Part shown: positions 1 through 13,767 of the stretch, piece by piece
Layout: each line of letters starts with the position of its first letter
Position numbering within the stretch: position 1 is the stretch's first letter
Origin: a virus
Lineage: Duplodnaviria > Heunggongvirae > Uroviricota > Caudoviricetes
DNA length: 13,767 nt
Reading direction: 5' to 3' (one strand)
Virus record (IMG/VR): IMGVR_UViG_2531839532_000006
Made by a program: the position numbers and the translations under genes
Notes under the pieces: generated by a model
What the model saw: the letters and a program-made list of their open reading frames with translations, nothing else
Database searches by the model: none
What the model was told of the DNA's origin: nothing

Positions 1-77
1 GCAGAAGAATTAGCCTGAAATTAAAAGGTCTGACTCCAATTGAATATCGGAATCAGACCTATATGCCTCGTGTTTAA
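1..77 (+). CDS. 3' end of an IS3-family transposase gene (OrfB C-terminus), 5'-truncated by the window edge
   Basis: Frame beginning at nt 3 reads RRISLKLKGLTPIEYRNQTYMPRV then TAA at 75-77. The KLKGL(T/S)P.EYR ending is characteristic of IS150-group IS3-family OrfB proteins, recalled from memory. Only 25 codons are visible. Confidence 0.4.
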   Translation, partial: RRISLKLKGLTPIEYRNQTYMPRV

Positions 78-252
78 CTGTCCAACTTTTTGGGGTCAGT
101 ACAATCTGAGGCCAATTTCATGCTAGACACATGTAGGTTAGCCTCTTACGTGCCGAAAGGCACGGAGAAGCAGGCTATTGTTAACACCAAGCTGTAATGT
201 CCCCTTTGAACCATTCTAAAATGTCCCCAGACAATTCTCTGGGGGATTTTTC

Positions 253-1566
253 ATGATCAAAGAGACTGTTACGATGAGTCATAAGGAACTCCACCGACTT
301 CAGACTATTCAGGAACAAGCTGCGGCACGCATTGGCATTTCTATTCGGCAGGTTAAACGTCTGGTGCAACGGTATAGAAATGAAGGGCCTTCTGGTCTGG
401 TTTCCCACCGACGTGGAAAGCGTCCTAATAATTCCTTTTCTACTGAATTCAGAGCAACAGTAATTTCACTCCTCAAAGGCCGTTACGCTGATTTTGGACC
501 TACGTTTGCGTGCGAAAAATTGCGCGAGATACACGGTTTATCTTTATCCGTTGAAACTCTCAGAAAGTGGATGATAGAAGAGGGGTTATGGCGTGAACGC
601 CGTCGTAAAATTGCCCGTATATATCAACGCCGCATGCGACGACCATCTTACGGTGAACTGATCCAGATTGATGGCTCACCTCATGACTGGTTTGAAAATC
701 GAGGCCCCAGATGTACACTGATCGTTTTCATTGATGATGCCACCAGTGCGTTGATGGCGTTGCGTTTTGTGCCTGCTGAAACAACCCGGGCTTACATGGA
801 AACCCTCCGGGGTTACCTTAATGATCATGGCGTACCGCTCGCTCTCTACTCTGATAGACACAGTATATTCAGGGTAAATAACCCAGAGCGGGAAGGTGAG
901 CTGACCCAGTTCACTCGTGCGATAAAGACACTGGGCATCGAGCCAATCCATGCCAACAGCCCGCAGGCAAAAGGGCGGGTAGAGCGCGCCAATCAGACAC
1001 TACAGGACAGGCTGGTCAAAGAAATGCGGCTTCAGAATATCAGTGATATTGAAACAGCAAATGCATGGTTGCCGACCTTTATTGAAGCCTATAACAACCG
1101 GTTCGCTACGTCGCCTCGTACTACTGATAATGCTCATCTTGATGTGCACCATTCTGAAGAGGAACTGGGTTATATCTTCAGCCTACAGGCGAAGCGCGTT
1201 CTGTCTAAAAATCTCACTTTCCAGTACAAAAGCAGTGCGTTTCAGGTACGCAGTGAGGGCCGGGGATATCGACTTAGGCATTCGGTTGTTACTGTATGCG
1301 AGAACTTTGACGGTGAAATTAACGTTCTGTATGACGGGAAAGCGCTGGGCTGGGAAAAGTATGTTGATGGCCCGGAGCCTATACCACTGGATGATGAAAA
1401 GAGTGTCCATGAACGAGTGGATAATGCCCGTATTGATTTACGCTCAAAATACTATGTTAAACCTAAAGCTGACCATCCCTGGCTTACGCGCCGAACGCAA
1501 AGTCATCAGCAAGTTAAGCCCCCGAAGTTACCTAAAAAGAAGCCTGATCCCGATAAAAAAGATTGA
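253..1566 (+). CDS. DDE-type (rve integrase-core) IS transposase with N-terminal HTH; family not resolved (ISNCY / IS481-like)
   Basis: 437-aa ORF. N-terminus is HTH-like (RIGISIRQVKRLVQRY). Core has acidic residues spaced like a DDE triad (IQIDGSPHDW ... ALYSDRHSIF ... GRVERANQTLQ). ATG at 274 (MSHKEL) is an alternative start. Confidence 0.75.
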   Translation: MIKETVTMSHKELHRLQTIQEQAAARIGISIRQVKRLVQRYRNEGPSGLVSHRRGKRPNNSFSTEFRATVISLLKGRYADFGPTFACEKLREIHGLSLSVETLRKWMIEEGLWRERRRKIARIYQRRMRRPSYGELIQIDGSPHDWFENRGPRCTLIVFIDDATSALMALRFVPAETTRAYMETLRGYLNDHGVPLALYSDRHSIFRVNNPEREGELTQFTRAIKTLGIEPIHANSPQAKGRVERANQTLQDRLVKEMRLQNISDIETANAWLPTFIEAYNNRFATSPRTTDNAHLDVHHSEEELGYIFSLQAKRVLSKNLTFQYKSSAFQVRSEGRGYRLRHSVVTVCENFDGEINVLYDGKALGWEKYVDGPEPIPLDDEKSVHERVDNARIDLRSKYYVKPKADHPWLTRRTQSHQQVKPPKLPKKKPDPDKKD

Positions 1567-2002
1567 AACCAAGATCGATTCGGCTGAGTGCATATCCATT
1601 CATAGGGTAGATTCTTAAGTCGCGTTTCTGGTGTTCATTTTCGGGTGGTTTGTTACTTGTTTTACCGGGGATATGCCAGAAACGCGCTGAGTCAGTCTGG
1701 GCGGTGCGCGTAATGAGGCGTTATGGTAAATAGCCTATGCTAATGTCCGCTAAGAGCAAGAAGCGGAAGTTGGCAGTTTTGTGGACTGTCCCCACAAAAG
1801 TGACTACAGAAATAGTTGCAATTCATAATTGATCATGGGTTGTCAGTTAAACTCGTGGCGATTTAAATAGACTAATTGGGAGTGCGTCCATTACTTATAT
1901 CTTGTAATGTTAACTATCAGAAATGATACAAAGATAATATGTCTTTAAAGAAAAGGCTGATGGCGAAAAGTGGCCCGATGAGGGCCACAATACGGCTGTC
2001 AC

Positions 2003-2335
2003 TTAGACGTAAATATCAATGGTGCCAGCGGTATTTGTATCGTCTTTTTTCTCTTCTTTTTTATCAGGCTGAACTGTCGCGTCTTCATTCTTTTTCTCTG
2101 CCTGCTGCCTTAACAACTGCTCCAGTTGAGCCCAGAGGCTTTCAATTTGCTTCTGTACCAATGCAGCCATTTCTTTTTTCTGCTGTGTCGTCATCCCCTC
2201 TTCCGATGAGATTTTCCCAAGCTTTTCAGTCAGCACCTGAATTTGTCTTGTGATTTTGGCTATTTCTGATGTTCCTTCCGGGGCGGAGTTGTTTGAAATA
2301 ACGGTTGAGGTATTTCCCTGAATTGTGACAGACAT
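2003..2335 (-). CDS. flxA: FlxA-like protein (Gln/Lys-rich, coiled-coil-like; FliA-regulated in E. coli K-12 Qin prophage)
   Basis: 110-aa ORF with RBS AAAAGGAGAAATCT before the ATG. A sigma-28 type promoter lies immediately upstream. Gene order flxA / ydfV / relB / relE / hokD matches the Qin prophage as I recall it. Confidence 0.6.
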   Translation of the reverse strand: MSVTIQGNTSTVISNNSAPEGTSEIAKITRQIQVLTEKLGKISSEEGMTTQQKKEMAALVQKQIESLWAQLEQLLRQQAEKKNEDATVQPDKKEEKKDDTNTAGTIDIYV

Positions 2336-2358
2336 AGATTTCTCCTTTTAAAAAAGCA

Positions 2359-2385
2359 CTATCGGCATGCACAAAAAAATCTTTA
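2359..2385 (-). promoter_or_regulatory. sigma-28 (FliA) class III promoter for flxA: -35 TAAAGATT, 11-nt spacer, -10 GCCGATAG (read on minus strand)
   Basis: Reverse complement of 2359-2385 gives TAAAGATT-N11-GCCGATAG, against the consensus TAAAGTTT-N11-GCCGATAA. It sits about 25 nt upstream of the flxA start codon. Confidence 0.6.
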
Positions 2386-2537
2386 ATCGTATTTCTTGTG
2401 TCATTAATTGTTTGATGTTCAGATTGTTTTCCTCGCGGGCTGGCGCGCCTCAGAAAGTAAAGCTTGTTGACAGGGGTAAACGTTCGGCAATAATTTTCTG
2501 CCGCATGCGGGTGTTGCATAAAACGTGTTACGTTCCT

Positions 2538-2843
2538 TTATCGACAGGTCAGGTCACCGCTCACCCGCCGACGAGAAAGCAACACTGACATGCTAAAGCA
2601 AAAAATAGATGAATAAGTTGAGTTGTGCATATGTAGCCTGACCGTCACAAAGTATATGGTGTCTGTACCAGTAAGATGATGGCCGGACTCTTTAAAAACG
2701 AGCTGACCTGCACAATACAGGATGGACTTAGCAATGGCTGCTCCTGGCACAAAGCGGACAGTGATCACCGTTCTTACGACTACTTTCTGACTTCCTTCGT
2801 GACTTGCCCTAAGCATGTTGTAGTGCGATACTTGTAATGACAT
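2538..2843 (-). CDS. ydfV: Hypothetical protein, ydfV-like by position and length (101 aa)
   Basis: 101-aa ORF divergent from relB. Its start codon falls inside the relBE operator region and no RBS is evident, so it may not be translated. Confidence 0.3.
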   Translation of the reverse strand: MSLQVSHYNMLRASHEGSQKVVVRTVITVRFVPGAAIAKSILYCAGQLVFKESGHHLTGTDTIYFVTVRLHMHNSTYSSIFCFSMSVLLSRRRVSGDLTCR

Positions 2844-2856
2844 TTGTAATTACAAG
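2832..2856 (+). promoter_or_regulatory. relBE operator (relO): TTGTAAT repeats including the 12-bp perfect palindrome TTGTAATTACAA
   Basis: CTTGTAATGACATTTGTAATTACAAG lies directly upstream of the relB RBS (AGAGGTG) and start codon. The palindrome at 2844-2855 is seen directly. Confidence 0.6.
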
Positions 2857-2867
2857 AGGTGTAAGAC

Positions 2868-3107
2868 ATGGGTAGCATTAACCTGCGTATTGACGATGAA
2901 CTTAAAGCGCGTTCTTACGCCGCGCTTGAAAAAATGGGTGTAACTCCTTCTGAAGCGCTTCGTCTCATGCTCGAGTATATCGCTGACAATGAACGCTTGC
3001 CGTTCAAACAGACACTCCTGAGTGATGAAGATGCTGAACTTGTGGAGATAGTGAAAGAACGGCTTCGTAATCCTAAGCCAGTACGTGTGACGCTGGATGA
3101 ACTCTGA
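2868..3107 (+). CDS. relB: RelB antitoxin (ribbon-helix-helix)
   Basis: 79-aa ORF MGSINLRIDDELKARSYAALEKMGVTPSEALRLMLEYIADNERLPF... recognised as E. coli RelB. Its stop overlaps the relE start (ATGA at 3104-3110). Confidence 0.9.
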   Translation: MGSINLRIDDELKARSYAALEKMGVTPSEALRLMLEYIADNERLPFKQTLLSDEDAELVEIVKERLRNPKPVRVTLDEL

Positions 3108-3394
3108 TGGCGTATTTTCTGGATTTTGACGAGCGGGCACTAAAGGAATGGCGAAAGCTGGGCTCGACGGTACGTGAACAGTTGAAAAAGAAGCTGGTTG
3201 AAGTACTTGAGTCACCCCGGATTGAAGCAAACAAGCTCCGTGGTATGCCTGATTGTTACAAGATTAAGCTCCGGTCTTCAGGCTATCGCCTTGTATACCA
3301 GGTTATAGACGAGAAAGTTGTCGTTTTCGTGATTTCTGTTGGGAAAAGAGAACGCTCGGAAGTATATAGCGAGGCGGTCAAACGCATTCTCTGA
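3107..3394 (+). CDS. relE: RelE mRNA-interferase toxin
   Basis: 95-aa ORF MAYFLDFDERALKEWRKLGSTVREQLKKKLVEVLESPRIEANKLRGMPDCYKIKLRSSGYRLVYQVIDEKVVVFVISVGKRERSEVYSEAVKRIL recognised as E. coli RelE, translationally coupled to relB. Confidence 0.9.
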   Translation: MAYFLDFDERALKEWRKLGSTVREQLKKKLVEVLESPRIEANKLRGMPDCYKIKLRSSGYRLVYQVIDEKVVVFVISVGKRERSEVYSEAVKRIL

Positions 3395-3465
3395 ACCAAA
3401 GCATGACATCTCTGTTTCGCACCGAAGGTGACACTTCTGCTTTGCGTTGACAGGAGAAGCAGGCT

Positions 3466-3621
3466 ATGAAGCAGCAAAAGGCGATGTTAATCGCCCTGAT
3501 CGTCATCTGTTTAACCGTCATAGTGACGGCACTGGTAACGAGGAAAGACCTCTGCGAGGTACGAATCCGAACCGGCCAGACGGAGGTCGCTGTCTTCACA
3601 GCTTACGAACCTGAGGAGTAA
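3466..3621 (+). CDS. hokD: Hok-family small membrane toxin (HokD / RelF)
   Basis: 51-aa ORF below the ORF-track cutoff, translated by hand: MKQQKAMLIALIVICLTVIVTALVTRKDLCEVRIRTGQTEVAVFTAYEPEE. RBS GGAGAAGCAGG precedes the ATG at 3466; stop TAA at 3619-3621. One TM helix plus the conserved Hok C-terminus. Confidence 0.8.
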   Translation: MKQQKAMLIALIVICLTVIVTALVTRKDLCEVRIRTGQTEVAVFTAYEPEE

Positions 3622-3689
3622 GAGACCTGGCGGGGGAGAAATCCCTCGCCACCTCTGATGTGTCAGGCATCCTCAACGCACCCGCACTT

Positions 3690-3716
3690 AACCCGCTTCG
3701 GCGGGTTTTGTTTTTT
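3690..3716 (+). terminator. Rho-independent terminator ending the relBE-hokD operon
   Basis: AACCCGC-TTCG-GCGGGTT hairpin followed by TTTGTTTTTT. Confidence 0.7.
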
Positions 3717-3788
3717 CCTGGCATTCTGGTTTACAATTCGCACGTCAGCCTGAACACCTGACACCTGCTGCGCCAGCAGAGAAAACAG

Positions 3789-4061
3789 ATGGCGCACAAA
3801 ACCAAATTTCACAATTCTGATACCGACCTTGCCATCCGGCATGAGCGGCGTTCACACGCATTTAAAACCGACTGGTACCAACACCCACCATGTACTGAAG
3901 AACAGGCCGAATGGCTGATTCATAACTACCGCAGACGTGGATATGAGTTTAGGAAAGCCCTCACCCTCGATTATCGTCACTGGATAATCTACGTCAGACT
4001 CCCTTATTCCGAACGCCCACCGCGTCCGTCCCGCACATTCCAGCAACGCATCTGGAGGTAA
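3789..4061 (+). CDS. Small basic hypothetical protein, rem-like by position
   Basis: 90-aa ORF between hokD and the DUF968 gene. Its stop TAA (4059-4061) is 1 nt before the GTG start of the next gene. Confidence 0.4.
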   Translation: MAHKTKFHNSDTDLAIRHERRSHAFKTDWYQHPPCTEEQAEWLIHNYRRRGYEFRKALTLDYRHWIIYVRLPYSERPPRPSRTFQQRIWR

Positions 4062-4062
4062 C

Positions 4063-5109
4063 GTGCGGGTATTACTTCGACCTGTTCTGGTACCGGAACT
4101 CGGGCTGGTGATCGTTAAGCCGGGCCGTGAATCCATGCCGGTATTCCACAATACCCGGGTACTGGTGGAGCCGGAACCGAAAAGCATGCGTAATCTGCCG
4201 TCCGGGGTCGTTCCTGCCGTTCGCCAGCCGCTGGTGGAAGACAAAACATTGCTGCCGTTTTTCAGTAACGCACGGGTAATTCGTGCTGCTGGTGGTGCTG
4301 GTGCATTGTCTGACTGGCTGTTGCGCAATATTAAATCCTGCCAGTGGCCACACGGCGATTATCATCACAGCGAAACCGTTATTCACCGTTATGGTACCGG
4401 CGCAATGGTGTTGTGCTGGCACTGCGACAACCAGCTGCGTGACCAGACATCCGAATCACTCGAGCAACTTGCTCATCAAAACCTGTCAGCATGGATGATT
4501 GACGTCATCGGTCACGCAATAAGCGGTACGCAGGAGCGTGAATTATCTCTGGCTGAATTATCCTGGTGGGCGGTCCGCAATCAGGTGGCGGACGCGCTAC
4601 CGGAAGCGGTATTACGTCGTTCGCTGGGGTTGCGTGCGGAAAAAATCCGCTCAATGTACCGTGAAAGCGACATCGTACCGGGAGAGCAGACCGCCACCAG
4701 CATACTGAAGCAGCGCACAAAAAATCTTGCGCCGCTGCCTCACGCCCACCAGCAAAACCCGCCACAGGAAGAGACGGTGGTCAGCATTGCCGTTGATCCT
4801 GAGTCTCCGGAATCTTTCATGAAACGACCTAAACGTCGCCGCTGGGTTAACGAGAAATACACACGCTGGGTGAAGACACAGCCGTGTGCGTGTTGTGGTA
4901 AGCCAGCCGACGATCCCCATCACCTGATTGGTCATGGTCAGGGCGGAATGGGGACAAAATCTCACGATATTTTCACGCTACCGCTGTGTCGGGAGCATCA
5001 CAACGAGCTTCATGCGGATCCTCTGGCGTTCGAAGAAAAGCATGGTTCTCAGGTTGATTTAATTTTTCGTTTTCTTGATCACGCCTTTGCAACTGGCGTG
5101 CTTGGGTAA
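4063..5109 (+). CDS. ydfU: DUF968-type prophage protein (YdfU-like) with a C-terminal Cys/His HNH-like motif
   Basis: 348-aa ORF with GTG start, SD GGAGG 4 nt upstream. C-terminus CACCGKPADDPHHLIGHGQGGMGTKSHDIFTLPLCREHHNELH looks like a zinc-binding HNH-type fold. Position upstream of rusA and Q matches Qin ydfU (349 aa) as I recall it. Confidence 0.55.
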   Translation: MRVLLRPVLVPELGLVIVKPGRESMPVFHNTRVLVEPEPKSMRNLPSGVVPAVRQPLVEDKTLLPFFSNARVIRAAGGAGALSDWLLRNIKSCQWPHGDYHHSETVIHRYGTGAMVLCWHCDNQLRDQTSESLEQLAHQNLSAWMIDVIGHAISGTQERELSLAELSWWAVRNQVADALPEAVLRRSLGLRAEKIRSMYRESDIVPGEQTATSILKQRTKNLAPLPHAHQQNPPQEETVVSIAVDPESPESFMKRPKRRRWVNEKYTRWVKTQPCACCGKPADDPHHLIGHGQGGMGTKSHDIFTLPLCREHHNELHADPLAFEEKHGSQVDLIFRFLDHAFATGVLG

Positions 5110-5121
5110 AAGAGGTGACTG

Positions 5122-5496
5122 ATGCTCATAGATTTGGTTTTACCTTACCCGCCGACGGTGAACACTTACTGGCGACGCCGTGGCAGCACATATTTTGTAT
5201 CAAAAGCCGGGGAGCGTTATCGCCGGGCAGTGGCGCTTATTGTTCGCCAGCAGCGGCTGAAATTAAGCCTGTCCGGAAGGCTGGCGATAAAGGTGATTGC
5301 AGAGCCACCGGATAAGCGTCGTCGCGACCTGGACAATATCCTGAAAGCACCGCTGGATGCGCTGACGCATGCGGGAGTGTTAATGGACGATGAGCAGTTT
5401 GATGAAATCAATATCGTTCGTGGTCAGCCAGTATCTGGAGGACCTCTGGGGGTGAAGATTTACCCCATAATGCATGAAGAGCAGGTCAAAAAATGA
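5122..5496 (+). CDS. rusA: RusA-family Holliday-junction resolvase
   Basis: 124-aa ORF with LPYPPTVNTYWRRRG and RRRDLDNILKAPLDALTHAGVLMDDEQ motifs typical of RusA. SD AGAGGTG upstream; nin-region position immediately before Q. Confidence 0.85.
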   Translation: MLIDLVLPYPPTVNTYWRRRGSTYFVSKAGERYRRAVALIVRQQRLKLSLSGRLAIKVIAEPPDKRRRDLDNILKAPLDALTHAGVLMDDEQFDEINIVRGQPVSGGPLGVKIYPIMHEEQVKK

Positions 5497-6314
5497 AACT
5501 GGAAGATTTACCGAAATACTACTCCCCAAAATCCCCTTGCCTGACCGATGCATCGGCCTCAACGTCAAAAGATGCGCTGAGTATCACTGATGTGATGGCC
5601 GCGCAGGGCATGACACAGAATCGGGCTGAGATGGGGTTTTCTGCGTTCCTGGGGAAAATGGGCATCAGTATGAATGACAGGGCGCGGGCAACAGAATTAC
5701 TGGCAGATTATGCACTCAGTCGGTGCGATCGTGTGGCGGCGTTGAGAAAACTTCCGGCAGAAATAAAACCGGTAGTGATGCGCATTATGGCTACGTATGC
5801 GTTTGAAGATTATGCCCGCAGTGCAGCGAGTAAAAAGCAGTGTCCTTGTTGCCGTGGGGAAAAATTTATTGAAAGCATAGTTTTTACAAACAAGGTCCAG
5901 TATCCGGATGGTAAGCCGCCGGTATGGGCAAAGTGTACGAAAGGTGTGTATCCGTCTTACTGGGAAGAATGGAAAAAAGTCAGGGAGGTGGTAAAAGTTG
6001 CCTGTCCGGAGTGTGGCGGAAAGGGTGAGGTTTCCACCGCCTGTAAGGATTGCCGTGGGCGTGGTGTCGCCATTCATCGTGAAGAGTCGGTAAAACGTGG
6101 TATGCCTGTTATCAGAGACTGCCAGCGTTGTGATGGTCGTGGCTGTGAAAGACTACCATCAACGGAGGCATTTAATGCCATACGCAAAGTGACGAGTGCT
6201 ATCACGCTTGATACGTGGAAAAAATCAGTGAAACGCTTTTACGATACGTTGGTGGTTCGGTTTGACATTGAAGAGGCATGGGCGGAGCGGCAGTTAAAGA
6301 GGGTAACGCGATAG
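5493..6314 (+). CDS. Q: Late-gene antiterminator Q (zinc-ribbon-rich; Q82 / QuuQ-like)
   Basis: 273-aa ORF whose start overlaps the rusA stop (ATGA). Contains CPCCRG, CPECGGKG, CKDCRGRG and CQRCDGRG repeats. A promoter plus intrinsic terminator follow immediately downstream, as expected for Q. Confidence 0.7.
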   Translation: MKLEDLPKYYSPKSPCLTDASASTSKDALSITDVMAAQGMTQNRAEMGFSAFLGKMGISMNDRARATELLADYALSRCDRVAALRKLPAEIKPVVMRIMATYAFEDYARSAASKKQCPCCRGEKFIESIVFTNKVQYPDGKPPVWAKCTKGVYPSYWEEWKKVREVVKVACPECGGKGEVSTACKDCRGRGVAIHREESVKRGMPVIRDCQRCDGRGCERLPSTEAFNAIRKVTSAITLDTWKKSVKRFYDTLVVRFDIEEAWAERQLKRVTR

Positions 6315-6319
6315 TGTTG

Positions 6320-6347
6320 TTGATTTTTCCCGAATCTGTGGTAAATT
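6320..6347 (+). promoter_or_regulatory. Candidate late promoter PR' (-35 TTGATT, 16-nt spacer, -10 TAAATT) with presumed overlapping qut site
   Basis: Promoter-like hexamers sit directly after the Q stop codon and about 50 nt upstream of a strong intrinsic terminator. Confidence 0.45.
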
Positions 6348-6395
6348 TGCTCTAACGATGGGCGTTTTATGCCTGACGTTAGAAGATTTTTTACA

Positions 6396-6418
6396 CCCCG
6401 CCGCCTGGCGGGTTTTTT
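6396..6418 (+). terminator. tR'-like intrinsic terminator downstream of PR'
   Basis: CCCGCC-GCCT-GGCGGG hairpin followed by TTTTTT. Confidence 0.65.
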
Positions 6419-6538
6419 ATGACTGAAATCGCGTCAGTACAGTAAACGCGCTGGTGGCGGTGAATACCTGTCTTTCAGCTTGCTGGCTTTTTCGACAAGA
6501 GTTATTGGTGTGTCACGTTAACCGGAAAAGGAAAAGAC

Positions 6539-6736
6539 ATGCTAAAACAGCAGGATATGACAGAAACCGCCAGAGTGGTGTTTAATGAATTAAGCGTTAC
6601 CGACCCGGCGACAGTCGGGGAGATAGCGCAGAATACTTACCTTTCACGCGAACGCTGCCAGTTAATACTGACTCAGCTGGTTATGGCGGGTCTGGCAGAC
6701 TATCAGTTCGGTTGTTACAGACGCCTTCCGCAGTGA
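6539..6736 (+). CDS. Small hypothetical protein, possibly a winged-helix DNA-binding protein
   Basis: 65-aa ORF with a good RBS (AAAGGAAAAG, about 5 nt spacing). Its stop codon lies within an intrinsic terminator hairpin. Confidence 0.45.
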   Translation: MLKQQDMTETARVVFNELSVTDPATVGEIAQNTYLSRERCQLILTQLVMAGLADYQFGCYRRLPQ

Positions 6737-6747
6737 AGGCTTTTTTA
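6723..6747 (+). terminator. Intrinsic terminator overlapping the stop codon of the 65-aa ORF
   Basis: GCCTTC-CGCAGT-GAAGGC hairpin followed by TTTTTTATTT. Confidence 0.5.
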
Positions 6748-6763
6748 TTTGTGGTAAATGGGC

Positions 6764-6794
6764 GGCTGGTGGGTGTTAGGGGCACCCACCAGCC
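6764..6794. repeat. Perfect 12-bp inverted repeat (GGCTGGTGGGTG / CACCCACCAGCC, 7-nt loop) with no U-tract
   Basis: Seen directly in the leader of the methyltransferase gene. A second copy of the PR' core TGTGGTAAAT sits just upstream at 6752-6761. Confidence 0.6.
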
Positions 6795-6886
6795 ATCTGC
6801 TCATGCGTCCGGATCACAAGCAAACCTCAGGCCCACTGCTTTGCGCAAAAGCAGAATGAGCCTATCAGAGACAGGCTTAATGATCC

Positions 6887-7936
6887 ATGCTTAATACTGT
6901 AAAAATATCCAGTTGTGAGTTAATCAACGCCGACTGCCTGGAATTTATCCGGTCGTTACCCGAAAATTCTGTTGACCTGATAGTCACGGACCCGCCGTAC
7001 TTTAAAGTGAAGCCTGAGGGCTGGGATAACCAGTGGAAGGGCGACGATGATTACCTGAAGTGGCTGGACCAGTGTCTGGCGCAGTTCTGGCGGGTGCTGA
7101 AACCTGCCGGAAGTCTTTACCTGTTCTGTGGTCATCGCCTGGCATCTGATATCGAAATCATGATGCGTGAACGCTTCAGTGTGCTGAACCATATTATCTG
7201 GGCGAAGCCGTCCGGACGCTGGAACGGATGCAACAAGGAAAGCCTGCGGGCGTATTTCCCCGCCACAGAGCGCATTCTGTTCGCGGAACATTATCAGGGG
7301 CCGTATCGTCCGAAAGATGCCGGGTATGCGGCGAAGGGCAGTGCACTGAAACAGCATGTGATGGCCCCGCTGATTTCTTACTTTCGTGATGCGCGCGCGG
7401 CCCTGGGGATAACGGCAAAACAGATTGCAGATGCCACAGGAAAGAAAAACATGGTGTCGCACTGGTTCAGTGCCAGTCAGTGGCAGCTACCGAATGAAAG
7501 CGATTATCTGAAATTACAGGCGCTGTTTGCCCGGGTGGCAGAAGAGAAGCATCGGCGTGGTGAACTGGAAAAGCTCCACCACCAGCTGGTGGATACGTAT
7601 ACCTCACTGAACCGGCAGTATGCGGAGCTGCTGAGTGAATATAAACATCTGCGGCGGTATTTTGGCGTGACGGTGCAGGTGCCGTATACCGATGTGTGGA
7701 CGCATAAACCGGTGCAGTTCTATCCCGGGAAACATCCGTGCGAAAAACCGGCAGAAATGCTGCAGCAGATAATCAGCGCAAGCAGTCGTCCGGGTGACCT
7801 GGTTGCAGATTTTTTTATGGGCTCAGGTTCAACGGTAAAAGCTGCACTGGCGCTCGGGCGTCGTGCGATTGGCGTTGAACTGGAGACCGGACGTTTTGAG
7901 CAGACAGTCAGGGAAGTTCAGGATTTAATCGTTTGA
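6887..7936 (+). CDS. Orphan DNA methyltransferase, beta-class (DPPY motif; most likely N6-adenine)
   Basis: 349-aa ORF with motif IV DLIVTDPPYF near the N-terminus and an FxGxG-type AdoMet motif DFFMGSGST near the C-terminus. No adjacent restriction endonuclease candidate. Confidence 0.85.
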   Translation: MLNTVKISSCELINADCLEFIRSLPENSVDLIVTDPPYFKVKPEGWDNQWKGDDDYLKWLDQCLAQFWRVLKPAGSLYLFCGHRLASDIEIMMRERFSVLNHIIWAKPSGRWNGCNKESLRAYFPATERILFAEHYQGPYRPKDAGYAAKGSALKQHVMAPLISYFRDARAALGITAKQIADATGKKNMVSHWFSASQWQLPNESDYLKLQALFARVAEEKHRRGELEKLHHQLVDTYTSLNRQYAELLSEYKHLRRYFGVTVQVPYTDVWTHKPVQFYPGKHPCEKPAEMLQQIISASSRPGDLVADFFMGSGSTVKAALALGRRAIGVELETGRFEQTVREVQDLIV

Positions 7937-7947
7937 AACGGATGAGA

Positions 7948-7976
7948 TTGCAGAATTAATTACGCACCATTATTAT
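7948..7976 (+). promoter_or_regulatory. Candidate sigma-70 promoter for the tRNA genes (-35 TTGCAG, 17-nt spacer, -10 TATTAT)
   Basis: Hexamers with ideal spacing end about 10 nt before the tRNA 5' end. Confidence 0.45.
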
Positions 7977-7985
7977 TCTGCTCCC

Positions 7986-8061
7986 GGCCCTTTAGCTCAG
8001 TGGTGAGAGCGAGCGACTCATAATCGCCAGGTCGCTGGTTCAAATCCAGCAAGGGCCACCA
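7986..8061 (+). tRNA. ileZ: tRNA with CAU anticodon, ileZ-like (tRNA-Ile2 after lysidine modification, or tRNA-Met)
   Basis: Hand-folded cloverleaf: acceptor GGCCCTT / AAGGGCC, D-arm GCTC...GAGC, anticodon loop CTCATAA, T-arm GCTGG-TTCAAAT-CCAGC, encoded CCA. One A-C mismatch at the top of the anticodon stem. Confidence 0.8.
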
Positions 8062-8161
8062 TCACAAACCGCCATTAGCTTATCAGGAAGAGCAGACGAC
8101 ACGATAACAGGGTTGTTGGTGCGGGGGCGGGTCCCCGATGGCGGTCCATTATCGGTATTCA

Positions 8162-8235
8162 GCGTTGTTAGCTCAGCCGGACAGAGCAATTGCCTTCTAA
8201 GCAATCGGTCACTGGTTCGAATCCAGTACAGCGCG
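8162..8235 (+). tRNA. tRNA-Arg (anticodon UCU), argO-like; 3' CCA not encoded
   Basis: Hand-folded cloverleaf: acceptor GCGTTGT / ACAGCGC (one G-U pair), D-arm GCTC...GAGC, anticodon stem ATTGC / GCAAT with loop CTTCTAA, T-arm ACTGG-TTCGAAT-CCAGT. Discriminator G is followed by CTA. Confidence 0.8.
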
Positions 8236-8375
8236 CTATATTCATTCTTCCAGATTCCTTCCGGCAGAGCCTTATACTGAAATATACCTGGCTCAGGATA
8301 TTGTTGAAAATATTTTATGTTTGTCAAAAATAAAAGTTCTGTTAAGTATTGATTGAGTGTTTGTTATACGGTCTA

Positions 8376-8702
8376 ATGGTTTTTTCAGCATTAAATATTT
8401 ATCATTCATATGGTGTGGGTAGAGTGAATATTGATGAGGCGTCGGGGTGTTTCATCCTTAGGCAGCGTATTGATATAGTCAATGCAGGACGAGCAAAGGC
8501 CTTCAGCCGTTTGACAGTTTTGTTCTGTACTCCTGATCGTCTTTCGGGAAGAGACGTTATTATTCTGAATAGTGATGCTATACAGAGGGTTTGCGATGAG
8601 TTCATGGTTGCTAATTCAGAATTATTTGCTCTTGTTCAGGAGTACAACAGAATAGCCAGGACCTGTGGTATGGATGAACTTCGGATTACTCATCTGGGGT
8701 AG
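8376..8702 (+). CDS. Hypothetical protein (first gene of the cargo island), function unknown
   Basis: 108 aa from the ATG at 8376; the ORF track extends it to a TTG at 8349. No clear RBS; AT-rich upstream region with a weak promoter-like TTGTCA at 8321. Confidence 0.35.
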   Translation: MVFSALNIYHSYGVGRVNIDEASGCFILRQRIDIVNAGRAKAFSRLTVLFCTPDRLSGRDVIILNSDAIQRVCDEFMVANSELFALVQEYNRIARTCGMDELRITHLG

Positions 8703-9093
8703 ATACATATCTGGATTATCACTTGTTACGGTAAAAAGTGATTGCTTACTGTTTTTGTGAGTGGCATTGCAGCAGCCGGATAATGTCAGTGCTGGCTGAC
8801 GGTGTGCTGGTGGCGGGTGTGGTGGTTGTTGCTTTCCCGTTGCTGAAAAAGAAAACGCCAGACTGTTAGCCGGGTATCAGTTAGCGGGAGAAATTTTTAA
8901 ATACTTCACAATTCAGGCGGTTGACTGTTGTCTGGTTTGCGGGGAGTTTGTTAAAAGAAACTGGCATGGTGAATCCCCCTGTGCGGAGGGGCAATCAGCG
9001 AGTAGGTATATGGGATAATCGCGGATTCAGGTGCTGGTACTGAATTCACCGGGAGGCACCCGGCACCATGCAATGGCACATAGCGCCACTCTC

Positions 9094-9120
9094 CAGCCCC
9101 TCTCCGGAGGGGCTGTTTAT
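9094..9120 (+). terminator. Intrinsic terminator inside the cargo island
   Basis: CAGCCCCTC-TCCG-GAGGGGCTG hairpin followed by TTTATATTGATTTT. Confidence 0.5.
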
Positions 9121-9146
9121 ATTGATTTTGTCAGATGTGAGTAAAC

Positions 9147-9180
9147 TCCTTATGGACTTTGTTGTTTTAGTCCATAAGGA
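9147..9180 (-). terminator. Perfect 12-bp stem-loop overlapping the 3' end of the minus-strand ORF (possible terminator)
   Basis: TCCTTATGGACT-(10-nt loop)-AGTCCATAAGGA. On the minus strand it is followed by GTTTACTC, only moderately U-rich. It encodes the last residues (PYGLKQQSP) of ORF 9150..9485. Confidence 0.4.
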
Positions 9181-9485
9181 CATATTTGCAGAGTGCAACG
9201 GTTATTAAAGCATTCATTCAATACGTTATCTGTATTTGTAGGACATTCCTGGCTGTTTTTGATTAAATTCCAGAATGTTTTATTGAATGGTACTACGTTG
9301 TAAATGGTTACAGGTAGCACTTTGTTATTGAGCATGATACCTGTGTGAGTCAGTGTAAATATACTTTCAGGAGGTAAGAAAGCATCCGATTGATACCAGA
9401 TTATTAATTTTATTTTACTCCATATGACTGAAAAAGATATTCCGCATGATGGCTGGATAACTGTATCAATCACAATCCACTTCAT
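9150..9485 (-). CDS. Hypothetical protein in AT-rich cargo DNA, antisense to the late operon
   Basis: 111-aa ORF with a plausible RBS AAGGAAG about 5 nt before the ATG on the minus strand, and a possible -10 TATACT upstream. No signal peptide recognised; several Cys near the C-terminus. Confidence 0.4.
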
Positions 9486-9745
9486 TTAGCTTCCTTGTTT
9501 ATGCCTTGCTGGTGATGTTCTGAAAAGTATAAATGATATTTTTGAATATAAACCATAGAGCAGAATTATTTTTCTGATGTTGTTTATTGTTTATTTAAAT
9601 GCAGGGTGGTTTATATCTCGTCTTGTAGTTTATCCATGCATATCTGCTTGATGATCAGGTTTCTATTTAAGGTATGGTTTTGTGTTTTTTCTGTGTTACA
9701 TGTCTGGTATTTTAAAGAATTATTTTTCAGATGGTGGAAAGAACC

Positions 9746-9934
9746 ATGGCATTTAAACACTATGATGTTGTCAGGGCGGCGCCGCCGTCAGATCTTGCGG
9801 AAAAGCTGACACATAAACTGAAAGAGGGCTGGCAGCCGTTTGGTAGTCCGGTGGCCATAACCCCTTATACCCTGATGCAGGCGATTGCAGCAGAAGGTGA
9901 TGTGGTGGTCAGTGGTGCAACTGAGCCCGAGTGA
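9746..9934 (+). CDS. Small hypothetical protein (62 aa), possibly a DUF1737-type small prophage protein
   Basis: MAFKHYDVVRAAPPSDLAEKLTHKLKEGWQPFGSPVAITPYTLMQAIAAEGDVVVSGATEPE with RBS-like GGTGGAAAGAA upstream. The ORF track starts it at 9731. The family assignment is a weak recollection only. Confidence 0.45.
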   Translation: MAFKHYDVVRAAPPSDLAEKLTHKLKEGWQPFGSPVAITPYTLMQAIAAEGDVVVSGATEPE

Positions 9935-10089
9935 TACTACGTCATCGTACTGGCCCGGCATTCCAGGCCATAAAAGACAGTCTGGCAGTGGGACTAAATG
10001 TACTGACGCTGACGGATATTACCAAAAATGCAACGTATGGCGTTGAGATAGAAAGTCTGGTGCTGGAGATAAATGCACCGGCATCATCA
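9931..10089 (+). CDS. Possible small ORF (52 aa, GTG start) overlapping the previous stop (GTGA)
   Basis: VILRHRTGPAFQAIKDSLAVGLNVLTLTDITKNATYGVEIESLVLEINAPASS. No ATG in frame; could be a coupled gene or the frameshifted remainder of the upstream gene. Confidence 0.2.
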
Positions 10090-10177
10090 TAAAAAGTGAG
10101 CCAGTCAAATGGAAGGTATCGTTAAACTCACCGGTAGTGTCAGTGGGTCGTCTGAGATGCCTGCATGAGTTATCAGA

Positions 10178-10207
10178 GCCATCAGTACTTAACTGGTGGC
10201 TTTTTTT
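10178..10207 (+). terminator. Strong intrinsic terminator immediately upstream of the holin gene
   Basis: GCCATCAGT-ACTTA-ACTGGTGGC hairpin (one G-U pair) followed by TTTTTTT. Confidence 0.6.
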
Positions 10208-10242
10208 ATTGTTGTCAGCTTCCGGATAACGGGAGACGGGGT

Positions 10243-10458
10243 ATGTACCAGATGGAAAAAATCACAACAGGTGTGTCATACACCACGTCAGCGGTGGGAA
10301 CGGGCTACTGGTTCCTGCAGTTGCTGGACAGGGTTTCCCCGTCTCAGTGGGCGGCAATAGGCGTGCTGGGGAGTCTGCTGTTTGGGCTGCTGACATATCT
10401 GACTAACCTGTATTTCAAAATCAGAGAGGACCGTCGTAAGGCGGCACGGGGAGAGTAA
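10243..10458 (+). CDS. S: Class II holin, phage-21 S21-type pinholin, with dual-start motif (Met1 / Met4)
   Basis: 71 aa [79 protein letters not shown] sits 7 nt upstream. The longer ORF-track version from 10165 is an unsupported N-terminal extension. Confidence 0.85.
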
Positions 10459-10462
10459 TTCA

Positions 10463-10777
10463 ATGACTCAAAACTATGAACTGATTGTGAAAGGGATCCG
10501 CAATTTTGAGAATAAAGTTACGGTAACTTTAGCGTTACGGGACAAAAAACGCTTTGACGGTGAAATTTTTGACCTGGACATCTCGCTGGACCGTGTTGAA
10601 GGTGCCGCGCTGGAGTTTTATGAGGCAGCAGCCAGAAGGAGCATCAGACAGGTCTTCCTGGATGTTGCTGCCGGGTTATGTGAAGGGGACGAGCTGTTGC
10701 CAGAAACGCGCCCCTGTTCAGAGGCGCGGTATACCATAAAAATTAACAGTTCTGATAACTCGATTACGGGTTGTTAG
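10463..10777 (+). CDS. ydfR: YdfR-like hypothetical protein between holin and endolysin
   Basis: 104-aa ORF starting 5 nt after the holin stop. Position and length match ydfR of the Qin lysis cassette as I recall it. Confidence 0.5.
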   Translation: MTQNYELIVKGIRNFENKVTVTLALRDKKRFDGEIFDLDISLDRVEGAALEFYEAAARRSIRQVFLDVAAGLCEGDELLPETRPCSEARYTIKINSSDNSITGC

Positions 10778-10832
10778 CTTTTTGCAGTTGGCTTTCCAGT
10801 ATCTTTCATTGGTAGCATCCTGATAAATATCC

Positions 10833-11366
10833 ATGAGCGCAAAAATCAAATACGGCCTGTCAGCTGCTGTTCTGGCGCTGATTGCTGCAGGCGCGTCTGC
10901 TCCTCAGATACTTGACCAGTTTCTGGACGAAAAAGAGGGTAACCACACAACGGCATACCGCGATGGTTCCGGCAACTGGACCATCTGTCGGGGGGCCACG
11001 ATGGTGGATGGAAAACCCGTTTTTCCCGGTATGAAACTGTCGAAGGAAAAATGCGACCAGGTCAACGCCATTGAGCGTGATAAGGCGCTGGCATGGGTGG
11101 AGAAAAACATCAAAGTGCCATTGAGCGAACCCCAGAAAGCGGGGATCGCGTCATTCTGTCCGTACAACATTGGTCCCGGTAAGTGTTTCCCGTCGACGTT
11201 TTATAAACGAATTAATGCAGGTGATCACAGGGGAGCGTGTGAGGCGATTCGCTGGTGGATTAAGGACGGTGGCAGAGACTGCCGTATTCGTTCAAACAAT
11301 TGCTACGGTCAGGTATCCCGTCGTGACCAGGAGAGCGCGCTGGCGTGCTGGGGTATCGACAGATAA
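10833..11366 (+). CDS. R: SAR endolysin (T4-lysozyme-like muramidase with N-terminal signal-anchor-release domain)
   Basis: 177-aa ORF with a Gly/Ala-rich weakly hydrophobic N-terminus (YGLSAAVLALIAAGASAP) and an E-8aa-D-5aa-T catalytic spacing (DEKEGNHTTAYRDGSGNWT). Partner of the pinholin. Confidence 0.9.
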   Translation: MSAKIKYGLSAAVLALIAAGASAPQILDQFLDEKEGNHTTAYRDGSGNWTICRGATMVDGKPVFPGMKLSKEKCDQVNAIERDKALAWVEKNIKVPLSEPQKAGIASFCPYNIGPGKCFPSTFYKRINAGDHRGACEAIRWWIKDGGRDCRIRSNNCYGQVSRRDQESALACWGIDR

Positions 11367-11456
11367 GCAGAATATTTTGCTGAAAAATAAGGCATGGCCA
11401 CGCGGGCGGATAACATGAAATCCTGCGAAGTGGCGAAACGTAAGTGAATAAAAGTA

Positions 11457-11490
11457 AAAACCCCGTTTGTTGGCACCAAGCGGGGTTTTG
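11457..11490 (+). terminator. Intrinsic terminator-like hairpin between endolysin and spanin genes
   Basis: AAAACCCCG-(15-nt loop)-CGGGGTTTT followed by GTGTTT. Confidence 0.5.
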
Positions 11491-11525
11491 TGTTTCCTGA
11501 CTCCGGAAAAGTCAAAGGAGAAAGT

Positions 11526-11663
11526 GTGTTTGATTTTAGCAAACTGATTCGGGAGATTCGAGTGATGGCTGAAAAATTATCCACCTGGAAGTTCATTCTT
11601 ATCTGGCTGGTGTTTGTGATTATGGCCTCCGGTTATTTCATCGGTCAGATACGCTGGTGGTGA
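11526..11663 (+). CDS. Small single-pass membrane protein (45 aa), unannotated, translationally coupled to Rz
   Basis: Hand-translated: GTG at 11526 with RBS AAAGGAG 5 nt upstream (ATG 11565 is an alternative start). Product [45 protein letters not shown]. Stop TGA at 11661-11663 is 1 nt before the Rz ATG. Confidence 0.4.
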
Positions 11664-11664
11664 A

Positions 11665-12129
11665 ATGAACCGCGTACTGTGCGTGGTCATCATTGCCCTG
11701 CTGGTGGCCTGTGGTGCGCTTAGTCTGGGGCTGAATCATTACCGTGATAACGCCATTACCTACAAAGCCCAGCGCGACAAAAATGTCAGAGAACTGAAGC
11801 TGGCGAACGCGGCAATTACTGACATGCAGATGCGTCAGCGTGATGTTGCTGCGCTCGATGCAAAATACACGAAGGAGTTAGCTGATGCGAAAGCTGAAAA
11901 TGATGCTCTGCGTGATGATGTTGCCGCTGGTCGTCGTCGGTTGCACATCAAAGCAGTCTGTCAGTCAGTGCGTGAAGCCACCACCGCCTCCGGCGTGGAT
12001 AATGCAGCCTCCCCCCGACTGGCAGACACCGCTGAACGGGATTATTTCACCCTCAGAGCGCGACTGATAATAATGCAAAAACAACTTGAAGGGGCACAGC
12101 TATACATTCGAGAGCAATGCCTCAGATAA
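11665..12129 (+). CDS. Rz: Rz i-spanin (inner-membrane spanin subunit)
   Basis: 154-aa ORF with an N-terminal TM helix ([18 protein letters not shown]) and coiled-coil periplasmic domain. Follows the endolysin and contains an embedded +1-frame ORF. Confidence 0.85.
11885..12067 (+). CDS. Rz1: Rz1 o-spanin (outer-membrane lipoprotein) embedded in Rz in the +1 frame
   Basis: 60-aa ORF with lipobox LPLVVVGC and a proline-rich mature region ([18 protein letters not shown]), entirely inside Rz. Confidence 0.75.
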
Positions 12130-12436
12130 AAACCGGCCAAGGATAATCCGCTGAAGATTCGCCGGTGGCTAAAGTGTGCCAAGAGTTCAATTTACGCAAT
12201 TACTCCTGTCGATGCTATGCACCGTCTTTGTGAAGTCAATGGATACCTGATTTATTTCTGTGCGCTGTATCGTCGCTGTACTCTTGCATTAATTATGACT
12301 GTAGCCTGACGGGGAACTCCTTCTGCACAAGTGTGGGGGAATAATCAAAAACGATGCACACCGGGGTTACCGGGTACACATATTTCATCATGCCAGCGAG
12401 TCCGGTTCTGGTACGGAAGAAACCGGACGTTATGAT

Positions 12437-12715
12437 TTAGTGCGGAAATATTTGTGTAGTGTTCTGAATGTTCTCAGTAAAGAGTAATGAATTATCAAAG
12501 GTATAGTAATATCTTTTGTTTTCGTGGATATTTGTAATCCATCTGAAAACCCCTGCTGTAGCAAGATTTTTCCTGTATTCGTAAAATGATAACTCTCCTG
12601 ATTTGAATCCTTTTAAGGTGGCTTCTATAAGGCATTTATTTTTTGAAAATCTTACATTTACAACCTTACCCTGCTCTCCAATGACTAGTCTAAAAACTAG
12701 TATTAAGACTATCAC
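12437..12715 (-). CDS. Hypothetical protein in AT-rich DNA after the lysis cassette (bor-position moron)
   Basis: 92-aa ORF with a GTG start and no clear RBS. The start codon lies inside a 20-bp perfect palindrome; a stem-loop at 12400-12428 follows the stop. Confidence 0.3.
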
Positions 12716-12729
12716 TTATTTAAGTGATA
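12710..12729. promoter_or_regulatory. 20-bp perfect palindrome TATCACTTATTTAAGTGATA (operator-like)
   Basis: Seen directly. The TATCAC half-sites resemble lambda-type operator half-sites. It overlaps the start of ORF 12437..12715. Confidence 0.5.
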
Positions 12730-12932
12730 TTGGTTGTCTGGAGATTCAGGGGGCCAGTCTAATAGTAAATGTAATGTGAGACATTGTGACGTTTTAGCTC
12801 AGAATAAAACCATTGATAGTTTAAATCGTTTCGAACTTTATCAAATATTTGTTTAAAAATGACTACCTGATCCATAGATAAACCTTCCATGTGATATGAG
12901 GGGGCGTAGTCTGCACGATTATCTAAATTGCT

Positions 12933-13166
12933 TCAATCTGGTCTGACCTGTTTTCTGAGCAATTCAGTAATGTCACTCTTTTCTTTGTTTGCTTCAGAAG
13001 AAACTCTTTTTTCTGAGCACAGTCTCCGGCGGCAGGCTTCAATGACCCAGGCTGAGAAATTCCCGGACCCTTTTTGAACAAGAGCGATGTTAATTTGTTC
13101 AATCATTTGGTTAGGAAAGCGGATGTTGCGGGTTGTTGTTCTGCGGGTTCTGTTCTTCGTTGACAT
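12933..13166 (-). CDS. Small basic protein, possibly DUF3950-type / ribbon-helix-helix-like
   Basis: 77-aa ORF MSTKNRTRRTTTRNIRFPNQMIEQINIALVQKGSGNFSAWVIEACRRRL... with a basic N-terminus and a short beta-alpha-alpha-like core. Family recalled from memory. Confidence 0.45.
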   Translation of the reverse strand: MSTKNRTRRTTTRNIRFPNQMIEQINIALVQKGSGNFSAWVIEACRRRLCSEKRVSSEANKEKSDITELLRKQVRPD

Positions 13167-13299
13167 GAGGTTGCCCCGTATTCAGTGTCGCTGATTTGTA
13201 TTGTCTGAAGTTGTTTTTACGTTAAGTTGATGCAGATCAATTAATACGATACCTGCGTCATAATTGATTATTTGACGTGGTTTGATGGCCTCCACGCAC

Positions 13300-13509
13300 G
13301 TTGTGATATGTAGATGATAATCATTATCACTTTACGGGTCCTTTCCGGTGATCCGACAGGTTACGGGGCGGCGACCTCGCGGGTTTTCGCTATTTATGAA
13401 AATTTTCCGGTTTAAGGTGTTTCCGTTCTTCTTCGTCGTAACTTAATGTTTTTATTTAAAATACCCCCTGAAAAGAAAGGAAACGACAGGTGCTGAAAGC
13501 GGGCTTTTT
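13300..13509. other. Lambda-type cos site: cosQ region, cosN (12-nt cohesive end GGGCGGCGACCT at 13365-13376), cosB R3 and R2; R1 displaced
   Basis: 13200-13364 matches the lambda right end as I remember it (...GGTGATCCGACAGGTTACG). 13365-13509 matches the lambda left end (GGGCGGCGACCTCGCGGGTTTTCGCTATTTATGAAAATTTTCCGGTTTAAGG...AAAGGAAACGACAGGTGCTGAAAGCG) with a few substitutions, and similarity stops at 13509. Confidence 0.75.
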
Positions 13510-13767
13510 GTAAGCGACTCGTCAGAACCGTATTGATATTTACTGAGAGCTCAGATCAACTTTCCAGGGCAACAGATCGCGTACCCGGTTTGCCGGCCAG
13601 TCCTGGATATGTTCAATGACGTAACGCAGCCACTTTTCTGGCTCCACATTGTTCAGACGGCATGTGCCGATCAGCGAGTACAACACCGCCGCATGTTCAC
13701 CACCGCTGTCGGAACCCGCGAACATCCAGTTTTTCCGGCCTACGGCCACTCCCCGTAAGGCGTTCTC
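13510..13767 (-). mobile_element. IS66-family insertion sequence, terminal part (GTAAGCG terminus), extending beyond the window
   Basis: Similarity to lambda cos ends at 13509. 13510 begins GTAAGCGACTCG, the terminal motif typical of IS66-family ends, and an IS66-type transposase C-terminus is encoded about 30 bp inside. Confidence 0.7.
13540..13767 (-). CDS. IS66-family transposase (TnpC), C-terminal portion; 5' part lies beyond the window
   Basis: Minus-strand frame is open to the window edge and reads ENALRGVAVGRKNWMFAGSDSGGEHAAVLYSLIGTCRLNNVEPEKWLRYVIEHIQDWPANRVRDLLPWKVDLSSQ, the conserved IS66 TnpC C-terminus. Confidence 0.75.
   Translation of the reverse strand, partial: ENALRGVAVGRKNWMFAGSDSGGEHAAVLYSLIGTCRLNNVEPEKWLRYVIEHIQDWPANRVRDLLPWKVDLSSQ

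What the first reader, a model, noticed from the sequence alone, without database searches (positions are those of the whole stretch)
2832..3716. Dual-toxin relB-relE-hokD operon inside the prophage
A type II pair (RelB/RelE) and a Hok-family membrane toxin sit in one operon with an operator palindrome upstream and an intrinsic terminator downstream. hokD lies only about 70 bp after relE, so the usual long hok leader carrying mok and sok appears absent. Whether Hok is expressed, and how it is restrained, is therefore an open question in this copy.
Basis: partly seen in the sequence, partly recalled or inferred. Interest (0 to 1): 0.4.

Follow-up and report, generated by a model that had tools for sequence, protein, structure and literature searches.

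The report
Transposon-borne relBE spliced onto hokD
This is the well-known relB-relE-hokD operon of the E. coli K-12 Qin prophage, and this more complete copy shows why hokD has no mok/sok leader: a transposon that carries relBE at its outward-facing end inserted into the ribosome-binding site of a normal hok/sok gene, which close relatives of this transposon have done repeatedly in plasmids and prophages.

Summary
relB (2868-3107), relE (3107-3394) and hokD (3466-3621) encode proteins identical to K-12 RelB/RelE/HokD. The relO palindrome is at 2831-2856 and a terminator at 3690-3716. No mok/sok leader lies between relE and hokD. As an operon it is already known (relBEF).

What the window adds is the cause. 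Bases 179-3452 form a 3,274-bp transposon of the IS1202/ISNCY family (ISEsa1-like). It has 26-bp inverted ends (19/26), a 437-aa transposase, cargo (flxA, ydfV), and relBE at the right end reading outward. A perfect 15-bp target duplication, GGAGAAGCAGGCTAT, flanks it; this is the hok Shine-Dalgarno through the AT of the ATG. Removing it in silico restores an intact hok/sok locus.

The displaced hok leader lies 3.3 kb upstream. It is complete in E. coli W and cut by IS150 here (only 103-178 remains). K-12 has lost the left end, which hides this origin.

In other Enterobacterales the same two ends enclose different cargo. In 20 of 39 distinct right junctions they abut the start region of a hok gene, involving at least 12 different Hok proteins.

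hokD therefore keeps its SD, ORF, fbi and terminator but depends on the RelBE-repressed promoter. I found no published description of this hok targeting.

The parts
1..102 (+). Right end of an IS150-type (IS3 family) element inserted into the displaced hok leader
   Evidence: Window 100-2100 is 100% identical to strain 300709. There an IS3-like IS150-family transposase is annotated immediately upstream (L008 1109-2478). IS3-family ends abut the same leader position in L010 and L024.
103..178 (+). Orphaned 3' half of the hok mRNA leader. It holds the mok start (ATG 120) and the region complementary to Sok. On the minus strand it holds the presumed sok promoter (-10 TAACCT, -35 GTGCCT).
   Evidence: 83-89% identical to the leaders of intact loci (L003 2442-2516, L006 1501-1576) and 98.7% to L167. 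In E. coli W the same position carries a complete leader (RF01794 104 bits, L007 2406-2577). The promoter assignment is inferred by analogy with R1, recalled from memory.
120..197 (+). Truncated mok' reading frame (25 codons) that now runs into the transposon's left end and stops at a TAA inside IRL
   Evidence: Read directly from the sequence. It is homologous to the in-frame mok extension seen in intact L006 (sequence).
164..178 (.). Left copy of the 15-bp target-site duplication GGAGAAGCAGGCTAT
   Evidence: The sequence occurs once in the empty site L167.
179..204 (+). Left inverted repeat (IRL) TGTTAACACCAAGCTGTAATGTCCCC
   Evidence: 19/26 match to the reverse complement of 3427-3452. Identical IRL sequences bound related elements in many genera, with homology starting at 179.
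253..1566 (+). Transposase, 437 aa, ISNCY/IS1202 family (ISEsa1-like)
   Evidence: NCBIfam transpos_ISNCY_2, 455 bits against a cutoff of 250. 92-98% aa identity over residues 1-437 to copies in Klebsiella, Enterobacter, Kluyvera and others. RefSeq labels it IS1202-like ISEsa1 family.
1762..2739 (.). Variable cargo segment: flxA-like gene (2003-2335, minus strand) and most of the ydfV ORF (2538-2843, minus strand)
   Evidence: This segment is replaced by unrelated genes in sister elements. K-12 annotation gives flxA and ydfV.
2740..3452 (+). Conserved right-end module of the transposon: relBE promoter/operator, relB, relE, 32-nt spacer, IRR
   Evidence: About 99% identical in elements whose transposase part is only about 90% identical. 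Found on 784 plasmids.
2831..2856 (.). relO operator palindrome
   Evidence: Identical to K-12.
2868..3107 (+). relB antitoxin/repressor
3107..3394 (+). relE mRNA-interferase toxin
3427..3452 (-). Right inverted repeat (IRR); reverse complement TGTCAACGCAAAGCAGAAGTGTCACC
   Evidence: Homology to sister elements in unrelated flanks ends at 3452-3456 (L016, L020, L024, L049, L080).
3453..3467 (.). Right copy of the 15-bp target-site duplication; it supplies hokD's Shine-Dalgarno (GGAG) and the AT of the ATG
3466..3621 (+). hokD (relF), a Hok-family membrane toxin. Codon 47 is TAC followed by G (3604-3607), the TACG motif reported as the A-to-I editing site.
   Evidence: Editing of hokD is reported in PMC5630033.
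3671..3683 (+). fbi (fold-back inhibition) element CCTCAACGCACCC, left without its tac partner
   Evidence: In the intact L006 mRNA the MFE pairs this element with the 5' GGGUGCUUGAGG. In the window that 5' partner is absent.
3690..3716 (+). Intrinsic terminator of the native hok mRNA, now terminating the relBE-hokD transcript

Best explanation
The relB-relE-hokD operon is the junction between a transposon and a hok gene. An IS1202-family (ISEsa1-like) transposon occupies window 179-3452. It carries its transposase at the left end, variable cargo in the middle, and a promoter-proximal relBE module at the right end reading outward with no terminator. It inserted into the translation-initiation region of a complete prophage hok/sok locus and duplicated 15 bp (GGAGAAGCAGGCTAT). 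The left copy of the duplication stays with the hok promoter, tac, mok start and sok gene, now 3.3 kb away and here further cut by IS150. The right copy gives the hok ORF back its Shine-Dalgarno and start codon directly after the transposon end.

hokD has therefore lost its own promoter, tac, mok coupling and the Sok target, but keeps SD, ORF, fbi and terminator. Its only evident route to transcription is read-through from the RelB2-RelE-repressed relBE promoter. That is shown for K-12 by others and inferred here.

Its translation is probably kept low because mok coupling is gone and the SD is predicted to be base-paired. The predicted partner is the 3' end of relE in the full transcript, or the fbi element in processed 3' fragments. 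Full toxicity may also need the Tyr47-to-Cys mRNA edit. These three points are inferred or predicted, not shown.

Insertion at hok start sites is a habit of this transposon clade rather than a single accident.
For: Transposon anatomy:
- Perfect 15-bp direct repeats at 164-178 and 3453-3467, abutting 26-bp inverted ends (19/26).
- Intact 437-aa ISNCY-family transposase.

Empty sites:
- Deleting 179-3467 in silico gives a gapless 317-nt, 98.7% match to the intact hok/sok locus of APEC O2-211, which has one copy of the 15-mer.
- Intact loci L003, L004 and L006 match the window only from 3452 onward.

Displaced leader:
- It is complete in E. coli W directly against IRL (RF01794 104 bits; sequence).
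- K-12 homology starts only at window 1382, so K-12 lacks IRL and the leader.

Mobility of the whole unit:
- The same IRL and IRR bound elements of 2,575-6,093 bp with 13-16-bp direct repeats in Enterobacter, Kluyvera, Leclercia, Pantoea and Pseudocitrobacter.
- One 6,093-bp element (99.9% and 98.7% identical copies) sits in three different hok genes with three different duplications.

Target preference (left flanks). Of 39 distinct right junctions:
- 17 run straight into a Hok ORF, covering at least 12 different Hok proteins.
- 3 are a hok-type TSD followed by a second IRL (tandem insertions).
- 4 begin GGAG or GGAA followed by another IS end.

Expression:
- Only one terminator lies in 2650-3850, after hokD.
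- relF is on the relBE transcript in K-12 (PMC3598666).
- hokD mRNA editing is reported in PMC5630033.
Against: - No transposition experiment exists. Everything rests on comparative sequence.
- All E. coli and Shigella copies share one site and one duplication, so within E. coli this is a single old event. RefSeq flags the E. coli transposase as incomplete, although the ORF is continuous and aligns over 437 residues.
- The left module is about 90% and the right module about 99% identical between the window and the plasmid elements. Modules have therefore been exchanged by recombination, and the present cargo need not be what originally transposed.
- 14 of 39 distinct junctions are not at hok.
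- Survival bias could add to true targeting, since insertions that disarm a toxin on a mobile replicon are harmless and spread.
- The statements about HokD translation rest on thermodynamic folding with moderate probabilities (0.4-0.8) and are untested.
- The literature search was limited to open-access text. Pedersen & Gerdes 1999 and Ramisetty & Santhosh 2016 could not be read.
Confidence: 0.85

Rival explanations
1. This is a plain, already-explained case. hokD is a hok gene whose 5' regulatory region was lost by deletion or illegitimate recombination when relBE landed nearby, and no transposon is involved.
For: K-12, the reference, shows only relBE next to a leaderless hokD with no left transposon end. 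The literature describes it as relBE integrated into hokD (PMC6379469).
Against: There is a perfect 15-bp duplication exactly at both homology breakpoints, with inverted repeats abutting it. The complete leader is retained at the other end in E. coli W. In-silico excision restores an empty site. The same ends sit in many other hok genes with their own duplications.
Confidence: 0.04
2. A 1.6-kb ISEsa1 insertion sequence (as defined in ISfinder) lies next to an independent relBE cassette. The unit 179-3452 is not one mobile element, and relBE reached hok separately.
For: ISfinder lists ISEsa1 as 1,609 bp with 15/22 IRs (PMC10132070). The transposase and relBE modules have different divergence, 90% against 99%. 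An IRR-like sequence (16/22) ends at 2733, just before the conserved relBE module starts at 2740.
Against: No IRR-like sequence lies near 1787 in the window. The duplications flank the whole IRL..IRR unit in 8 loci of different length. An identical 6,093-bp unit sits in three hok genes. Harmer & Hall found no duplication for the 1,609-bp definition. 1,610 bp is exactly the distance from IRL to an ISEsa2 insertion in the IncHI2 form, which suggests the database entry is truncated. The 2733 repeat is absent from sister elements.
Confidence: 0.08
3. The enrichment at hok start sites reflects selection and hitch-hiking, not transposase targeting. Insertions are random, but only those that silence a resident toxin on plasmids or prophages persist and spread.
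For: 14 of 39 junctions are elsewhere. hok loci are also hot spots for unrelated IS: IS150 insertions in experimental evolution (PMC5419217), and IS3-family ends at the same leader position in three loci.
Against: The left edge of the duplication falls at the same nucleotide after the conserved ...GGCAA|GGAG in hok genes that otherwise differ. In the hokE type, where SD-ATG spacing differs, the edge stays fixed relative to the leader rather than the ATG. Insertions occur in tandem at one site (L024, L234, L242). Orientation is nearly constant, with one reversed case (L023). Selection for inactivation would accept any position in about 400 bp.
Confidence: 0.15
4. hokD in this operon is a silent relic. 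It is transcribed but never translated to a meaningful level, so the operon is functionally just relBE.
For: Pedersen & Gerdes 1999 reported hokD among the inactive chromosomal hok genes (as cited in PMC5630033). mok coupling is lost, and the SD is predicted mostly paired.
Against: The ORF, SD, fbi, terminator and editing codon are conserved at 100% protein identity in over 1,100 E. coli genomes. The cloned ORF is toxic (bioRxiv 10.1101/2025.08.07.668861). The relF part is the most abundant fragment of the operon's mRNA after toxin-induced cleavage (PMC3598666). Every independent insertion preserves the SD-ATG-hok arrangement through the duplication.
Confidence: 0.4

Closest known systems
relBEF (relB-relE-hokD) operon of the Qin cryptic prophage, E. 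coli K-12
   Same: Identical RelB, RelE and HokD proteins. Window 1382-3715 is 99.8% identical in DNA. Same operator, same 71-nt relE-hokD spacer, same terminator.
   Different: K-12 has lost the left 1.2 kb of the transposon (IRL and most of the transposase; remnants are annotated ydfX/ydfW) and the displaced hok leader. The window keeps IRL, a full-length transposase ORF, the left duplication and 76 nt of leader. Downstream of the terminator the window continues into a different lambdoid lineage (84% to K-12, 99.2% to a second prophage of strain 300709).
[quoted passage not shown]
   Same: Same Hok family ORF. L003 is 100% identical from window 3452 to 3720. Same SD, fbi and terminator.
   Different: The window's hokD lacks the roughly 170-nt leader (tac, mok start, Sok target, sok gene) that RF01794 detects at 104-117 bits in intact loci. 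It cannot be regulated by Sok and has no promoter of its own.
ISAba32/ISAjo2 subgroup of the IS1202 family, which targets XerCD (dif/pdif/xrs) sites
   Same: Same transposase family, ends beginning 5'-TGT, occasional passenger genes, and strongly site-specific, oriented insertion next to a short conserved motif that is common on plasmids (PMC10132070; bioRxiv 10.1101/2022.12.17.520857).
   Different: Those IS make 3-6-bp duplications and target Xer sites. The element here makes 13-16-bp duplications (the ISTde1-type length class). It targets the hok leader/SD and carries relBE. Siguier et al. state that the long-duplication subgroups showed no targeting and were almost absent from plasmids. 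This clade is on 784 plasmids.
ISEsa1 as catalogued in ISfinder (1,609 bp, IR 15/22, no target duplication)
   Same: RefSeq names the transposase 'IS1202-like element ISEsa1 family'. The conserved left module is about 1,610 bp.
   Different: The unit bounded by inverted repeats and duplications is 2.6-6.1 kb and ends after relBE. The 1,609-bp end coincides with an ISEsa2 insertion point in the IncHI2 form. That would explain why no duplication was found. The ISfinder sequence itself was not examined.

Membership tests
relBE type II toxin-antitoxin system | Adjacent antitoxin-then-toxin genes with RelB and RelE/ParE-fold domains | tested here: met
   Pfam RelB 112 bits; ParE_toxin 51 bits; the ORFs overlap by 1 nt. 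100% identical to K-12 RelB and RelE.
relBE type II toxin-antitoxin system | Palindromic operator overlapping the promoter, for autorepression by RelB2-RelE | tested here: met
   12-nt inverted repeat at 2831-2856, identical to the K-12 sequence. Binding itself was not tested.
[quoted passage not shown] | Hok/Gef family toxin ORF | tested here: met
   HOK_GEF 83 bits; identical to K-12 HokD.
[quoted passage not shown] | Long 5' leader with tac and the mok reading frame whose translation is coupled to hok | tested here: not met
   RF01794 is absent from the operon. Homology to intact loci begins 14 nt before the ATG. There is no in-frame or overlapping upstream ORF with a start codon and SD. 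A detached fragment lies at 103-178.
[quoted passage not shown] | cis-encoded antisense Sok RNA with its own promoter, complementary to the mok start region of the same mRNA | tested here: not met
   No promoter-like site on either strand in 2650-3850 and no Sok/leader match. The Sok-complementary region sits on the displaced fragment, which IS150 truncates at 102/103.
[quoted passage not shown] | 3' fbi element and terminator | tested here: met
   CCTCAACGCACCC at 3671-3683 pairs with tac in the intact homologue's MFE. Terminator at 3690-3716.
IS1202 family (formerly the ISNCY IS1202 group) transposable element | DDE transposase of the family | tested here: met
   NCBIfam transpos_ISNCY_2, 455 bits (cutoff 250), residues 17-368.
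IS1202 family (formerly the ISNCY IS1202 group) transposable element | Imperfect terminal inverted repeats of about 24-26 bp beginning 5'-TGT | tested here: met
   179-204 against the reverse complement of 3427-3452, 19/26, both starting TGT. Family description.
IS1202 family (formerly the ISNCY IS1202 group) transposable element | Target-site duplication of a subgroup-typical length (5-6, 15-17 or 27-28 bp) | tested here: met
   15 bp here and 13-16 bp in sister elements. A Hahella relative reads as a 16-bp duplication in its flanks.
IS1202 family (formerly the ISNCY IS1202 group) transposable element | Demonstrated mobility: the same element in different sites, plus empty sites | tested here: met
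   A 6,093-bp element lies in three hok genes. Empty sites are L003, L004, L006 and L167. Comparative evidence only.
ISEsa1 sensu ISfinder | 1,609-bp element with its own right inverted repeat | tested here: not met
   No IRR-like sequence near window 1787.

The most novel reading that the evidence does not exclude
A clade of IS1202-family (ISEsa1-like) transposons uses the translation-initiation region of hok toxin genes as a preferred attachment site. It recognises the conserved end of the hok leader (TAGCC...GGCAA|GGAG) and makes a roughly 15-bp duplication that regenerates the hok ribosome-binding site. It carries a terminator-less relBE module at its outward-facing end. Each insertion therefore disconnects a type I hok/sok addiction module from its RNA control and rewires the toxin into a type II relBE operon. 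The classical K-12 relBEF operon would be a decayed copy of such an event. The ISfinder entry ISEsa1 would be a truncated description of these elements.
Probability: 0.6. Interest if true: 0.7.

Novelty: new variant of a known kind. Interest (0 to 1): 0.55.

Why it matters
The cause is a different matter.

- It explains an oddity dating from the 1980s: why relF/hokD sits leaderless behind relBE.
- It shows that a type II toxin-antitoxin module travels as the fixed end of a transposon.
- It identifies a second kind of site-specific targeting in the IS1202 family, hok start regions in addition to Xer sites. This is in a subgroup reported not to target anything.
- The element sits on hundreds of large conjugative plasmids of Klebsiella and Enterobacter. 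There it replaces the plasmid's own hok/sok control with relBE and carries variable cargo. It therefore bears on plasmid stability and on annotation (ISEsa1, ydfW/ydfX, and 'hokD' loci with or without sok).
- It makes the question of how HokD is restrained directly testable, because natural isogenic pairs exist: occupied and empty sites, and leaders that are complete, cut or absent.

Tried and rejected
There is no RF01794 hit even at E<=10 and no promoter-like site on either strand. Positions 3427-3452 are the transposon's IRR, and 3395-3426 belong to its conserved right-end module. The consensus scan also failed to find the sok promoter in an intact locus, so it is insensitive. The argument rests on homology instead.
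- **Hybrid promoter from the TTGACA at the IRR tip (3447-3452).** No -10 lies at the right distance. Rejected by reading the sequence.
- **The IRR tip as a surrogate tac.** In the 3395-3716 fragment, 3443-3455 pairs with fbi 3670-3680 at p>0.9. The fbi regions of other targeted hok genes lack the complement. This is probably a coincidence specific to hokD, and I kept it only as a prediction.
- **A small upstream ORF ending at the ATGA overlap (GTG 3428).** It has no usable SD. Rejected as a mok substitute.
- **Internal IRR-like sequence ending at 2733 (16/22).** It is not present in sister elements. Left unexplained.
- **Weak isrK-like match on the hokD 3' UTR.** It scores 27 bits against a threshold of 50. 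It reflects two hairpins rather than family membership.
- **Papers that could not be read.** Ramisetty & Santhosh 2016 and Fozo et al. 2008 are not held, and Pedersen & Gerdes 1999 was not found. Their content is cited only through other papers.
- **Literature searches.** Searches linking ISEsa1, ISNCY or IS1202 with relBE or hok found nothing relevant.
Full report
**1.

- relB, 2868-3107
- relE, 3107-3394
- hokD, 3466-3621

Their Pfam families are RelB, ParE_toxin and HOK_GEF. A 12-nt-arm palindrome lies at 2831-2856, just upstream of relB. The only terminator-like site between 2650 and 3850 is at 3690-3707 followed by a T run. The gap between relE and hokD is 71 nt.

**2. It is the known K-12 operon**

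Window 1382-3715 is 99.8% identical to the Qin prophage of E. coli K-12 MG1655. The three proteins are identical to K-12 RelB, RelE and HokD. The only differences inside 2832-3716 are two substitutions and a one-base T-run difference in the hokD 3' UTR. RefSeq annotates the same three genes in the closest genomes. About 1,160 of 5,426 complete E. coli genomes carry this arrangement.

What the literature already says:
- relF (hokD) lies on the relBE transcript, and its part of the mRNA accumulates after toxin-induced cleavage (PMC3598666).
- Chromosomal hokD is counted among the inactive hok genes, but it is transcribed and A-to-I edited at a Tyr codon (PMC5630033).
- The cloned ORF is toxic (bioRxiv 10.1101/2025.08.07.668861).
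- The 51-codon hokD has been described as a 70-codon ancestor shortened by integration of relBE (PMC6379469).

As stated, therefore, the finding is correct and already known.

**3. What is missing, and where homology breaks**

The Rfam model of the hok leader/sok region (RF01794) finds nothing in the window, either at gathering score or at E<=10. It scores 104-117 bits on hokD loci that lack relBE (L003, L004, L006). Those loci match the window only from position 3452 onward, 14 nt before the hokD ATG. L003 is then 100% identical over 3452-3720, and L006 is 99.2% identical over 3452-13406.

**4. Why it is missing: a transposon**

The break at 3452 has a counterpart. Window 103-178 is the 3' half of a hok leader, and it ends in GGAGAAGCAGGCTAT. 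The same 15-mer recurs at 3453-3467.

Features of the segment between the two copies:
- Immediately inside the repeats lie TGTTAACACCAAGCTGTAATGTCCCC (179-204) and, at 3427-3452 on the other strand, TGTCAACGCAAAGCAGAAGTGTCACC. They match at 19 of 26 positions. The chance of that at a fixed position is about 3e-7 (my calculation; alignment).
- Between them is a continuous 437-aa ORF that scores 455 bits on NCBIfam's ISNCY-family transposase model. RefSeq calls it 'IS1202-like element ISEsa1 family'.
- The rest is flxA, ydfV and relBE.

Deleting 179-3467 in silico yields a sequence that aligns without gaps over 317 nt, at 98.7%, to the intact hok/sok locus of APEC O2-211. That locus has a single copy of the 15-mer.

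The state of the displaced leader differs between strains:
- In E. coli W the complete leader (RF01794, 104 bits) abuts the left inverted repeat.
- In the window and in strain 300709, an IS150 has additionally cut that leader at 102/103.
- K-12 has lost everything left of window 1382. That removes the leader, the left repeat and most of the transposase, whose C-terminal remnants are annotated ydfW and ydfX. This is why the origin cannot be seen in the reference genome.

**5. The whole unit is mobile and relBE is its fixed right end**

A scan of one genome per species with the transposase, followed by blastn, showed two conserved parts. The left part is window 179 to about 1761, at about 90% identity. 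The right part is window 2740-3452 (relBE promoter, relB, relE, IRR), at about 99% identity. Both recur in Enterobacter, Kluyvera, Leclercia, Pantoea, Pseudocitrobacter, Huaxiibacter and Superficieibacter. They are separated by unrelated cargo, such as a cytochrome b plus cation-diffusion transporter, or LysR regulators with membrane proteins.

Homology stops at 179 and at 3452-3456 in unrelated flanks. The bounded units are 2,575-6,093 bp long and flanked by 13-16-bp direct repeats.

Evidence that the whole unit moves:
- One 6,093-bp element is present at 99.9% and 98.7% identity in three different hok genes with three different duplications (L010, L016, L013).
- A 4,600-bp form is the same element without a 1,481-bp ISEsa2 insertion.

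The relBE module occurs on 784 plasmids, 617 of them conjugative, mostly from Klebsiella and Enterobacter. In IncHI2 plasmid pK29 the gene order is ISKpn8, ISNCY transposase, ISEsa2, cytochrome b, CDF transporter, relB, relE, then the hok region.

ISfinder's ISEsa1 is listed as 1,609 bp with weak inverted repeats, and Harmer & Hall found no target duplication for it (PMC10132070). 1,610 bp is exactly the distance from IRL to the ISEsa2 insertion. I infer that the database entry describes only the left module. I could not inspect the entry itself.

**6. Target preference**

I collected right junctions from the genome loci, a viral-contig scan and a metagenome scan. This gave 39 distinct junction sequences:

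| Junction type | Count |
|---|---|
| Continues directly into an SD-ATG-Hok ORF | 17 |
| hok-type duplication followed by a second IRL (tandem insertion) | 3 |
| Starts GGAG/GGAA, then another IS end | 4 |
| Deletion into hokD | 1 |
| Elsewhere | 14 |

The 17 direct junctions involve at least 12 different Hok proteins, of hokD, hokC-like, hokE-like, PndA-like and several R1-like types.

Left flanks tell the same story. The insertion follows ...TAGCCTCTTAC-(short hairpin)-GGCAA | GGAG.... In the hokE-type target, where the SD-ATG spacing is shorter, the duplication keeps its position relative to the leader rather than to the ATG. One insertion is in the opposite orientation (L023). More distant relatives (Scandinavium; Hahella, 62% aa identity) are not at hok.

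Such precision argues for recognition by the transposition machinery, not only for survival of harmless insertions. No experiment separates the two, however.

Site-specific insertion is known in this family for the short-duplication subgroup, which targets Xer sites. Siguier et al. state that the long-duplication subgroups showed no targeting and were nearly absent from plasmids.

**7. What this means for hokD**

- *Shown by sequence.* hokD retains its SD and start (supplied by the duplication), ORF, the editing codon TAC-G at 3604-3607, fbi (3671-3683) and terminator. It has lost its promoter, tac, the mok start and the Sok target. These are on the other side of the transposon, where mok' now terminates inside IRL (120-197).
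- *Shown by others for K-12.* Transcription comes from the relBE promoter.
- *Inferred.* Sok from this or paralogous loci cannot act on this mRNA, because the complementary region is not in it.
- *Predicted by folding.* In a model of the whole transcript, the SD (3454-3460) pairs with the last codons of relE (3384-3391, p 0.5-0.74). Ribosomes finishing relE could then open it. In the 3' fragment 3395-3716, the IRR tip plus SD (3443-3455) pairs with fbi (3670-3680, p>0.9), mimicking the tac-fbi fold-back. The second pairing is not available for other targeted hok genes, so it is probably fortuitous.

My best account is that HokD is restrained mainly by RelB2-RelE autorepression of transcription. 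Secondary restraints are poor translation initiation and possibly the need for Tyr47-to-Cys editing. Whether it is ever made at a toxic level remains open. I put 0.4 on 'silent relic'.

**8. Comparison and novelty**

The operon is a member of relBE (all features met). It contains a Hok-family gene, but it is not a hok/sok system, because the mok, sok and tac tests are not met. The enclosing element meets the defining features of an IS1202-family transposable element with a long duplication. It does not fit the ISfinder definition of ISEsa1.

Searches of the held literature found nothing that links ISEsa1, ISNCY or IS1202 with relBE or hok. Two key subscription papers could not be read, so prior description cannot be excluded.

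I rate the operon as already known. I rate the transposon origin and its hok targeting as a new variant of a known kind.

Noticed in passing
window 1-102 / 103; also L010 about 4750-4870 and L024 about 1520-1575: An IS3-family element (IS150 here, ISKpn8 in IncHI2 plasmids) ends at the same position of three different hok leaders, just 5' of AAYCYGAGGCC. hok leaders therefore seem to be a hot spot for a second, unrelated IS. IS150 insertions next to hokC, hokE and mokB in evolution experiments are reported in PMC5419217.
   Followed up: partly
L170, L168, L217, L236 (metagenome contigs), right junction of the transposon: In four junction variants the IRR is followed by GGAGAT, GGAGTT, GGAGT or GGAAAT. 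After that comes the end of yet another IS (GTATGGGTCCACCACATATTGC...), with an integrase-like ORF on the opposite strand. This is a third element that keeps landing at the hok SD.
   Followed up: no
window 3716-3772 onward: Right after the hokD terminator the window stops resembling K-12 Qin (rem is absent; about 84% identity further on). It becomes 99.2% identical to a different lambdoid prophage of strain 300709 that carries an intact hok/sok. The hok locus is thus a recombination joint between prophage lineages.
   Followed up: partly
window 2708-2733 (minus strand): An IRR-like sequence (16/22 to IRL) ends 6 nt before the conserved relBE module begins at 2740. It is absent from sister elements. 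It could be chance (about 0.007 expected in the scanned region) or a trace of how relBE was captured.
   Followed up: partly
window 7986-8058, 8162-8235, 8935-9124: Two tRNA genes lie here (annotated Ile and Arg in the near-identical L006). An STnc100 sRNA match (132 bits) lies in the prophage late region, downstream of a DNA methyltransferase.
   Followed up: no
window 3630-3711: There is a sub-threshold match of the hokD 3' UTR to the Salmonella prophage sRNA isrK (27 bits, threshold 50, E 6e-4). It is driven by the two hairpins.
   Followed up: no
window 253-1566: RefSeq annotates this transposase in identical or near-identical E. coli sequences as 'incomplete, missing C-terminus', plus a separate gene ydfW. 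Yet the ORF is continuous (437 aa) and aligns end to end with plasmid copies. K-12's ydfW and ydfX look like leftovers of this transposase gene.
   Followed up: partly
L029 (Hahella sp.), 4929 and 6395: A 62%-identical relative occurs in at least 12 copies in one Hahella genome. It is about 1.47 kb long, without relBE. In L029 two copies lie in tandem sharing what reads as a 16-bp duplication. Simple IS forms of this lineage therefore exist and also make long duplications.
   Followed up: partly

Follow-up and report, generated by a model that had tools for sequence, protein, structure and literature searches.

The perfect inverted repeat between the Q gene and the methyltransferase gene of this phage is, as judged from comparisons across genera, helix P1 of a conserved folded RNA on the plus strand, and the element to which it belongs is, we infer, a conserved and previously uncatalogued leader RNA upstream of the gene for a prophage DNA methylase. 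The reading that we favour, with a probability of roughly 55%, is that P1 forms part of a structured 5' untranslated leader of about 140 nt on the mRNA of an M.EcoGII-family methylase, that this leader is OFF by default, and that the promoter-like decamer beside the hairpin, which the original prediction had singled out, matches the late promoter by chance. In the window (the whole stretch of 13,767 nt that was analysed) the following features make up the element and its surroundings:

6539–6736, plus strand: ORF65, 65 aa, function unassigned (phrog_331), given in some records as a TrmB-family winged-helix regulator
6723–6746, plus strand: second intrinsic terminator (6723–6740 plus T6), with the ORF65 stop codon in its loop
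6753–6892, plus strand: conserved structured leader element, delimited by a covariance model and the cross-genus alignments A2, A3 and A6, and running through the methylase ATG (6887–6889)
6758–6804, plus strand: predicted extended hairpin P1b + P1, AUGGGC (6758–6763) with GCUCAU (6799–6804) and P1 inside, from MFE folds
6796–6824, plus strand: predicted alternative helix P2 (6796–6804 with 6816–6824), which excludes P1b and P4
6811–6886, plus strand: predicted long-range helix P4, GGAUCAcAAGC (6811–6821) with GCUUaaUGAUCC (6875–6886), from MFE folding and covariation
6830–6862, plus strand: predicted hairpin P3 (6830–6842 with 6848–6862), with both-side changes at 5 pairs
6887–7936, plus strand: N6-adenine DNA methyltransferase of the M.EcoGI/M.EcoGII family, 349 aa, PF01555

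The element comprises about 140 nt of non-coding sequence between the 65-aa ORF and the M.EcoGII-family adenine methylase, and the covariance model matches it with 129 bits (E 2e-27). From the ORF65 terminator to the methylase ATG, identity per column amounts to 82–84% across genera (Kluyvera, Salmonella, Klebsiella, Citrobacter, Buttiauxella, Enterobacter, Mixta, Mangrovibacter and Scandinavium), whereas ORF65 in the same loci drops to 53–86% amino acid identity. The core motif lies 127–130 nt 5' of the methylase ATG in 20 genus-level loci, a fixed site on the methylase sense strand; phages of the Stx2k type, which have the hairpin alone, and of the R5 type, with half of it, are the exceptions. 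Of 5426 complete E. coli genomes, 2199 harbour element and methylase together, the copy number reaching 7 in a single genome. Both are found in many Shiga-toxin phages, in which they reside between Q and the tRNA/stx genes, and they recur in prophages of many other Enterobacteriaceae. The single-base gaps that are scattered through the cross-genus alignments of the element argue against a conserved ORF within it. A conserved small ORF was accordingly discarded as a candidate, given these single-base indels between genera and a mini-ORF from 6758 that ranges from 7 to 33 codons. No match was obtained among the 4227 families of Rfam 15 at gathering thresholds, nor any known family at E<=10; the best sub-threshold match (P26, 21.4 bits versus 36 required) fell on the opposite strand and covered the hairpin only. 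Literature searches with the arm sequences returned merely unrelated aptamers and primers, and nothing on the element came up in the literature on EcOnc sRNAs and methylase leaders.

How firmly is the folded structure itself supported? The 12-bp stem without a U-tract was described correctly in the original prediction: GGCTGGTGGGTG (6764–6775) and CACCCACCAGCC (6783–6794) are 100% complementary, enclose a 7-nt loop (TTAGGGG) and are followed by ATCTGCTCATG (AUCUGCUCAUG). This hairpin is not a chance occurrence; only two perfect 12-bp hairpins with loops of 3–10 nt exist in the 13.7 kb, and its fold z-score is -4.8 relative to shuffles. An intrinsic terminator at P1 was rejected for either strand, because the U-tract is absent and the terminator scan makes no call. 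P1 is separated from the lower stem P1b by a 4-nt internal loop (6795–6798). Across relatives, P1b is 100% paired and P1 96%, with 4 pairs altered on both sides. Within P1, UA becomes GC at one position, GC becomes AU or UA at another, and a third alternates between UA, UG and CG. In the divergent relatives L272, L282, L285 and L284, the hairpin persists although its sequence has changed; in many genera it contains a 1-nt bulge, the two arms evolving asymmetrically.

Compensatory base changes are found in P1, P3 and P4 as well as in the alternative helix P2. Across 40 distinct sequences, 97% of cells pair compared with 29–43% when the partners are slid, and 11 pairs change on both sides compared with 3.3±1.3 in shuffles (0 of 500 shuffles reach 11), figures that lean toward the model in that the alignment is model-based and was fitted to the model's structure. 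G·U pairs are frequent (at P1 pair 18/38, UA and UG occur 18 times each; at P1b pair 9/51, GU occurs 38 times) and each would become an A·C mismatch on the opposite strand, so that the fold belongs to the plus strand, the sense strand of the methylase. Among the 23 genus-level aligned sequences, 21 share the 21-nt block AATGGGCGGCTGGTGGGTGTT without any change, L141 and L147 being the two that differ; pairing alone demands less constraint than this, which hints at an additional sequence-specific requirement, be it Chi, a protein or a second pairing partner. The per-column variation profile refers to methylase-type haplotypes only.

P4 is 96–100% paired, with exchanges between AU, GC and GU and between GC, AU and GU, and its last base lies directly 5' of the methylase AUG; in L272-type relatives the AUG is shifted into the P4 strand. 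P3 is likewise retained with altered sequence, its inner stem reading GCUG-CGAA-CAGC in divergent relatives. The support for P2 comes mainly from one strongly covarying pair, 6798/6822 (columns 48/72: CG 20, UG 7, UA 6, AU 5 and other, a mismatch, 1), along with one more in a small divergent clade, in which columns 50, 70 and 131 change together. The two fold states are predicted to be nearly isoenergetic in one representative (-54.2 versus -54.1 kcal/mol) and 9–11 kcal/mol apart in two others. The methylase start region has no clear Shine-Dalgarno sequence, and predicted occlusion of the start site is weak: accessibility from -15 to +3 is 0.39 compared with 0.44 when the leader is shuffled, and is lower in 23 of 34 sequences. 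Since this difference is small, we refrain from claiming that the start site is occluded.

How might such a leader act? We envision that transcripts starting at the late promoter PR' extend into the element once Q permits read-through of both terminators, and leakage beyond the ORF65 terminator might also reach it. In the lowest-energy fold, P1 and P1b would form a hairpin of about 20 bp, P3 a second hairpin, and P4 would engage the 12 nt just 5' of the methylase AUG with 6811–6821, whereas P2 would compete with P1b and P4. Because P2 competes with both of these helices, a default-OFF leader is the most likely working model: P1/P1b would sequester the P2 strand, P4 would cover the landing site of the ribosome, and the methylase would not be made until P1 is opened or cut in some way in the course of lytic growth. 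Such a leader would suit the enzyme that it precedes. The methylase is 95% identical to that of phage 1720a-02, which, in the part of the report of Murray et al. (2018, PMC5778455) drawn on here, is described as very similar to M.EcoGII; M.EcoGII in turn is reported there to be silent in lysogens and harmful under constitutive expression. The protein analysed here has the same length as M.EcoGII and M.EcoGI (349 aa), and its link to the family runs through the 1720a-02 enzyme (PMC5778455, same part). An upstream RNA element or a route of silencing for M.EcoGII is not discussed in that part of PMC5778455, and the natural silencing of what is there presented as a widely used enzyme is left unexplained; the conserved folded leader thus offers a concrete, testable candidate for silencing of the M.EcoGII type.

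From an abstract perspective, the arrangement resembles known gating leaders, such as riboswitch platforms, RNA thermometers and the RNase III-processed leader of lambda N: a conserved non-coding RNA lies directly 5' of one gene, its helices are mutually exclusive, one of them abuts the start codon, and covariation is seen in both states. It differs from them by the lack of a match among the 4227 Rfam families, of a clear Shine-Dalgarno sequence and of more than weak predicted occlusion. A bolder version of this model is conceivable, though doubtful as it stands. A new class of RNA switch would silence a toxic, sequence-non-specific adenine methylase in lysogens and release it lytically, and P1 would, as DNA, have acquired a second use as a Chi site that marks the boundary at which a methylase/tRNA cassette is gained or lost. 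If true, a single 30-nt sequence would have two jobs, RNA gate and recombination signal.

The second of these jobs leads to the sequence of the arms, which contain and adjoin the following features:

6450–6457, plus strand: Chi octamer, kept in most, not all, relatives
6765–6772, plus strand: Chi octamer GCTGGTGG, exact, in the 5' arm of P1, on the strand that would face RecBCD arriving from the lysis/cos side
6786–6793, minus strand: inverted Chi in the 3' arm of P1, found only where the stem is perfect
8806–8820, plus strand: right-hand direct repeat GCTGGTGG-CGG-GTGT, which together with 6765–6776 brackets a segment of about 2 kb

It is conceivable that the element works chiefly as DNA, namely as a Chi or an inverted Chi pair that tames RecBCD on linear or rolling-circle phage DNA and promotes exchange of the methylase module, hairpin symmetry being secondary. 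Several observations speak for this. The octamer sits in the 5' arm and its complement in the 3' arm. The window contains 13 Chi octamers compared with 0.47 expected, 9 on the plus and 4 on the minus strand, and related loci carry 110 on the strand of the element versus 32 on the other. Of 92 E. coli-type haplotypes, 90 retain the Chi of the 5' arm, as do 22 of 23 genus-level loci; the sequence of this arm does not vary, while the 3' arm drifts and is the most variable segment locally. The indel junction described below, within Chi-containing direct repeats, points the same way. Chi-rich lambdoid phages, moreover, are an established class (Zheng et al., 2025, PMC12315714; Bobay et al., 2013, PMC3784561), and by its Chi count and strand bias the window, which does not extend to the early-left operon, would fit this class: it shares the octamer and the very high density, and most of its Chi sites would be on the strand on which, according to those studies, Chi acts on RecBCD that enters at the right (cos/lysis) end, the packaging site lying outside the window. 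Unlike in those phages, one Chi here forms part of a conserved RNA helix, in its 5' arm, and pairs with its own inverse complement; the terms 'hairpin', 'palindrom' and 'inverted' do not occur in either paper.

Against this stands the behaviour of the relatives. Seven divergent members (L141, L274, L289, L272, L282, L285 and L284) have lost Chi and keep the hairpin, some through compensatory changes, even though several of the loci are rich in GCTGGTGG (L285, for example, with 14 versus 0). Most relatives lack the inverted Chi, which would be a by-product of the perfect 3' arm in the present haplotype. About 140 nt are conserved with covarying helices that have no relation to Chi, and the 3' flank of the octamer, GTGTTAG (GTG-TTGT in other genera), departs from the A/G-rich context that has been reported to stimulate Chi. 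A favourable Chi flank was for this reason also dropped as the cause of the invariant GTGTT, the flank lying outside the favoured A/G context (positions 4–7). We therefore hold an explanation chiefly at the level of DNA to be unlikely. In the favoured account, the 5' arm of P1, rich in G and U, doubles as a Chi sequence within the enterobacterial lineage, on the strand that would meet RecBCD coming from the cos/lysis end, and this Chi is one among many in a Chi-rich prophage.

A segment of about 2 kb with the methylase and tRNA genes is missing in PhiR5_1-type prophages; the junction of this indel lies inside the Chi-containing direct repeats, 4 nt 3' of the octamer, and is present in 201 of the 5426 E. 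coli genomes. The left end of the indel is the 5' arm of P1. The earlier suggestion of a recombination scar is thus partly right but inverted: this arm is an indel endpoint, whereas the hairpin as such is no scar, since it is a component of the methylase leader and accompanies ORF65 and the methylase from genus to genus. A Chi inside a conserved RNA helix beside a recurrent, Chi-flanked 2-kb indel represents a natural case for two questions: how Chi-rich lambdoid phages gain Chi sites without upsetting other functions, and whether Chi-bearing short repeats shape mosaic boundaries 5' of stx. For annotation, a simple precaution follows, in that 'perfect' hairpins should be checked for Chi.

Alternatively, P1/P1b might be an element of processing or stability rather than part of a switch, either a site for RNase III or a 5' stem-loop that protects the methylase mRNA after cleavage by RNase E in the AU-rich stretch 6741–6757. 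The predicted duplex of 18–20 bp is interrupted (12–14 bp, the 4-nt internal loop and 6 bp), the reference for RNase III being roughly 20 bp, or two turns, and UUUUUUAUUUGUGGUAAAU lies 5' of it. Comparison with phages that lack the methylase, as originally proposed, gave a divided outcome: the R5 type retains half of the hairpin, whereas Stx2k-type phages keep it whole without the methylase leader, and P1 may thus act independently of the methylase. A processing site had already been put forward when the hairpin was first noted, and of that idea the RNA-structure part is borne out, the hairpin being, on the comparative evidence, a covarying helix of a conserved plus-strand fold. Covariation in P2, P3 and P4 would be left unexplained, and as a full account we consider processing about as improbable as the DNA-level one. 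It is compatible with the main explanation, and cleavage could serve as the trigger within the default-OFF model.

Two further possibilities fare considerably worse. The inverted repeat could be a DNA operator for the ORF65 protein, similar to the C-boxes of restriction-modification genes, as a small ORF, putatively DNA-binding, lies directly 5' of the methylase with the palindrome between them. The arms are not symmetric, however, changes in the 3' arm yield G·U pairs at the RNA level and mismatches at the DNA level, many genera have the 1-nt bulge, and ORF65 matches nothing in Pfam or NCBIfam and hence has no DNA-binding domain recognised by either; an operator is highly improbable. Leader-peptide attenuation is hardly tenable either. 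In this scenario, a ribosome translating or stalling on the mini-ORF that starts at AUG 6758 (MGGWWV..., with Chi read as Gly-Trp-Trp) would melt P1; the AUG hardly varies, enterics share identical first six codons, and the two Trp codons recall trpL. Yet the AUG is paired in P1b and lacks a usable Shine-Dalgarno sequence, the ORF measures 7 codons in many genera compared with 33 here, GUG and other codons occur in divergent members, and even synonymous positions do not vary, which is not what a constraint on coding alone would lead one to expect.

There remains the decamer that first drew attention to this region, for which the features further upstream are needed:

6320–6347, plus strand: late promoter PR', with -35 TTGATT (6320–6325) and extended -10 TGgTAAATT (6339–6347), as read from the sequence
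6337–6346, plus strand: copy 1 of the decamer, overlapping the PR' -10
6354–6359, plus strand: AACGAT, a -10-like element at the PR' transcript start, within AACGATGGG common with lambda PR'; its putative role is taken from lambda biology
6397–6418, plus strand: first intrinsic terminator, tR'-like (6397–6412 plus T6), from the terminator scan; left boundary of the ORF65–methylase module
6750–6759, plus strand: copy 2 of the decamer, whose last two bases (6758–6759) are the first two of the lower stem P1b

The decamer TGTGGTAAAT has two exact copies in the window, both on the plus strand. As originally noted, the first overlaps the -10 of PR' and the second follows the second terminator (6723–6740 plus T6); the second begins at 6750, 2 nt before the coordinates first given for it (6752–6761), and precedes the hairpin with four intervening bases (GGGC) rather than immediately. 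A duplicated promoter or a second Q-loading or pause site would be suggested by the match to the PR' -10 region (10 nt exact, 13 nt with one mismatch), by a TG motif 5' of TAAATG, and by an expectation of 0.03 occurrences of TGTGGTAAAT in the window, a comparison made post hoc. Exact 10-mer repeats are common in the window, however, with 187 identical pairs and an exact direct repeat in 31 of 133 windows of 500 nt, and a second one, TATCAGAGAC, falls inside the same 1.2 kb as the decamer pair. As read from the sequence, copy 2 lacks a -35, its best -10 is TAAATG without the final T, and no AACGAT-type pause element lies 3' of it; the promoter scan reports nothing promoter-like near 6730–6765. 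In relatives, the position of copy 2 reads TGTGGTAATG, TGTAGTAATG or TGTGGTGAAT, and TGTGRAAAT in other genera, so that the repeat is not a conserved feature. The module that carries copy 2 sits behind at least four different Q/antiterminator genes, the product having 273 aa in this phage and EH1910, 126 aa in both phiP27 and PhiR5_1, and 250 aa in Stx2k phages; BLAST matches to phages with other Q genes start at window positions 6394–6398 (query base 95–99), which places the boundary between the Q module and the ORF65–methylase module at about 6394–6397, at the first terminator. Given that the word varies among relatives and that the module resides behind unrelated Q genes, copy 2 is most likely a chance match to the PR' -10 region, and a second promoter or Q-engagement site is almost certainly the wrong interpretation. 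Repeated promoter-like words should accordingly be treated as weak evidence in annotation.

Copy 1, in contrast, belongs to a recognisable late-control unit. In lambda, an AACGAT-type element acts as a sigma-dependent pause and is the site of Q loading. The region around copy 1 aligns with lambda PR', with GGTAAATTTG and AACGATGGG common to both, lies directly 3' of the Q gene (PF03589) and is followed by an intrinsic terminator, in likeness to the PR'/qut/6S RNA/tR' arrangement of lambda. Here, Q is of the 273-aa PF03589 type with a DnaJ-like zinc finger, and the hairpin and copy 2 lie 400 nt further on, outside the unit. Whereas the 6S RNA of lambda has a length of 194 nt, the short RNA from PR' to the first terminator is predicted to span about 64 nt. 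It would parallel both 6S RNA and StxS, which is also longer at 258 nt (PMC7547250).

The window comes from a lambdoid prophage, of which it represents the region for late control and lysis, and positions 6700-7950 are 100% identical to E. coli strain 300709. The gene order from Q to the tRNAs, followed by stx genes, is common to many Stx2 phages. As in Stx phages, an ileZ-like tRNA-Met(CAT) and an argO-like tRNA-Arg(TCT) are found, whereas stx genes are absent here and their position is taken by a TTG-initiated ORF of 117 aa (tRNAs and ORF within 7986-8236 and 8349-8702). The transposase ORF (437 aa) carries HTH_29/HTH_32 domains and a weak rve_3 (integrase-core) match, which suggests an insertion sequence in the prophage early region. 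Helices P1 to P4 in the following list were assigned by consensus folding and inspection.

253-1566, transposase ORF
4063-5109, DUF968 gene
5122-5496, RusA
5493-6314, Q antiterminator, PF03589 type, 273 aa
6397-6412 plus T6, first intrinsic terminator
6539-6736 (+ strand), ORF65, 65 aa
6723-6740 plus T6, second intrinsic terminator
6758-6763 with 6799-6804, helix P1b
6764-6775 with 6783-6794, helix P1
6796-6804 with 6816-6824, alternative helix P2, excluding P1b and P4
6811-6821 with 6875-6886, helix P4, its last base directly preceding the AUG
6830-6842 with 6848-6862, helix P3
6887-7936, N6-adenine methylase
3' of the methylase, tRNA-Met(CAT) and tRNA-Arg(TCT)
8935-9124, STnc100 sRNA
3' of STnc100, holin, lysozyme and Rz

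The perfect 12-bp stem of the original prediction is present: GGCTGGTGGGTG pairs with CACCCACCAGCC across a 7-nt loop, and no U-tract follows. We reject the hairpin as a Q site or terminator. Its fold z-score is -4.8, and the window holds only one other perfect 12-bp hairpin. The stem is far beyond chance, real and functional-looking. Judged from conservation and pairing, it forms helix P1 within a structured candidate leader of an M.EcoGII-family methylase, a leader that is widely distributed and uncatalogued. At the DNA level, P1 also carries a Chi site, the E. coli recombination octamer met by RecBCD, in a Chi-rich prophage. Structured mRNA leaders and Chi sites are known kinds of element; this element family, which matches no Rfam family, and the overlap of Chi with an RNA helix appear undescribed in the literature and Rfam as searched. 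The other 12-bp hairpin (TCCTTATGGACT, 10-nt loop, AGTCCATAAGGA; 9147-9180) directly follows STnc100, itself a 132-bit match 5' of the lysis genes.

How widely is the element distributed? An ORF65 protein search, with one genome per species, located loci in Kluyvera, Salmonella, Klebsiella, Citrobacter, Buttiauxella, Enterobacter, Mixta, Mangrovibacter and Scandinavium. Across these genera, identity of the ORF65 protein falls to 53-86%, yet the non-coding DNA that begins just past its terminator and runs to the methylase ATG retains 82-84% identity per column, with a constant 127-130 nt between the core motif and the ATG. Single-base indels in the alignments argue against a conserved ORF in this stretch. 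An AUG at the hairpin base does open a 33-codon ORF (6758-6859; MGGWWVLGAPTSHLL...) that reads Chi as Gly-Trp-Trp and so recalls trpL; because the frame closes after 7 codons in many other genera, it is unlikely to encode a conserved peptide. The GATC (Dam site) within TGATC at 6881-6886, on the P4 3' strand just 5' of the methylase start, is invariant in all enterobacterial members. Upstream of ORF65, a very conserved non-coding block (6480-6538; diversity 0.066, near that of coding sequence) may be the promoter or operator of ORF65, or another RNA element.

Among 35 representatives, pairing cells amount to 95.6%, compared to 28-45% with partners slid; P3 and P4 display both-side changes, and one P2 pair takes CG, UA, AU and UG. 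A further search anchored on GGTCACAAGCGAACC, which left the hairpin unconstrained, found divergent members that have a different hairpin sequence and lack Chi (GGCGGAGAGGGTG...CACCCCGTCCGCC in the related loci L272, L282 and L285; GCGGTTAG...CTAACCGC in L284). L272 has a P3 rebuilt through compensatory changes, and its start codon falls within the P4 strand. A covariance model built from the alignment recovered all divergent members (E 1e-10 to 1e-36). In its alignment of 40 distinct sequences, which is fitted to the model's structure such that pair counts lean toward it, 97% of cells pair, and both-side changes occur at 11 pairs (4 in P1), as opposed to 3.3±1.3 in shuffles (0/500 reach 11) and 3-7 with partners slid. 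The same alignment is not fitted to P2, whose pair 48/72 reads CG 20, UG 7, UA 6, AU 5 and other 1. G·U pairs are numerous, which assigns the fold to the + strand.

How might such a leader act? The methylase (349 aa, N6_N4_Mtase domain) shares 95% identity with the enzyme of phage 1720a-02, which Murray et al. (PMC5778455) describe as very similar to the non-specific adenine methylase M.EcoGII, the latter being, by their account, unexpressed in the lysogen and deleterious under constitutive expression. Lysogen silence and toxicity would thus plausibly account for a leader that is tight and OFF by default behind two terminators. The MFE fold contains P1/P1b, P3 and P4; P2 can be imposed at no energetic cost in one representative and at a cost of 9-11 kcal/mol in two others. 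We envision a scenario whereby P1/P1b would lock the P2 strand away and P4 would cover the start region, and whereby P2 would form, exposing the start site, once P1 is opened or cut in lytic growth. From -15 to +3, the predicted unpaired probability is only slightly lower for the native leader (0.39) than for shuffled ones (0.44), being lower in 23 of 34 sequences. In plausible variants, RNase III would cleave the P1/P1b duplex of ~20 bp, or RNase E would cut the AU-rich spacer and a 5' stem-loop would then protect the RNA.

The 5' arm of P1 holds Chi, 5'-GCTGGTGG-3', at 6765-6772, with its complement in the 3' arm of this haplotype at 6786-6793. Chi octamers number 13 in the window (+ strand 9, - strand 4; 0.47 expected), matching the Chi-rich lambdoid phages already described as a class, whose top-strand sites cluster toward the right end, the RecBCD entry side (PMC12315714, PMC3784561). 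In ~112 kb of flanking sequence from related loci in other genera, 110 Chi lie on the element's strand and 32 on the opposite one. Of 92 E. coli-type haplotypes retrieved via an anchor inside ORF65, 90 keep the + strand Chi; in the 76 of methylase type, local variability peaks in the 3' arm (diversity 0.12; 5' arm 0.011; flanks 0.05-0.07), and roughly a quarter have the inverted Chi. Chi is inessential to the helix. The stem is kept without the octamer in L141, L274, L289, L272, L282, L285 and L284, even where GCTGGTGG is still rich on the same strand, as in several of these loci (14 versus 0 in L285, 7 versus 1 in L272), and Chi in the 5' arm is therefore specific to certain lineages. Of 23 aligned genus-level sequences, 21 have AATGGGCGGCTGGTGGGTGTT unchanged (exceptions L141 and L147). 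A favourable Chi context does not explain this, because A/G is preferred at 3' positions 4-7 and the flank is TTAG or TTGT; the invariance exceeds the need of pairing alone, which hints at some extra constraint.

Chi octamers also occur in inverted arrangement elsewhere. A back-to-back palindromic pair (CCACCAGCTGGTGG, codons LHHQLVD) lies inside the methylase ORF at 7579-7592, 820 nt downstream of the hairpin Chi, with the same arrangement in Kluyvera, Citrobacter and other genera and the + strand copy alone kept in some. The DUF968 gene has four more within 4230-4753 (+ strand 4230, 4288; - strand 4694, 4746), a second inverted arrangement. Some Stx2k-type loci carry a run of 5-8 G at the loop-proximal end of the 5' arm (homologous to 6770-6783), a homopolymer-length polymorphism between otherwise identical haplotypes.

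Could the hairpin instead be a recombination scar marking acquisition of the methyltransferase module? The P1 5' arm does sit at an indel junction. PhiR5_1-type prophages, which lack the methylase/tRNA segment, match the window up to GGCTGGTGGGTGT and continue with position 8820 onward, upstream of STnc100. The two sites are direct repeats (GCTGGTGG-GTGT at 6765-6776, GCTGGTGG-CGG-GTGT at 8806-8820), represented in those prophages by a single hybrid copy (L001 2868-2885). Thus, same-strand repeats containing Chi bracket an indel of ~2.04 kb that comprises the methylase, the two tRNAs and the 117-aa ORF. Among 5426 complete E. coli genomes, 201 have the junction form and 2199 the methylase form; deletion is likelier than insertion, because the helix is always complete elsewhere and is reduced to its 5' half in the junction form. 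The scar reading is hence right only in part, for the junction, the hairpin itself being a helix of the candidate methylase leader.

The decamer TGTGGTAAAT occurs exactly twice, at 6337-6346 and, 2 nt from the position first assigned, at 6750-6759. We reject the second copy as a promoter, or as the proposed second Q-engagement or pause site: it lacks a -35 and a pause element, its -10 is imperfect, and by BLAST the module from ~6394-6397 rightward follows antiterminators that differ between phages (126 aa in phiP27 and PhiR5_1, 250 aa in Stx2k, 273 aa here), with the decamer replaced by TGTGGTAATG, TGTAGTAATG or TGTGGTGAAT in relatives with other antiterminators and by TGTGRAAAT in other genera. 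The duplication is best read as coincidence, since exact 10-mer repeats are frequent (187 identical pairs in the window; a repeat in 23% of its 500-nt windows; another in the same 1.2 kb). Copy 1 marks the real PR': 6320-6360 aligns with lambda PR', sharing GGTAAATTTG (-10 region) and AACGATGGG, a -10-like element at the transcript start. A transcript from PR' that ends at the 6397-6418 terminator would be a short RNA of ~64 nt, analogous to lambda 6S RNA or StxS.

What the first reader, a model, noticed from the sequence alone, without database searches (positions are those of the whole stretch)
6539..7936. Orphan beta-class DPPY methyltransferase with a small upstream ORF and no restriction partner
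The 349-aa methyltransferase has motif IV before motif I and no endonuclease gene beside it. It sits in the late operon between Q and the tRNAs, so it would be expressed on induction. Such orphan phage methylases can protect progeny DNA against host restriction. The co-oriented 65-aa ORF upstream could be a small DNA-binding controller.
Basis: partly seen in the sequence, partly recalled or inferred. Interest (0 to 1): 0.4.

Follow-up and report, generated by a model that had tools for sequence, protein, structure and literature searches.

The report
Prophage non-specific adenine methylase (M.EcoGII type)
The gene is a near-copy of M.EcoGII, a known prophage enzyme that methylates every adenine, so the finding itself is ordinary; what is undescribed is the small winged-helix gene and folded RNA leader that almost always come with it.

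Summary
Window 6887-7936 encodes an intact 349-aa beta-class amino-methyltransferase (DPPY at residues 35-38, FxGxG at 310-314). No nuclease gene lies nearby. It sits downstream of a Q antiterminator, a lambda-like pR' and two intrinsic terminators, and upstream of tRNA-Ile and tRNA-Arg.

It is not new. It is about 94% identical over its full length to M.EcoGII, the characterised non-specific adenine methyltransferase of E. coli prophages. That enzyme is silent in lysogens, toxic when expressed, and proposed to protect phage DNA from restriction. Similar DNA occurs in 3339 of 5426 complete E. coli genomes.

The 65-aa ORF is a real, conserved gene for a stand-alone winged-helix protein (pLDDT 91). 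It lies next to the methyltransferase in 72 of 73 viral loci, and its function is untested.

Between the two genes lies a roughly 135-nt conserved leader that matches no Rfam family. Compensatory changes support two alternative folds, one of which pairs the 15 nt before the methyltransferase AUG. I infer, without direct proof, a post-transcriptional gate on a toxic enzyme, analogous to Mu com-mom.

The parts
5493..6314 (+). Q-type late antiterminator gene (273 aa)
   Evidence: Pfam PF03589 Antiterm, E=1.5e-50. RefSeq names it 'antitermination protein' in the identical region of strain 300709.
6320..6362 (+). Lambda-like late promoter pR': -35 TTGATT 6320-6325, TG-extended -10 TAAATT 6342-6347, and a sigma70 pause-type element AACGAT-GGG at 6354-6362
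   Evidence: Pairwise alignment with lambda 44544-44669 shares TTGA..GGTAAATTTG..AACGATGGG. The assignment of these blocks to lambda pR' and its pause element comes from my own knowledge. The generic promoter scan did not list the site, because it matches only 8 of 12 positions.
6397..6418 (+). Intrinsic terminator tR' (CCCGCC-GCCT-GGCGGG followed by T6)
   Evidence: Terminator scan: 6 of 6 G-C pairs.
6539..6736 (+). wH65: 65-aa stand-alone winged-helix protein gene (phrog_331; NCBI name 'TrmB family transcriptional regulator')
   Evidence: phrog_331, E=2.8e-37. 333 homologues, all in Enterobacterales. The ORF is kept at 62-67 aa in 59 of 62 loci, with third-codon-position changes dominant. 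The AlphaFold2 model has pLDDT 91 and the order H1-beta-H2-H3-wing. Foldseek matches winged-helix domains of IclR/MarR regulators, O-methyltransferases and SelB.
6723..6746 (+). Second terminator-like hairpin plus T-run; it contains the wH65 stop codon
   Evidence: Terminator scan: GCCTTC-CGCAGT-GAAGGC followed by TTTTTTATTT. A hairpin occupies this position in most related loci.
6752..6886 (+). Conserved structured leader of the methyltransferase mRNA. ATGGGC 6758-6763; hairpin H1 6764-6775 with 6783-6794; switch segment 6811-6824; hairpin H3 6836-6842 with 6848-6854; 3' strand of the long-range helix 6875-6886, which abuts the AUG
   Evidence: 46 distinct sequences, 82% mean column identity. 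The covariance model hits once per locus, always directly before the methyltransferase gene. Pair counts: 92.6% paired against 28-39% in slid controls; 16 pairs with compensatory changes, 0 of 500 shuffles as high. The alternative fold is equally supported. G.U outnumbers A.C by 183 to 47. No Rfam family matches.
6887..7936 (+). M.EcoGII-family beta-class N6-adenine methyltransferase (349 aa)
   Evidence: 330/350 identical to the M.EcoGII sequence printed in the supplement of PMC11551740. 95% identical to the phage 1720a-02 enzyme that PMC5778455 names as very similar. PF01555. PADLOC MTase_II PDLC03265, E=7.7e-166.
7986..8061 (+). tRNA with anticodon CAT (ileZ-like; RefSeq calls it tRNA-Ile, ARAGORN calls it tRNA-Met)
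8162..8236 (+). tRNA-Arg (TCT)

Best explanation
The 349-aa protein is an allele of M.EcoGII, the sequence-non-specific N6-adenine methyltransferase carried by lambdoid prophages of Enterobacterales.

Shown here: near-identity to M.EcoGII with intact catalytic and SAM-binding motifs, no restriction partner, and a position downstream of Q, pR' and two intrinsic terminators.

Inferred: in the lysogen, transcripts from pR' stop at tR' and the gene stays silent. After induction, Q-modified RNA polymerase reads through both terminators and transcribes wH65, the leader, the methyltransferase, the tRNAs and the lysis genes. The enzyme then methylates adenines throughout replicating phage DNA, which blunts Type I, II and III restriction in the next host.

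Also inferred: because the enzyme is toxic, a second gate acts on the mRNA. The leader can fold so that the 15 nt before the AUG are paired (off). Alternatively, the same switch segment pairs with an upstream strand and frees the start site (on). The linked winged-helix protein wH65 is the best candidate for a factor that sets this balance or otherwise tunes the enzyme.
For: Identity:
- 330/350 residues match published M.EcoGII, and several of the mismatches are obvious machine-reading errors in the supplement.
- The protein has the same length of 349 aa.
- It is 95% identical to the phage 1720a-02 enzyme, which has the same gene order of Q, small ORF, methyltransferase.
- REBASE-based typing labels homologues of 92-94% similarity as non-specific (PMC6602927).

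Biochemistry and biology of the family: methylation of A in any context, blocking of many restriction enzymes, silence in lysogens and toxicity are reported in PMC5778455 and PMC12707154.

Context: Q, a lambda-like pR' and two terminators. No nuclease gene is present.

Leader. These include one nucleotide that covaries with both of its alternative partners (U-A-U in 38 sequences, C-G-C in 4).

Linkage:
- The leader motif is followed by the methyltransferase ATG at 130-133 nt in 112 of 116 viral loci.
- It is preceded by wH65 in 106 of 110 viral loci.
- wH65 is followed by the methyltransferase in 72 of 73 viral loci.
- wH65 is present in about 60 of 78 loci from diverse genera.
Against: - Non-specificity was not measured for this allele. 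The roughly 20 differences from M.EcoGII cluster in the presumed target-recognition region (residues 148-255).
- No experiment in any paper I read shows that the enzyme protects phage DNA during a real infection.
- Timing of expression is inferred from sequence only.
- The leader alignment used for pair counts was fitted to the model, which favours the tested structures.
- About a fifth of genomic loci keep the leader and the methyltransferase but lack wH65, so wH65 cannot be strictly required.
- wH65 is slightly acidic overall. Its fold matches DNA-binding, RNA-binding and dimerisation winged helices equally.
Confidence: 0.8

Rival explanations
1. The enzyme is a site-specific orphan methyltransferase with its own recognition motif. 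It would protect against one or a few restriction systems, or act as an epigenetic regulator.
For: Most PF01555 enzymes are site-specific. The closest solved structures belong to specific enzymes such as RsrI and CcrM. Differences from M.EcoGII lie in the central region where target recognition is expected.
Against: It is 94% identical to M.EcoGII. M.EcoGI, which is 95% identical to M.EcoGII, is treated as non-specific, as are homologues of 92-94% similarity. Reconstructed ancestors of the clade, far more divergent than this allele, remain non-site-specific (PMC11551740).
Confidence: 0.05
2. wH65 is a DNA-binding transcription factor, a functional analogue of the controller proteins of restriction-modification systems. 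It would act on a promoter or operator within the module, for instance at the palindromic H1 region or the TGTG-AAAT-GGG box at the start of the leader.
For: The best structural matches are DNA-binding winged-helix domains of IclR and MarR regulators, with TM-score up to 0.82. There is a weak TrmB match. The leader begins with a conserved extended -10-like TGTGnAAAT followed by GGG, directly after a terminator. H1 is a long palindrome.
Against: No -35 element is present, and the -10-like box varies in register between genera. H1 varies by compensatory changes that tolerate G.U on the sense strand (183 G.U against 47 A.C), which points to RNA pairing rather than a protein-read operator. H1 and the rest of the leader persist where wH65 is absent.
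Confidence: 0.3
3. wH65 is a Com-like translational activator. It binds the methyltransferase leader RNA and shifts it from the start-site-sequestered fold to the open fold.
For: The layout matches Mu com-mom and the com-like gene plus non-specific adenine methyltransferase operons of FluMu, Pnm1 and Hia: a small gene directly upstream of a toxic, late, DNA-modifying gene whose 5' end carries regulatory structure (PMC3299994; PMC6483171). The leader has two covarying alternative folds, one of which covers the ribosome-binding region. Winged helices can bind RNA, as in SelB, which is among the fold hits.
Against: wH65 has no zinc finger and is unrelated to Com. It is not basic. The leader occurs without it in about 20% of genomic loci. 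There is no direct evidence of RNA binding.
Confidence: 0.25
4. wH65 is a protein partner of the methyltransferase: an adaptor that targets it to phage DNA, or an inhibitor that limits damage to the host. The leader would act by itself as a folding timer that allows only a brief burst of translation.
For: Near-obligate gene linkage. The family is narrow, with only about 90 clusters among 1.84 billion representative proteins, which fits a dedicated partner. Winged-helix domains serve as dimerisation modules in O-methyltransferases. The two folds are close in energy in many sequences.
Against: M.EcoGII is fully active alone in vitro and in vivo (PMC5778455). No fusion proteins or co-variation data were obtained.
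Confidence: 0.2
5. The gene is a decaying remnant in a cryptic prophage and has no current function.
For: M.EcoGII was described as residing on a cryptic prophage. The window carries an IS element and annotated pseudogenes nearby.
Against: The ORF is intact, with all motifs. The region is 100% identical in other strains, and the enzyme keeps 61-98% protein identity from Escherichia to Proteus, with a conserved partner gene and leader.
Confidence: 0.03

Closest known systems
M.EcoGII and M.EcoGI (E. coli O104:H4 C227-11 prophages; GenBank EGT69837.1 for M.EcoGII)
   Same: 349 aa and about 94% identical. Beta-class order with DPPY and FxGxG. Orphan. Located in a lambdoid prophage. By inference non-specific, silent in the lysogen and toxic.
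   Different: About 20 substitutions, mostly at residues 148-255. This allele lies in a non-Stx prophage of an enterotoxigenic-type strain. Its activity has not been measured.
Mu com-mom operon, and the com-like gene plus non-specific adenine methyltransferase operons (hin1523, nma1821, hia5) of Mu-like prophages
   Same: A small gene sits directly upstream of a late, host-toxic DNA-modification gene that gives broad protection from restriction. Regulatory RNA structure is present at the 5' end of the modification gene.
   Different: Com is a Cys4 zinc-finger protein, whereas wH65 is a winged helix with no metal site. Mom and Hin1523 are unrelated to PF01555 beta-class enzymes. The phage type differs (transposable versus lambdoid). 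Binding of wH65 to the leader is not shown.
Controller (C) proteins of Type II restriction-modification systems
   Same: A small co-oriented gene upstream of a modification gene, with a fold that could bind nucleic acid.
   Different: C-proteins are XRE-type helix-turn-helix proteins that act on C-boxes and time a nuclease. Here there is no nuclease, no XRE domain, and no C-box has been identified.
Other phage orphan adenine methyltransferases (T4 Dam, P1 Dmt, Stx-phage M.EcoVT2Dam)
   Same: Phage-borne orphan N6-adenine methyltransferases with proposed anti-restriction or packaging roles.
   Different: Those enzymes are GATC-specific and of a different class, and in Stx phages they lie in the early region. 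This one is beta-class, non-specific by homology, and lies in the late region.
Solved beta-class enzymes (PDB 8urk/9c3u, M.RsrI 1eg2, CcrM 6pbd, M.MboIIA 1g60)
   Same: Shared catalytic core. The N-terminal motif IV block and the C-terminal motif I block both align.
   Different: Similarity is limited to about 100 N-terminal and 55 C-terminal residues. The 170-residue middle region has no solved relative, and no M.EcoGII structure is in the PDB copy searched.

Membership tests
Beta-class N6/N4 amino-methyltransferases (Pfam PF01555) | Catalytic motif IV (D/S-P-P-Y/F) lies N-terminal to the SAM-binding motif I (FxGxG) | tested here: met
   DPPY at residues 35-38 and FMGSG at 310-314.
Beta-class N6/N4 amino-methyltransferases (Pfam PF01555) | Profile match above the curated threshold | tested here: met
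   147.8 bits against a cut-off of 26.7, covering profile positions 1-219 of 221.
M.EcoGII family (non-specific adenine methyltransferases of enterobacterial prophages) | Full-length close similarity to M.EcoGII | tested here: met
   330/350 identical to the sequence in the PMC11551740 supplement. 95% identical to the phage 1720a-02 enzyme cited in PMC5778455.
M.EcoGII family (non-specific adenine methyltransferases of enterobacterial prophages) | Encoded in a prophage, without a cognate nuclease | tested here: met
   Flanked by Q, RusA, tRNAs, holin, lysozyme and Rz genes. No nuclease model hits.
M.EcoGII family (non-specific adenine methyltransferases of enterobacterial prophages) | Methylates adenine in any sequence context | not testable with these tools
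   Inferred from 94% identity only. Needs enzyme assay or long-read methylome.
M.EcoGII family (non-specific adenine methyltransferases of enterobacterial prophages) | Silent in the lysogen | not testable with these tools
   Two intrinsic terminators lie between pR' and the gene, and the leader can sequester the start site. These fit silence but do not prove it.
Type II restriction-modification system | Adjacent restriction endonuclease gene | tested here: not met
   No PADLOC or Pfam nuclease hit in the ORFs scanned across the window, and none in the RefSeq annotation.
Controller (C) proteins | XRE-type helix-turn-helix domain of about 80 aa | tested here: not met
   No HTH_3/XRE match. The predicted fold is a winged helix.
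Controller (C) proteins | C-box operator upstream of its own gene | not tested
   I did not search the region 6413-6538 for conserved operator repeats.
Mu Com translational activators | Cys4 zinc finger | tested here: not met
   Only one invariant cysteine (C40) and one clade-specific cysteine (C59). The fold is a winged helix.
Mu Com translational activators | Small gene directly upstream of a toxic late DNA-modification gene whose mRNA start is occluded by structure | tested here: met
   Gene order and linkage. The long-range helix covers the 15 nt before the AUG.
Mu Com translational activators | Binds the target mRNA and opens the inhibitory structure | not testable with these tools
   Needs RNA-binding and reporter assays.
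TrmB family regulators (Pfam PF01978) | Profile match above the curated threshold | tested here: not met
   17.3 bits against a cut-off of 25.6, E=0.0044. The NCBI name 'TrmB family' rests on weak similarity. wH65 is a bare winged helix with no sensor domain.

The most novel reading that the evidence does not exclude
The winged-helix protein and the roughly 135-nt leader form an undescribed post-transcriptional gate for a toxic, non-specific methyltransferase. The leader would be a two-state RNA switch, a new RNA motif absent from Rfam, that hides or exposes a Shine-Dalgarno-less start site. wH65 would represent a new, narrowly distributed family of winged-helix regulators that sets the switch or directs the enzyme. 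This would be a lambdoid counterpart of Mu com-mom built from unrelated parts.
Probability: 0.3. Interest if true: 0.55.

Novelty: already known. Interest (0 to 1): 0.3.

Why it matters
The enzyme family is already a commercial reagent and a chromatin-footprinting tool, so the gene itself adds nothing new.

What could matter is how phages keep such a dangerous enzyme off until the cell is doomed. The conserved partner gene and two-state leader give a concrete, testable model for that control.

They may also help to explain the instability reported when M.EcoGII was first cloned for constitutive expression. In Stx phages the same module lies between pR' and the toxin genes. Its terminators and leader are therefore part of the transcript that carries stx.

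Tried and rejected
- Supplementary Table S1 of the M.EcoGII paper is not held. I took the M.EcoGII sequence from the SUPREM paper's supplement instead. That text is machine-read and contains errors such as NHHIWA and RRRAIG, so 94% is a lower bound.
- Single-sequence AlphaFold2 of wH65 gave a poor model with pLDDT 56. It was redone with an alignment.
- RNAalifold on the plain MAFFT alignment gave a weak consensus, with a covariation term of -0.52, because loops were misaligned. I replaced it with a covariance-model alignment.
- A conserved upstream peptide translationally coupled to the methyltransferase was considered. I rejected it because 1-nt indels shift the frame between genera and start codons are not conserved, and leader variation shows no codon periodicity.
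- A promoter at the start of the leader was considered and left unresolved. There is no -35, and the register of the -10-like box varies.
- Rfam gave no family at the gathering threshold or at E-values up to 10.
- Protein ids beyond the 120 listed homologues were not retrievable.
- The paper on pR' regions of Stx phages does not mention the methylase or the small ORF.
- The covariance model did not detect the shorter leader of Xenorhabdus and Photorhabdus. I did not analyse that version.
Full report
**1. The observation**

The window contains an uninterrupted 349-codon ORF at 6887-7936 on the + strand and a co-oriented 65-codon ORF at 6539-6736. In the large protein, DPPY lies at residues 35-38 and F-M-G-S-G at residues 310-314. 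The catalytic motif IV therefore precedes the SAM-binding motif I, which defines the beta class. Pfam N6_N4_Mtase matches almost end to end (E=5.8e-43). The catalytic and SAM blocks align with solved beta-class enzymes (PDB 8urk/9c3u, M.RsrI, CcrM, M.MboIIA).

Upstream are DUF968, RusA and a Q-type antiterminator (PF03589, E=1.5e-50). Downstream are two tRNAs, followed by holin, lysozyme and Rz-type lysis genes. None of the ORFs scanned matches a restriction or other defence model in PADLOC except the methyltransferase itself. The RefSeq annotation of the identical region in E. coli strain 300709 lists no nuclease. Every factual statement in the finding holds.

**2. What the methyltransferase is**

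The region 6300-8300 is 92-94% identical to many Stx-converting phages and to phage 1720a-02. Similar DNA occurs in 3339 of 5426 complete E. coli genomes. The M.EcoGII paper describes a 349-aa beta-class enzyme of a "very large family" in E. coli prophages. It names phage 1720a-02 as carrying a very similar enzyme, and states that M.EcoGI and M.EcoGII share 333 of 349 residues (PMC5778455).

The window protein is 95% identical to the 1720a-02 enzyme. It matches 330 of 350 aligned residues of the M.EcoGII sequence printed in the supplement of PMC11551740. That text is machine-read and has evident errors, so the true identity is slightly higher. Published typing of homologues with 92-94% similarity assigns them "nonspecific" (PMC6602927). 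Reconstructed ancestors of the clade remain non-site-specific (PMC11551740).

This gene is therefore a member of an already characterised family. M.EcoGII methylates adenine in any context in double-stranded DNA, single-stranded DNA and RNA. It blocks many restriction enzymes, is not expressed in the lysogen, and slows growth when expressed. [quoted passage not shown]

**3. Transcriptional setting**

Directly after Q, window 6320-6362 aligns with lambda pR'. The shared blocks are TTGA, GGTAAATTTG (containing -10 TAAATT) and AACGATGGG. From my own knowledge, the last block is the sigma70-dependent pause element at which lambda Q loads.

An intrinsic terminator follows at 6397-6412 with a T-run. 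A second terminator-like hairpin with a T-run lies at 6723-6746 and encloses the stop codon of the 65-aa ORF. The layout fits a late unit that is terminated in the lysogen and read through after Q acts. This is inference from sequence. I found no expression data for this module.

**4. The 65-aa ORF**

It is a real gene. It matches phrog_331 (E=2.8e-37) and has 333 homologues in Escherichia, Shigella, Salmonella, Klebsiella, Citrobacter and Buttiauxella. More distant versions, 36-42% identical, occur in Xenorhabdus and Photorhabdus.

Across 62 loci the ORF keeps a length of 62-67 aa in 59 cases, and third-codon positions carry most differences. With a 29-sequence alignment, AlphaFold2 gives a confident model (pLDDT 91) of a canonical winged helix: H1, short strand, H2, H3, beta-hairpin wing.

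Foldseek finds only generic winged-helix matches. These are DNA-binding domains of IclR and MarR regulators, N-terminal domains of O-methyltransferases, and an RNA-binding winged helix of SelB (E about 1e-3, TM-score 0.7-0.82). The TrmB label used by NCBI rests on a sub-threshold match of 17.3 bits against a 25.6-bit cut-off. The protein is not an XRE-type controller protein and not a Com-type zinc finger. A profile search of 1.84 billion representative proteins finds only 90 clusters, almost all stand-alone proteins of 60-110 aa.

**5. Linkage**

I examined 80 loci from one genome per species that encode a relative of the methyltransferase (61-98% identity, Escherichia to Proteus, Xenorhabdus and Photorhabdus). 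The small ORF lies 150-350 nt upstream on the same strand in about 60 of 78 loci with upstream DNA. The Q type and the neighbouring nin-region genes vary. Where the small ORF is missing, unrelated cargo or an IS element takes its place.

In viral contigs, 72 of 73 loci with the small ORF have the methyltransferase within 600 nt downstream.

**6. The leader**

The 135 nt before the methyltransferase ATG (6752-6886) are more conserved than expected for a spacer. Forty-six distinct sequences show 82% mean column identity. Conservation extends to loci that lack the small ORF and to Proteus, where the enzyme itself is only 61% identical. No Rfam family matches.

Single-sequence folds of diverse members converge on two architectures.

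- **Fold A.** ATGGGC pairs with GCYYRT around a long hairpin H1. A long-range helix joins 6811-6821 to 6875-6886, which is the stretch that ends at the AUG.
- **Fold B.** TGGGC pairs with GCCCA. The segment 6819-6824 instead pairs with 6796-6801 (hairpin H2), and a 3' hairpin forms that leaves the start codon free.

A covariance model built on fold A hits once in each of 49 loci, always directly before the methyltransferase gene. It gives only one other, weak hit in 690 kb: a partial copy in L007.

| Measure | Fold A | Fold B |
|---|---|---|
| Cells forming a standard pair | 92.6% | 93.4% |
| Same, partners slid by 1-3 columns | 28-39% | 29-43% |
| Pairs with changes on both sides | 16 | 14 |
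| Same, slid controls | 4-9 | 4-10 |
| Shuffles reaching the observed count | 0 of 500 | 0 of 500 |

In fold B, one H2 pair is seen as C-G in 22 sequences, A-U in 8, U-A in 8 and U-G in 4.

One switch nucleotide covaries with both of its alternative partners: U-A-U in 38 sequences and C-G-C in 4. G.U pairs outnumber A.C by 183 to 47, which points to RNA of the sense strand rather than a DNA palindrome. The two folds are close in energy in many sequences.

There are caveats. The alignment was fitted to the model, the sequences are related, and fold B was derived from one member.

The methyltransferase has no usable Shine-Dalgarno sequence. The nearest AGG lies 12 nt from the ATG in the window, and other genera have none. 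The small ORF, by contrast, has a good one.

In viral contigs the leader motif AATGGGCGGCTGGTGGGTGTT is followed by the methyltransferase ATG at 130-133 nt in 112 of 116 cases. It is preceded by the small ORF in 106 of 110.

**7. Mechanism proposed**

*Shown:* identity of the enzyme family, orphan status, late-region position, terminators, a conserved partner gene with a winged-helix fold, and a conserved leader with covariation for two folds.

*Inferred:* Q-dependent read-through after induction and global adenine methylation of progeny DNA as broad anti-restriction. Also inferred is a second, post-transcriptional gate in which the leader hides the start site unless refolded. The refolding could be kinetic, during transcription, or driven by a factor, and wH65 is the obvious candidate.

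The closest functional precedent is Mu com-mom. Related cases are the com-like gene plus non-specific adenine methyltransferase operons of FluMu, Pnm1 and H. influenzae biotype aegyptius, where regulatory elements were noted at the 5' end of the methyltransferase gene (PMC3299994; PMC6483171). The parts here are unrelated to Com and Mom, so this is an analogy in how it works, not family membership.

**8. Rivals**

- A site-specific enzyme is unlikely at 94% identity to M.EcoGII.
- For wH65 the evidence does not separate three roles: DNA-binding regulator, RNA-binding activator, or protein partner. Its absence from about a fifth of genomic loci argues against any strictly essential role.
- A decaying gene is excluded by the intact ORF and family-wide conservation.

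**9. Verdict**

The finding is accurate but describes a known enzyme family, so its interest is low. The conserved winged-helix partner and the two-state leader are not in Rfam and were not mentioned in any paper I read. They are the only part worth follow-up.

Noticed in passing
window 6752-6886: A conserved leader of about 135 nt before the methyltransferase ATG. Covariation supports two mutually exclusive folds, one of which pairs the 15 nt before the AUG. It matches no Rfam family. The methyltransferase lacks a Shine-Dalgarno sequence.
   Followed up: yes
window 6723-6746: A terminator-like hairpin plus T-run encloses the stop codon of the 65-aa ORF. A ribosome finishing that ORF could interfere with hairpin formation, which would give attenuation-like coupling. 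A hairpin occupies this position in most related loci.
   Followed up: partly
window 6320-6418: A lambda-like pR' with the AACGAT-GGG pause element, followed by terminator tR'. The short terminated transcript would be the counterpart of lambda 6S RNA and of the StxS small RNA of Stx phages (PMC7547250 was listed but not read in detail).
   Followed up: partly
window 6337-6346 and 6752-6761: The 10-mer TGTGGTAAAT occurs both at the pR' -10 region and at the start of the leader, and ATGGGCG follows shortly after in both places. This may be chance, a second weak promoter, or a trace of modular recombination.
   Followed up: no
window 253-1566: A 437-aa transposase with HTH and rve_3 domains. RefSeq annotates the matching DNA in other strains as an IS1202-like ISEsa1 family transposase. 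Left of about position 3450 the window is not collinear with strain 300709.
   Followed up: partly
window 3466-3621: A 51-aa ORF that corresponds to the type I toxin hokD in the RefSeq annotation of the identical region.
   Followed up: no
window 8935-9124 and 9150-9485 (-): Rfam small RNA STnc100 (132 bits) lies next to the anti-adaptor gene iraM on the opposite strand. Both occupy the slot where Stx phages carry stxAB.
   Followed up: no
window 7986-8061: A tRNA with anticodon CAT is called tRNA-Met by ARAGORN and tRNA-Ile by RefSeq (ileZ-like, presumably lysidine-modified). The window has two tRNAs, whereas Stx phages have three.
   Followed up: no
L007 3025-3101: A second, partial copy of the 5' domain of the leader (ATGGGC plus hairpin H1) lies about 800 nt upstream of the full leader in a Trabulsiella prophage.
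   Followed up: no
L047-L079 (Xenorhabdus and Photorhabdus loci), about 110 nt before the methyltransferase ATG: These genera have a shorter leader that keeps the TGAAATGG box and H1 but lacks the H3 domain. Their version of the small protein is 36-42% identical. The covariance model does not detect this leader.
   Followed up: no

Follow-up and report, generated by a model that had tools for sequence, protein, structure and literature searches.

Background

The anti-adaptor IraL was characterised in 2014 in uropathogenic Escherichia coli (UPEC) CFT073, where it was shown to keep RpoS stable during log phase (Hryckowian et al. 2014, PMC4045071). Its gene is located on the potB island, which is a prophage. 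RssB binding, RpoS stabilisation and a transcription start site mapped by 5'RACE were all shown, and the native promoter fragment spans -100 to +33 relative to that site (PMC4045071). According to that report, IraL acts in log phase and binds RssB at its N-terminal domain only; IraM, by contrast, engages both RssB domains and responds to Mg2+ starvation (PMC4045071).

Other components of comparable loci have been described as well. STnc100 is an already known, curated Rfam family (RF02076), treated together with the PasD sRNAs (Zhu, Shabalina & Storz 2026 preprint; Pearl Mizrahi 2021). It has been reported just downstream of stx2, and STnc_100 was detected by RT-qPCR in outer-membrane vesicles of STEC (PMC12370729). 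NanS-p of Stx phages is a yjhS-type prophage 9-O-acetyl sialate esterase of ~630 aa, encoded directly upstream of the holin gene. In the Stx2a-converting phage Stx2_EH1910 (LC567834), elements of all these kinds occur together, in the order Q, small ORF, methylase, tRNAs, cassette, STnc100, iraM-family gene (minus strand), nanS-p and holin.

We analysed a stretch of phage DNA of 13,767 nt (IMG/VR record IMGVR_UViG_2531839532_000006), referred to as the window, in which an earlier examination made without database searches (the sequence-only reading) had pointed to an uncharacterised cargo island at positions 8240-10165.

Organization of the tRNA-to-holin interval

The backbone of the window consists of a Q antiterminator gene (5493-6314), a methylase gene (6887-7936), two tRNA genes (7986-8061 and 8162-8236) and a P21-type holin gene (10243-10458). 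The first tRNA (+ strand) has the CAU anticodon; ARAGORN assigns it to Met, but in RefSeq the identical gene appears as tRNA-Ile, i.e. Ile2. The second is tRNA-Arg (UCU, + strand), which forms the left flank of the cargo cassette. The segment between them (8062-8161, +) is a degenerate remnant of a further tRNA-Arg, being 71% identical to the spacer of CFT073 in which that gene is intact; neither ARAGORN nor Rfam calls a tRNA there, whereas the middle tRNA-Arg is intact in CFT073 and in Stx phages. The right boundary is set by the class II holin gene (+ strand), whose product carries the dual-start motif MYQM (PF04971, 111 bits; also annotated by RefSeq).

The interval so delimited was claimed to be equivalent to the stx site. 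This is borne out by alignment with Stx2_EH1910, in which homology breaks ~10 nt downstream of tRNA-Arg (~8246) and resumes at ~8906. The architecture also agrees with published descriptions of the slot (Tree 2014; Zhu et al. 2026) and with EPEC PP2. The four ORFs listed by the sequence-only reading (8376..8702 +, 9150..9485 -, 9746..9934 + and 9931..10089 +) are indeed present as such, and the AT-rich stretch that it placed at about 9150-9730 was recovered in windowed GC analysis (0.31-0.33 across ~9150-9750 vs 0.48 for the whole window). That none of the ORFs could be assigned proved wrong for three of the four, which correspond to iraL and to the 5' and 3' remnants of nanS-p (see below).

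Two intrinsic terminators were thought to bracket the island. Both hairpins were found (9094-9115 and 10175-10203) and fold stably (-20.3 kcal/mol, z=-4.2; also a 12-bp stem followed by U7), and the window contains 10 terminator-like sites vs 4.1 +/- 2.4 in shuffled sequences. The bracketing itself does not stand, since the 9094-9115 hairpin is the own terminator of the STnc100 sRNA. The other one, with the 12-bp stem and U7 (10174-10210, +), lies 33 nt upstream of the holin start and would shield the lysis genes from upstream transcription that is not antiterminated. In EPEC PP2 a different + strand terminator occupies the same pre-holin position.

Content of the Q-to-S interval varies as cargo does. 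Among 5426 complete E. coli genomes, its sub-modules are found independently of each other, in 1185, 1446 and 2860 genomes, and the whole block in 859. The modules of the island thus assort independently. With a probability of roughly 0.9, we regard 8240-10165 as the part of the late operon of a lambdoid prophage that carries accessory ("moron") genes, a mosaic whose four modules were inherited separately.

The same locus is present in CFT073. Gene order from tRNAs to holin is the same at ~98% nucleotide identity (98% column identity for window positions 7940-10260), with the same truncation of nanS-p; the ORFs of DUF3927 and phrog_2873 are shared too, the latter 99.2% identical. The two differ in that CFT073 has IS200C between Q and the tRNAs, where the window has the DNA methylase gene, in the degeneration of the middle tRNA-Arg and in the host background, which for the window is that of ETEC-like chromosomes. 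Since this locus resides in a well-studied strain, the island matters little as a discovery lead: its main gene iraL, the sRNA STnc100 and the architecture of the slot have all been published already. At the stx position itself, the island holds only one small protein gene, for which the searches pointed to no function, and a tiny membrane peptide.

The cassette at the stx position

According to the alignment with Stx2_EH1910, the segment ~8247-8905 takes the place of stx2AB between tRNA-Arg and the conserved downstream sRNA. The cassette flanks are common to both phages; the cassette of Stx2_EH1910 is stx2AB, whereas that of the window consists of the phrog_2873 and DUF3927 ORFs. The Shiga toxin cassette itself (ORFs of the A-subunit RIP and the B subunit) is absent, as no similarity to stx2AB was detected between the junctions and no toxin was matched in Pfam.

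The first ORF has a conserved core of 92 codons (8424-8702, +) that matches phrog_2873 over full length (E=3e-70). Translation could also begin further upstream in the same frame, at TTG 8349 or ATG 8376. The core is free of indels at 67% nucleotide identity and its dN/dS is 0.27 in frame vs 1.2 and 0.8 off frame, a substitution pattern which indicates that this is a real gene under purifying selection. Its distant relatives, 91-95 aa in length, begin at the conserved core. A small gene under purifying selection, with no feature annotated by RefSeq under the match in the records examined, is found at the exact stx position in about one fifth of complete E. coli genomes.

The second ORF (8738-8869, +) encodes a DUF3927/TciB-like peptide of 43 aa (PF13064, 95.6 bits vs cutoff 25; phrog_1470, E=8e-13) and is annotated by RefSeq. 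Its hydropathy profile displays a single hydrophobic segment followed by KKK. A literature search on DUF3927 and TciB, confined to the collection consulted, retrieved nothing relevant. The cassette is thus predicted to encode a ~92-aa helical-hairpin protein and a 43-aa single-pass membrane peptide. Because it lies on the late strand downstream of tR' and of the presumed position of PR', its ORFs would be transcribed by Q-modified RNA polymerase upon induction, as far as position and strand only can tell.

It is conceivable, though we would not expect it, that the cassette represents a functional late-expressed moron, encoding a small coiled-coil effector which, possibly acting jointly with the membrane peptide, changes the physiology of host or phage during induction and can be exchanged for stx. 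Its placement exactly between the flanks that hold stx2AB and the purifying selection on phrog_2873 are consistent with such a role, and so is its conservation at >=95% identity in 1185 of the 5426 genomes. A relative of the phrog_2873 protein with 40% identity is encoded ~1 kb downstream of a different type of Q, and DUF3927 recurs directly upstream of STnc100/PasD in CFT073, EPEC PP2 and mEp460. The AF2 model of the phrog_2873 protein, a helical hairpin, is confident (pLDDT 84.8), but Foldseek searches with it against PDB and BFVD returned generic helical hairpins only (E>0.4). Sequence searches argue against the moron role in a similar way: a word-indexed search gave 23 near relatives, an exhaustive HMMER profile search of 1.84 billion representatives only 20 relatives, none of them annotated, and in none of the searches was homology to a characterised family found. 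Moreover, no convincing ribosome-binding site precedes any of the candidate starts and the ORF is not called by the RefSeq pipeline. More specifically, the phrog_2873 protein, on its own or jointly with the DUF3927 peptide, could be an accessory factor of a new kind that depends on Q, is swapped for stx between the shared flanks and acts on the host, competing phages or the lysis programme at induction; this is clearly less probable, and we consider it unlikely. Transfer of function from a phrog_4827 member was rejected as too marginal (21% identity, member located in a Mu-like baseplate module).

The STnc100 gene

The region from 8935 to 9124 (+ strand) matches the complete Rfam model of STnc100 (RF02076, positions 1-206 of 206; 132.4 bits vs gathering score 47, E=1.5e-29). 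It is identical with CFT073 in 190 of 190 positions and homologous to the sequence directly after stx2B. The 3' end corresponds to the hairpin 9094-9115 with its U-tract; analogy with PasD2 places the probable 5' end close to 8964. The published STnc_100 qPCR primers (PMC12370729) match the window exactly at 8965-8984 and 9038-9057. The gene would give an sRNA of the Hfq type, transcribed from the + strand and carrying its own terminator. The sequence-only reading overlooked both this gene and the DUF3927 ORF. In RefSeq, a minus-strand "hypothetical pseudogene" is repeatedly laid across the sRNA gene, which is a recurring annotation error.

As in described STnc100/PasD loci, the gene is located downstream of a moron CDS/DUF3927 and upstream of a sialate esterase gene, and the 5' core GCATGGTGAATCC is common to PasD2 and the window sRNA. 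On the other hand, the TGTGAG element carried by the aligned EPEC PasD2 region, which corresponds to the published PasD seed, is absent, and the sRNA of the window is of the STnc100 type. The locus further departs from this arrangement by insertion of iraL between the sRNA gene and the esterase remnant and by absence of the partner sRNA PasA. An anti-sRNA of the AsxR or AgvB kind, convergent with the + strand sRNA, was also considered and rejected: RF02703 and RF02702 reached the gathering threshold nowhere in the window, and the segment 9480-10300 was free of matches even at E<=1.

The iraL gene

The minus-strand ORF 9150-9485 encodes a protein of 111 aa that is identical with CFT073 IraL in all 111 residues, an RssB anti-adaptor of the IraM/IraL/RssC family. 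The gene (c1429 in CFT073, where it is induced at 37 °C) thus contradicts the view of the island as uncharacterised. The coding sequences agree in 334 of 336 nt (99.4%), the two differences leaving the protein unchanged, and accession WP_000871291.1 is common to CFT073 and to an ETEC genome that matches the window 100%. Published iraL matches are >=95% identical over the whole coding region (PMC4045071), a range into which the window gene falls. Family membership is further indicated by NCBIfam NF007393 (162 bits vs curated cutoff 121) and by the structure of IraM (PDB 8TWD_A, E=9e-32 over residues 1-78). The Pfam copy used recognises no IraM-family protein even at E<=10, which is why the ORF looked unassignable by Pfam; the family call rests on NCBIfam, PDB and direct identity. 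DUF1737 was the sole Pfam match among the four ORFs of the sequence-only reading.

Compared with K-12 IraM (8TWD, PMC10844676), homology extends over full length at 62% identity. Among the RssB-contact residues defined by the crystal structure of IraM-RssB, 11 of 15 are identical in IraL, including all five of cluster I; three others are changed conservatively (T13S, L75I, I64V) and one, H63N in cluster III, non-conservatively. Both genes are AT-rich, lie on the minus strand and have a prophage-associated origin (iraM is next to e14). On the contrary, the two proteins belong to different clades and differ by a C-terminal extension of 4 residues, and the regions upstream of the genes cannot be confidently aligned. 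In Stx2_EH1910 the iraM-family gene is only 73% identical to that of the window.

Given 100% identity of the protein and 97% identity of the promoter, the window protein is expected to bind the N-terminal domain of the adaptor RssB and to stabilise RpoS in log phase. RssB bound by IraL would no longer deliver RpoS to ClpXP, so that sigma-S would build up in growing cells. The gene would then act in lysogenic conversion, being expressed in the lysogen without induction, with late transcription running antisense to it. The expectation that contents of the island are expressed through Q on induction cannot hold for iraL, because it lies antisense to the late operon and has its own promoter, with a mapped start site and log-phase expression in uninduced cells of CFT073.

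Located between Q and the lysis genes of a lambdoid prophage, beside the site of the stx cassette, iraL is a classic moron. In at least one Stx2a phage an iraM-family gene adjoins stx2AB, so that one kind of element can carry both the toxin and RpoS stabilisation.

The iraL promoter

The segment 9486-9618 (- strand, GC 0.31), comprising the 5'UTR and promoter of iraL, would correspond to the published -100 to +33 construct. It is identical to CFT073 in 129 of 133 positions (97%); for iraL-bearing strains, identity of >=96% to CFT073 has been described in this upstream region (PMC4045071). By comparison with the mapped site, we infer the transcription start at ~9518, with a putative -10 element TATACT, read from the sequence, at 9531-9526, so that iraL (9485-9150) would be transcribed from its own sigma-70 promoter in AT-rich DNA. 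Of the four substitutions, one (9519) is at or next to the putative start, while two others fall in the 5'UTR close to the ribosome-binding site. Expression level of iraL could therefore differ from that in CFT073.

Upstream of iraL, 96-112 nt before its ATG, there is a direct repeat TGTTTA-N5-TATTTA (9581-9597, + strand), which speculatively resembles a PhoP box. If functional, it would make iraL subject to PhoP and low Mg2+ as K-12 iraM is, instead of being constitutively active in log phase. The repeat is the sole match with at most one mismatch in the window, and a one-mismatch box occurs at identical offset in the diverged iraM copy of the Stx2a phage. Such regulation is nevertheless improbable. 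The number of matches is within shuffle expectation and the site is embedded in AT-rich DNA; it is in reverse orientation, ~63-79 nt upstream of the putative start. Furthermore, the -100 to +33 fragment is expressed in log phase in LB, and the conditions for IraL and IraM were explicitly contrasted (PMC4045071).

The nanS-p remnant

The ORFs 9746..9934 and 9931..10089, listed as separate by the sequence-only reading, turned out to be two ends of one decayed nanS-p gene. The first (+ strand) is its 5' remnant encoding the DUF1737 domain (PF08410), 56 of 62 residues being identical to the N-terminus of NanS-p (90%); it is terminated by a TGG to TGA change at 9932-9934 and carries a RefSeq pseudogene flag. 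The rest of the pseudogene (9935-10092, +) contains an indel of 1 nt at ~9966, as seen in DNA alignment, and a junction of a ~1.7-kb deletion at ~9970-9985, followed by the last ~35 codons. The ORF 9931..10089 reads across this debris. Its recognisable C-terminal part of ~30 residues matches NanS-p residues 596-626 (15 of 31 identical) and positions 582-632 of 634 in phrog_143. Hence only residues ~1-62 and ~596-631 of NanS-p remain in the window, at the same position directly upstream of holin as in Stx phages. The catalytic SASA/SGNH domain is absent as an intact unit, whereas nanS-p of Stx2_EH1910, a phage with three intact tRNAs, is of full length (632 codons). The sequence of 9746-10092 thus indicates a dead sialate O-acetylesterase gene with nonsense codon, frameshift and ~1.7-kb deletion. 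Since the catalytic body is deleted and preceded by premature stop and frameshift, no esterase can be made. The dead gene is followed by the terminator that is predicted to shield holin from read-through.

We wondered if the truncated DUF1737 ORF might have been kept as a functional stand-alone protein of 62 aa after loss of the esterase body. The family phrog_2036, comprising stand-alone proteins of 67 aa, matches it end to end (E=1e-45), but may merely gather copies of the same widespread truncated allele. The ORF is intact in phage vB_EcoS-640R1 and, nearly identical, in CFT073, where the single coding difference (9928) is synonymous; divergence is too small for a selection test. The ORF ends at a simple TGG to TGA change in an otherwise collinear nanS-p, with frameshift and deletion behind it, which is a classic course of decay, and the pseudogene flag of RefSeq points in the same direction. 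Retention of a functional protein is accordingly quite doubtful, and decay of nanS-p is the preferred explanation.

The nanS-p remainder also contains a verbatim copy (10047-10077, +) of the PasA target site from the 3' end of the EPEC esterase gene. The window has the target site only: the ~250-nt EPEC segment with pasA is absent and exact-string searches with a PasA fragment and the seed core gave no match. An sRNA of the PasA/PasC type ending at the pre-holin terminator was rejected, as PasA is encoded on the opposite strand in the very segment that the window lacks, and a permissive Rfam scan was empty.

Toxin and defence families

That the whole island constitutes a new module for toxicity, defence or host modulation, expressed through Q on induction like stx, is very improbable and, for the island as a unit, already largely refuted: the slot is correct, its content varies across genomes and one gene (phrog_2873) matched no characterised family, but iraL, as the largest intact gene, has been characterised, lies on the opposite strand and has its own promoter, two ORFs are pseudogene fragments, one "terminator" is part of the known sRNA STnc100 and a Stx-like ORF is absent. 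Nor do the individual genes, put forward as prime candidates for such a module, behave as expected, as PADLOC assigned none of the six island ORFs tested to a defence family and their matches in Pfam, NCBIfam and PHROGs include no toxin family. The upstream methylase, which lies outside the island, was matched in PADLOC by MTase_II models.

Genomic context and equivalence to the stx slot

The window comprises the late-regulatory and lysis section of a lambdoid prophage, with genes identified across it using annotation from Pfam, NCBIfam and RefSeq. Upstream of the tRNAs it encodes a DUF968 protein, RusA, the Q antiterminator (5493-6314), a small ORF and an N6/N4 DNA methylase (6887-7936). These are followed by a tRNA with CAU anticodon (7986-8061) and tRNA Arg-UCU (8162-8236), and, after the interval 8240-10165, by a P21-type holin (10243-10458), a YdfR/DUF1327 protein, lysozyme and Rz. 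A strong terminator, CCCGCCGCCTGGCGGG plus T6, is located a short distance 3' of Q (6397-6412), and a promoter-like pair, TTGATT...TAAATT, could be read by eye just past Q within 6315-6412. These elements probably represent tR' and PR', in which case a short constitutive transcript of about 60 nt is expected. The sequence between the two tRNAs (8062-8161) is a degenerate middle tRNA-Arg copy (71% identity, central part scrambled) that was called by neither ARAGORN nor Rfam; CFT073 and Stx phages have an intact version of this tRNA.

The sequence-only reading had taken the tRNA-to-holin interval for an uncharacterised cargo island at the site occupied by stx in Stx phages. Gene order and pairwise alignment with the Stx2a-converting phage Stx2_EH1910 show that equivalence to the stx slot is exact. 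The phage order is Q, small ORF, methylase, three tRNAs, stx2AB, an iraM-family gene (minus strand), a full-length nanS-p/yjhS (prophage sialate O-acetylesterase) and holin. Homology continues past tRNA-Arg as far as ~8246, stops there and reappears at ~8906, some 45 nt past stx2B; window positions ~8247-8905 therefore hold a different cassette in place of stx2AB, at what is the moron site of Stx phages. Also present as proposed are the four ORFs, both hairpin terminators and the AT-rich stretch (GC 0.31-0.34 over 9150-9745 versus 0.48 overall). The term "uncharacterised", on the other hand, has to be abandoned: the locus is already known and comprises iraL, STnc100 and a nanS-p pseudogene, accompanied by a small unannotated gene and a DUF3927 peptide. 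Nothing in it points to the suspected new toxin or defence module, and only a modest lead remains in the cassette.

The minus-strand ORF encodes IraL

The protein encoded by ORF 9150-9485 (minus strand) belongs to the IraM family of RssB anti-adaptors in NCBIfam (162 bits versus curated cutoff of 121) and matches the crystallised IraM chain 8TWD_A (E=9e-32). It is 62% identical to K-12 IraM, 73% to the Stx2a-phage copy and completely identical (111/111) to the CFT073 protein; accession WP_000871291.1 is common to CFT073 and the window-matching ETEC genome. By these matches the ORF is iraL. The CFT073 gene, formerly ycgW, was named iraL and assigned to the potB island (Hryckowian et al. 2014, PMC4045071); its locus tag is c1429 (PMC12890032). 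Gene order in the potB region identifies this "genomic island" as a lambdoid prophage, arranged as Q, IS200C, three tRNAs, DUF3927, IraM-family gene, DUF1737 pseudogene and holin, and window positions 7940-10260 are ~98% identical to it overall.

In CFT073, iraL raises the level and stability of RpoS in log phase and has a promoter of its own, whose TSS was mapped by 5'RACE; a fragment spanning -100..+33 suffices in K-12 (PMC4045071). This fragment is conserved in the window at 129 of 133 positions. Counting from "+33", we infer a TSS near 9518 and a putative -10 box TATACT at 9531->9526. The crystal structure (PMC10844676) defines 15 RssB-contacting residues of IraM; 11 of these are identical in window IraL, three are changed conservatively and one differs (H63N). 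Since iraL is oriented antisense to the late operon and active in uninduced cells, expression through Q antitermination, suggested for the island's contents, is not applicable to it.

The window copy falls in an IraM-family clade (90% cluster of 1045 member sequences) that is separate from the K-12 IraM clade and has the Stx2a-phage copy as its sister. In K-12 (1,211,680-1,213,107) iraM is followed by ycgX (DUF1398), and the lysis cassette of the window also precedes a DUF1398 gene. The iraM-ycgX locus beside e14 may be a collapsed remnant of such a prophage late region.

The last iraL codons and the stop are spanned by a 12-bp hairpin (9148-9181, minus strand; -17.5 kcal/mol, z=-4.3) that encodes QQSP, four C-terminal residues extra relative to IraM. 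Because only a short U-run follows, it would be a weak terminator at best. In precomputed tables every IraM homolog (P0024-P0043) carries PF11183, whereas a local Pfam-A search at E<=10 gave zero matches for IraL, K-12-type IraM (P0032) and divergent homolog P0040. This discrepancy would mislead annotation based on Pfam only.

Two ORFs are remnants of one nanS-p gene

ORFs 9746-9934 and 9931-10092 had been regarded as separate unassignable genes. On comparison with NanS-p they are two ends of one dead gene. The first matches the NanS-p N-terminus (DUF1737; 56/62 identical) and terminates where a Trp codon, TGG, is changed to TGA. A 1-nt indel follows and about 1.7 kb coding for the esterase body is missing. 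The second frame restores the last ~30 NanS-p residues (15/31 identical; positions 582-632 of 634 in phrog_143). Retention of the DUF1737 stub as a small functional protein is less parsimonious than a pseudogene, and RefSeq also flags the first piece as such.

STnc100 sRNA and the terminators

Rfam scan of the whole window detected, besides two tRNAs, a full-length RF02076 STnc100 at 8935-9124 (132.4 bits versus gathering score of 47; E=1.5e-29). The stem at 9094-9115 forms the 3' hairpin of this sRNA, so the first of the terminators thought to bracket the island is really the 3' end of an sRNA gene. The window contains exact matches to published STnc_100 qPCR primers; the same paper locates STnc_100 downstream of the stx2 operon at a distance of 75 nt (PMC12370729), and our alignment with Stx2_EH1910 is consistent with this distance. 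STnc100 was described as related to PasD, located upstream of the sialate esterase, with PasA/PasC between esterase and holin (Zhu, Shabalina and Storz, 2026 preprint). The order in EPEC E2348/69 prophage PP2 is similar: Q, moron CDS, DUF3927, pasD2, esterase, pasA, holin. The layout also agrees with the account of this slot by Tree et al. (2014).

Mechanical ORFs overlapping STnc100 (8921-9043, plus; 8951-9079, minus) are probably non-coding, as is the RefSeq minus-strand "hypothetical pseudogene". A minus-strand "hypothetical protein, incomplete" covers the STnc100/PasD gene in ETEC, CFT073 and EPEC records alike, which looks like recurrent mis-annotation of an sRNA locus. An extended -10-like TGnTAAAAG occurs within 8949-8966, just 5' of the conserved GCATGGTGAATCC core, and the 5'-most EPEC PasD2 RIL-seq fragments begin at 741,157, a few nt from the equivalent position. 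By this analogy the transcript may start near 8964 and not at position 1 of the Rfam model (8935).

The second terminator (10174-10210) was considered as the end of a PasA-like sRNA. This was ruled out: PasA lies on the other strand, and neither the window nor CFT073 has the ~250-nt segment that carries it. Only its target site, located in the 3' end of the esterase (10047-10077), is retained; a permissive Rfam scan of 9480-10300 gave zero matches. Most simply, the terminator insulates holin from non-antiterminated transcription. EPEC has a different terminator at the matching position.

A small unannotated gene in the cassette

The cassette consists of two plus-strand ORFs. The first, 8376-8702, aligns over its full length with phrog_2873 (E=3e-70), a family listed under unknown function, with zero matches in Pfam, NCBIfam and PADLOC. 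Its 92-codon core was compared with that of a homolog (58% identical; GCA_045757245.1 contig) that occupies another Q-to-esterase slot. The dN/dS value is 0.27 in frame versus 1.2 and 0.8 in the other frames; at 67% nucleotide identity there are zero indels, the stop is common to both and third positions hold 44 of 92 differences. On this evidence the ORF behaves as a real gene. Its start is probably GTG 8424, not ATG 8376 or TTG 8349, because distant relatives, 91-95 aa in length, start where the core does. A search of 1.84 billion representatives recovered a tiny family of 20 proteins at E<=0.001, and a 40%-identical relative is also found ~1 kb downstream of a Q of different type. The AlphaFold model (pLDDT 84.8) predicts two long helices with a short beta tip between them, and structure searches with it returned generic hairpins only.

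At >=95% identity, 1185 of the 5426 complete genomes carry the ORF region. Zero features are annotated under the match in five of six RefSeq records examined and in the annotated regions analysed; 8349-8702 is a systematic gene-calling gap. The second ORF (8738-8869) encodes a DUF3927/TciB-like peptide of 43 aa that contains a single hydrophobic segment. DUF3927 is a short distance upstream of STnc100/PasD also in CFT073, EPEC PP2 and phage mEp460. Both ORFs are accessory genes on the late strand and are likely transcribed from PR' on induction.

Mosaicism and distribution

Positions 8240-10165 are 100% identical to several ETEC chromosomes. Among 5426 complete E. coli genomes, 859 carry the whole block at >=80% coverage. 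Its parts are also found separately: the left module (8240-9072) without iraL in phage mEp460_ev081, the right one (8906-10165) without the left in several vB_EcoS phages. STnc100 is present in 2860 of the 5426 genomes, in up to 12 copies per genome, and iraL plus promoter in 1446. The Q-to-esterase slot is both a cargo and an IS hotspot. Elsewhere (L006, the above contig, 1810-6507; L003; L009, EPEC) it contains a TolA-like protein and an AraC-family regulator, as well as IS3-family and IS2 insertions; the EPEC PP2 occupant is a 247-aa hypothetical protein.

Window positions 3452-12673 are 99.97% identical to ETEC 300709, after which ~87 nt differ. The differing segment (12674-12760) cuts in two the ORF of a DUF1398 gene (12437-12890, minus strand) and is similar to the end of an IS3-family element in L006 (4999-5084); it is probably an IS-end scar. 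At the right edge, where the ETEC reference has terminase genes, a C-terminal fragment of IS66-family transposase is found (13540-13749, minus strand), and the prophage appears truncated or interrupted shortly past the lysis cassette. Upstream of hokD (1-3450) the window also diverges from the ETEC reference. The order there, IS transposase (HTH plus rve_3; 253-1566), FlxA-like gene (2003-2335, minus strand), relB/relE (2868-3394) and hokD (3466-3621), is one that we take to resemble the K-12 Qin prophage.

Follow-up and report, generated by a model that had tools for sequence, protein, structure and literature searches.

Gene content of the locus

The window, that is, the whole stretch of 13,767 nucleotides analysed (IMG/VR record IMGVR_UViG_2531839532_000006), corresponds to the late region of a lambdoid, Qin-like E. 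coli prophage, and its features are collected in Table 1. The prophage segment was bracketed by the transposase-like ORF at the left end and the IS66-type fragment at the right end. Between the two tRNA genes, ARAGORN and Rfam called no tRNA in the 100-nt spacer (8062-8161). Stx-type phages often have three tRNAs at this position, and by analogy the spacer may be a decayed third tRNA.

Table 1. Features of the window and the coding region studied (positions are those of the window).
Feature	Coordinates	Strand	Evidence or remark
Transposase-like ORF, 437 aa	253-1566	+	left end; identified from its translation
relB/relE-like genes and Hok-like toxin ORF	2868-3621 (Hok-like 3466-3621)		upstream end of the gene order; from translations and annotation analogy
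DUF968 protein, RusA			follow the Hok-like ORF
Q antiterminator	5493-6314
tR'-like terminator	6397-6412		after Q
N6 DNA methylase	6887-7936
tRNA, CAT anticodon	7986-8061	+	ARAGORN, Rfam; tRNA-Ile according to PGAP on an identical locus
tRNA-Arg(TCT)	8162-8236	+	ARAGORN, Rfam; PGAP on an identical locus
Promoter-like site	8304-8331		promoter scan, 9/12
ORF, longest form	8349-8702	+	TTG 8349 to stop 8700-8702; 117 codons
In-frame upstream extension with TTG 8349 and ATG 8376	8349-8423	+	most likely an untranslated leader
Antisense ORF, 67 aa	8402-8605	antisense to the ORF	95 aa in the E. coli EC581 relative (L006)
Weak Shine-Dalgarno-like GGGT	8417-8420	+	3 nt (aga) before GTG 8424
Conserved coding core	8424-8702	+	GTG start, 92 codons and TAG stop; product MNIDEASGCFILRQRIDIVNAGRAKAFSRLTVLFCTPDRLSGRDVIILNSDAIQRVCDEFMVANSELFALVQEYNRIARTCGMDELRITHLG
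DUF3927 ORF, small, hydrophobic, 43 aa	8738-8869	+	Pfam, 95.6 bits; phrog_1470 'TciB-like', 7.8e-13
STnc100 prophage sRNA	8935-9124	+	Rfam RF02076, 132.4 bits; full-length
Intrinsic terminator of STnc100	9094-9115	+	terminator scan; first strong terminator downstream of the ORF
iraM	9150-9485	-	intact anti-adaptor gene; NF007393, 162 bits against a cut-off of 121
DUF1737, P21-type holin, DUF1327, lysozyme, Rz			after iraM
IS66-type transposase, C-terminal fragment (from its translation)	13540-13749	-	right end

The ORF studied here starts, in its longest form, 112 nt past the end of tRNA-Arg(TCT). It was drawn to our attention by an earlier note made from the sequence alone, which described it as a protein gene of 108-117 aa. 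The ORF exists as described there, and the 108-aa peptide quoted in the note is its translation from ATG 8376. The note also called it the first ORF of a cargo island, and it does open an AT-rich stretch after the phage tRNAs: GC content was 0.37-0.41 over 8150-8750, compared with 0.50-0.55 over 6950-8300 (about 0.53 upstream). Across 80 close relatives in IMG/VR, the block consisting of the two tRNAs, the ORF, DUF3927 and STnc100 was essentially invariant, with the tRNAs linked to the ORF in nearly all and the DUF3927 gene, which starts 35 nt downstream of the ORF in the window, following the core in 78. The methylase and iraM were variably present among the same relatives. The iraM patch was very AT-rich (GC 0.32-0.35), and iraM occurred in only part of the related prophages. 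STnc100 started 66 nt after the DUF3927 ORF; in E. coli JNE120393 (L005) the homologous cargo region carried five copies of it, four of them in tandem (2165-2377 and 4137-5116 of that locus). A 2026 preprint ties STnc100 to the PasD prophage sRNAs (doi 10.64898/2026.05.13.724894).

Conservation of the ORF as a protein-coding gene

The window contained 102 ORFs of at least 40 aa, long antisense ones included (one of 168 aa lies within the methylase gene), so the length of the ORF was no proof of coding. It was accepted as real on comparative evidence, namely a sole open frame, low dN/dS and a third-position bias of polymorphism. Seven diverged lineages were compared: the window, an E. coli locus designated L003, E. 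coli EC581 (L006), an E. coli plasmid (L008), Citrobacter (L012), Morganella (L016) and Serratia (L018). The plus frame alone had no stop in all seven. Against L003 (64.7% nucleotide identity), dN/dS was 0.32 for the whole ORF and 0.27 for codons 26-117, with differences at the three codon positions of 35/33/55 and 24/23/43 respectively, whereas shifted frames gave dN/dS values near 1 and 7-15 stops. Polymorphism was measured in 78 near-identical copies from IMG/VR and RefSeq, representing 21 haplotypes. Variable sites numbered 9 in the 276 nt of the core, compared with 12 over the 112 nt of spacer upstream. Of the nine, seven fell at codon position 3 (binomial P of about 0.008) and six were synonymous. 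Together, these comparisons indicated that the core is under purifying selection and is neither degraded nor non-coding, and the ORF is probably a real gene of 92 codons, with GTG 8424 as its start and 8700-8702 as its stop.

The earlier note had suggested that the gene may be degraded, and had proposed that stops or frameshifts throughout the frame in orthologous regions would mark it as a non-coding remnant. The frame was intact from 8424 onward in every diverged lineage and in each of the 21 haplotypes. A decaying pseudogene, or a non-coding remnant whose frame is open by chance, would fit the poor ribosome-binding site, the AT-rich surroundings and the lack of RefSeq/PGAP annotation of the ORF in more than 1000 genomes. 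Such a remnant is nevertheless very unlikely, in view of the purifying selection, the exclusive openness of the plus frame in every lineage, a confidently predicted fold (see below), and protein homologues of 21-43% identity in five other genera (Citrobacter, Salmonella, Morganella, Serratia and Xenorhabdus) that have a canonical Shine-Dalgarno sequence and an ATG.

We also considered whether the conserved element was the antisense ORF, a structured RNA or a cis-regulatory element. One antisense frame had the same third-position pattern, with a dN/dS of 0.30, and was entirely open in L006; however, it contained 2-6 stops in each of the other six lineages, and the antisense ORF was rejected on this ground. 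As for RNA, Rfam had no match in 8237-8934 even at E values up to 1, folding around the start was no different from, and no better than, that of shuffled sequence (z from -0.26 to +0.81), and the distant homologues were alike in protein but not in nucleotide sequence. An element of any of these kinds is thus extremely unlikely to account for the conservation.

Position of the start codon

The earlier note left the start open between TTG 8349 and ATG 8376 and proposed an alignment of orthologous loci to see which was conserved. In the light of the aligned orthologous loci both are probably wrong, and the choice between them was most likely a false one: the comparison favoured a third start, GTG 8424, located 75 bases downstream of TTG 8349, which most likely is the conserved start and would give a product of 92 aa. 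The segment 8349-8423 most likely behaves as a non-coding leader. In codons 1-25 the differences from L003 were spread 11/10/12 over the codon positions, with a dN/dS of 0.60 and no third-position bias, and ATG 8376 aligned with an Asn codon in L003. Among close haplotypes, one had a 1-nt deletion at 8380, and the other changes in this segment were three nonsynonymous and one synonymous. Indels lay directly upstream of the invariant GTGAATATTGATGA in two diverged E. coli loci, 3 nt being deleted in L004 and 4 nt in L005, where the deletion brings four stops in frame upstream of the GTG. L006 had an in-frame TGA 11 codons before the GTG with no start codon between. Most of 80 STEC-type genomes, in which the ORF is linked to an AraC-type gene (see below), matched the 1098-nt query over 1094 or 1093 nt, a sign of indels at the same indel-prone spot. 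The distant homologues, of 91-99 aa (106-110 aa where a short, unrelated extension is present), all aligned from residue 26, and PGAP annotates the L006 relative as the 92-aa, GTG-started protein WP_001017777.1.

The note had also reported no canonical ribosome-binding site. This held for TTG 8349 and ATG 8376, both of which lack a Shine-Dalgarno sequence, but GTG 8424 is preceded by the weak GGGT. Duplex energies with the anti-Shine-Dalgarno tail of 16S rRNA were -0.9 kcal/mol for TTG 8349, -2.4 for ATG 8376 and -4.5 for GTG 8424, the best of the three, on a scale where the window had a median of -2.8 and a 10th percentile of -6.2 kcal/mol. L006 had AGGAG (-6.9 kcal/mol) aligned with the GGGT of the window, followed by GTG, and L003-type relatives had essentially no Shine-Dalgarno sequence at this position (-2.8 kcal/mol). 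Initiation at GTG 8424 would thus be weak, and the sequence gave no sign of the unusual initiation mechanism raised in the note: a GTG with GGGT 3 nt upstream needs none.

It could be argued that the gene is real but that its product in this lineage is the 108- or 117-aa form, started at ATG 8376 or TTG 8349, with a hydrophobic N-terminal extension of 16-25 residues peculiar to the lineage. The window and 20 of the 21 close haplotypes keep the frame open from 8349, L003 retains an in-frame TTG within a shared TATTGATTGA context, the profile of PHROG 2873 was built on the 108-aa form, and gene callers yielded clusters of 108, 117 and 118 aa. Against this stand the poor pairing of both starts, the Asn codon in L003, the relaxed divergence of 8349-8423, its frameshifts or stops in L005, L006 and one close haplotype, the indels implied for most of the AraC-linked genomes, and its absence from all distant homologues. 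In an AlphaFold model of the 117-aa form, residues 1-27 had a pLDDT below 50, while the core still folded. The longer product is therefore quite unlikely, and the 92-aa form is used below.

A putative promoter, TTGATT-N17-TCTAAT, overlapped TTG 8349 and ATG 8376. It was considered because the false upstream ATG of the Serratia homologue sits in its own TATAATG -10 element. The candidate was dropped: position 2 of its -10 is not the key A, the corresponding L003 sequence was worse, and the promoter scan did not list it.

Protein family and predicted structure

The protein belongs to an already catalogued, uncharacterised PHROG family, phrog_2873 (E = 3.5e-70, 234 bits, residues 10-117 of the 117-codon form against positions 1-108 of 108). 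The match was full-length, but the PHROG model represents the 108-aa ATG form and the conserved protein has 92 aa. A divergent relative (P0014) also matched phrog_2873 (7e-48), and both matched phrog_4827 weakly (1.2e-4 for the window protein and 5.5e-7 for the relative). Membership is silent on mechanism because the family has no functional annotation. In line with the remark of the note that no motif was recognisable, Pfam gave the window protein only a RHIM hit of 12.8 bits, below the cut-off of 20, and no match consistent among 22 family members. NCBIfam and PADLOC had no match for the window protein; one family member matched HEC-06 in PADLOC at E = 9e-4. Searches of PDB sequences with the protein and with the 22-member alignment returned nothing significant, and literature searches on TciA/TciB, DUF3927, the protein accessions and the PHROG identifiers found nothing useful.

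Structure prediction, a check that the note had proposed, was carried out with AlphaFold2 on the 22-sequence alignment and gave a confident model (pLDDT 87.6, pTM 0.75). Helices 3-33 and 50-81 formed an antiparallel two-helix hairpin followed by a short tail, and the loop between them, of lower confidence, carried the conserved motif TPDRxSG. Residues R23, N64 and N75 were invariant and C9, E66 and A78 nearly so. The 92-aa core had a GRAVY of 0.11, a net charge of -1.4 and two amphipathic helices, and judged by these properties it had no hydrophobic or membrane segment and no signal peptide. The predicted fold is a soluble antiparallel two-helix coiled-coil hairpin. Structural matches were generic: the archaeal prefoldin beta subunit (1fxk_A) and Rop-like or designed helical bundles resembled the model only as antiparallel hairpins. 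Membership in the prefoldins was rejected, the identity being 4%, the fold match that of any such hairpin, and no Pfam prefoldin match being found.

Distribution of the family

Of 5426 complete E. coli genomes, 1187 contained the 524 nt around the ORF with 95-100% identity. A more sensitive search found the ORF in 1314 of them, 128 at only 60-80% identity, and carriage is thus about 24% (roughly 1300 of 5426). E. coli K-12 MG1655 had no copy between icdC and iraM, and ETEC strains were among the carriers of a 100% identical locus. At the ORF locus PGAP annotates only the DUF3927 gene, and more than 1000 complete E. coli genomes lack a call for the ORF; the locus tags of strain 602354, for example, jump from CXX15_RS19635 to RS19645 between tRNA-Arg and DUF3927. 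Profile searches found only 21 proteins among 1.84 billion representatives and 40 in a set of 5.8 billion proteins, including proteins of 91-99 aa in Citrobacter, Salmonella, Morganella and Serratia and one of 110 aa in Xenorhabdus. The family is very small, limited to the Enterobacterales and carried on mobile elements.

Diverged E. coli copies occurred in other contexts. In EC581 (L006) the ORF, a 76%-identical variant, lies downstream of a methylase with no tRNAs, and a fragment was retrieved from L007. In L003, L004 and L005 the ORF (56% amino acid and 65% nucleotide identity for the L003 type) lies 22 nt after the gene of a YdeO/GadX-like AraC regulator. This 241-aa regulator (phrog_1450; L003 164-889, L005 2754-3479) is similar to Psr/PatE, the acid-resistance regulators of EHEC prophages, and its gene may share an operon with the ORF homologue. 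The AraC-ORF arrangement was found in 80 genomes, mostly of Shiga-toxigenic E. coli.

Distant members in Citrobacter, Salmonella, Morganella and Serratia occupy the same slot between Q and the lysis genes, often right after phage tRNAs. Other members lie upstream of DNA-circulation and baseplate genes in Mu-like elements, or adjoin type IV pilus genes. One (P0035, L008 5001-5276) was found beside a K88-like fimbrial operon on a Rep3 plasmid. This plasmid member is preceded by a tRNA-Thr gene (L008 4347-4419), which suggests that a fragment of a phage cargo region moved onto the plasmid.

Moron-like behaviour and predicted expression

Since members are scattered over unrelated elements and sites (the lambdoid Q-to-lysis slot, a Mu-like baseplate cluster, a type IV pilus locus and a fimbrial Rep3 plasmid), the ORF appears to behave as accessory cargo of the moron type carried by lambdoid phages, not as a core late function. 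A late-operon function locked to this position was rejected, given the members in Mu-like tail clusters and on plasmids. The Q-to-lysis slot is the position of stx in Stx phages. The window ORF shares with the lambdoid morons of this slot its position (Q, tRNAs, cargo, then holin, lysozyme and Rz), the AT-rich break and the sporadic presence. It differs in having neither a promoter above chance level nor a directly flanking terminator, and distant members of the family have both. By inspection, the Serratia, Morganella and Citrobacter genes had a TATAAT-like -10 element (TATAAT or TACAAT), an AAGGA or AGGGA Shine-Dalgarno sequence and an ATG, with hairpin-plus-T-run terminators on both sides, an arrangement classical for morons.

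In the window the promoter scan found a total of six promoter-like sites, compared with a mean of 6.7 in shuffled sequence; the one between the tRNAs and the ORF is listed in Table 1. No terminator-like site was found between 8236 and 8424. Because no terminator separates the tRNAs from the ORF and the promoter-like count is at chance, we infer that the Q-antiterminated late transcript would span the ORF as well as the two tRNAs, DUF3927 and STnc100. Its translation would probably be inefficient, starting from a GTG with a weak Shine-Dalgarno sequence.

The Serratia homologue carries a perfect palindrome of 16 bp, TTCAATAC|GTATTGAA, between its -10 element and its Shine-Dalgarno sequence (L018, approximately 4975-4990), of which Morganella retains 14 of 16 positions (L016, approximately 4975-4990). 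The palindrome may be a candidate operator for a regulator.

Possible functions of the 92-aa protein

A non-enzymatic binder was proposed for two reasons: the protein lacks a catalytic motif, a signal peptide and a membrane segment, and polar Asn residues lie inside the predicted coiled coil. The 92-aa protein would act stoichiometrically, through self-association, through a binding partner of the host or of a competing element, or through both. Reasoning in this way from fold class, we tentatively regard it as possible that the protein is a coiled-coil binder which acts stoichiometrically on a protein of the host or of a competitor. IraM, an established anti-adaptor, offers a parallel: it is a small soluble protein of similar size from the same cargo island, also with no enzymatic motif. 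The two have no sequence similarity, and the role that is established for IraM is only inferred for the ORF product.

A wider proposal is that the hairpin founds a family of small coiled-coil effectors, borne by lambdoid and Mu-like phages and by plasmids of the Enterobacterales, that neutralise or re-programme a specific host or competitor protein; about 24% of complete E. coli genomes carry the ORF, which RefSeq annotation misses systematically. Examples of such targets would be a defence component, a stress-regulator adaptor or, in STEC, a partner of the Psr-like AraC regulator. As a whole this proposal is doubtful.

Two further genes were seen in the same cargo slot beside DUF3927, one encoding a protein with a TolA C-terminal domain in phage mEp460 (L002 4999-5427, 82.6 bits) and the other a TerB-like protein in Citrobacter (L012 5489-5914). 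These neighbours hint at protection of the envelope, or protection against colicins or phage entry, within the slot. The ORF protein could be thought to belong, with the membrane peptide of the adjacent DUF3927 gene, to a cassette for envelope protection or exclusion, of which the TolA-C-terminal or TerB-like proteins would sometimes be further members. The PHROG label of DUF3927 reads 'TciB-like, inhibition of cell division or resistance to colicin'. DUF3927 follows the ORF in nearly all close relatives, and the order is family member, TerB-like gene, DUF3927 in Citrobacter and ORF, DUF3927, TolA C-terminal domain gene in mEp460. However, the order of the three genes varies, co-location by chance is expected in a cargo hot spot, the ORF protein has no membrane segment, and DUF3927 does not adjoin the members in Morganella, Serratia, Salmonella and Xenorhabdus or on plasmids, which together make the cassette unlikely.

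Significance

The slot between Q and the lysis genes carries Shiga toxin, IraM, Psr-type regulators and prophage sRNAs, and the ORF adds to it one more small protein with a confidently predicted fold. Nothing so far points to a surprising mechanism, and the ORF is otherwise ordinary. The practical value of the finding lies in annotation: PGAP passes over a gene under purifying selection in most of its roughly 1300 carriers among 5426 complete E. coli genomes, and where gene callers do call it, the start is almost always contradicted by the comparative data. The useful corrections are the start at GTG 8424, in place of 8349 or 8376, and the omission from RefSeq in most carriers. If a binding partner of the small coiled-coil protein were found, it could expose a new interaction between prophage and host or between prophage and phage.

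Follow-up and report, generated by a model that had tools for sequence, protein, structure and literature searches.

What kind of gene is a small, AT-rich open reading frame (ORF) that is read against the late operon of a lambdoid prophage, and how is it set off from the transcription around it? The question is raised by a minus-strand ORF in a 13,767-nt stretch of viral DNA (IMG/VR record IMGVR_UViG_2531839532_000006, Caudoviricetes), which we call the window. A sequence-only reading had taken this ORF for an independently transcribed, lysogen-expressed cargo gene (moron) of the bor or lom type, with its own ribosome-binding site and -10 element, a perfect 12-bp stem-loop over its last codons, and a plus-strand terminator nearby that would insulate it. 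The comparisons presented below identify the ORF as iraL, a prophage cargo gene for an anti-adaptor of RssB; this is the best overall explanation of the locus, and we put its probability at about 95%. The identity of iraL as such is already known, as the identical protein was characterized in 2014 and the prophage context is the usual one.

The antisense gene lies in the stx slot of a lambdoid prophage

The window spans the part of a lambdoid prophage that serves late regulation and lysis. Its left part carries an ISNCY-family transposase gene (253-1566; 455 bits) between the arms of an imperfect 16-nt inverted repeat (65-80 / 1844-1859), a FlxA-like gene on the minus strand (2003-2335), and a plus-strand toxin-antitoxin pair of the RelB/DinJ and RelE/StbE families (2868-3107 and 3107-3394, respectively). 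Both the FlxA-like gene and the pair lie upstream of a plus-strand block coding for DUF968 (4063-5109), RusA (5122-5496), and a Q-type antiterminator (5493-6314), which is followed on the same strand by a DNA methyltransferase gene (6887-7936) placed between the Q-like gene and the tRNAs, two tRNA genes (anticodon CAT and tRNA-Arg(TCT); 7986-8236), and a DUF3927 gene (8738-8869). Beyond the antisense gene come, again on the plus strand, DUF1737 (9731-9934) and the lysis cassette with a class II holin, DUF1327/YdfR, lysozyme, and Rz (10165-12129); Rz is followed by remnants of DUF1398 and DUF3950 genes. The late-operon setting seen from the sequence is thus borne out, with the Q-like antiterminator, tRNAs, holin, lysozyme, and Rz all on the plus strand, and the antisense gene sits between the antiterminator/tRNA region and the lysis cassette, which is the slot of stx in Shiga-toxin phages.

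The same order, namely DUF968, RusA, antiterminator, tRNAs, DUF3927, iraL on the minus strand, DUF1737, holin, YdfR, lysozyme, and Rz, is found in uropathogenic E. coli CFT073, where iraL occupies the same slot of a lambdoid prophage at the potB site, with the same neighbors, the same -10 element, and an mRNA 5' end agreeing at 30 of 32 positions. The window is nevertheless a different mosaic: its alignment to the CFT073 locus is broken into blocks of 80-99% identity, it contains the DNA methyltransferase, the ISNCY element, and the RelBE pair as extra components, and it has two tRNA genes against three in CFT073. None of the complete E. coli genomes contains as much as 80% of the 13.8 kb uninterrupted; the highest coverage is 72%, at 99.7% identity. 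The closest complete genome matches from position 103 onward, in three pieces with 72% coverage, and has no annotated transposase there, so the window is either mosaic or carries an IS insertion.

Identification of the gene as iraL

The coding sequence occupies 9150..9485 on the minus strand, with an ATG start and a TAA stop (9150-9152), and specifies a protein of 111 aa, as the initial reading had it. Its AT-rich composition is likewise evident, GC being 0.31-0.33 across 9151-9750 versus ~0.5 in the flanks. The Shine-Dalgarno sequence AAGGAAG, read from the sequence as the reverse complement of 9490..9496 (minus strand), places its AGGA core 6 nt before the ATG; it falls within the 5' UTR set by 5' RACE in CFT073, which has AAGGAAA at the same place.

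A homology search with the 111-aa product, proposed earlier as a check, places it in the IraM/IraL/RssC family of RssB anti-adaptors. The product matches the NCBIfam model NF007393 ('anti-adapter protein IraM') with 162 bits against a cutoff of 121, over residues 1-110 of 111, and the IraM structure PDB 8twd with E = 9e-32 over residues 1-78. The Pfam scan of the product returned no family, the family being modeled in NCBIfam and absent from Pfam. The closest characterized relative is IraL of CFT073 (WP_000871291.1; C_RS06710, NC_004431.1), to which the product is identical at 111 of 111 residues; the genes agree at 334 of 336 nucleotides, and since both differences are synonymous, the coding sequence, which is intact, appears to be under constraint. 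The CFT073 gene is c1429, formerly ycgW (Hryckowian et al., 2014, mBio 5:e01043-14, PMC4045071; locus tag from PMC12890032), and the published criterion for the IraL subtype, at least 95% identity to CFT073 iraL (PMC4045071), includes the window gene. In E. coli genomes matching positions 8900-9800 at up to 100%, the same 336-nt gene is annotated in RefSeq as 'anti-adapter protein IraM', and the strains with a 100% match over this segment have the protein accession WP_000871291.1.

Among the paralogs, IraM of K-12 (b1160, beside icd/e14; PDB 8TWD) belongs to the same family, shares with IraL the target RssB and the stabilization of RpoS, and is 59.5% identical to the window product in amino acid sequence (58.9% for IraL versus IraM in PMC4045071). 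Both proteins keep the four cysteines and the CPYG motif of the C-terminal part. IraL differs in a 4-aa C-terminal extension, QQSP, which arises from a CAA codon where iraM and a variant from O157:H7 have the TAA stop; distant homologs also run 4 aa past a CPYG(I)R motif. The two genes further differ in their upstream regions, which are unrelated, in the hairpin at the 3' end, which is degenerate in K-12 iraM, and in their expression: IraM is induced by Mg2+ starvation (PMC10844676; for the link to PhoP/PhoQ, PMC10948607), whereas IraL acts in log phase.

The O157:H7 variant is an IraM-like gene on the stx2c side (WP_001303568.1) that codes for 107 aa, 72% identical to IraL and 65% to IraM. 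Like iraL, it is antisense, with the toxin/sRNA region on one side and the lysis genes on the other, and has the GC-rich hairpin and the STnc100-like flank downstream; unlike iraL, it lies downstream of stx2AB rather than DUF3927, and the 12-bp hairpin cannot form because its 3' arm is deleted. In the Stx2c prophage of strain 7.1_Anguil the variant was located at L004:4001-4324, antisense and directly downstream of the gene for the stx2c B subunit. To our knowledge, this stx2c-side gene has not been characterized experimentally.

Predicted function

RssB is the adaptor that brings sigma-S to the ClpXP protease, and its sequestration thus stabilizes sigma-S. [quoted passage not shown] As the CFT073 protein is identical, we carry over RssB binding, the effect on RpoS half-life, and log-phase expression as the probable properties of the window gene. 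With the prophage repressed, a sigma-70-type promoter belonging to iraL itself would drive its transcription leftward, opposite to the late operon; the cytoplasmic 111-aa product would bind the receiver (N-terminal) domain of RssB; RssB so held would not deliver sigma-S (RpoS) to ClpXP; and the stabilized RpoS would raise the general stress regulon during exponential growth.

The crystal structure of IraM with RssB defines three clusters of interface residues (PMC10844676). In the IraM/IraL alignment, the five cluster I residues that contact the N-terminal receiver domain of RssB (I4, I6, W22, K26, and I42) are all identical in IraL, and differences (T13S, L75I, H63N, and I64V) are found among the contacts to the C-terminal domain and linker, which make up clusters II and III. 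The retention of cluster I together with changes in the other two is consistent with IraL binding only the N-terminal domain. A PmrD-like fold of the N-terminal domain of IraL is likewise suggested by its similarity to the crystallized residues 1-78 of IraM.

Promoter and expression

The 5'-RACE end of the CFT073 iraL mRNA has been reported as ACATCACCAGCAAGGCATAAACAAGGAAACCA (PMC4045071). The minus strand of the window reads ACATCACCAGCAAGGCATAAACAAGGAAGCTA from 9518, which is identical to it at 30 of 32 positions over 9518..9487, with two mismatches. By this homology, transcription on the minus strand would start (+1) at 9518 and give a 5' UTR of 32 nt. The TATACT proposed earlier as the -10 hexamer is present at 9526..9531 (minus strand), 7 nt upstream of this +1, and does not vary among the 78 iraL promoter copies compared. 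The candidate -35 hexamer is TTTATA at 9547..9552 (minus strand), with a spacer of only 15 nt to the -10; this assignment is tentative. CFT073 and 68 of the 78 copies have TTTACA at this place; the TTTATA form is found in the other 10, namely the window and nine others that include phage vB_EcoS-640R1 and ETEC strains with a 100% match to the window. Overall, the region upstream of the gene differs from that of CFT073 at 9548 (in the likely -35), 9519 (-1), and 9490/9488 (in the 5' UTR/Shine-Dalgarno region). The C-to-T change at 9548 is possibly identical to the '-35 point mutation' described by Hryckowian et al. in iraL2 of JJ1886.

In CFT073, mid-log lysogen cells contain iraL mRNA made from the gene's own sigma-70-type promoter (PMC4045071); other reports describe a rise of iraL mRNA on a shift from 23 to 37 °C and a higher IraL level in a fur mutant. 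The identity of the protein, the common slot, and the promoter and log-phase transcription known from CFT073 together support the earlier view of a cargo gene with independent transcription in the lysogen, and we expect the window copy to be expressed despite the C-to-T change. Regulation by PhoP, as might be expected by analogy to iraM, was considered and dropped in view of the failure of the iraL and iraM upstream regions to align; inspection by eye upstream of iraL revealed isolated GGTTTA/GTTTA half-sites and no direct repeat with the 11-bp spacing of a PhoP box.

There are two ways in which the locus could be without consequence for the host. The ORF might be a chance frame in AT-rich intergenic DNA or a decayed pseudogene lacking a product, for which nothing more than its small size and atypical composition can be adduced. 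This notion is refuted, and we give it practically no chance: the match to NF007393 exceeds the curated cutoff, the product is identical to a protein with both genetic and biochemical data, and the frame is kept at 59-72% amino acid identity in paralogs with different flanks and at 31-32% (best tblastn segment) in other Enterobacteriaceae, contrary to the lack of conservation in other genomes that had been named as a refutation of the gene. The other possibility is that iraL is genuine but represented here by a poorly expressed or silent allele, as the change from TTTACA to TTTATA would weaken a -35 element whose spacer is already short at 15 nt, in which case the prophage would add little to RpoS control in this host. 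The window indeed has the minority form of the promoter, and AT-rich DNA, such as the 31-33% GC of this locus, is a typical target of silencing by H-NS. However, the intact coding sequence appears to be constrained; apart from the differences noted, conservation holds for the -10, the spacer region, and the UTR; and the occurrence of the same promoter allele in isolated phages and in many ETEC genomes at 100% identity shows that it is not a one-off lesion. We therefore regard a silent allele as rather unlikely and retain iraL as a probably expressed cargo gene, with the -35 allele as the main caveat on its function in this host.

The hairpin over the stop codon

The perfect 12-bp inverted repeat described earlier is present at the 3' end of iraL (9147..9180, minus strand; arms 9147-9158 / 9169-9180, TCCTTATGGACT / AGTCCATAAGGA, 100% complementary) and forms a stem with a 10-nt loop that covers not only the last nine codons but also the TAA stop and 3 nt of the 3' UTR. 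The 5' arm codes for part of the conserved C-terminal CPYGL motif, and the stop codon falls within the 3' arm. The structure is non-random: in 2000 shuffles of the window, perfect 12-bp repeats with loops of 3-20 nt numbered 0.016 per window on average, and only 1.25% of the shuffled sequences held any. The window itself holds two; the second, at 6764-6794 (GGCTGGTGGGTG / CACCCACCAGCC; loop of 7 nt), falls in the interval from the Q-type antiterminator gene to that of the DNA methyltransferase.

Such a hairpin invites the proposal that iraL has a terminator of its own, which would make the locus a self-contained cassette of promoter, gene, and terminator. In addition to its improbability by chance, the stem lies exactly at the 3' end of the gene, is perfect, and is stable as RNA (-17.5 kcal/mol, z = -5.7), and at one position both sides have changed relative to K-12 iraM with the pairing retained (CCT...AAGG in iraL versus CCA...ATAA in iraM, a swap of T-A to A-T), although a single change of this kind does not count as evidence. 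Against this stand several features of the hairpin and its distribution. The stem is AT-rich, with 5 of 12 pairs G-C, and is followed by GUUUACUC, with no U-tract; in agreement, the terminator scan found no terminator-like site on the minus strand downstream of the iraL stop, and a canonical intrinsic terminator was accordingly rejected. With the stop codon inside the 3' arm, a terminating ribosome would probably hold the stem open. The stem is also variable even where the protein is identical: among 80 viral contigs encoding the identical protein, it is perfect in 34, has an A-U pair turned into a G·U wobble by a GGA-to-GGG change in 37, and in nine combines GGG with a G-to-C change by which the second pair, counted from the base of the stem, becomes a C·C mismatch. 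The hairpin is not part of the minimum free energy (MFE) folds of K-12 or Shigella iraM, K-12 keeping only a degenerate remnant that is not used; its 3' arm segment is deleted in the O157 stx2c-side variant; and no comparable hairpin is seen in two homologs with 31-32% identity, one from a Pseudescherichia MAG and the other from an unclassified Enterobacteriaceae MAG. Judged by these comparisons, the hairpin is not conserved across the IraM/IraL family. With 1,340 of 1,448 genomes at 99% identity or more, the iraL 3' end is nearly clonal, and the three variable positions in the stem and loop are too few for covariation statistics. A functional terminator is hence improbable; the hairpin is most likely a lineage-specific structure of the 3' end. 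It may fold after the ribosomes leave and then shield the mRNA, or it may be an incidental small inverted duplication, and we hold each of these two readings with low confidence.

The convergent STnc100 sRNA

Facing iraL on the plus strand is an sRNA of the STnc100 family (8935..9124), which matches Rfam RF02076 over the full length of the model (1-206) with 132.4 bits (gathering threshold 47; E = 1e-30). Its 3' hairpin at 9094-9115, with nine pairs, seven of them G-C, followed by the T-run TTTATATTGA, is the plus-strand terminator noted earlier. The existence of that terminator thus stands, 31 nt from the iraL hairpin and 34 nt from the iraL stop, and the insulating role ascribed to it does not, as it belongs to the convergent STnc100 neighbor. 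This GC-rich hairpin has a T-run on the plus strand only. In the lysogen it would still block plus-strand transcripts from entering iraL. STnc100 has been described as a prophage marker related to PasD and is located ~75 nt downstream of the stx2 operon (PMC12370729 for the distance); the same element follows stx2B in Stx2 phages, and Stx phages match the 8900-9120 part of an 8900-9800 query, i.e. the sRNA and its flanks. Within the STnc100 region, at 8954-9079, RefSeq has a 126-nt pseudogene on the opposite strand, labeled 'hypothetical protein'.

The iraL hairpin and the end of STnc100 are 22 nt apart and convergent, and neither comes with a terminator working against the other strand. On this geometry alone one can conceive a coupling by read-through. 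Transcripts of iraL that pass the U-less hairpin would run antisense to STnc100, and Q-modified late transcription, which is expected to pass the STnc100 terminator, would cover all of iraL in antisense. The extent of read-through might be set by the hairpin at the stop codon, in a manner that depends on translation. The arrangement would then amount to a built-in shut-off of an RpoS-boosting cargo gene upon prophage induction, a speculative scheme that we consider quite improbable.

Distribution, moron character, and significance

Matches to iraL at 95% identity or more are found in ~1,400 of 5,426 complete E. coli genomes, and the identical protein is encoded in more than 80 viral contigs. 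The gene also occurs in the isolated phage vB_EcoS-640R1 and its relatives, and in E. albertii. Only four of 160 matching phage records contain iraL, the remaining ones matching only the neighboring sRNA segment. In the Stx2c prophages, the slot holds stx2 together with the different iraM-like variant.

Of the properties that characterize a moron, iraL shows atypical composition (GC 0.31-0.33) and presence/absence polymorphism (the four of 160 phage records). It may also have a promoter of its own that is active in the lysogen: its -10 and +1 match the 5'-RACE promoter of CFT073, and its allele differs at the likely -35. No clear terminator of its own was found, the scan giving none on the minus strand after the iraL stop and the 12-bp hairpin having no U-tract. 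The comparison to bor and lom holds for the genomic layout, that is, a small gene of atypical composition in a lambdoid late region that has its own promoter, is expressed while the prophage is repressed, and changes the phenotype of the host. It does not extend to the product: Bor is an outer-membrane lipoprotein and Lom an outer-membrane beta-barrel protein, whereas IraL, which has no relation in sequence or function to either, is a cytoplasmic regulator of proteolysis acting on RssB.

The presence of iraL marks the prophage as able to raise RpoS in growing cells, a trait that published work associates with uropathogenic E. coli and Shigella. The value of the assignment is in annotation, and it carries little weight as a discovery, as RefSeq already annotates an IraM-family anti-adaptor. 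At a more general level, the stx slot of lambdoid phages repeatedly carries a gene of the IraM/IraL type beside an sRNA of the STnc100 type.

Other features of the window

Just upstream of the perfect repeat at 6764-6794 are hairpins with T-runs that resemble terminators (~6395-6420 and 6722-6745); these may be late-promoter-proximal terminators (tR'-like). The lysozyme and Rz genes are separated by a gap of ~300 bp (11367-11664), which contains a GC-rich hairpin with a T-run (~11459-11490) and a small ORF (11490-11663); their CFT073 counterparts overlap, without the 300-bp insert. With respect to the tRNAs, of which the window has two and both CFT073 and the Stx2c phages have three, ARAGORN calls the gene at 7986-8061 tRNA-Met (CAT), and RefSeq annotates an identical gene as tRNA-Ile; it is the usual lysidine-modified, ileZ-type tRNA of Stx-like phages. 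The DUF1398 (YdfO/YcgX-like) gene after Rz (12437-12856, minus strand) is truncated and covers only positions 50-119 of the profile, with several in-frame stops upstream, a close relative being 136 aa long. In K-12, the DUF1398 gene ycgX lies ~0.7 kb upstream of iraM, and this proximity suggests that the K-12 iraM locus is the remnant of a similar prophage.

Follow-up and report, generated by a model that had tools for sequence, protein, structure and literature searches.

NanS-p proteins are SASA-family 9-O-acetyl-sialate esterases in which an N-terminal DUF1737 domain is followed by a SASA catalytic domain and a C-terminal lectin-like domain, DUF6645. The prophage-borne 9-O-acetyl-N-acetylneuraminic acid esterases of this type include z1466/L0105 of phage 933W and vb_24B_21/gp84 of phage phi24B. 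In lambdoid prophages the nanS-p gene is carried on the late transcript, between the Q and tRNA genes and the holin gene. These prophage enzymes are well studied and de-O-acetylate the sialic acids of mucins (PMC8065619, PMC10462455). The DUF1737 portion of phi24B gp84, residues 2–57, was reported to be a hexameric capsid decoration that is located at the hexon centres and held by an anchoring Tyr loop, and the remainder of the NanS-p esterase is cleaved off (preprint 10.64898/2026.04.10.717836). Most of the DUF1737 proteins in InterPro are single-domain proteins according to the same preprint.

The locus described here occupies positions 9746..10092 (plus strand) of the DNA that was analyzed, a stretch of 13,767 nucleotides from IMG/VR record IMGVR_UViG_2531839532_000006 that is referred to as the window. 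The locus is very probably a pseudogene, what is left of a prophage nanS-p gene after its collapse. The window is a segment of a Qin-like lambdoid prophage, and coverage of it by any complete E. coli genome in the collection does not exceed 74%. It begins with an IS transposase gene, followed by flxA, relBE, and hokD, by DUF968, rusA, and Q (5493–6314), and by a DNA methylase gene and two tRNA genes (7986–8236). Next are DUF3927, STnc100, and iraM, the remnant itself, the holin, ydfR, lysozyme (10833), and Rz/Rz1 (11665) genes, and finally DUF1398 and DUF3950. The remnant is thus located between the Q/tRNA genes and the lysis cassette, which is the late-transcript position of nanS-p genes and also that of the intact gene in E. 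coli strain B1-56 (L001).

Two overlapping reading frames are present at the locus. ORF1 (9746..9934, plus strand) opens with an ATG at 9746 and continues for 62 sense codons to a TGA at 9932–9934. ORF2 (9931..10092, plus strand) opens with a GTG at 9931–9933 and contains 53 sense codons (the GTG plus 52) before a TAA at 10090–10092. The two frames share the nucleotides GTGA at 9931–9934, and the pair with this overlap lies ~150 nt 5′ of the phage-21-type holin gene. An earlier note on this DNA had described ORF1 as a 62-aa frame whose TGA overlaps a GTG, and the sequence reads as described. The same note had given the second frame as lacking an ATG and as lying upstream of the holin gene; there is no internal Met within ORF2, and the next real gene, at 10243..10458 on the plus strand, encodes a class II (phage 21 S-type) holin (PF04971, Phage_holin_2_1, E=9e-33). 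The GTG frame itself was read correctly, but its length had been given as 52 rather than 53 codons. The start of the locus had been placed at 9731, where an in-frame ATG does exist and provides a 67-aa version of ORF1, but homology and the RefSeq annotation place the real start of the gene at 9746. The ribosome-binding site of ORF1 is the native one, GGTGGA, 7 nt upstream of the start.

Profile searches were conducted with both products. ORF1 contains a complete DUF1737 domain at aa 3–50 (Pfam PF08410, E=3.4e-17, profile positions 1–53 of 53), and the score of 62.5 bits compares with a cut-off of 24 bits. The assignment of the first product to DUF1737, offered only tentatively in the earlier note, is thereby borne out. 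ORF2 provided no match in the Pfam search, and no Pfam match to SASA (PF03629) was obtained for either frame. In PHROG, ORF1 corresponds to positions 1–58 and ORF2 to positions 582–632 of the 634 positions of phrog_143, and the separate searches that had been proposed for the two products thus identified the second as the opposite end of the same family, even though Pfam was silent on it. An AlphaFold2 model of ORF1 from a 20-sequence alignment contains two helices and is of low confidence (mean pLDDT 65, pTM 0.41). A 53-codon open frame is unremarkable, as 102 ORFs of at least 40 aa are found within the 13.8-kb window. The absence of stops from ORF2 is explained by 46 of its 53 codons, which form the original 3′ end of a genuine gene.

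The region from 9700 to 10250 was compared with 5,426 complete E. coli genomes using megablast. At least 80% of the query is covered in 836 of these genomes. Many other genomes match only positions 251–551 of the query, which contain the 3′ end of an esterase gene and the holin gene, and many others match only positions ~47–272, the 5′ end of a SASA family esterase gene. The locus in L001, where a 617-aa “SASA family carbohydrate esterase” is encoded directly upstream of the same holin, was used as the intact reference. The 5′ arm, window positions 9745–9965, aligns with L001 2289–2509 over 221 nt with 96.8% identity and without gaps, beginning at the first codons of the gene, and positions 9746..9955 correspond to codons 1–70. 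The 3′ arm, window positions 9950–10497, aligns with L001 4001–4546 over 548 nt with 97.3% identity and spans the last esterase codons, the intergenic region, and the holin gene. Positions 9950..10092 of this arm represent the last 46 esterase codons in their native frame. Within the remnant, the 210 nt at the 5′ end and the 143 nt at the 3′ end are 97% identical to the intact 617-aa E. coli allele.

The two arms overlap in the BLAST alignments by 16 nt at the junction (9950–9965). Alignment and comparison of the repeats identified a microhomology, CTGGCC, at 9950..9955 as the deletion junction. This hexamer is the perfectly matched core of a 16-nt imperfect repeat, CTGGCCGGGCAGTCCA / CTGGCCCGGCATTCCA, that is present at both breakpoints of the intact gene. 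The window carries the 3′ version of the repeat, and the crossover is therefore placed in CTGGCC at 9950–9955. The missing segment is 1507 bp in length (3 × 502 + 1) and contains codons 71–571. Since 1507 is of the form 3n + 1, the two remaining ends are in different frames. Codons 64–70 of the old gene (YYVIVLA; 9935..9955, plus strand), as located by the L001 alignment and the translations, are now 3′ of the stop. The same bases read in the other frame give the seven non-native codons of ORF2, VILRHRT. The 3′ remnant (9956..10092, plus strand) is the end of the native codon run G572–S617, which starts inside the junction at ~9952, together with the native TAA, and is identified by L001 from 4001 onward, phrog_143, and PDB 6yp6. 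ORF2 consequently consists of 7 out-of-frame codons and 46 native C-terminal residues, and its stop codon is that of the esterase.

The intact protein contains DUF1737 at residues 3–50, SASA at 66–262, and DUF6645 at 467–577. Residues 59–379 match the structure of E. coli NanS (PDB 3pt5, E=2e-121), and residues 421–613 match the C-terminal domain of NanS-p (PDB 6yp6). The sequence LAGQSN is located at residues 69–74 of the intact protein, and the window breaks after A70 (VLA/GQSN). Loss of residues 71–571 therefore eliminates the GQSN block together with the entire SASA catalytic domain and leaves very little of the lectin-like domain. When compared with chromosomal NanS (YjhS), only ~12 residues (59–70) of the matched segment survive in the window, and most of these are 3′ of the stop. 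The remnant shares with NanS-p the N-terminal DUF1737 domain and 46 residues from the end of the lectin-like jelly-roll domain at the C-terminus (DUF6645), which is otherwise missing; the match to 6yp6 is limited to aa 19–49 of ORF2 and the final 31 residues of the structure. It differs from NanS-p in the loss of residues 71–571, in the out-of-frame ends, and in a premature stop at codon 63. When compared with the phi24B protein itself, ORF1 is only 55% identical and the C-terminal tail 30%. The remnant should be incapable of acting as an esterase. The window contains no continuous frame of about 617–645 codons. The proposal in the earlier note that one gene had been broken is therefore correct as to a single broken gene, but the size of ~114 aa is not, as the intact protein is about 617–645 aa in length. 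The lesion is also not the frameshift near 9930 that had been suggested but a 1507-bp out-of-frame deletion at 9950–9955 together with a separate nonsense mutation at 9932–9934.

The nonsense codon was examined in additional alleles. Codon 63 and its neighbors read GAG TGG TAC in the intact gene and GAG TGA TAC in the window (W63*, TGA at 9932..9934, plus strand). The TGA, and the GTGA overlap that depends on it, thus arose by a nonsense mutation from the TGG of the intact gene. Alleles with the same junction were compared at 11 E. coli genome loci and in phage record ON470621.1. The 33-nt junction sequence was found in 79 IMG/VR contigs; among the GTDB species representatives it is present in one only, an E. 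coli. There are 76 alleles, the window included, that cover the whole region. TGA/GTG is present in 66 of these, and TGG/TTG in the other 10, which include the type strain ATCC 11775. In the 10 TGG alleles the first frame crosses the junction to a TAA at 9971–9973 and encodes 75 aa. Some alleles thus have the deletion without the stop, and it follows that the deletion predates the stop. An origin of the junction in sequencing or assembly error was rejected, because it recurs in hundreds of independent genomes. Readthrough of the TGA was rejected as well, since it would reach only the TAA at 9971–9973.

ORF1 is annotated by RefSeq/PGAP as a pseudogene (“incomplete; missing C-terminus”) in 12 of the 12 inspected E. 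coli loci with the junction. ORF2 is called a CDS by RefSeq in several genomes, as the “hypothetical protein” WP_001355909.1, and is omitted where a stop is present, as in EC958. Three IMG/VR contigs with the same deletion junction (L066, L040, and L048) differ downstream, and in L066 the divergence is strong beyond window position ~10085, a sign of additional rearrangement or recombination right where the remnant ends. A separate truncation of nanS-p was observed in E. coli 09-00049 (L005, 2547–2861). This allele has another breakpoint, retains DUF1737 and ~50 further codons, and is followed by a different class II holin gene. The esterase body has therefore been lost with retention of the 5′ end more than once.

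Polymorphism was analyzed in the 63 clean TGA-type alleles. The holin gene, used as the control for purifying selection, contains 8 non-synonymous and 17 synonymous changes (pN/pS 0.16, p=1e-5). The native part of ORF2 contains 12 non-synonymous or nonsense changes and 2 synonymous changes (pN/pS 2.15), and a stop codon, Q12*, interrupts the frame in 5 of the 63 alleles, including that of EC958. ORF2 is under no coding constraint; purifying selection is absent, unlike in the holin gene. For ORF1 the corresponding counts are 5 and 2 (pN/pS 0.78), a ratio indistinguishable from neutral, and W29G, a change in the conserved EGWQP motif, is found in three alleles. There is no clear sign that ORF1 is under selection. 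Variable sites were counted at 7 of 186 nt in ORF1, 14 of 134 in ORF2, and 18 of 196 in flanking non-coding DNA (p ~0.02–0.04, uncorrected and with non-independent alleles). In the flanks, much of the variation appears to stem from recombination, and the low variant density of ORF1 is a weak hint.

These results document a two-step decay of nanS-p. In one step, 1507 bp were deleted between the imperfect 16-nt repeats through a crossover in CTGGCC, and codons 70 and 572 became joined out of frame; the repeat probably promoted this deletion through slippage or illegitimate recombination. In the other step, which the deletion alleles that lack the stop place later, codon 63 changed from TGG to TGA. 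The outcome is a 62-aa frame with DUF1737 only and an accidental GTG frame of 7 out-of-frame and 46 native codons. Esterase function would have been lost, and ORF2 would yield no functional product; it is a by-product frame and an annotation artefact, not a gene. ORF1 may still be translated from its native ribosome-binding site when the late operon is on, most likely as a passenger. Its pseudogene status is already marked in RefSeq, and the locus is a routine prophage pseudogene. The protein database contains many shortened or frameshifted DUF1737 fragments from E. coli. A homologue search with ORF1 returned 146 short, mostly “partial” fragments from E. coli and Shigella and zero full-length proteins.

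Two readings of the paired frames had been put forward earlier. If ORF1 and ORF2 were small late-operon genes coupled in translation through GTGA, the overlap, which does exist and is retained in 66 of the 76 alleles, would have a role, and the annotation of ORF2 as a CDS by RefSeq in several genomes would be in keeping with it. The overlap, however, came about when a gene remnant acquired a nonsense mutation, and it is replaced by TGG and TTG in the 10 remaining alleles. ORF2 is interrupted by Q12* in some alleles and its pN/pS shows no purifying selection, no Shine–Dalgarno-like sequence was found ahead of its GTG (GCAACTGAGCCCGA), and its 46 native codons specify the last strands of a ~200-aa jelly-roll that would be unlikely to fold alone behind seven out-of-frame residues. 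Coupling of the two frames is extremely improbable. The chance is also close to nil that a single gene of ~114 aa is expressed by programmed frameshifting, or was split by a simple frameshift near 9930. In favor of such a gene, the frames adjoin each other and could be fused by a −1 shift. This fusion, however, would join residues 1–62 to residues 572–617 of a 617-aa protein, and the continuous ~114-aa frame that was to be looked for in homologous loci was found in none of them; without the TGA, the first frame ends at the TAA noted above. No slippery heptamer was found in GCAACTGAGCCCGAGTGA, and there are no frame-restoring indels in the 76 alleles.

Another reading, which is unlikely, retains a function for ORF1 as a working stand-alone DUF1737 protein that would decorate the capsids of its own or a co-resident prophage, with ORF2 as junk. 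Truncation would then have produced at the gene level what proteolysis yields in phi24B, whose capsids carry a matured 57-residue fragment. A general form of this proposal, in which nanS-p is repeatedly pared to DUF1737 and the 62-aa product would serve as a capsid-decoration (or other) protein in trans on co-resident lambdoid prophages, is similarly improbable. If true, this general form would account for the presence of the allele in ~15% of complete E. coli genomes. The reported decoration of the capsid by DUF1737 of phi24B after the esterase part is cleaved off, and the single-domain make-up of most DUF1737 proteins in InterPro (preprint 10.64898/2026.04.10.717836), argue for such a function. 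ORF1 holds the full domain, its length of 62 aa is close to that of the phi24B fragment bound to capsids (residues 2–57), and it ends a few residues past the reported NanS-p cleavage point. Over the first 33 residues it is nearly identical to gp84, and a Tyr (Y41) is present in the loop that corresponds to the anchoring Tyr42 loop of gp84. The second half of the domain, the anchoring loop included, nevertheless differs from that of phi24B, with 55% identity overall in the domain. The native start context of ORF1 is kept and its variant density is below that of the flanks, but pN/pS is neutral-like and W29G falls within EGWQP in three alleles. The independent truncation in 09-00049 likewise keeps DUF1737, although retention of the 5′ end is the outcome of any internal or 3′ deletion, and many of the short E. 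coli DUF1737 entries in the database are plainly fragments.

The capsid genes that accompany the allele were also considered. In phage record ON470621.1 the same allele is found beside an intact-looking HK97-type head module, but the head protein of this module (phrog_10; phage 716R1) shows no sequence relationship to the major capsid protein of phi24B (phrog_334). In the window, the end of an IS66-family element replaces the terminase and head genes after cos, and the prophage of strain 300709, which has an identical allele, is without portal or capsid genes. The capsid proteins associated with the remnant are thus unrelated to those of phi24B or absent. ORF1 also differs from stand-alone DUF1737 proteins in having arisen by truncation of a multidomain gene, with no evidence of selection. 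The complete DUF1737 domain, the low variant density of ORF1, and the high frequency of the allele (836 of 5426 complete E. coli genomes) leave room for a residual function of ORF1; they do not contradict the origin of the locus as a pseudogene of nanS-p.

The identification of the locus as a nanS-p pseudogene has little meaning for biology at large, and its practical value is in annotation. WP_001355909.1 and its relatives (phrog_12088/phrog_6393) propagate in databases as genes. The 62–67-aa “DUF1737 protein” (phrog_2036) is also propagated as a gene, and in this lineage both products are opposite ends of one nanS-p gene that suffered a deletion. Such remnants will be included in counts of single-domain DUF1737 proteins, which have been used to argue for a widespread stand-alone decoration family. 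In strains with this allele, one copy of a mucin-sialic-acid esterase is gone.

Additional features were identified 3′ of the remnant. A strong terminator-like hairpin with 12 pairs and a T-run is located at 10175..10212 (plus strand), between the stop of the remnant and the holin gene. This hairpin is inside the 3′ arm aligned to L001 and is thus also 3′ of the intact esterase gene; the late transcript presumably reads through it via Q antitermination. The lysis cassette (10243–11366) is of the phage-21 type, with a DUF1327/YdfR gene inserted between the holin and lysozyme genes. The holin begins with two start Mets a short distance apart (MYQMEK…), and the hydrophobic N-terminus of the lysozyme (MSAKIKYGLSAAVLALIAAGASAP…) looks like a signal-anchor-release domain. 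The DUF1398 ORF (12437–12715, minus strand) has a GTG start and encodes 92 aa that cover positions 50–119 of the 119-position profile; the corresponding protein in strain 300709 is 136 aa in length, and this ORF may be another damaged gene.

A lambda-type cosN, GGGCGGCGACCT, is found after DUF3950 at 13366–13377, with a cosB-like sequence nearly identical to the left end of lambda. It is followed by a terminal repeat of an IS66-family element (GTAAGCG…) at 13510 and by the C-terminus of an IS66-family transposase at 13540–13749 (minus strand). With this IS66-family end located after cos, the morphogenesis genes were therefore cut off or displaced. The 41-mer at the cos/IS66 junction is absent from the GTDB representatives. 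In strain 300709 a 4224-nt ORF annotated as “terminase gpA endonuclease subunit” (L007, 23419–27642) is followed directly by tail-fibre assembly genes. This prophage, with the identical remnant allele, has lost the entire head region and most of the tail region by a large in-frame fusion deletion.

Upstream of the remnant, an STnc100 sRNA (Rfam, 132 bits; 8935–9124, plus strand) adjoins a prophage-borne homologue of the anti-adaptor iraM (9150–9485, minus strand). The two tRNA genes, 3′ of the methylase gene, are located at 7986–8061 (anticodon CAT) and 8162–8236 (Arg, anticodon TCT). The CAT tRNA is identified as Met by ARAGORN and as Ile for the RefSeq homologue, and it is probably a lysidine-modified reader of AUA. 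Rare-codon tRNA pairs of this kind, CAT with Arg TCT, are typical of Stx-type lambdoid phages. At the beginning of the window (253–3621), the IS transposase gene, which encodes a protein of 437 aa with HTH domains, abuts the Qin-like flxA-relB-relE-hokD module. An ISEsa1/IS1202-like element is annotated at this transposase in neighbouring genomes.

What the first reader, a model, noticed from the sequence alone, without database searches (positions are those of the whole stretch)
11457..11667. Unannotated 45-aa membrane protein inserted between SAR endolysin and Rz
A terminator-like hairpin (11457-11490) is followed by a good RBS (AAAGGAG) and a GTG-initiated ORF encoding [45 protein letters not shown], with one predicted TM helix. 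Its stop is 1 nt before the Rz ATG, implying translational coupling. Canonical lambda and phage-21 cassettes run S-R-Rz/Rz1 without such a gene. A small membrane protein here could be a lysis regulator such as an antiholin-like or spanin-modulating factor, or an unrelated moron.
Basis: seen in the sequence. Interest (0 to 1): 0.6.

Follow-up and report, generated by a model that had tools for sequence, protein, structure and literature searches.

The report
Portable small membrane-peptide gene cassette
The 45-codon reading frame between the cell-wall enzyme and spanin genes of this prophage is a real, conserved gene for a tiny membrane-anchored protein. It travels with its own hairpin leader through many unrelated phage operons, so it looks like a mobile, tightly silenced accessory gene rather than a fixed part of the lysis machinery.

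Summary
A GC-rich hairpin (11457-11489) is followed by GGAG (11517-11520), a GTG at 11526 and a 45-codon ORF. Its TGA ends 1 nt before the Rz ATG (11665).

- **Real gene.** The frame is the only one open in all 11 compared copies. Pairwise dN/dS is 0.08-0.39. The protein is PHROG 6632 (unknown function), annotated "hypothetical" in some RefSeq genomes. It is predicted as helix-kink-helix: a cytoplasmic amphipathic helix plus a C-terminal membrane helix ending in RWW.
- **Portable unit.** The unit is a two-way terminator-like hairpin, a stem that hides the ribosome site, and the ORF. It sits before the inner-membrane spanin gene in at least six unrelated lysis cassettes. It also occurs in baseplate and head operons and in toxin-antitoxin-rich cargo islands.
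- **Shared leader.** The same leader precedes other small "...RWW" membrane-peptide families.
- **No partner specificity.** The cassette does not track any holin, endolysin or spanin type, so a dedicated antiholin or spanin-modulator role is not supported.
- **Extra constraint.** Synonymous sites in codons 3-12 are frozen. The minus strand there reads an extended -10 (TGCTAAAAT) facing the hairpin. This predicts a roughly 80-nt antisense RNA, as in type I toxin-antitoxin loci. That RNA is inferred, not shown.

Function remains untested.

The parts
11447..11456 (.). A-rich tract just 5' of the hairpin. It reads as a U-tract on the minus strand.
   Evidence: An equivalent A-rich tract (AAAGC[A/G]AAA in the close copies) precedes the stem in 18 of 19 copies, including distant ones. 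It gives 3-7 U in the 8 nt after the stem on the minus strand.
11457..11489 (.). GC-rich hairpin that looks like an intrinsic terminator in both directions. It is the first element of the conserved leader.
   Evidence: The terminator scan found it. It folds at -17.8 kcal/mol. On 14 sequences 93.5% of cells are paired, with 15 double-sided compensatory changes, a level reached by 0 of 500 shuffles. It is co-inherited with the ORF in every genomic context.
11493..11521 (+). Second stem of the leader. It pairs the Shine-Dalgarno region (AGGAGA) with an upstream UUUCCU.
   Evidence: Fold results are. Other copies use CCUUG/CAAGG, CCUAU/AUAGG (L114), CCUUCUG/CAGAAGG (L118) or UUUCC/GGAAA (L122) for the same occlusion.
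11517..11520 (+). Shine-Dalgarno GGAG, 5 nt before the GTG start.
   Evidence: Read directly from the sequence. GGAG is invariant in alignment A3.
11526..11663 (+). 45-codon ORF (GTG start, TGA stop) for a tail-anchored inner-membrane peptide, PHROG 6632.
   Evidence: dN/dS is 0.08-0.39 and this is the only frame without stops. There are 49 clusters at 50% identity, all 31-86 aa. AlphaFold2 predicts helix 4-17, a break at 18-19 and helix 20-44, with pLDDT 82.6.
11533..11541 (-). Predicted extended -10 promoter element (TGCTAAAAT on the minus strand) inside codons 3-6. This is inferred only.
   Evidence: TGnTAnnnT sits at the same place in 17 of 19 copies, including distant members. Synonymous sites are frozen there. 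The chance of the motif given the protein alone is 0.02-0.19 per lineage.
11447..11527 (-). Predicted ~80-nt cis-antisense RNA. It would cover the start codon, SD and leader, and end at the hairpin. It is inferred and not detected.
   Evidence: The geometry follows from the -10 element and the two-way terminator. No Rfam family matches; the best hit is a sub-threshold rimP-leader match on the minus strand at 11447-11522, 24.7 bits against a cutoff of 47.
11551..11567 (+). Possible internal start. GGGAG (11551-11555) lies 9 nt before the ATG of Met14 (11565), which is invariant in alignment A4 and kept in most distant relatives. Use of this start would give a 32-aa product.
   Evidence: Codons 9-10 read (C/A)GG GAG in 13 of 16 copies and Met14 is invariant. 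32-aa forms have been called by some annotators. Nothing tests whether it is used.
11661..11667 (+). The junction TGA-A-ATG between the small ORF and Rz.
   Evidence: Read. The same 1-nt junction occurs before Rz, DUF2514, DUF2570 and a methylase gene in other loci.

Best explanation
This is a self-contained, portable accessory cassette. It is not a core component of the S21/R21/Rz lysis system.

**Anatomy.** The cassette has three parts:
1. A GC-rich hairpin flanked by an A-tract and a T-tract, terminator-like on both strands.
2. A short stem that occludes the Shine-Dalgarno sequence.
3. A GTG-initiated 45-codon gene.

**Product.** The protein is a tail-anchored inner-membrane peptide. It has a roughly 20-residue amphipathic, heptad-patterned cytoplasmic helix, a Pro/Ser-Asn/Thr kink, and one transmembrane helix ending in RWW at the periplasmic face.

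**Shown.** The gene is under purifying selection. Leader and gene are inherited together in lysis, baseplate, head and cargo-island contexts. Both leader stems covary.

**Inferred expression.** In this prophage the gene has no promoter of its own. It would therefore be made only when Q-modified late transcription reads through the hairpin. Its translation would be kept low by the GTG start and the hidden ribosome site.

**Inferred antisense RNA.** An approximately 80-nt antisense RNA probably adds a further brake. It would start from an extended -10 inside codons 3-6 and end at the same hairpin. This is the layout of type I toxin-antitoxin loci such as symE/SymR.

**Inferred function.** Such multi-layer silencing, the peptide's architecture and its neighbours suggest a membrane-active, potentially toxic peptide. 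Made late in infection, it would perturb or depolarise the inner membrane, or bind a host membrane protein. That would sharpen or advance lysis generally rather than through one specific holin, endolysin or spanin.
For: **Real gene**
- Searches show purifying selection and a conserved small-protein family.

**Portable unit with exact boundaries at hairpin and downstream ATG**
-.

**Contexts**
- Six or more unrelated lysis cassettes.
- Baseplate operons.
- A head operon.
- Islands with HicAB, ParE, RelB/YafQ or PrlF/YhaV.

**Leader**
- Leader covariation is shown. Distant copies keep both stems with different sequences.
- A covariance model of the leader finds it in front of other small tail-anchored peptides, several ending in (I/V)(R/K)WW.

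**Promoter and antisense signals**
- No plus-strand sigma-70-like site lies within 100 nt upstream.
- Synonymous divergence is 0.28 in codons 2-12 against 0.80 in codons 23-43. None of 20000 random codon sets was as low as the N-terminal half (codons 2-22, pS 0.42).
- The minus-strand TGnTAnnnT is conserved in position.

**Topology**
- Five basic residues lie N-terminal of the TM against one at the C-terminal side, and the model is helix-kink-helix.

**Published type I toxin features**
- Under 60-70 aa, one TM, an aromatic or charged C-terminus, and an RBS buried in a stem (PMC2887945, PMC4147584).
Against: - No expression, toxicity or phenotype data exist for any family member.
- The antisense promoter is a motif only. 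Its -35 is poor (TCGAAT/TCGCAA).
- The frozen synonymous sites could instead reflect an internal start signal (GGGAG-N9-ATG14), constraints on translation initiation, or recent gene conversion of the 5' half.
- Some other leader-bearing cassettes lack the minus-strand motif.
- Wobble pairs favour folding of the sense RNA: 11 G.U on plus against 4 on minus.
- The repeated landing exactly in front of i-spanin genes is not explained by a context-free cargo model.
- Classical type I loci carry their own toxin promoter. None is seen here.
Confidence: 0.5

Rival explanations
1. Dedicated lysis accessory factor. The peptide would act with the lysis proteins as an antiholin-like timer, a spanin modulator, or a releasin/Lcc6-like helper. 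It would be translationally coupled to Rz.
For: - It lies after the endolysin gene (directly, or with one further ORF between) and immediately before the i-spanin gene in at least six non-homologous cassettes. The junction is usually TGA-N-ATG.
- In R21-type cassettes the same slot holds other small TM ORFs: GER2, PhiR5_2, and 933W-type ECs_5741.
- There are precedents for extra small membrane lysis factors: Mu gp25 releasin (PMC9239132) and LambdaSo Lcc6 (bioRxiv 10.1101/2024.01.23.576932).
- A possible dual start (GTG1/ATG14) recalls holin/antiholin pairs.
Against: - It shows no specificity for any holin, endolysin (SAR or soluble) or spanin family.
- The same cassette lies in baseplate and head operons and in cargo islands, with no lysis gene adjacent.
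- It matches no holin, antiholin, DUF2730 or spanin family.
- Its topology is the inverse of releasin and Lcc6.
Confidence: 0.25
2. Lysogen-expressed moron. The peptide would be made from the prophage and benefit the host or prophage, for example by superinfection exclusion at the inner membrane or anti-defence.
For: - It is an extra gene between genes that are adjacent in related phages.
- It is a membrane protein.
- It is found in cargo hot spots next to toxin-antitoxin genes.
- HK97 gp15 is a precedent for a small membrane exclusion moron (own knowledge).
Against: - No conserved plus-strand promoter exists. The conserved unit begins with a terminator.
- The ribosome site is occluded and the start is GTG, which argues for silencing rather than constitutive expression.
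- It matches nothing in PADLOC.
Confidence: 0.15
3. The peptide itself is irrelevant. The ORF would be only an upstream leader frame or RNA element that sets Rz translation by termination-reinitiation, or a chance ORF.
For: - The 1-nt stop-start junction is present.
- The 3' end TGGTGGTGA resembles a Shine-Dalgarno sequence for the next gene, and it recurs at the end of unrelated small ORFs.
Against: - The amino-acid sequence is conserved down to roughly 35-50% identity, with conservative replacements and dN/dS well below 1.
- The ORF is kept where the next gene is 3-25 nt away, hundreds of nt away, or on the other strand.
- Length is fixed at 44-50 codons.
Confidence: 0.05

Closest known systems
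Type I toxin-antitoxin loci (symE/SymR layout; Ldr/Fst-type toxins)
   Same: - The protein is small (45 aa), hydrophobic and single-TM, with an aromatic and basic C-terminus.
- The ribosome site is buried in a stem.
- A candidate antisense promoter lies inside the first codons, facing a terminator just upstream. The RNA would cover the SD and start codon, as SymR does (PMC4147584; PMC2887945).
- Cassettes occur in tandem or neighbouring arrays (L008, L115, L118).
   Different: - No antisense RNA or toxicity has been shown.
- No own toxin promoter exists, and the sense strand must read through a terminator.
- The cassette is embedded in phage late operons.
- It has no sequence similarity to known toxin families.
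Morons of lambdoid phages (Juhala et al. 2000, as cited in PMC4104026)
   Same: It is an extra gene unit inserted between genes that are contiguous in relatives. Its boundaries are sharp. It is spread by mosaic recombination.
   Different: Classical morons carry a promoter upstream and a terminator downstream, and are expressed from the prophage. Here the terminator is upstream and no promoter is found.
Phage Mu releasin gp25 (DUF2730) and Shewanella LambdaSo Lcc6
   Same: Both are small membrane-tethered proteins with almost no periplasmic part. Both are non-canonical extra lysis factors.
   Different: - They have an N-terminal TM and a cytoplasmic C-domain, the inverse topology.
- They are 99 and 65 aa long.
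- There is no homology.
- This cassette is not linked to SAR endolysins and is not confined to lysis loci.
P22 ant/sar antisense control and the lambda S sdi/dual-start motif (own knowledge, not tested here)
   Same: In P22, a short antisense RNA from a promoter at the start of a phage gene covers its ribosome site. In lambda S, an upstream stem and two start codons tune a small membrane lysis protein.
   Different: There is no sequence relation. Neither the antisense RNA nor use of the second start (ATG14) is demonstrated here.
PeSL-type mobile regulatory cassettes of T4-type phages (own knowledge)
   Same: A conserved stem-loop leader is shared by many unrelated small ORFs. It appears to mark cassette boundaries for shuffling.
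   Different: PeSLs combine an early promoter with the stem-loop. This leader has no promoter and adds an SD-occluding stem. It is found in temperate phages, mostly of Enterobacterales.

Membership tests
PHROG 6632 (phage protein family, unknown function) | Full-length match to the family profile | tested here: met
   E = 1.2e-29, residues 1-45 aligned to profile positions 1-45 of 45.
Type I toxin-antitoxin system | Toxin under about 60-70 aa with a predicted transmembrane helix and an aromatic or charged C-terminal cluster | tested here: met
   45 aa; TM at about residues 23-42 (Kyte-Doolittle 2.13); C-terminus QIRWW. Criteria are from PMC2887945.
Type I toxin-antitoxin system | Toxin ribosome-binding site sequestered in secondary structure | tested here: met
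   The SD is paired in the MFE folds of nearly all copies examined (not L110 or Providencia L022). The stem is kept by different sequences in different copies.
Type I toxin-antitoxin system | Antisense small RNA antitoxin complementary to the toxin mRNA | tested here: inconclusive
   Support is indirect only. A position-conserved minus-strand TGnTAnnnT, frozen synonymous sites and a two-way terminator predict a ~80-nt RNA. There are no transcript data and no Rfam family.
Type I toxin-antitoxin system | Own promoter for the toxin mRNA | tested here: not met
   No sigma-70-like plus-strand site within 100 nt upstream in any close copy. Conservation begins at the hairpin.
Type I toxin-antitoxin system | Toxicity on overproduction, relieved by the RNA | not testable with these tools
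   This needs an experiment.
Moron (lambdoid accessory gene unit) | Extra gene between genes adjacent in related phages | tested here: met
   The R21-type lysozyme and Rz flank different cargo in relatives. Lambda R and Rz abut directly (own knowledge).
Moron (lambdoid accessory gene unit) | Own promoter upstream and terminator downstream, allowing prophage expression | tested here: not met
   The terminator is upstream. No promoter was found. The next gene starts 1 nt after the stop.
Holin / antiholin | Match to a holin family, or a constant pairing with one holin type | tested here: not met
   No holin hit in Pfam or PHROGs. Neighbours include PF04971, PF16080, PF16931+PF05449 and PF05106 holins.
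Holin / antiholin | Dual-start motif giving two products | tested here: inconclusive
   A GTG1 and an ATG14 that is invariant in the A4 set and kept in most distant relatives are present, with GGGAG 9 nt upstream of ATG14. Use of the second start is unknown.
Releasin (Mu gp25, DUF2730) | DUF2730 domain, N-terminal TM with cytoplasmic C-domain, and partnership with a SAR endolysin | tested here: not met
   No Pfam hit. The topology is inverse. Upstream endolysins are SAR in some loci and soluble in others.
Spanin (Rz/Rz1 or u-spanin) | Periplasmic domain able to bridge the envelope, or an outer-membrane lipoprotein box | tested here: not met
   Only about 3 residues follow the TM. There is no lipobox. 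The genuine Rz/Rz1 follow at 11665-12129 and 11885-12067.

The most novel reading that the evidence does not exclude
The cassette may represent an undescribed, widespread class of phage-borne modules resembling type I toxin-antitoxin loci.

- One shared leader (two-way terminator plus SD clamp) would serve several families of tail-anchored '...RWW' membrane peptides.
- In at least some of these families, a cis-antisense RNA would keep the peptide silent in the lysogen. That RNA would start inside the first codons and end at the leader hairpin.
- The peptide would be unleashed only by antiterminated late transcription.
- It would then act as a generic membrane depolariser or lysis trigger, or as an addiction toxin.
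- The leader and the ...TGGTGGTGA end would double as recombination boundaries that shuffle the cassettes among phage operons.
Probability: 0.25. Interest if true: 0.75.

Novelty: new variant of a known kind. Interest (0 to 1): 0.55.

Why it matters
**Prevalence.** The cassette is common. The full region is in about 16% of complete E. coli genomes, with up to 7 matching places (full or partial) per genome. It also sits in the lysis region of medically relevant Stx1, Stx2a and Stx2c phages and H-19B. Toxin release from those phages depends on lysis timing.

**A gap in the standard model.** No member of the family has been studied, and most phage records do not annotate it. If the peptide alters membrane integrity or lysis timing, it is a missing player in the textbook holin-endolysin-spanin scheme. 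Releasin and Lcc6 were recent examples of such missing players.

**Regulation and evolution.** If the antisense RNA exists, the cassette would add a new type I toxin-like family whose sense expression is gated by antitermination. The shared leader in front of several peptide families would also point to a cassette-shuffling mechanism in temperate phages.

**Testability.** All of this can be tested with simple genetics in E. coli.

Tried and rejected
**Homology to anything characterised.** Pfam, NCBIfam, PADLOC and PDB sequences gave nothing. An exhaustive profile search of 1.84 billion proteins found only 49 clusters of equally small proteins.

**Rfam.** No family covers the leader or the antisense strand.

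**Link to SAR endolysins (releasin-like idea).** Rejected, because upstream endolysins include clearly soluble GH19, M15_4 and 137-aa types.

**The minus-strand 95-aa ORF 11309-11596, annotated in CP-1639.** Rejected as the conserved element. Sequence upstream of the hairpin is not conserved in other contexts, and minus frames carry stops or show high pN/pS.

**A sigma-70 promoter in the 36-nt spacer or upstream.** None was found.

**The CTGACC-18-CATAAT minus-strand site at 11648-11619.** It is not conserved in other copies.

**Literature.** Searches by accession and by peptide string returned no paper.

**Published Hfq-bound sRNAs in EHEC Sakai.** Not applicable. Sakai Sp15 carries ant plus another small ORF instead of this cassette.

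**Strand assignment of the hairpin by wobble pairs.** This only mildly favours the sense RNA and is not decisive.

**First locus search with the single 45-aa protein.** It failed for length. An alignment was used instead.
Full report
**1. Observation**

The region reads as described.
- A 13-bp GC-rich stem with a 7-nt loop lies at 11457-11489. An A-tract precedes it and a T-rich tract follows it.
- GGAG lies at 11517-11520, and GTG at 11526.
- The 45 codons encode [45 protein letters not shown].
- TGA lies at 11661-11663, followed by one A and then the Rz ATG at 11665.

The window is the late region of a lambdoid prophage. It contains, in order:
- a Q antiterminator (5493-6314)
- a DNA methylase
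- tRNA-Met and tRNA-Arg
- the sRNA STnc100
- an S21-type holin
- a DUF1327 gene
- a SAR lysozyme
- the small ORF
- Rz and Rz1

The ORF is not wholly unannotated. It is WP_000459345.1 'hypothetical protein' in some RefSeq genomes and CAH23245.1 in phage CP-1639. It matches PHROG 6632 (unknown function) over its full length. H-19B and most Stx-phage records omit it. The 301-nt region is complete in 871 of 5426 complete E. coli genomes.

**2. It is a real protein-coding gene**

Homologues occur in Escherichia, Shigella, Salmonella, Citrobacter, Enterobacter, Klebsiella, Yersinia, Brenneria, Symbiopectobacterium and Providencia. More distant copies come from uncharacterised metagenome contigs or genomes of unrecorded taxonomy. 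Nearly all are 44-50 aa.

Eleven diverse DNA copies were compared.
- The annotated frame is the only one open in all of them.
- Pairwise dN/dS is 0.08-0.39.
- Aggregated pN/pS is 0.33, against 0.53-1.83 in the other five frames.

An exhaustive profile search found only 49 clusters at 50% identity, all of them small proteins. Nothing matched in Pfam, NCBIfam, PADLOC or the PDB.

The conserved core is SKLIRELRxMxEKLPxW(K/R)F, followed by a hydrophobic helix and usually (R/K)WW at the end.
- Five basic residues precede the helix and one follows it, so the topology is N-in with a periplasmic tail of about 3 residues.
- AlphaFold2 predicts helix 4-17, a break at 18-19 and helix 20-44, with mean pLDDT 82.6.
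- The hydrophobic positions F4, L7, I11, M14 and L18 of the first helix follow a 3-4 spacing. This suggests an amphipathic or coiled-coil-like cytoplasmic segment. That reading comes from the sequence alone.

**3. The unit that is conserved is larger than the ORF**

Alignments of copies from different contexts show that homology begins at the A-tract and hairpin and ends at the start codon of the next gene. The flanks are unrelated.

The leader has two stems.
- The first is the terminator-like hairpin. On 14 sequences, 93.5% of cells in the two stems together are paired, with 15 double-sided compensatory changes. None of 500 shuffles reached that level, and slid controls fell to 35-66% paired.
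- The second pairs the Shine-Dalgarno region with an upstream pyrimidine run. Different copies achieve this with different sequences: UUUCCU/AGGAGA plus GACU/AGUC in the window, CCUUG/CAAGG in most, CCUAU/AUAGG in L114, CCUUCUG/CAGAAGG in L118, and UUUCC/GGAAA in L122.

Fifteen of 16 close copies start with GTG.

**4. Genomic contexts**

*Before an i-spanin gene in unrelated lysis cassettes:*
- S21 holin, DUF1327, PF00959 SAR lysozyme and Rz (the window).
- PF16080 holin, lysozyme and Rz in Salmonella.
- PF16931 holin, GH19 and a DUF2514 spanin in E. fergusonii.
- PF16931 plus PF05449 holins, Peptidase_M15_4, a 93-aa ORF, then Rz or DUF2570/LysC.
- GH19 followed by an unclassified spanin pair in Enterobacter.
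- PF05106 holin and a 137-138-aa enzyme, then Rz directly, or a methylase and then Rz.

The upstream endolysins include both SAR and clearly soluble types.

*Outside lysis cassettes:*
- Between a baseplate spike and a gp25-like sheath initiator: Rac-SA53, SEN34, E. coli loci L111-113, Yersinia and Dryocola.
- In a head operon, between a DUF2513 gene and the scaffold gene.
- After a 964-aa LPD38 protein.
- In cargo islands next to HicAB, ParE, RelB/YafQ or PrlF/YhaV.

In every case the leader comes with the gene.

**5. The leader is shared by other small peptides**

A covariance model of the leader also hits in front of other small ORFs.
- Two ORFs in L118, of 58 and 51 aa, both ending in AIRWW.
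- A 50-aa ORF ending in VKWW, upstream of the family copy in E. fergusonii.
- A 36-aa ORF ending in VIRWW in Dryocola.
- A 58-aa ORF in L115.
- The GER2 (50 aa...AIRWW) and PhiR5_2 (60 aa) ORFs, which occupy the R-Rz slot of other R21-type cassettes.

All have a hydrophilic N-terminus and a C-terminal TM helix. 933W-type Stx2 phages and Sakai Sp15 instead carry ant plus a 48-aa TM ORF (ECs_5741) just before Rz. Small tail-anchored peptides are therefore a recurrent cargo at this and other late-operon junctions.

**6. An extra nucleotide-level constraint and a candidate antisense RNA**

Synonymous variation is strongly uneven along the ORF.
- pS is 0.28 for codons 2-12 and 0.80 for codons 23-43.
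- None of 20000 random sets of 21 codons was as low as the N-terminal half, codons 2-22 (pS 0.42).
- Asp3 is GAT in 15 of 15 copies.
- Phe4 is TTT in 12 of 12, and Ile4 is ATT in 4 of 4.
- Ser5 is AGC in 16 of 16.
- Lys6 is AAA in 15 of 16.
- Arg12 is the rare codon CGA in 16 of 16.

On the minus strand, codons 3-6 read TTTGCTAAAATC. This is an extended -10 element of the form TGnTAnnnT.
- The motif is at the same position in 17 of 19 copies, including distant ones: TGCTAAGAT, TGCTAGAAT and TGCTAATGT.
- Given only the protein sequence, its probability is 0.02-0.19 per lineage.

A transcript from this element would start near the start codon and run across the SD and the leader. It would end at the hairpin, whose upstream A-tract supplies a U-tract on the minus strand in all copies. 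The predicted RNA is about 80 nt long, at window positions 11527 to 11447 on the minus strand.

This layout matches symE/SymR and resembles other type I toxin-antitoxin loci, where the toxin's ribosome site is commonly buried in structure (PMC4147584; PMC2887945). It would also explain why a terminator is inherited upstream of the gene.

*Caveats:*
- The -35 is poor.
- Several other leader-bearing cassettes lack the motif.
- Wobble pairs slightly favour the sense RNA.
- Part of the constraint could instead serve an internal start. GGGAG lies 9 nt before ATG14, which is invariant in the A4 alignment and kept in most distant relatives.
- No transcript data are available.

**7. Interpretation**

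*Established:* the ORF is a conserved, portable gene cassette. It encodes a tail-anchored inner-membrane peptide and carries a structured leader.

*Inferred:*
- In this prophage the gene lacks a promoter. It would then be expressed only by Q-antiterminated late transcription through the hairpin.
- Its translation would be damped by the GTG start and SD occlusion, and possibly by an antisense RNA.
- Such gating, the peptide's type I-toxin-like features and its company with toxin-antitoxin genes point to a membrane-active, potentially harmful peptide. I consider a general late-phase membrane effect that favours lysis the most likely role.

A dedicated partnership with a particular holin, endolysin or spanin does not fit the contexts. 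The striking recurrence directly in front of i-spanin genes nevertheless keeps a lysis-accessory role alive as the main rival. Mu releasin and LambdaSo Lcc6 show that extra small membrane lysis factors exist. They differ from this peptide in topology, size and family.

**8. Novelty**

No paper mentions the protein by accession or sequence. The family is catalogued only as a hypothetical protein. Several features have no description that I could find:
- the cassette architecture of upstream two-way terminator, SD clamp and tail-anchored '...RWW' peptide
- its reuse by several peptide families
- the candidate antisense promoter

It is best filed as a new variant of known kinds (moron / type I toxin-like small membrane protein). 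It is not a categorically new system, and it is not a proven member of either class.

Noticed in passing
window 10463-10777 (+): A DUF1327/YdfR-family gene (104 aa, PF07041, function unknown) sits between the S21-type holin and the SAR lysozyme. It is a second uncharacterised gene inside the lysis cassette.
   Followed up: partly
window 8935-9124 (+); 7986-8061 and 8162-8236 (+): A full-length match to the sRNA family STnc100 (132 bits). tRNA-Met(CAT) and tRNA-Arg(TCT) also lie between the Q antiterminator/methylase and the lysis genes.
   Followed up: no
window 11309-11596 (-): A 95-aa minus-strand ORF overlaps the leader and the ORF start. It is annotated as a hypothetical protein in CP-1639 (EC_CP1639_38). 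It is probably spurious, because the sequence upstream of the hairpin is not conserved in other contexts.
   Followed up: partly
window 11551-11567 (+): Met14 is invariant in the A4 alignment (kept in most distant relatives), with a conserved GGGAG 9 nt upstream. A second, internal start giving a 32-aa product is possible, which would be a dual-start motif like those of holins.
   Followed up: partly
L013 2608-2760 (phage GER2); L012 2583-2765 and 2780-2911 (PhiR5_2): Other R21-type cassettes keep the same hairpin and SD leader but carry different small TM ORFs before Rz. The GER2 ORF also ends in IRWW-TGA-A-ATG.
   Followed up: partly
L116 1440-1586 (Stx2a_WGPS2); L117 14749-14895 (Sakai ECs_5741): 933W-type Stx2 phages and Sakai Sp15 have ant followed by a 48-aa hydrophobic ORF (MGWLMISDKLITLVKSLCVLVGISF...) 7 nt before Rz. 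This is a third small-TM family at the same slot.
   Followed up: no
L118 4120-4379 and 5646-5884; L115 3710-3956; L008 3675-3907: Cassettes sharing the leader occur in tandem or neighbouring arrays, each with a different tail-anchored peptide. In L118 they are interleaved with ParE and RelB/YafQ type II toxin-antitoxin genes.
   Followed up: partly
L104 1477-2617: In one E. coli prophage, LT-II-type enterotoxin A and B genes (PF01375, PF06453) are inserted inside the lysis cassette. They lie between a GH108 endolysin and a Peptidase_M15_4 gene, just upstream of the small-ORF cassette.
   Followed up: no
window 253-1566 (+) and 13540-13749 (-): A transposase-like ORF (HTH and rve_3 domains at 253-1566) and a 69-aa minus-strand ORF at 13540-13749 (not searched against any family library) lie at the two ends of the window. 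The prophage region may be interrupted or bounded by insertion sequences.
   Followed up: no
window 12437-12715 (-) and 12933-13166 (-): DUF1398 and DUF3950 (YlcI/YnfO-like) genes lie on the opposite strand downstream of Rz. This is the usual moron position between the lysis and terminase genes.
   Followed up: no

What the first reader, a model, noticed from the sequence alone, without database searches (positions are those of the whole stretch)
13200..13767. IS66-family element inserted inside cosB, separating cosN from the terminase side
The sequence matches the lambda cos region (right-end tail, 12-nt cohesive end GGGCGGCGACCT, R3 GTTTCCGTTCTTCTT, R2 AAAGGAAACGACAGG) up to position 13509. 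It then switches to an IS66-type end (GTAAGCG...) with a TnpC C-terminus on the minus strand. R1 and the terminase small-subunit gene therefore lie at least one IS length away. This prophage probably cannot be packaged normally and is effectively locked in.
Basis: partly seen in the sequence, partly recalled or inferred. Interest (0 to 1): 0.6.

Follow-up and report, generated by a model that had tools for sequence, protein, structure and literature searches.

The report
Insertion sequence splitting a dead prophage's cos
A common jumping gene (ISCro1, IS66 family) has landed in the DNA-packaging signal of a lambda-like prophage, but that prophage is the long-dead Qin-type remnant found in most E. 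coli, so the insertion is one more scar and not what disabled the phage.

Summary
Window 13004-13509 is about 99% identical to the phage lambda right end, cosN and cosB through R3, I1 and R2. At 13510 the sequence switches to the tnpC-proximal end of an IS66-family element (GTAAGCG...). The TnpC C-terminus lies on the minus strand.

Two complete E. coli genomes carry the identical junction and show what lies beyond the window:
- The element is a 2,699-bp ISCro1-family IS with tnpA, tnpB and tnpC.
- It is flanked by an 8-bp target duplication, GGCTTTTT (lambda bp 138-145).
- It sits in the spacer between R2 and R1. R1 and the Nu1 homologue follow immediately after it.
- An uninterrupted allele in strain ML35 proves a simple transposition.

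The functional reading is only partly supported. The host element is a Qin-type cryptic prophage in the ydfJ region. It has only fragments of the large terminase, portal, protease and tail genes, and no capsid gene, so it could not make particles before the IS arrived. Published work also treats R1 as a non-essential accessory site and R3-I1-R2 as the terminase docking unit, and that unit is left intact here.

ISCro1 shows almost no target preference across 109 other insertion sites. The event looks like chance, is rare (2 of 5,426 genomes) and is ordinary.

The parts
12933..13166 (-). ynfO (YlcI/YnfO family), the last prophage gene before the lambda-like right end
   Evidence: 77-aa ORF. Annotated ynfO at the matching position in L001, L002 and L124.
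13004..13365 (+). Homologue of the lambda right chromosome end. It includes the region that holds cosQ and the left half of cosN.
   Evidence: 97.8% identical to NC_001416 48141-48502. The last ~256 bp are identical in the global alignment.
13366..13377 (+). cosN 12-nt cohesive-end sequence GGGCGGCGACCT
   Evidence: Read directly. Identical to lambda bp 1-12.
13415..13430 (+). cosB R3 (lambda bp 50-65)
   Evidence: Alignment to lambda: one C>T change at lambda bp 53, with bp 55-63 unchanged. R3 extent is taken from PMC9026076.
13431..13473 (+). Interval between R3 and R2 that holds the IHF site I1 in lambda
   Evidence: Assigned by position from the alignment to lambda. Two substitutions (lambda bp 70, 99). 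IHF binding was not tested.
13474..13489 (+). cosB R2 (AGAAAGGAAACGACAG, lambda bp 109-124)
   Evidence: Identical to lambda.
13502..13509 (+). Left copy of the 8-bp target-site duplication GGCTTTTT (lambda bp 138-145)
   Evidence: The same octamer follows the other IS end in L001. It occurs once in the uninterrupted ML35 allele.
13510..13767 (-). tnpC-proximal end of an ISCro1-family IS66 element. It begins with the terminal inverted repeat GTAAGCGACTCG..., and TnpC C-terminal codons lie at 13540-13767. The window stops inside the element.
   Evidence: Pfam DDE_Tnp_IS66_C at E = 3.3e-17. 100% identical to L001 20311-20568 inside the annotated ISCro1-family transposase. The full element is 2,699 bp.

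Best explanation
A copy of ISCro1 transposed into the 26-bp spacer between R2 and R1 of the lambda-type cosB of a Qin-type cryptic prophage. ISCro1 belongs to the IS66 family; this copy is 2,699 bp and carries tnpA, tnpB and the DDE transposase gene tnpC, all transcribed opposite to the phage late genes. The insertion duplicated the 8-bp target GGCTTTTT.

What the insertion did (shown): cosQ-cosN-R3-I1-R2 remain contiguous. R1, the Nu1 homologue and the remains of the late operon are pushed 2.7 kb away.

Why it probably does not matter (inferred):
- The prophage had already lost a working terminase, portal, capsid and tail, so the insertion is most likely a selectively neutral hit in decaying DNA.
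- It reflects the activity of a multi-copy IS with almost no target preference.
- It is not the cause of prophage immobility.

Its only plausible consequence concerns use of this cos region by an infecting lambda-like phage. Such a phage could use it as a cleavage site or as a recombination donor. It would then meet a cosB lacking the adjacent accessory site R1, or would acquire 2.7 kb of IS.
For: - Junction and cos identity.
- Complete element with both ends, imperfect inverted repeats starting GTAA(G/C)CG, identical 8-bp direct repeats, and exact colinearity with lambda once the IS and one repeat are removed.
- Uninterrupted allele with a single GGCTTTTT in the same Qin context (ML35).
- IS66 gene set confirmed by Pfam (DDE_Tnp_IS66, zf-IS66, LZ_Tnp_IS66, DDE_Tnp_IS66_C, TnpB_IS66, HTH_Tnp_1).
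- Prophage decay. The Nu1 homologue diverges from lambda about 11 codons before its stop and runs into a 140-aa gpA nuclease fragment. Portal, protease, G, H, J and tail-fibre genes are flagged incomplete. The chromosomal context matches K-12 Qin (relBE, hokD, flxA, ydfV, pinQ, tfaQ, ydfK, truncated ydfJ)..
- Rarity. The split allele is in 2 of 5,426 complete genomes. A continuous cosN-cosB-Nu1 start is in 3,996.
- No hot spot. 109 distinct ISCro1 flanks from metagenome contigs and fetched genomes show at most 0.34 bits per position, and none of those from metagenome contigs lies in a cos region.
- R1 is an accessory site (PMC4669245), and R3-I1-R2 is the TerS docking unit (PMC9026076, PMC4856287).
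Against: - The window ends 258 bp into the IS. Everything to the right is inferred from two other genomes, and these differ from the window in their central 9 kb. The window's own strain could differ downstream.
- No experiment shows that the split cos is or is not cleavable.
- Neutrality is inferred, not measured.
- A second, independent ISCro1 insertion lies only 65 bp away in another prophage (EC130). That is a mild hint of regional preference, which a sample of 109 sites cannot fully exclude.
Confidence: 0.9

Rival explanations
1. The IS insertion is the lesion that disables packaging of an otherwise competent lambdoid prophage and locks it into the chromosome.
For: The IS does split cosB and separates Nu1 and the late operon from cosN and from late transcription. 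Integrase and excisionase genes of the element are annotated as intact.
Against: - In both genomes with this junction the structural region is a string of fragments, and the terminase is destroyed by deletions unrelated to the IS.
- Uninterrupted alleles of the same prophage (ML35) are equally or more degraded: nohA is followed directly by a J fragment.
- R1 is described as non-essential (PMC4669245).
Confidence: 0.04
2. The junction is not a simple insertion. It is the product of recombination between two ISCro1 copies (an inversion or deletion) or an assembly chimera, so the cos half and the R1/Nu1 half were not originally neighbours.
For: The genomes carry several ISCro1 copies (8-10 matching places per record). 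The window itself shows another inter-prophage rearrangement, so this lineage is recombinationally active.
Against: - Identical 8-bp direct repeats flank the element. Removing the IS plus one repeat restores, base for base, the ML35 allele and colinearity with lambda.
- The same junction occurs in two independently sequenced complete genomes, from Mozambique and Saudi Arabia.
Confidence: 0.02
3. The cos/Nu1 start region is a preferred or selected target for ISCro1. For example, disrupting chromosomal cos sites might protect the cell from cleavage by terminases of resident or infecting lambda-like phages.
For: Two independent ISCro1 insertions lie within 65 bp of each other in different prophages. 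They have the same orientation, and both targets contain a GC-flanked A5/T5 run (GGCTTTTT here; CAAAAAGC in Nu1 codons 5-7 of EC130).
Against: - Only 3 of 5,426 genomes have this IS end near a lambda-type cos, against 3,996 with a continuous site.
- Among 109 distinct insertion sites only 4 targets contain A5/T5. The weak preference is for a central W-T-A-W, which GGCTTTTT does not fit.
- The critical R3-I1-R2 unit is left intact, so the insertion would be a poor way to inactivate cos.
Confidence: 0.04

Closest known systems
Phage lambda cos (cosQ-cosN-cosB with R3, I1, R2, R1) as carried by the Qin cryptic prophage of E. coli K-12 (cos-nohA region)
   Same: Same order and near-identical sequence from the right end through R2 (about 99% to lambda). 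It is 100% identical to the Qin allele of many E. coli genomes. The chromosomal context is the same: relBE, hokD, ynfO, nohA-type Nu1, tfaQ, pinQ, ydfJ.
   Different: R1 and the Nu1 homologue are displaced by 2,707 bp. One base (lambda bp 137) is missing in all Qin alleles examined. In the window the central Q/lysis module is not the Qin one.
ISCro1 (IS66 family), first named in Citrobacter rodentium and known as a multi-copy IS in E. coli, for example in the afa regulatory region of ST131 (PMC8764528)
   Same: RefSeq names the transposase 'IS66-like element ISCro1 family'. It has the tnpA-tnpB-tnpC organisation, GTAAGCG-type inverted repeats and an 8-bp duplication. The 258 bp in the window are 100% identical to copies in other genomes.
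   Different: Nothing in the element itself; only the insertion site is new. The unit measured here is 2,699 bp, and a metagenome contig of exactly that length matches it. PMC8764528 quotes 2,824 bp for its copy. I could not compare with the ISfinder reference.
IS-disrupted defective lambdoid prophages in general, and defective-prophage cos regions acting as recombination partners for infecting lambda (PMC3945230)
   Same: A resident, non-inducible lambdoid remnant that accumulates IS elements. IS150, IS2, an ISNCY fragment and ISCro1 all lie in or next to this one.
   Different: I found no published description of an IS placed precisely between R2 and R1 of cosB. My literature search was limited to the held library.

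Membership tests
lambda-type cos site | 12-nt 5' cohesive-end sequence GGGCGGCGACCT within a cosN matching lambda | tested here: met
   Window 13366-13377. The flanking cosN bases are identical to lambda.
lambda-type cos site | cosB with R3, an IHF-site interval and R2 at lambda spacing from cosN | tested here: met
   R3 at 13415-13430 and R2 at 13474-13489, with the same spacing as lambda bp 50-65 and 109-124. There are no indels between cosN and R2.
lambda-type cos site | R1 immediately after R2 (lambda bp 151-166), followed by the Nu1 start | tested here: not met
   In the window an IS begins at 13510. In L001 and L002, R1 (CTGTCGTTTCCTTTCT, here TTGTCG...) and the Nu1 ATG lie directly after the other IS end, 2,707 bp away.
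lambda-type cos site | Cleavage by terminase and use for packaging | not testable with these tools
   This needs in vitro cos cleavage or helper-phage assays.
IS66 family insertion sequence (ISCro1) | DDE transposase TnpC with IS66 domains | tested here: met
   The window fragment hits DDE_Tnp_IS66_C at E = 3.3e-17. The full 523-aa protein in L001 hits DDE_Tnp_IS66 (E = 3.8e-103), zf-IS66 and LZ_Tnp_IS66.
IS66 family insertion sequence (ISCro1) | Accessory genes tnpA and tnpB upstream of tnpC | tested here: met
   In L001, 22279-22956 hits HTH_Tnp_1 and 21932-22279 hits TnpB_IS66 at E = 4.7e-40. These genes lie outside the window.
IS66 family insertion sequence (ISCro1) | Imperfect terminal inverted repeats beginning GTAAGCG | tested here: met
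   The tnpC-proximal end is GTAAGCGACTCGTCAGAACCGT and the tnpA-proximal end is GTAACCGGCTCATTTAAACCGT, about 16 of 22 positions matching.
IS66 family insertion sequence (ISCro1) | 8-bp target-site duplication | tested here: met
   GGCTTTTT on both sides, and a single copy in the empty ML35 allele. The EC130 copy has CAAAAAGC on both sides.
Qin-type cryptic prophage | Location in the ydfJ region with the relBE, hokD, flxA, ydfV ... ynfO, nohA, tfaQ, pinQ, ydfK gene set, and loss of morphogenetic genes | tested here: met
   RefSeq annotation of L001, L002 and L124. Window 1-3715 and 12671-13767 are at least 99.8% identical to L001. The central 9.2 kb of the window is not Qin-like.

The most novel reading that the evidence does not exclude
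The left half-site (cosQ-cosN-I2-R3-I1-R2) may still be a working terminase substrate. If so, a lambda-specificity helper phage would nick the chromosome here and begin packaging straight into ISCro1. Alternatively it could recombine at the cos-stimulated break and pick up the IS. Either way the split cos would become an entry point for an IS66 element into viable lambdoid phages. It would also be a natural test of how far R1 can be moved from R2.
Probability: 0.25. Interest if true: 0.25.

Novelty: already known. Interest (0 to 1): 0.1.

Why it matters
It matters little. The case is a clean, fully resolved example of IS accumulation in a cryptic prophage, with the target duplication, empty site and full element all identified. 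It also corrects the tempting inference that the IS immobilised the phage.

Two minor points of value:
- It is a natural R2/R1-separated cosB allele that could be used to probe the accessory role of R1.
- It adds about 109 ISCro1 insertion sites showing that this IS has only a weak central W-T-A-W target bias.

Tried and rejected
- Source genome. I looked for the window's own genome to read past position 13767.
  - No complete E. coli genome covers at least 80% of the whole window.
  - The GTDB representative scan found only two ISCro1-bearing contigs in 'Clostridiales' MAGs, which are probably binning contaminants.
  - An exact-protein look-up of the hybrid ydfO ORF found nothing.
  - A look-up of the 43-aa ydfO N-terminal fragment returned two short contigs. 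One of them (L125) reaches past cos and has an uninterrupted cosB.
- Hot-spot idea. I tested whether ISCro1 targets cos: 109 distinct flanks gave no consensus resembling the cos target, so I rejected it.
- Rearrangement or artefact. I rejected this because of the identical direct repeats, the exact empty-site reconstruction and two independent assemblies.
- Failed calls. One script failed because the lambda loci were not yet in their own files, and I reran it with pasted sequence.

Full report
**What is in the sequence**

- The cohesive-end sequence GGGCGGCGACCT is at 13366-13377.
- GTTTCCGTTCTTCTT lies within R3 (13415-13430).
- AGAAAGGAAACGACAG (R2) is at 13474-13489.
- At 13510 the sequence changes abruptly to GTAAGCGACTCG...

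Megablast of 13200-13767 against the phage collection aligns bases 1-311 of the query (window 13200-13510) to lambda, HK629, HK630 and DE3. Identity is 98.7% and E = 3e-155, and nothing aligns beyond that point.

I then made a global alignment of the joined lambda ends (NC_001416) against the locus with the IS removed.
- The last ~256 bp before cosN are identical.
- Between cosN and the break there are three substitutions (lambda bp 53, 70, 99) and one missing base (bp 137).
- Colinearity then continues through R1, the Nu1 start codon and about 500 bp of Nu1.

The cos homology is therefore real and far beyond chance.

**The IS**

The minus-strand translation of 13540-13767 matches Pfam DDE_Tnp_IS66_C (E = 3.3e-17) and the last 24 positions of DDE_Tnp_IS66.

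Only two of 5,426 complete E. coli genomes contain the whole 568-bp query, both at 100% identity. They are strain 300709 (human stool, Mozambique; L001) and WS4437A-1 (human stool, Saudi Arabia; L002). In both, RefSeq annotates an 'IS66-like element ISCro1 family transposase' followed by tnpB and tnpA on the minus strand. A 'terminase small subunit' comes immediately afterwards. Pfam confirms the full IS66 domain set for TnpC, TnpB_IS66 for TnpB and an HTH transposase domain for TnpA.

From the sequence, the element runs from L001 20311 to 23009, which is 2,699 bp. Its ends are imperfect inverted repeats, GTAAGCGACTCGTCAGAACCGT and GTAACCGGCTCATTTAAACCGT. It is flanked on both sides by GGCTTTTT. 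A metagenome-derived contig of exactly 2,699 bp, a collapsed repeat, independently fits that unit length.

**Where exactly it sits**

GGCTTTTT corresponds to lambda bp 138-145. That is the spacer between R2 (bp 109-124) and R1 (bp 151-166). The other IS end is followed directly by ggcctTtgtcgtttcctttctctgtttttgtccgtggaatgaacaATGgaagtc, which is R1 and the Nu1 start.

Strain ML35 carries the same prophage with an uninterrupted site. It has one copy of GGCTTTTT, with R2, R1 and nohA contiguous. It is otherwise base-for-base identical to the window's left flank and to L001's right flank. This is the signature of a single simple transposition. It rules out an IS-IS rearrangement or an assembly chimera.

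**What the host element is**

The gene tables of L001, L002 and L124 show the Qin cryptic prophage neighbourhood familiar from E. coli K-12 (my own knowledge of K-12, matched here by the annotated gene names). The genes are flxA, ydfV, relBE, hokD, rem, ydfU, ydfT(Q), cspF, cspB, essD, ydfR, rrrQ, rzpQ, cspI, ynfN, gnsB, ydfO, ynfO, cos, a Nu1 homologue (nohA in ML35), tfaQ, pinQ, ydfK and a truncated ydfJ.

To the right of the IS in 300709 and WS4437A-1 the late region is wreckage.
- The Nu1 homologue follows lambda until about 11 codons before its stop. It then diverges into a reading frame that overlaps a 140-aa fragment matching only the gpA nuclease domain.
- W is present.
- Portal, S49 protease, G, a piece following T, J and the tail fibre are all flagged incomplete.
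- There is no D, E, Z, U, V, M, L, K or I.

To the left there is no immunity or replication region, only IS150 and an ISNCY transposase fragment.

This prophage could not package or build anything before ISCro1 arrived. The uninterrupted ML35 version is even more reduced, with nohA followed directly by a J fragment. The statement that the IS 'locks in' the prophage is therefore not supported.

**What the insertion does to cos**

The Feiss laboratory papers in the held library describe the site as follows.
- cosB consists of R3, I1 (IHF), R2 and R1.
- IHF bends I1 so that R3 and R2 face each other and dock the dimeric TerS DNA-binding domain (PMC4856287, PMC9026076).
- R3 is the critical site, and the cosN-cosB spacing is crucial (PMC9026076).
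- R1 is explicitly described as playing a non-essential, accessory role (PMC4669245).

The insertion leaves cosQ, cosN, the cosN-R3 spacing, R3, I1 and R2 untouched. It removes only R1 from the neighbourhood. On published knowledge the site may therefore remain cleavable by a lambda-specificity terminase supplied in trans. That is an inference and needs the cleavage assay listed under next steps.

The IS genes point opposite to the late operon. Any Q-dependent late transcript would have to cross 2.7 kb of antisense IS before reaching the Nu1 remnant. This has no consequence, given what lies downstream.

Defective-prophage cos regions are known recombination partners for infecting lambda, and cos cleavage stimulates such exchange (PMC3945230). 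The only conceivable biological effect is on that traffic.

**Is cos a target of choice?**

A third genome (EC130, pig, China) has an independent ISCro1 copy only 65 bp further right in a different lambdoid prophage. That copy has the same orientation, lies within Nu1 codons 5-7 and has the duplication CAAAAAGC. This made a hot spot worth testing.

I scanned metagenome contigs for the IS end and retrieved 115 stretches. Together with the genomes, they gave 109 distinct 20-bp flanks.
- None of those from metagenome contigs lies in a cos region.
- Information content never exceeds 0.34 bits per position.
- The weak signal is a central W-T-A-W in the 8-bp target, which GGCTTTTT does not fit.
- Only 4 of 109 targets contain an A5/T5 run.

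A continuous cosN-cosB-Nu1 start is present in 3,996 of 5,426 complete genomes, typically twice per genome. Two hits in this abundant target by a multi-copy, nearly random IS are unremarkable.

**Limits**

The window stops 258 bp into the IS. The window is also not identical to either reference genome. Its positions 1-3715 and 12671-13767 match Qin of strain 300709 at 99.8% or better. Positions 3452-12673 match a second, ompW/yciE-adjacent prophage of the same strain at 99.97%.

The downstream structure in the window's own strain is therefore inferred. The inference rests on a 1.1-kb flank identical to the references apart from two mismatches, on the same IS2 scar in ydfO, and on the same IS150 end at window 1-102.

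**Verdict**

The functional interpretation is not supported. The feature is an ordinary IS insertion in a long-dead prophage. The kinds of element involved are already known and are already annotated in RefSeq. Interest is low.

Noticed in passing
window 3452-12673: The central 9.2 kb carries a hokD-proximal region, a DUF968 gene, rusA, a Q-type antiterminator, a DNA methyltransferase, two tRNAs, iraM, holin, lysozyme, Rz and a ydfO homologue. It is 99.97% identical to a different prophage (ompW/yciE locus, L003 8061-17282) of strain 300709. It is only about 81-87% identical, in patches, to the Qin module that 300709, WS4437A-1 and ML35 carry at this place. This looks like a recent patch replacement between two co-resident prophages. 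The left crossover lies in the shared 264-bp hokD region (3452-3715).
   Followed up: partly
window 12671-12761: The right end of that patch is not a homologous crossover. It joins the ydfO homologue to the last ~91 bp of an IS3-family element that I recognise as IS2 (recalled, not checked against a reference). The join sits at a 3-bp overlap (CTG), just outside the IS's first start codon. In 300709 and WS4437A-1 the full IS interrupts ydfO at this spot. The window therefore keeps only a stub of it, which implies an illegitimate deletion or join inside the IS.
   Followed up: partly
window 1-102 and 253-1566: The window begins inside the end of an IS150 copy. That copy is present in 300709 and absent from WS4437A-1. 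It then carries a 437-aa ORF that RefSeq annotates in the related genomes as a truncated ISNCY-family transposase. Both ends of the window lie inside repeats, as expected for a short-read contig bounded by IS copies.
   Followed up: no
L006 6260-8959 (E. coli EC130, NZ_CP182198): An independent ISCro1 insertion lies 65 bp to the right of the one studied. It is within codons 5-7 of the Nu1 gene of a different, also degraded, lambdoid prophage (iss/bor-type). It has the same orientation and the 8-bp duplication CAAAAAGC.
   Followed up: yes
L009-L123 (metagenome contigs) plus L001, L002, L006, L007: 109 distinct ISCro1 insertion flanks show only a weak preference for W-T-A-W at positions 3-6 of the 8-bp target (up to 0.34 bits per position). 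The target GC content is 40%.
   Followed up: partly
L001 23063-24027: The Nu1 homologue downstream of the IS is annotated as 210 aa. It matches lambda Nu1 to about codon 170. A deletion then joins it to sequence from the gpA nuclease domain, so both terminase subunits are destroyed independently of the IS.
   Followed up: partly
window 7986-8236 and 8935-9124: Two phage-borne tRNA genes: a CAT anticodon, called Met by ARAGORN and Ile in RefSeq, and Arg-TCT. There is also a full-length match to the sRNA family STnc100 (132 bits) in the imported late region.
   Followed up: no
L007, L008 (GTDB 'Clostridiales bacterium' MAG contigs SFEB01000082, SFGJ01000083): The only species-representative genomes with an exact ISCro1 end are two Clostridiales MAGs. 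One of the two contigs is exactly the 2,699-bp IS. This is most likely enterobacterial contamination of the bins.
   Followed up: no
L125 (Logan ERR2538140 contig, 2,235 bp): A 97.5%-identical Qin-like variant whose contig ends at the same ydfO position as the IS2 insertion, but whose cosB is uninterrupted. This is consistent with the ydfO insertion being older or more widespread than the ISCro1 insertion.
   Followed up: partly
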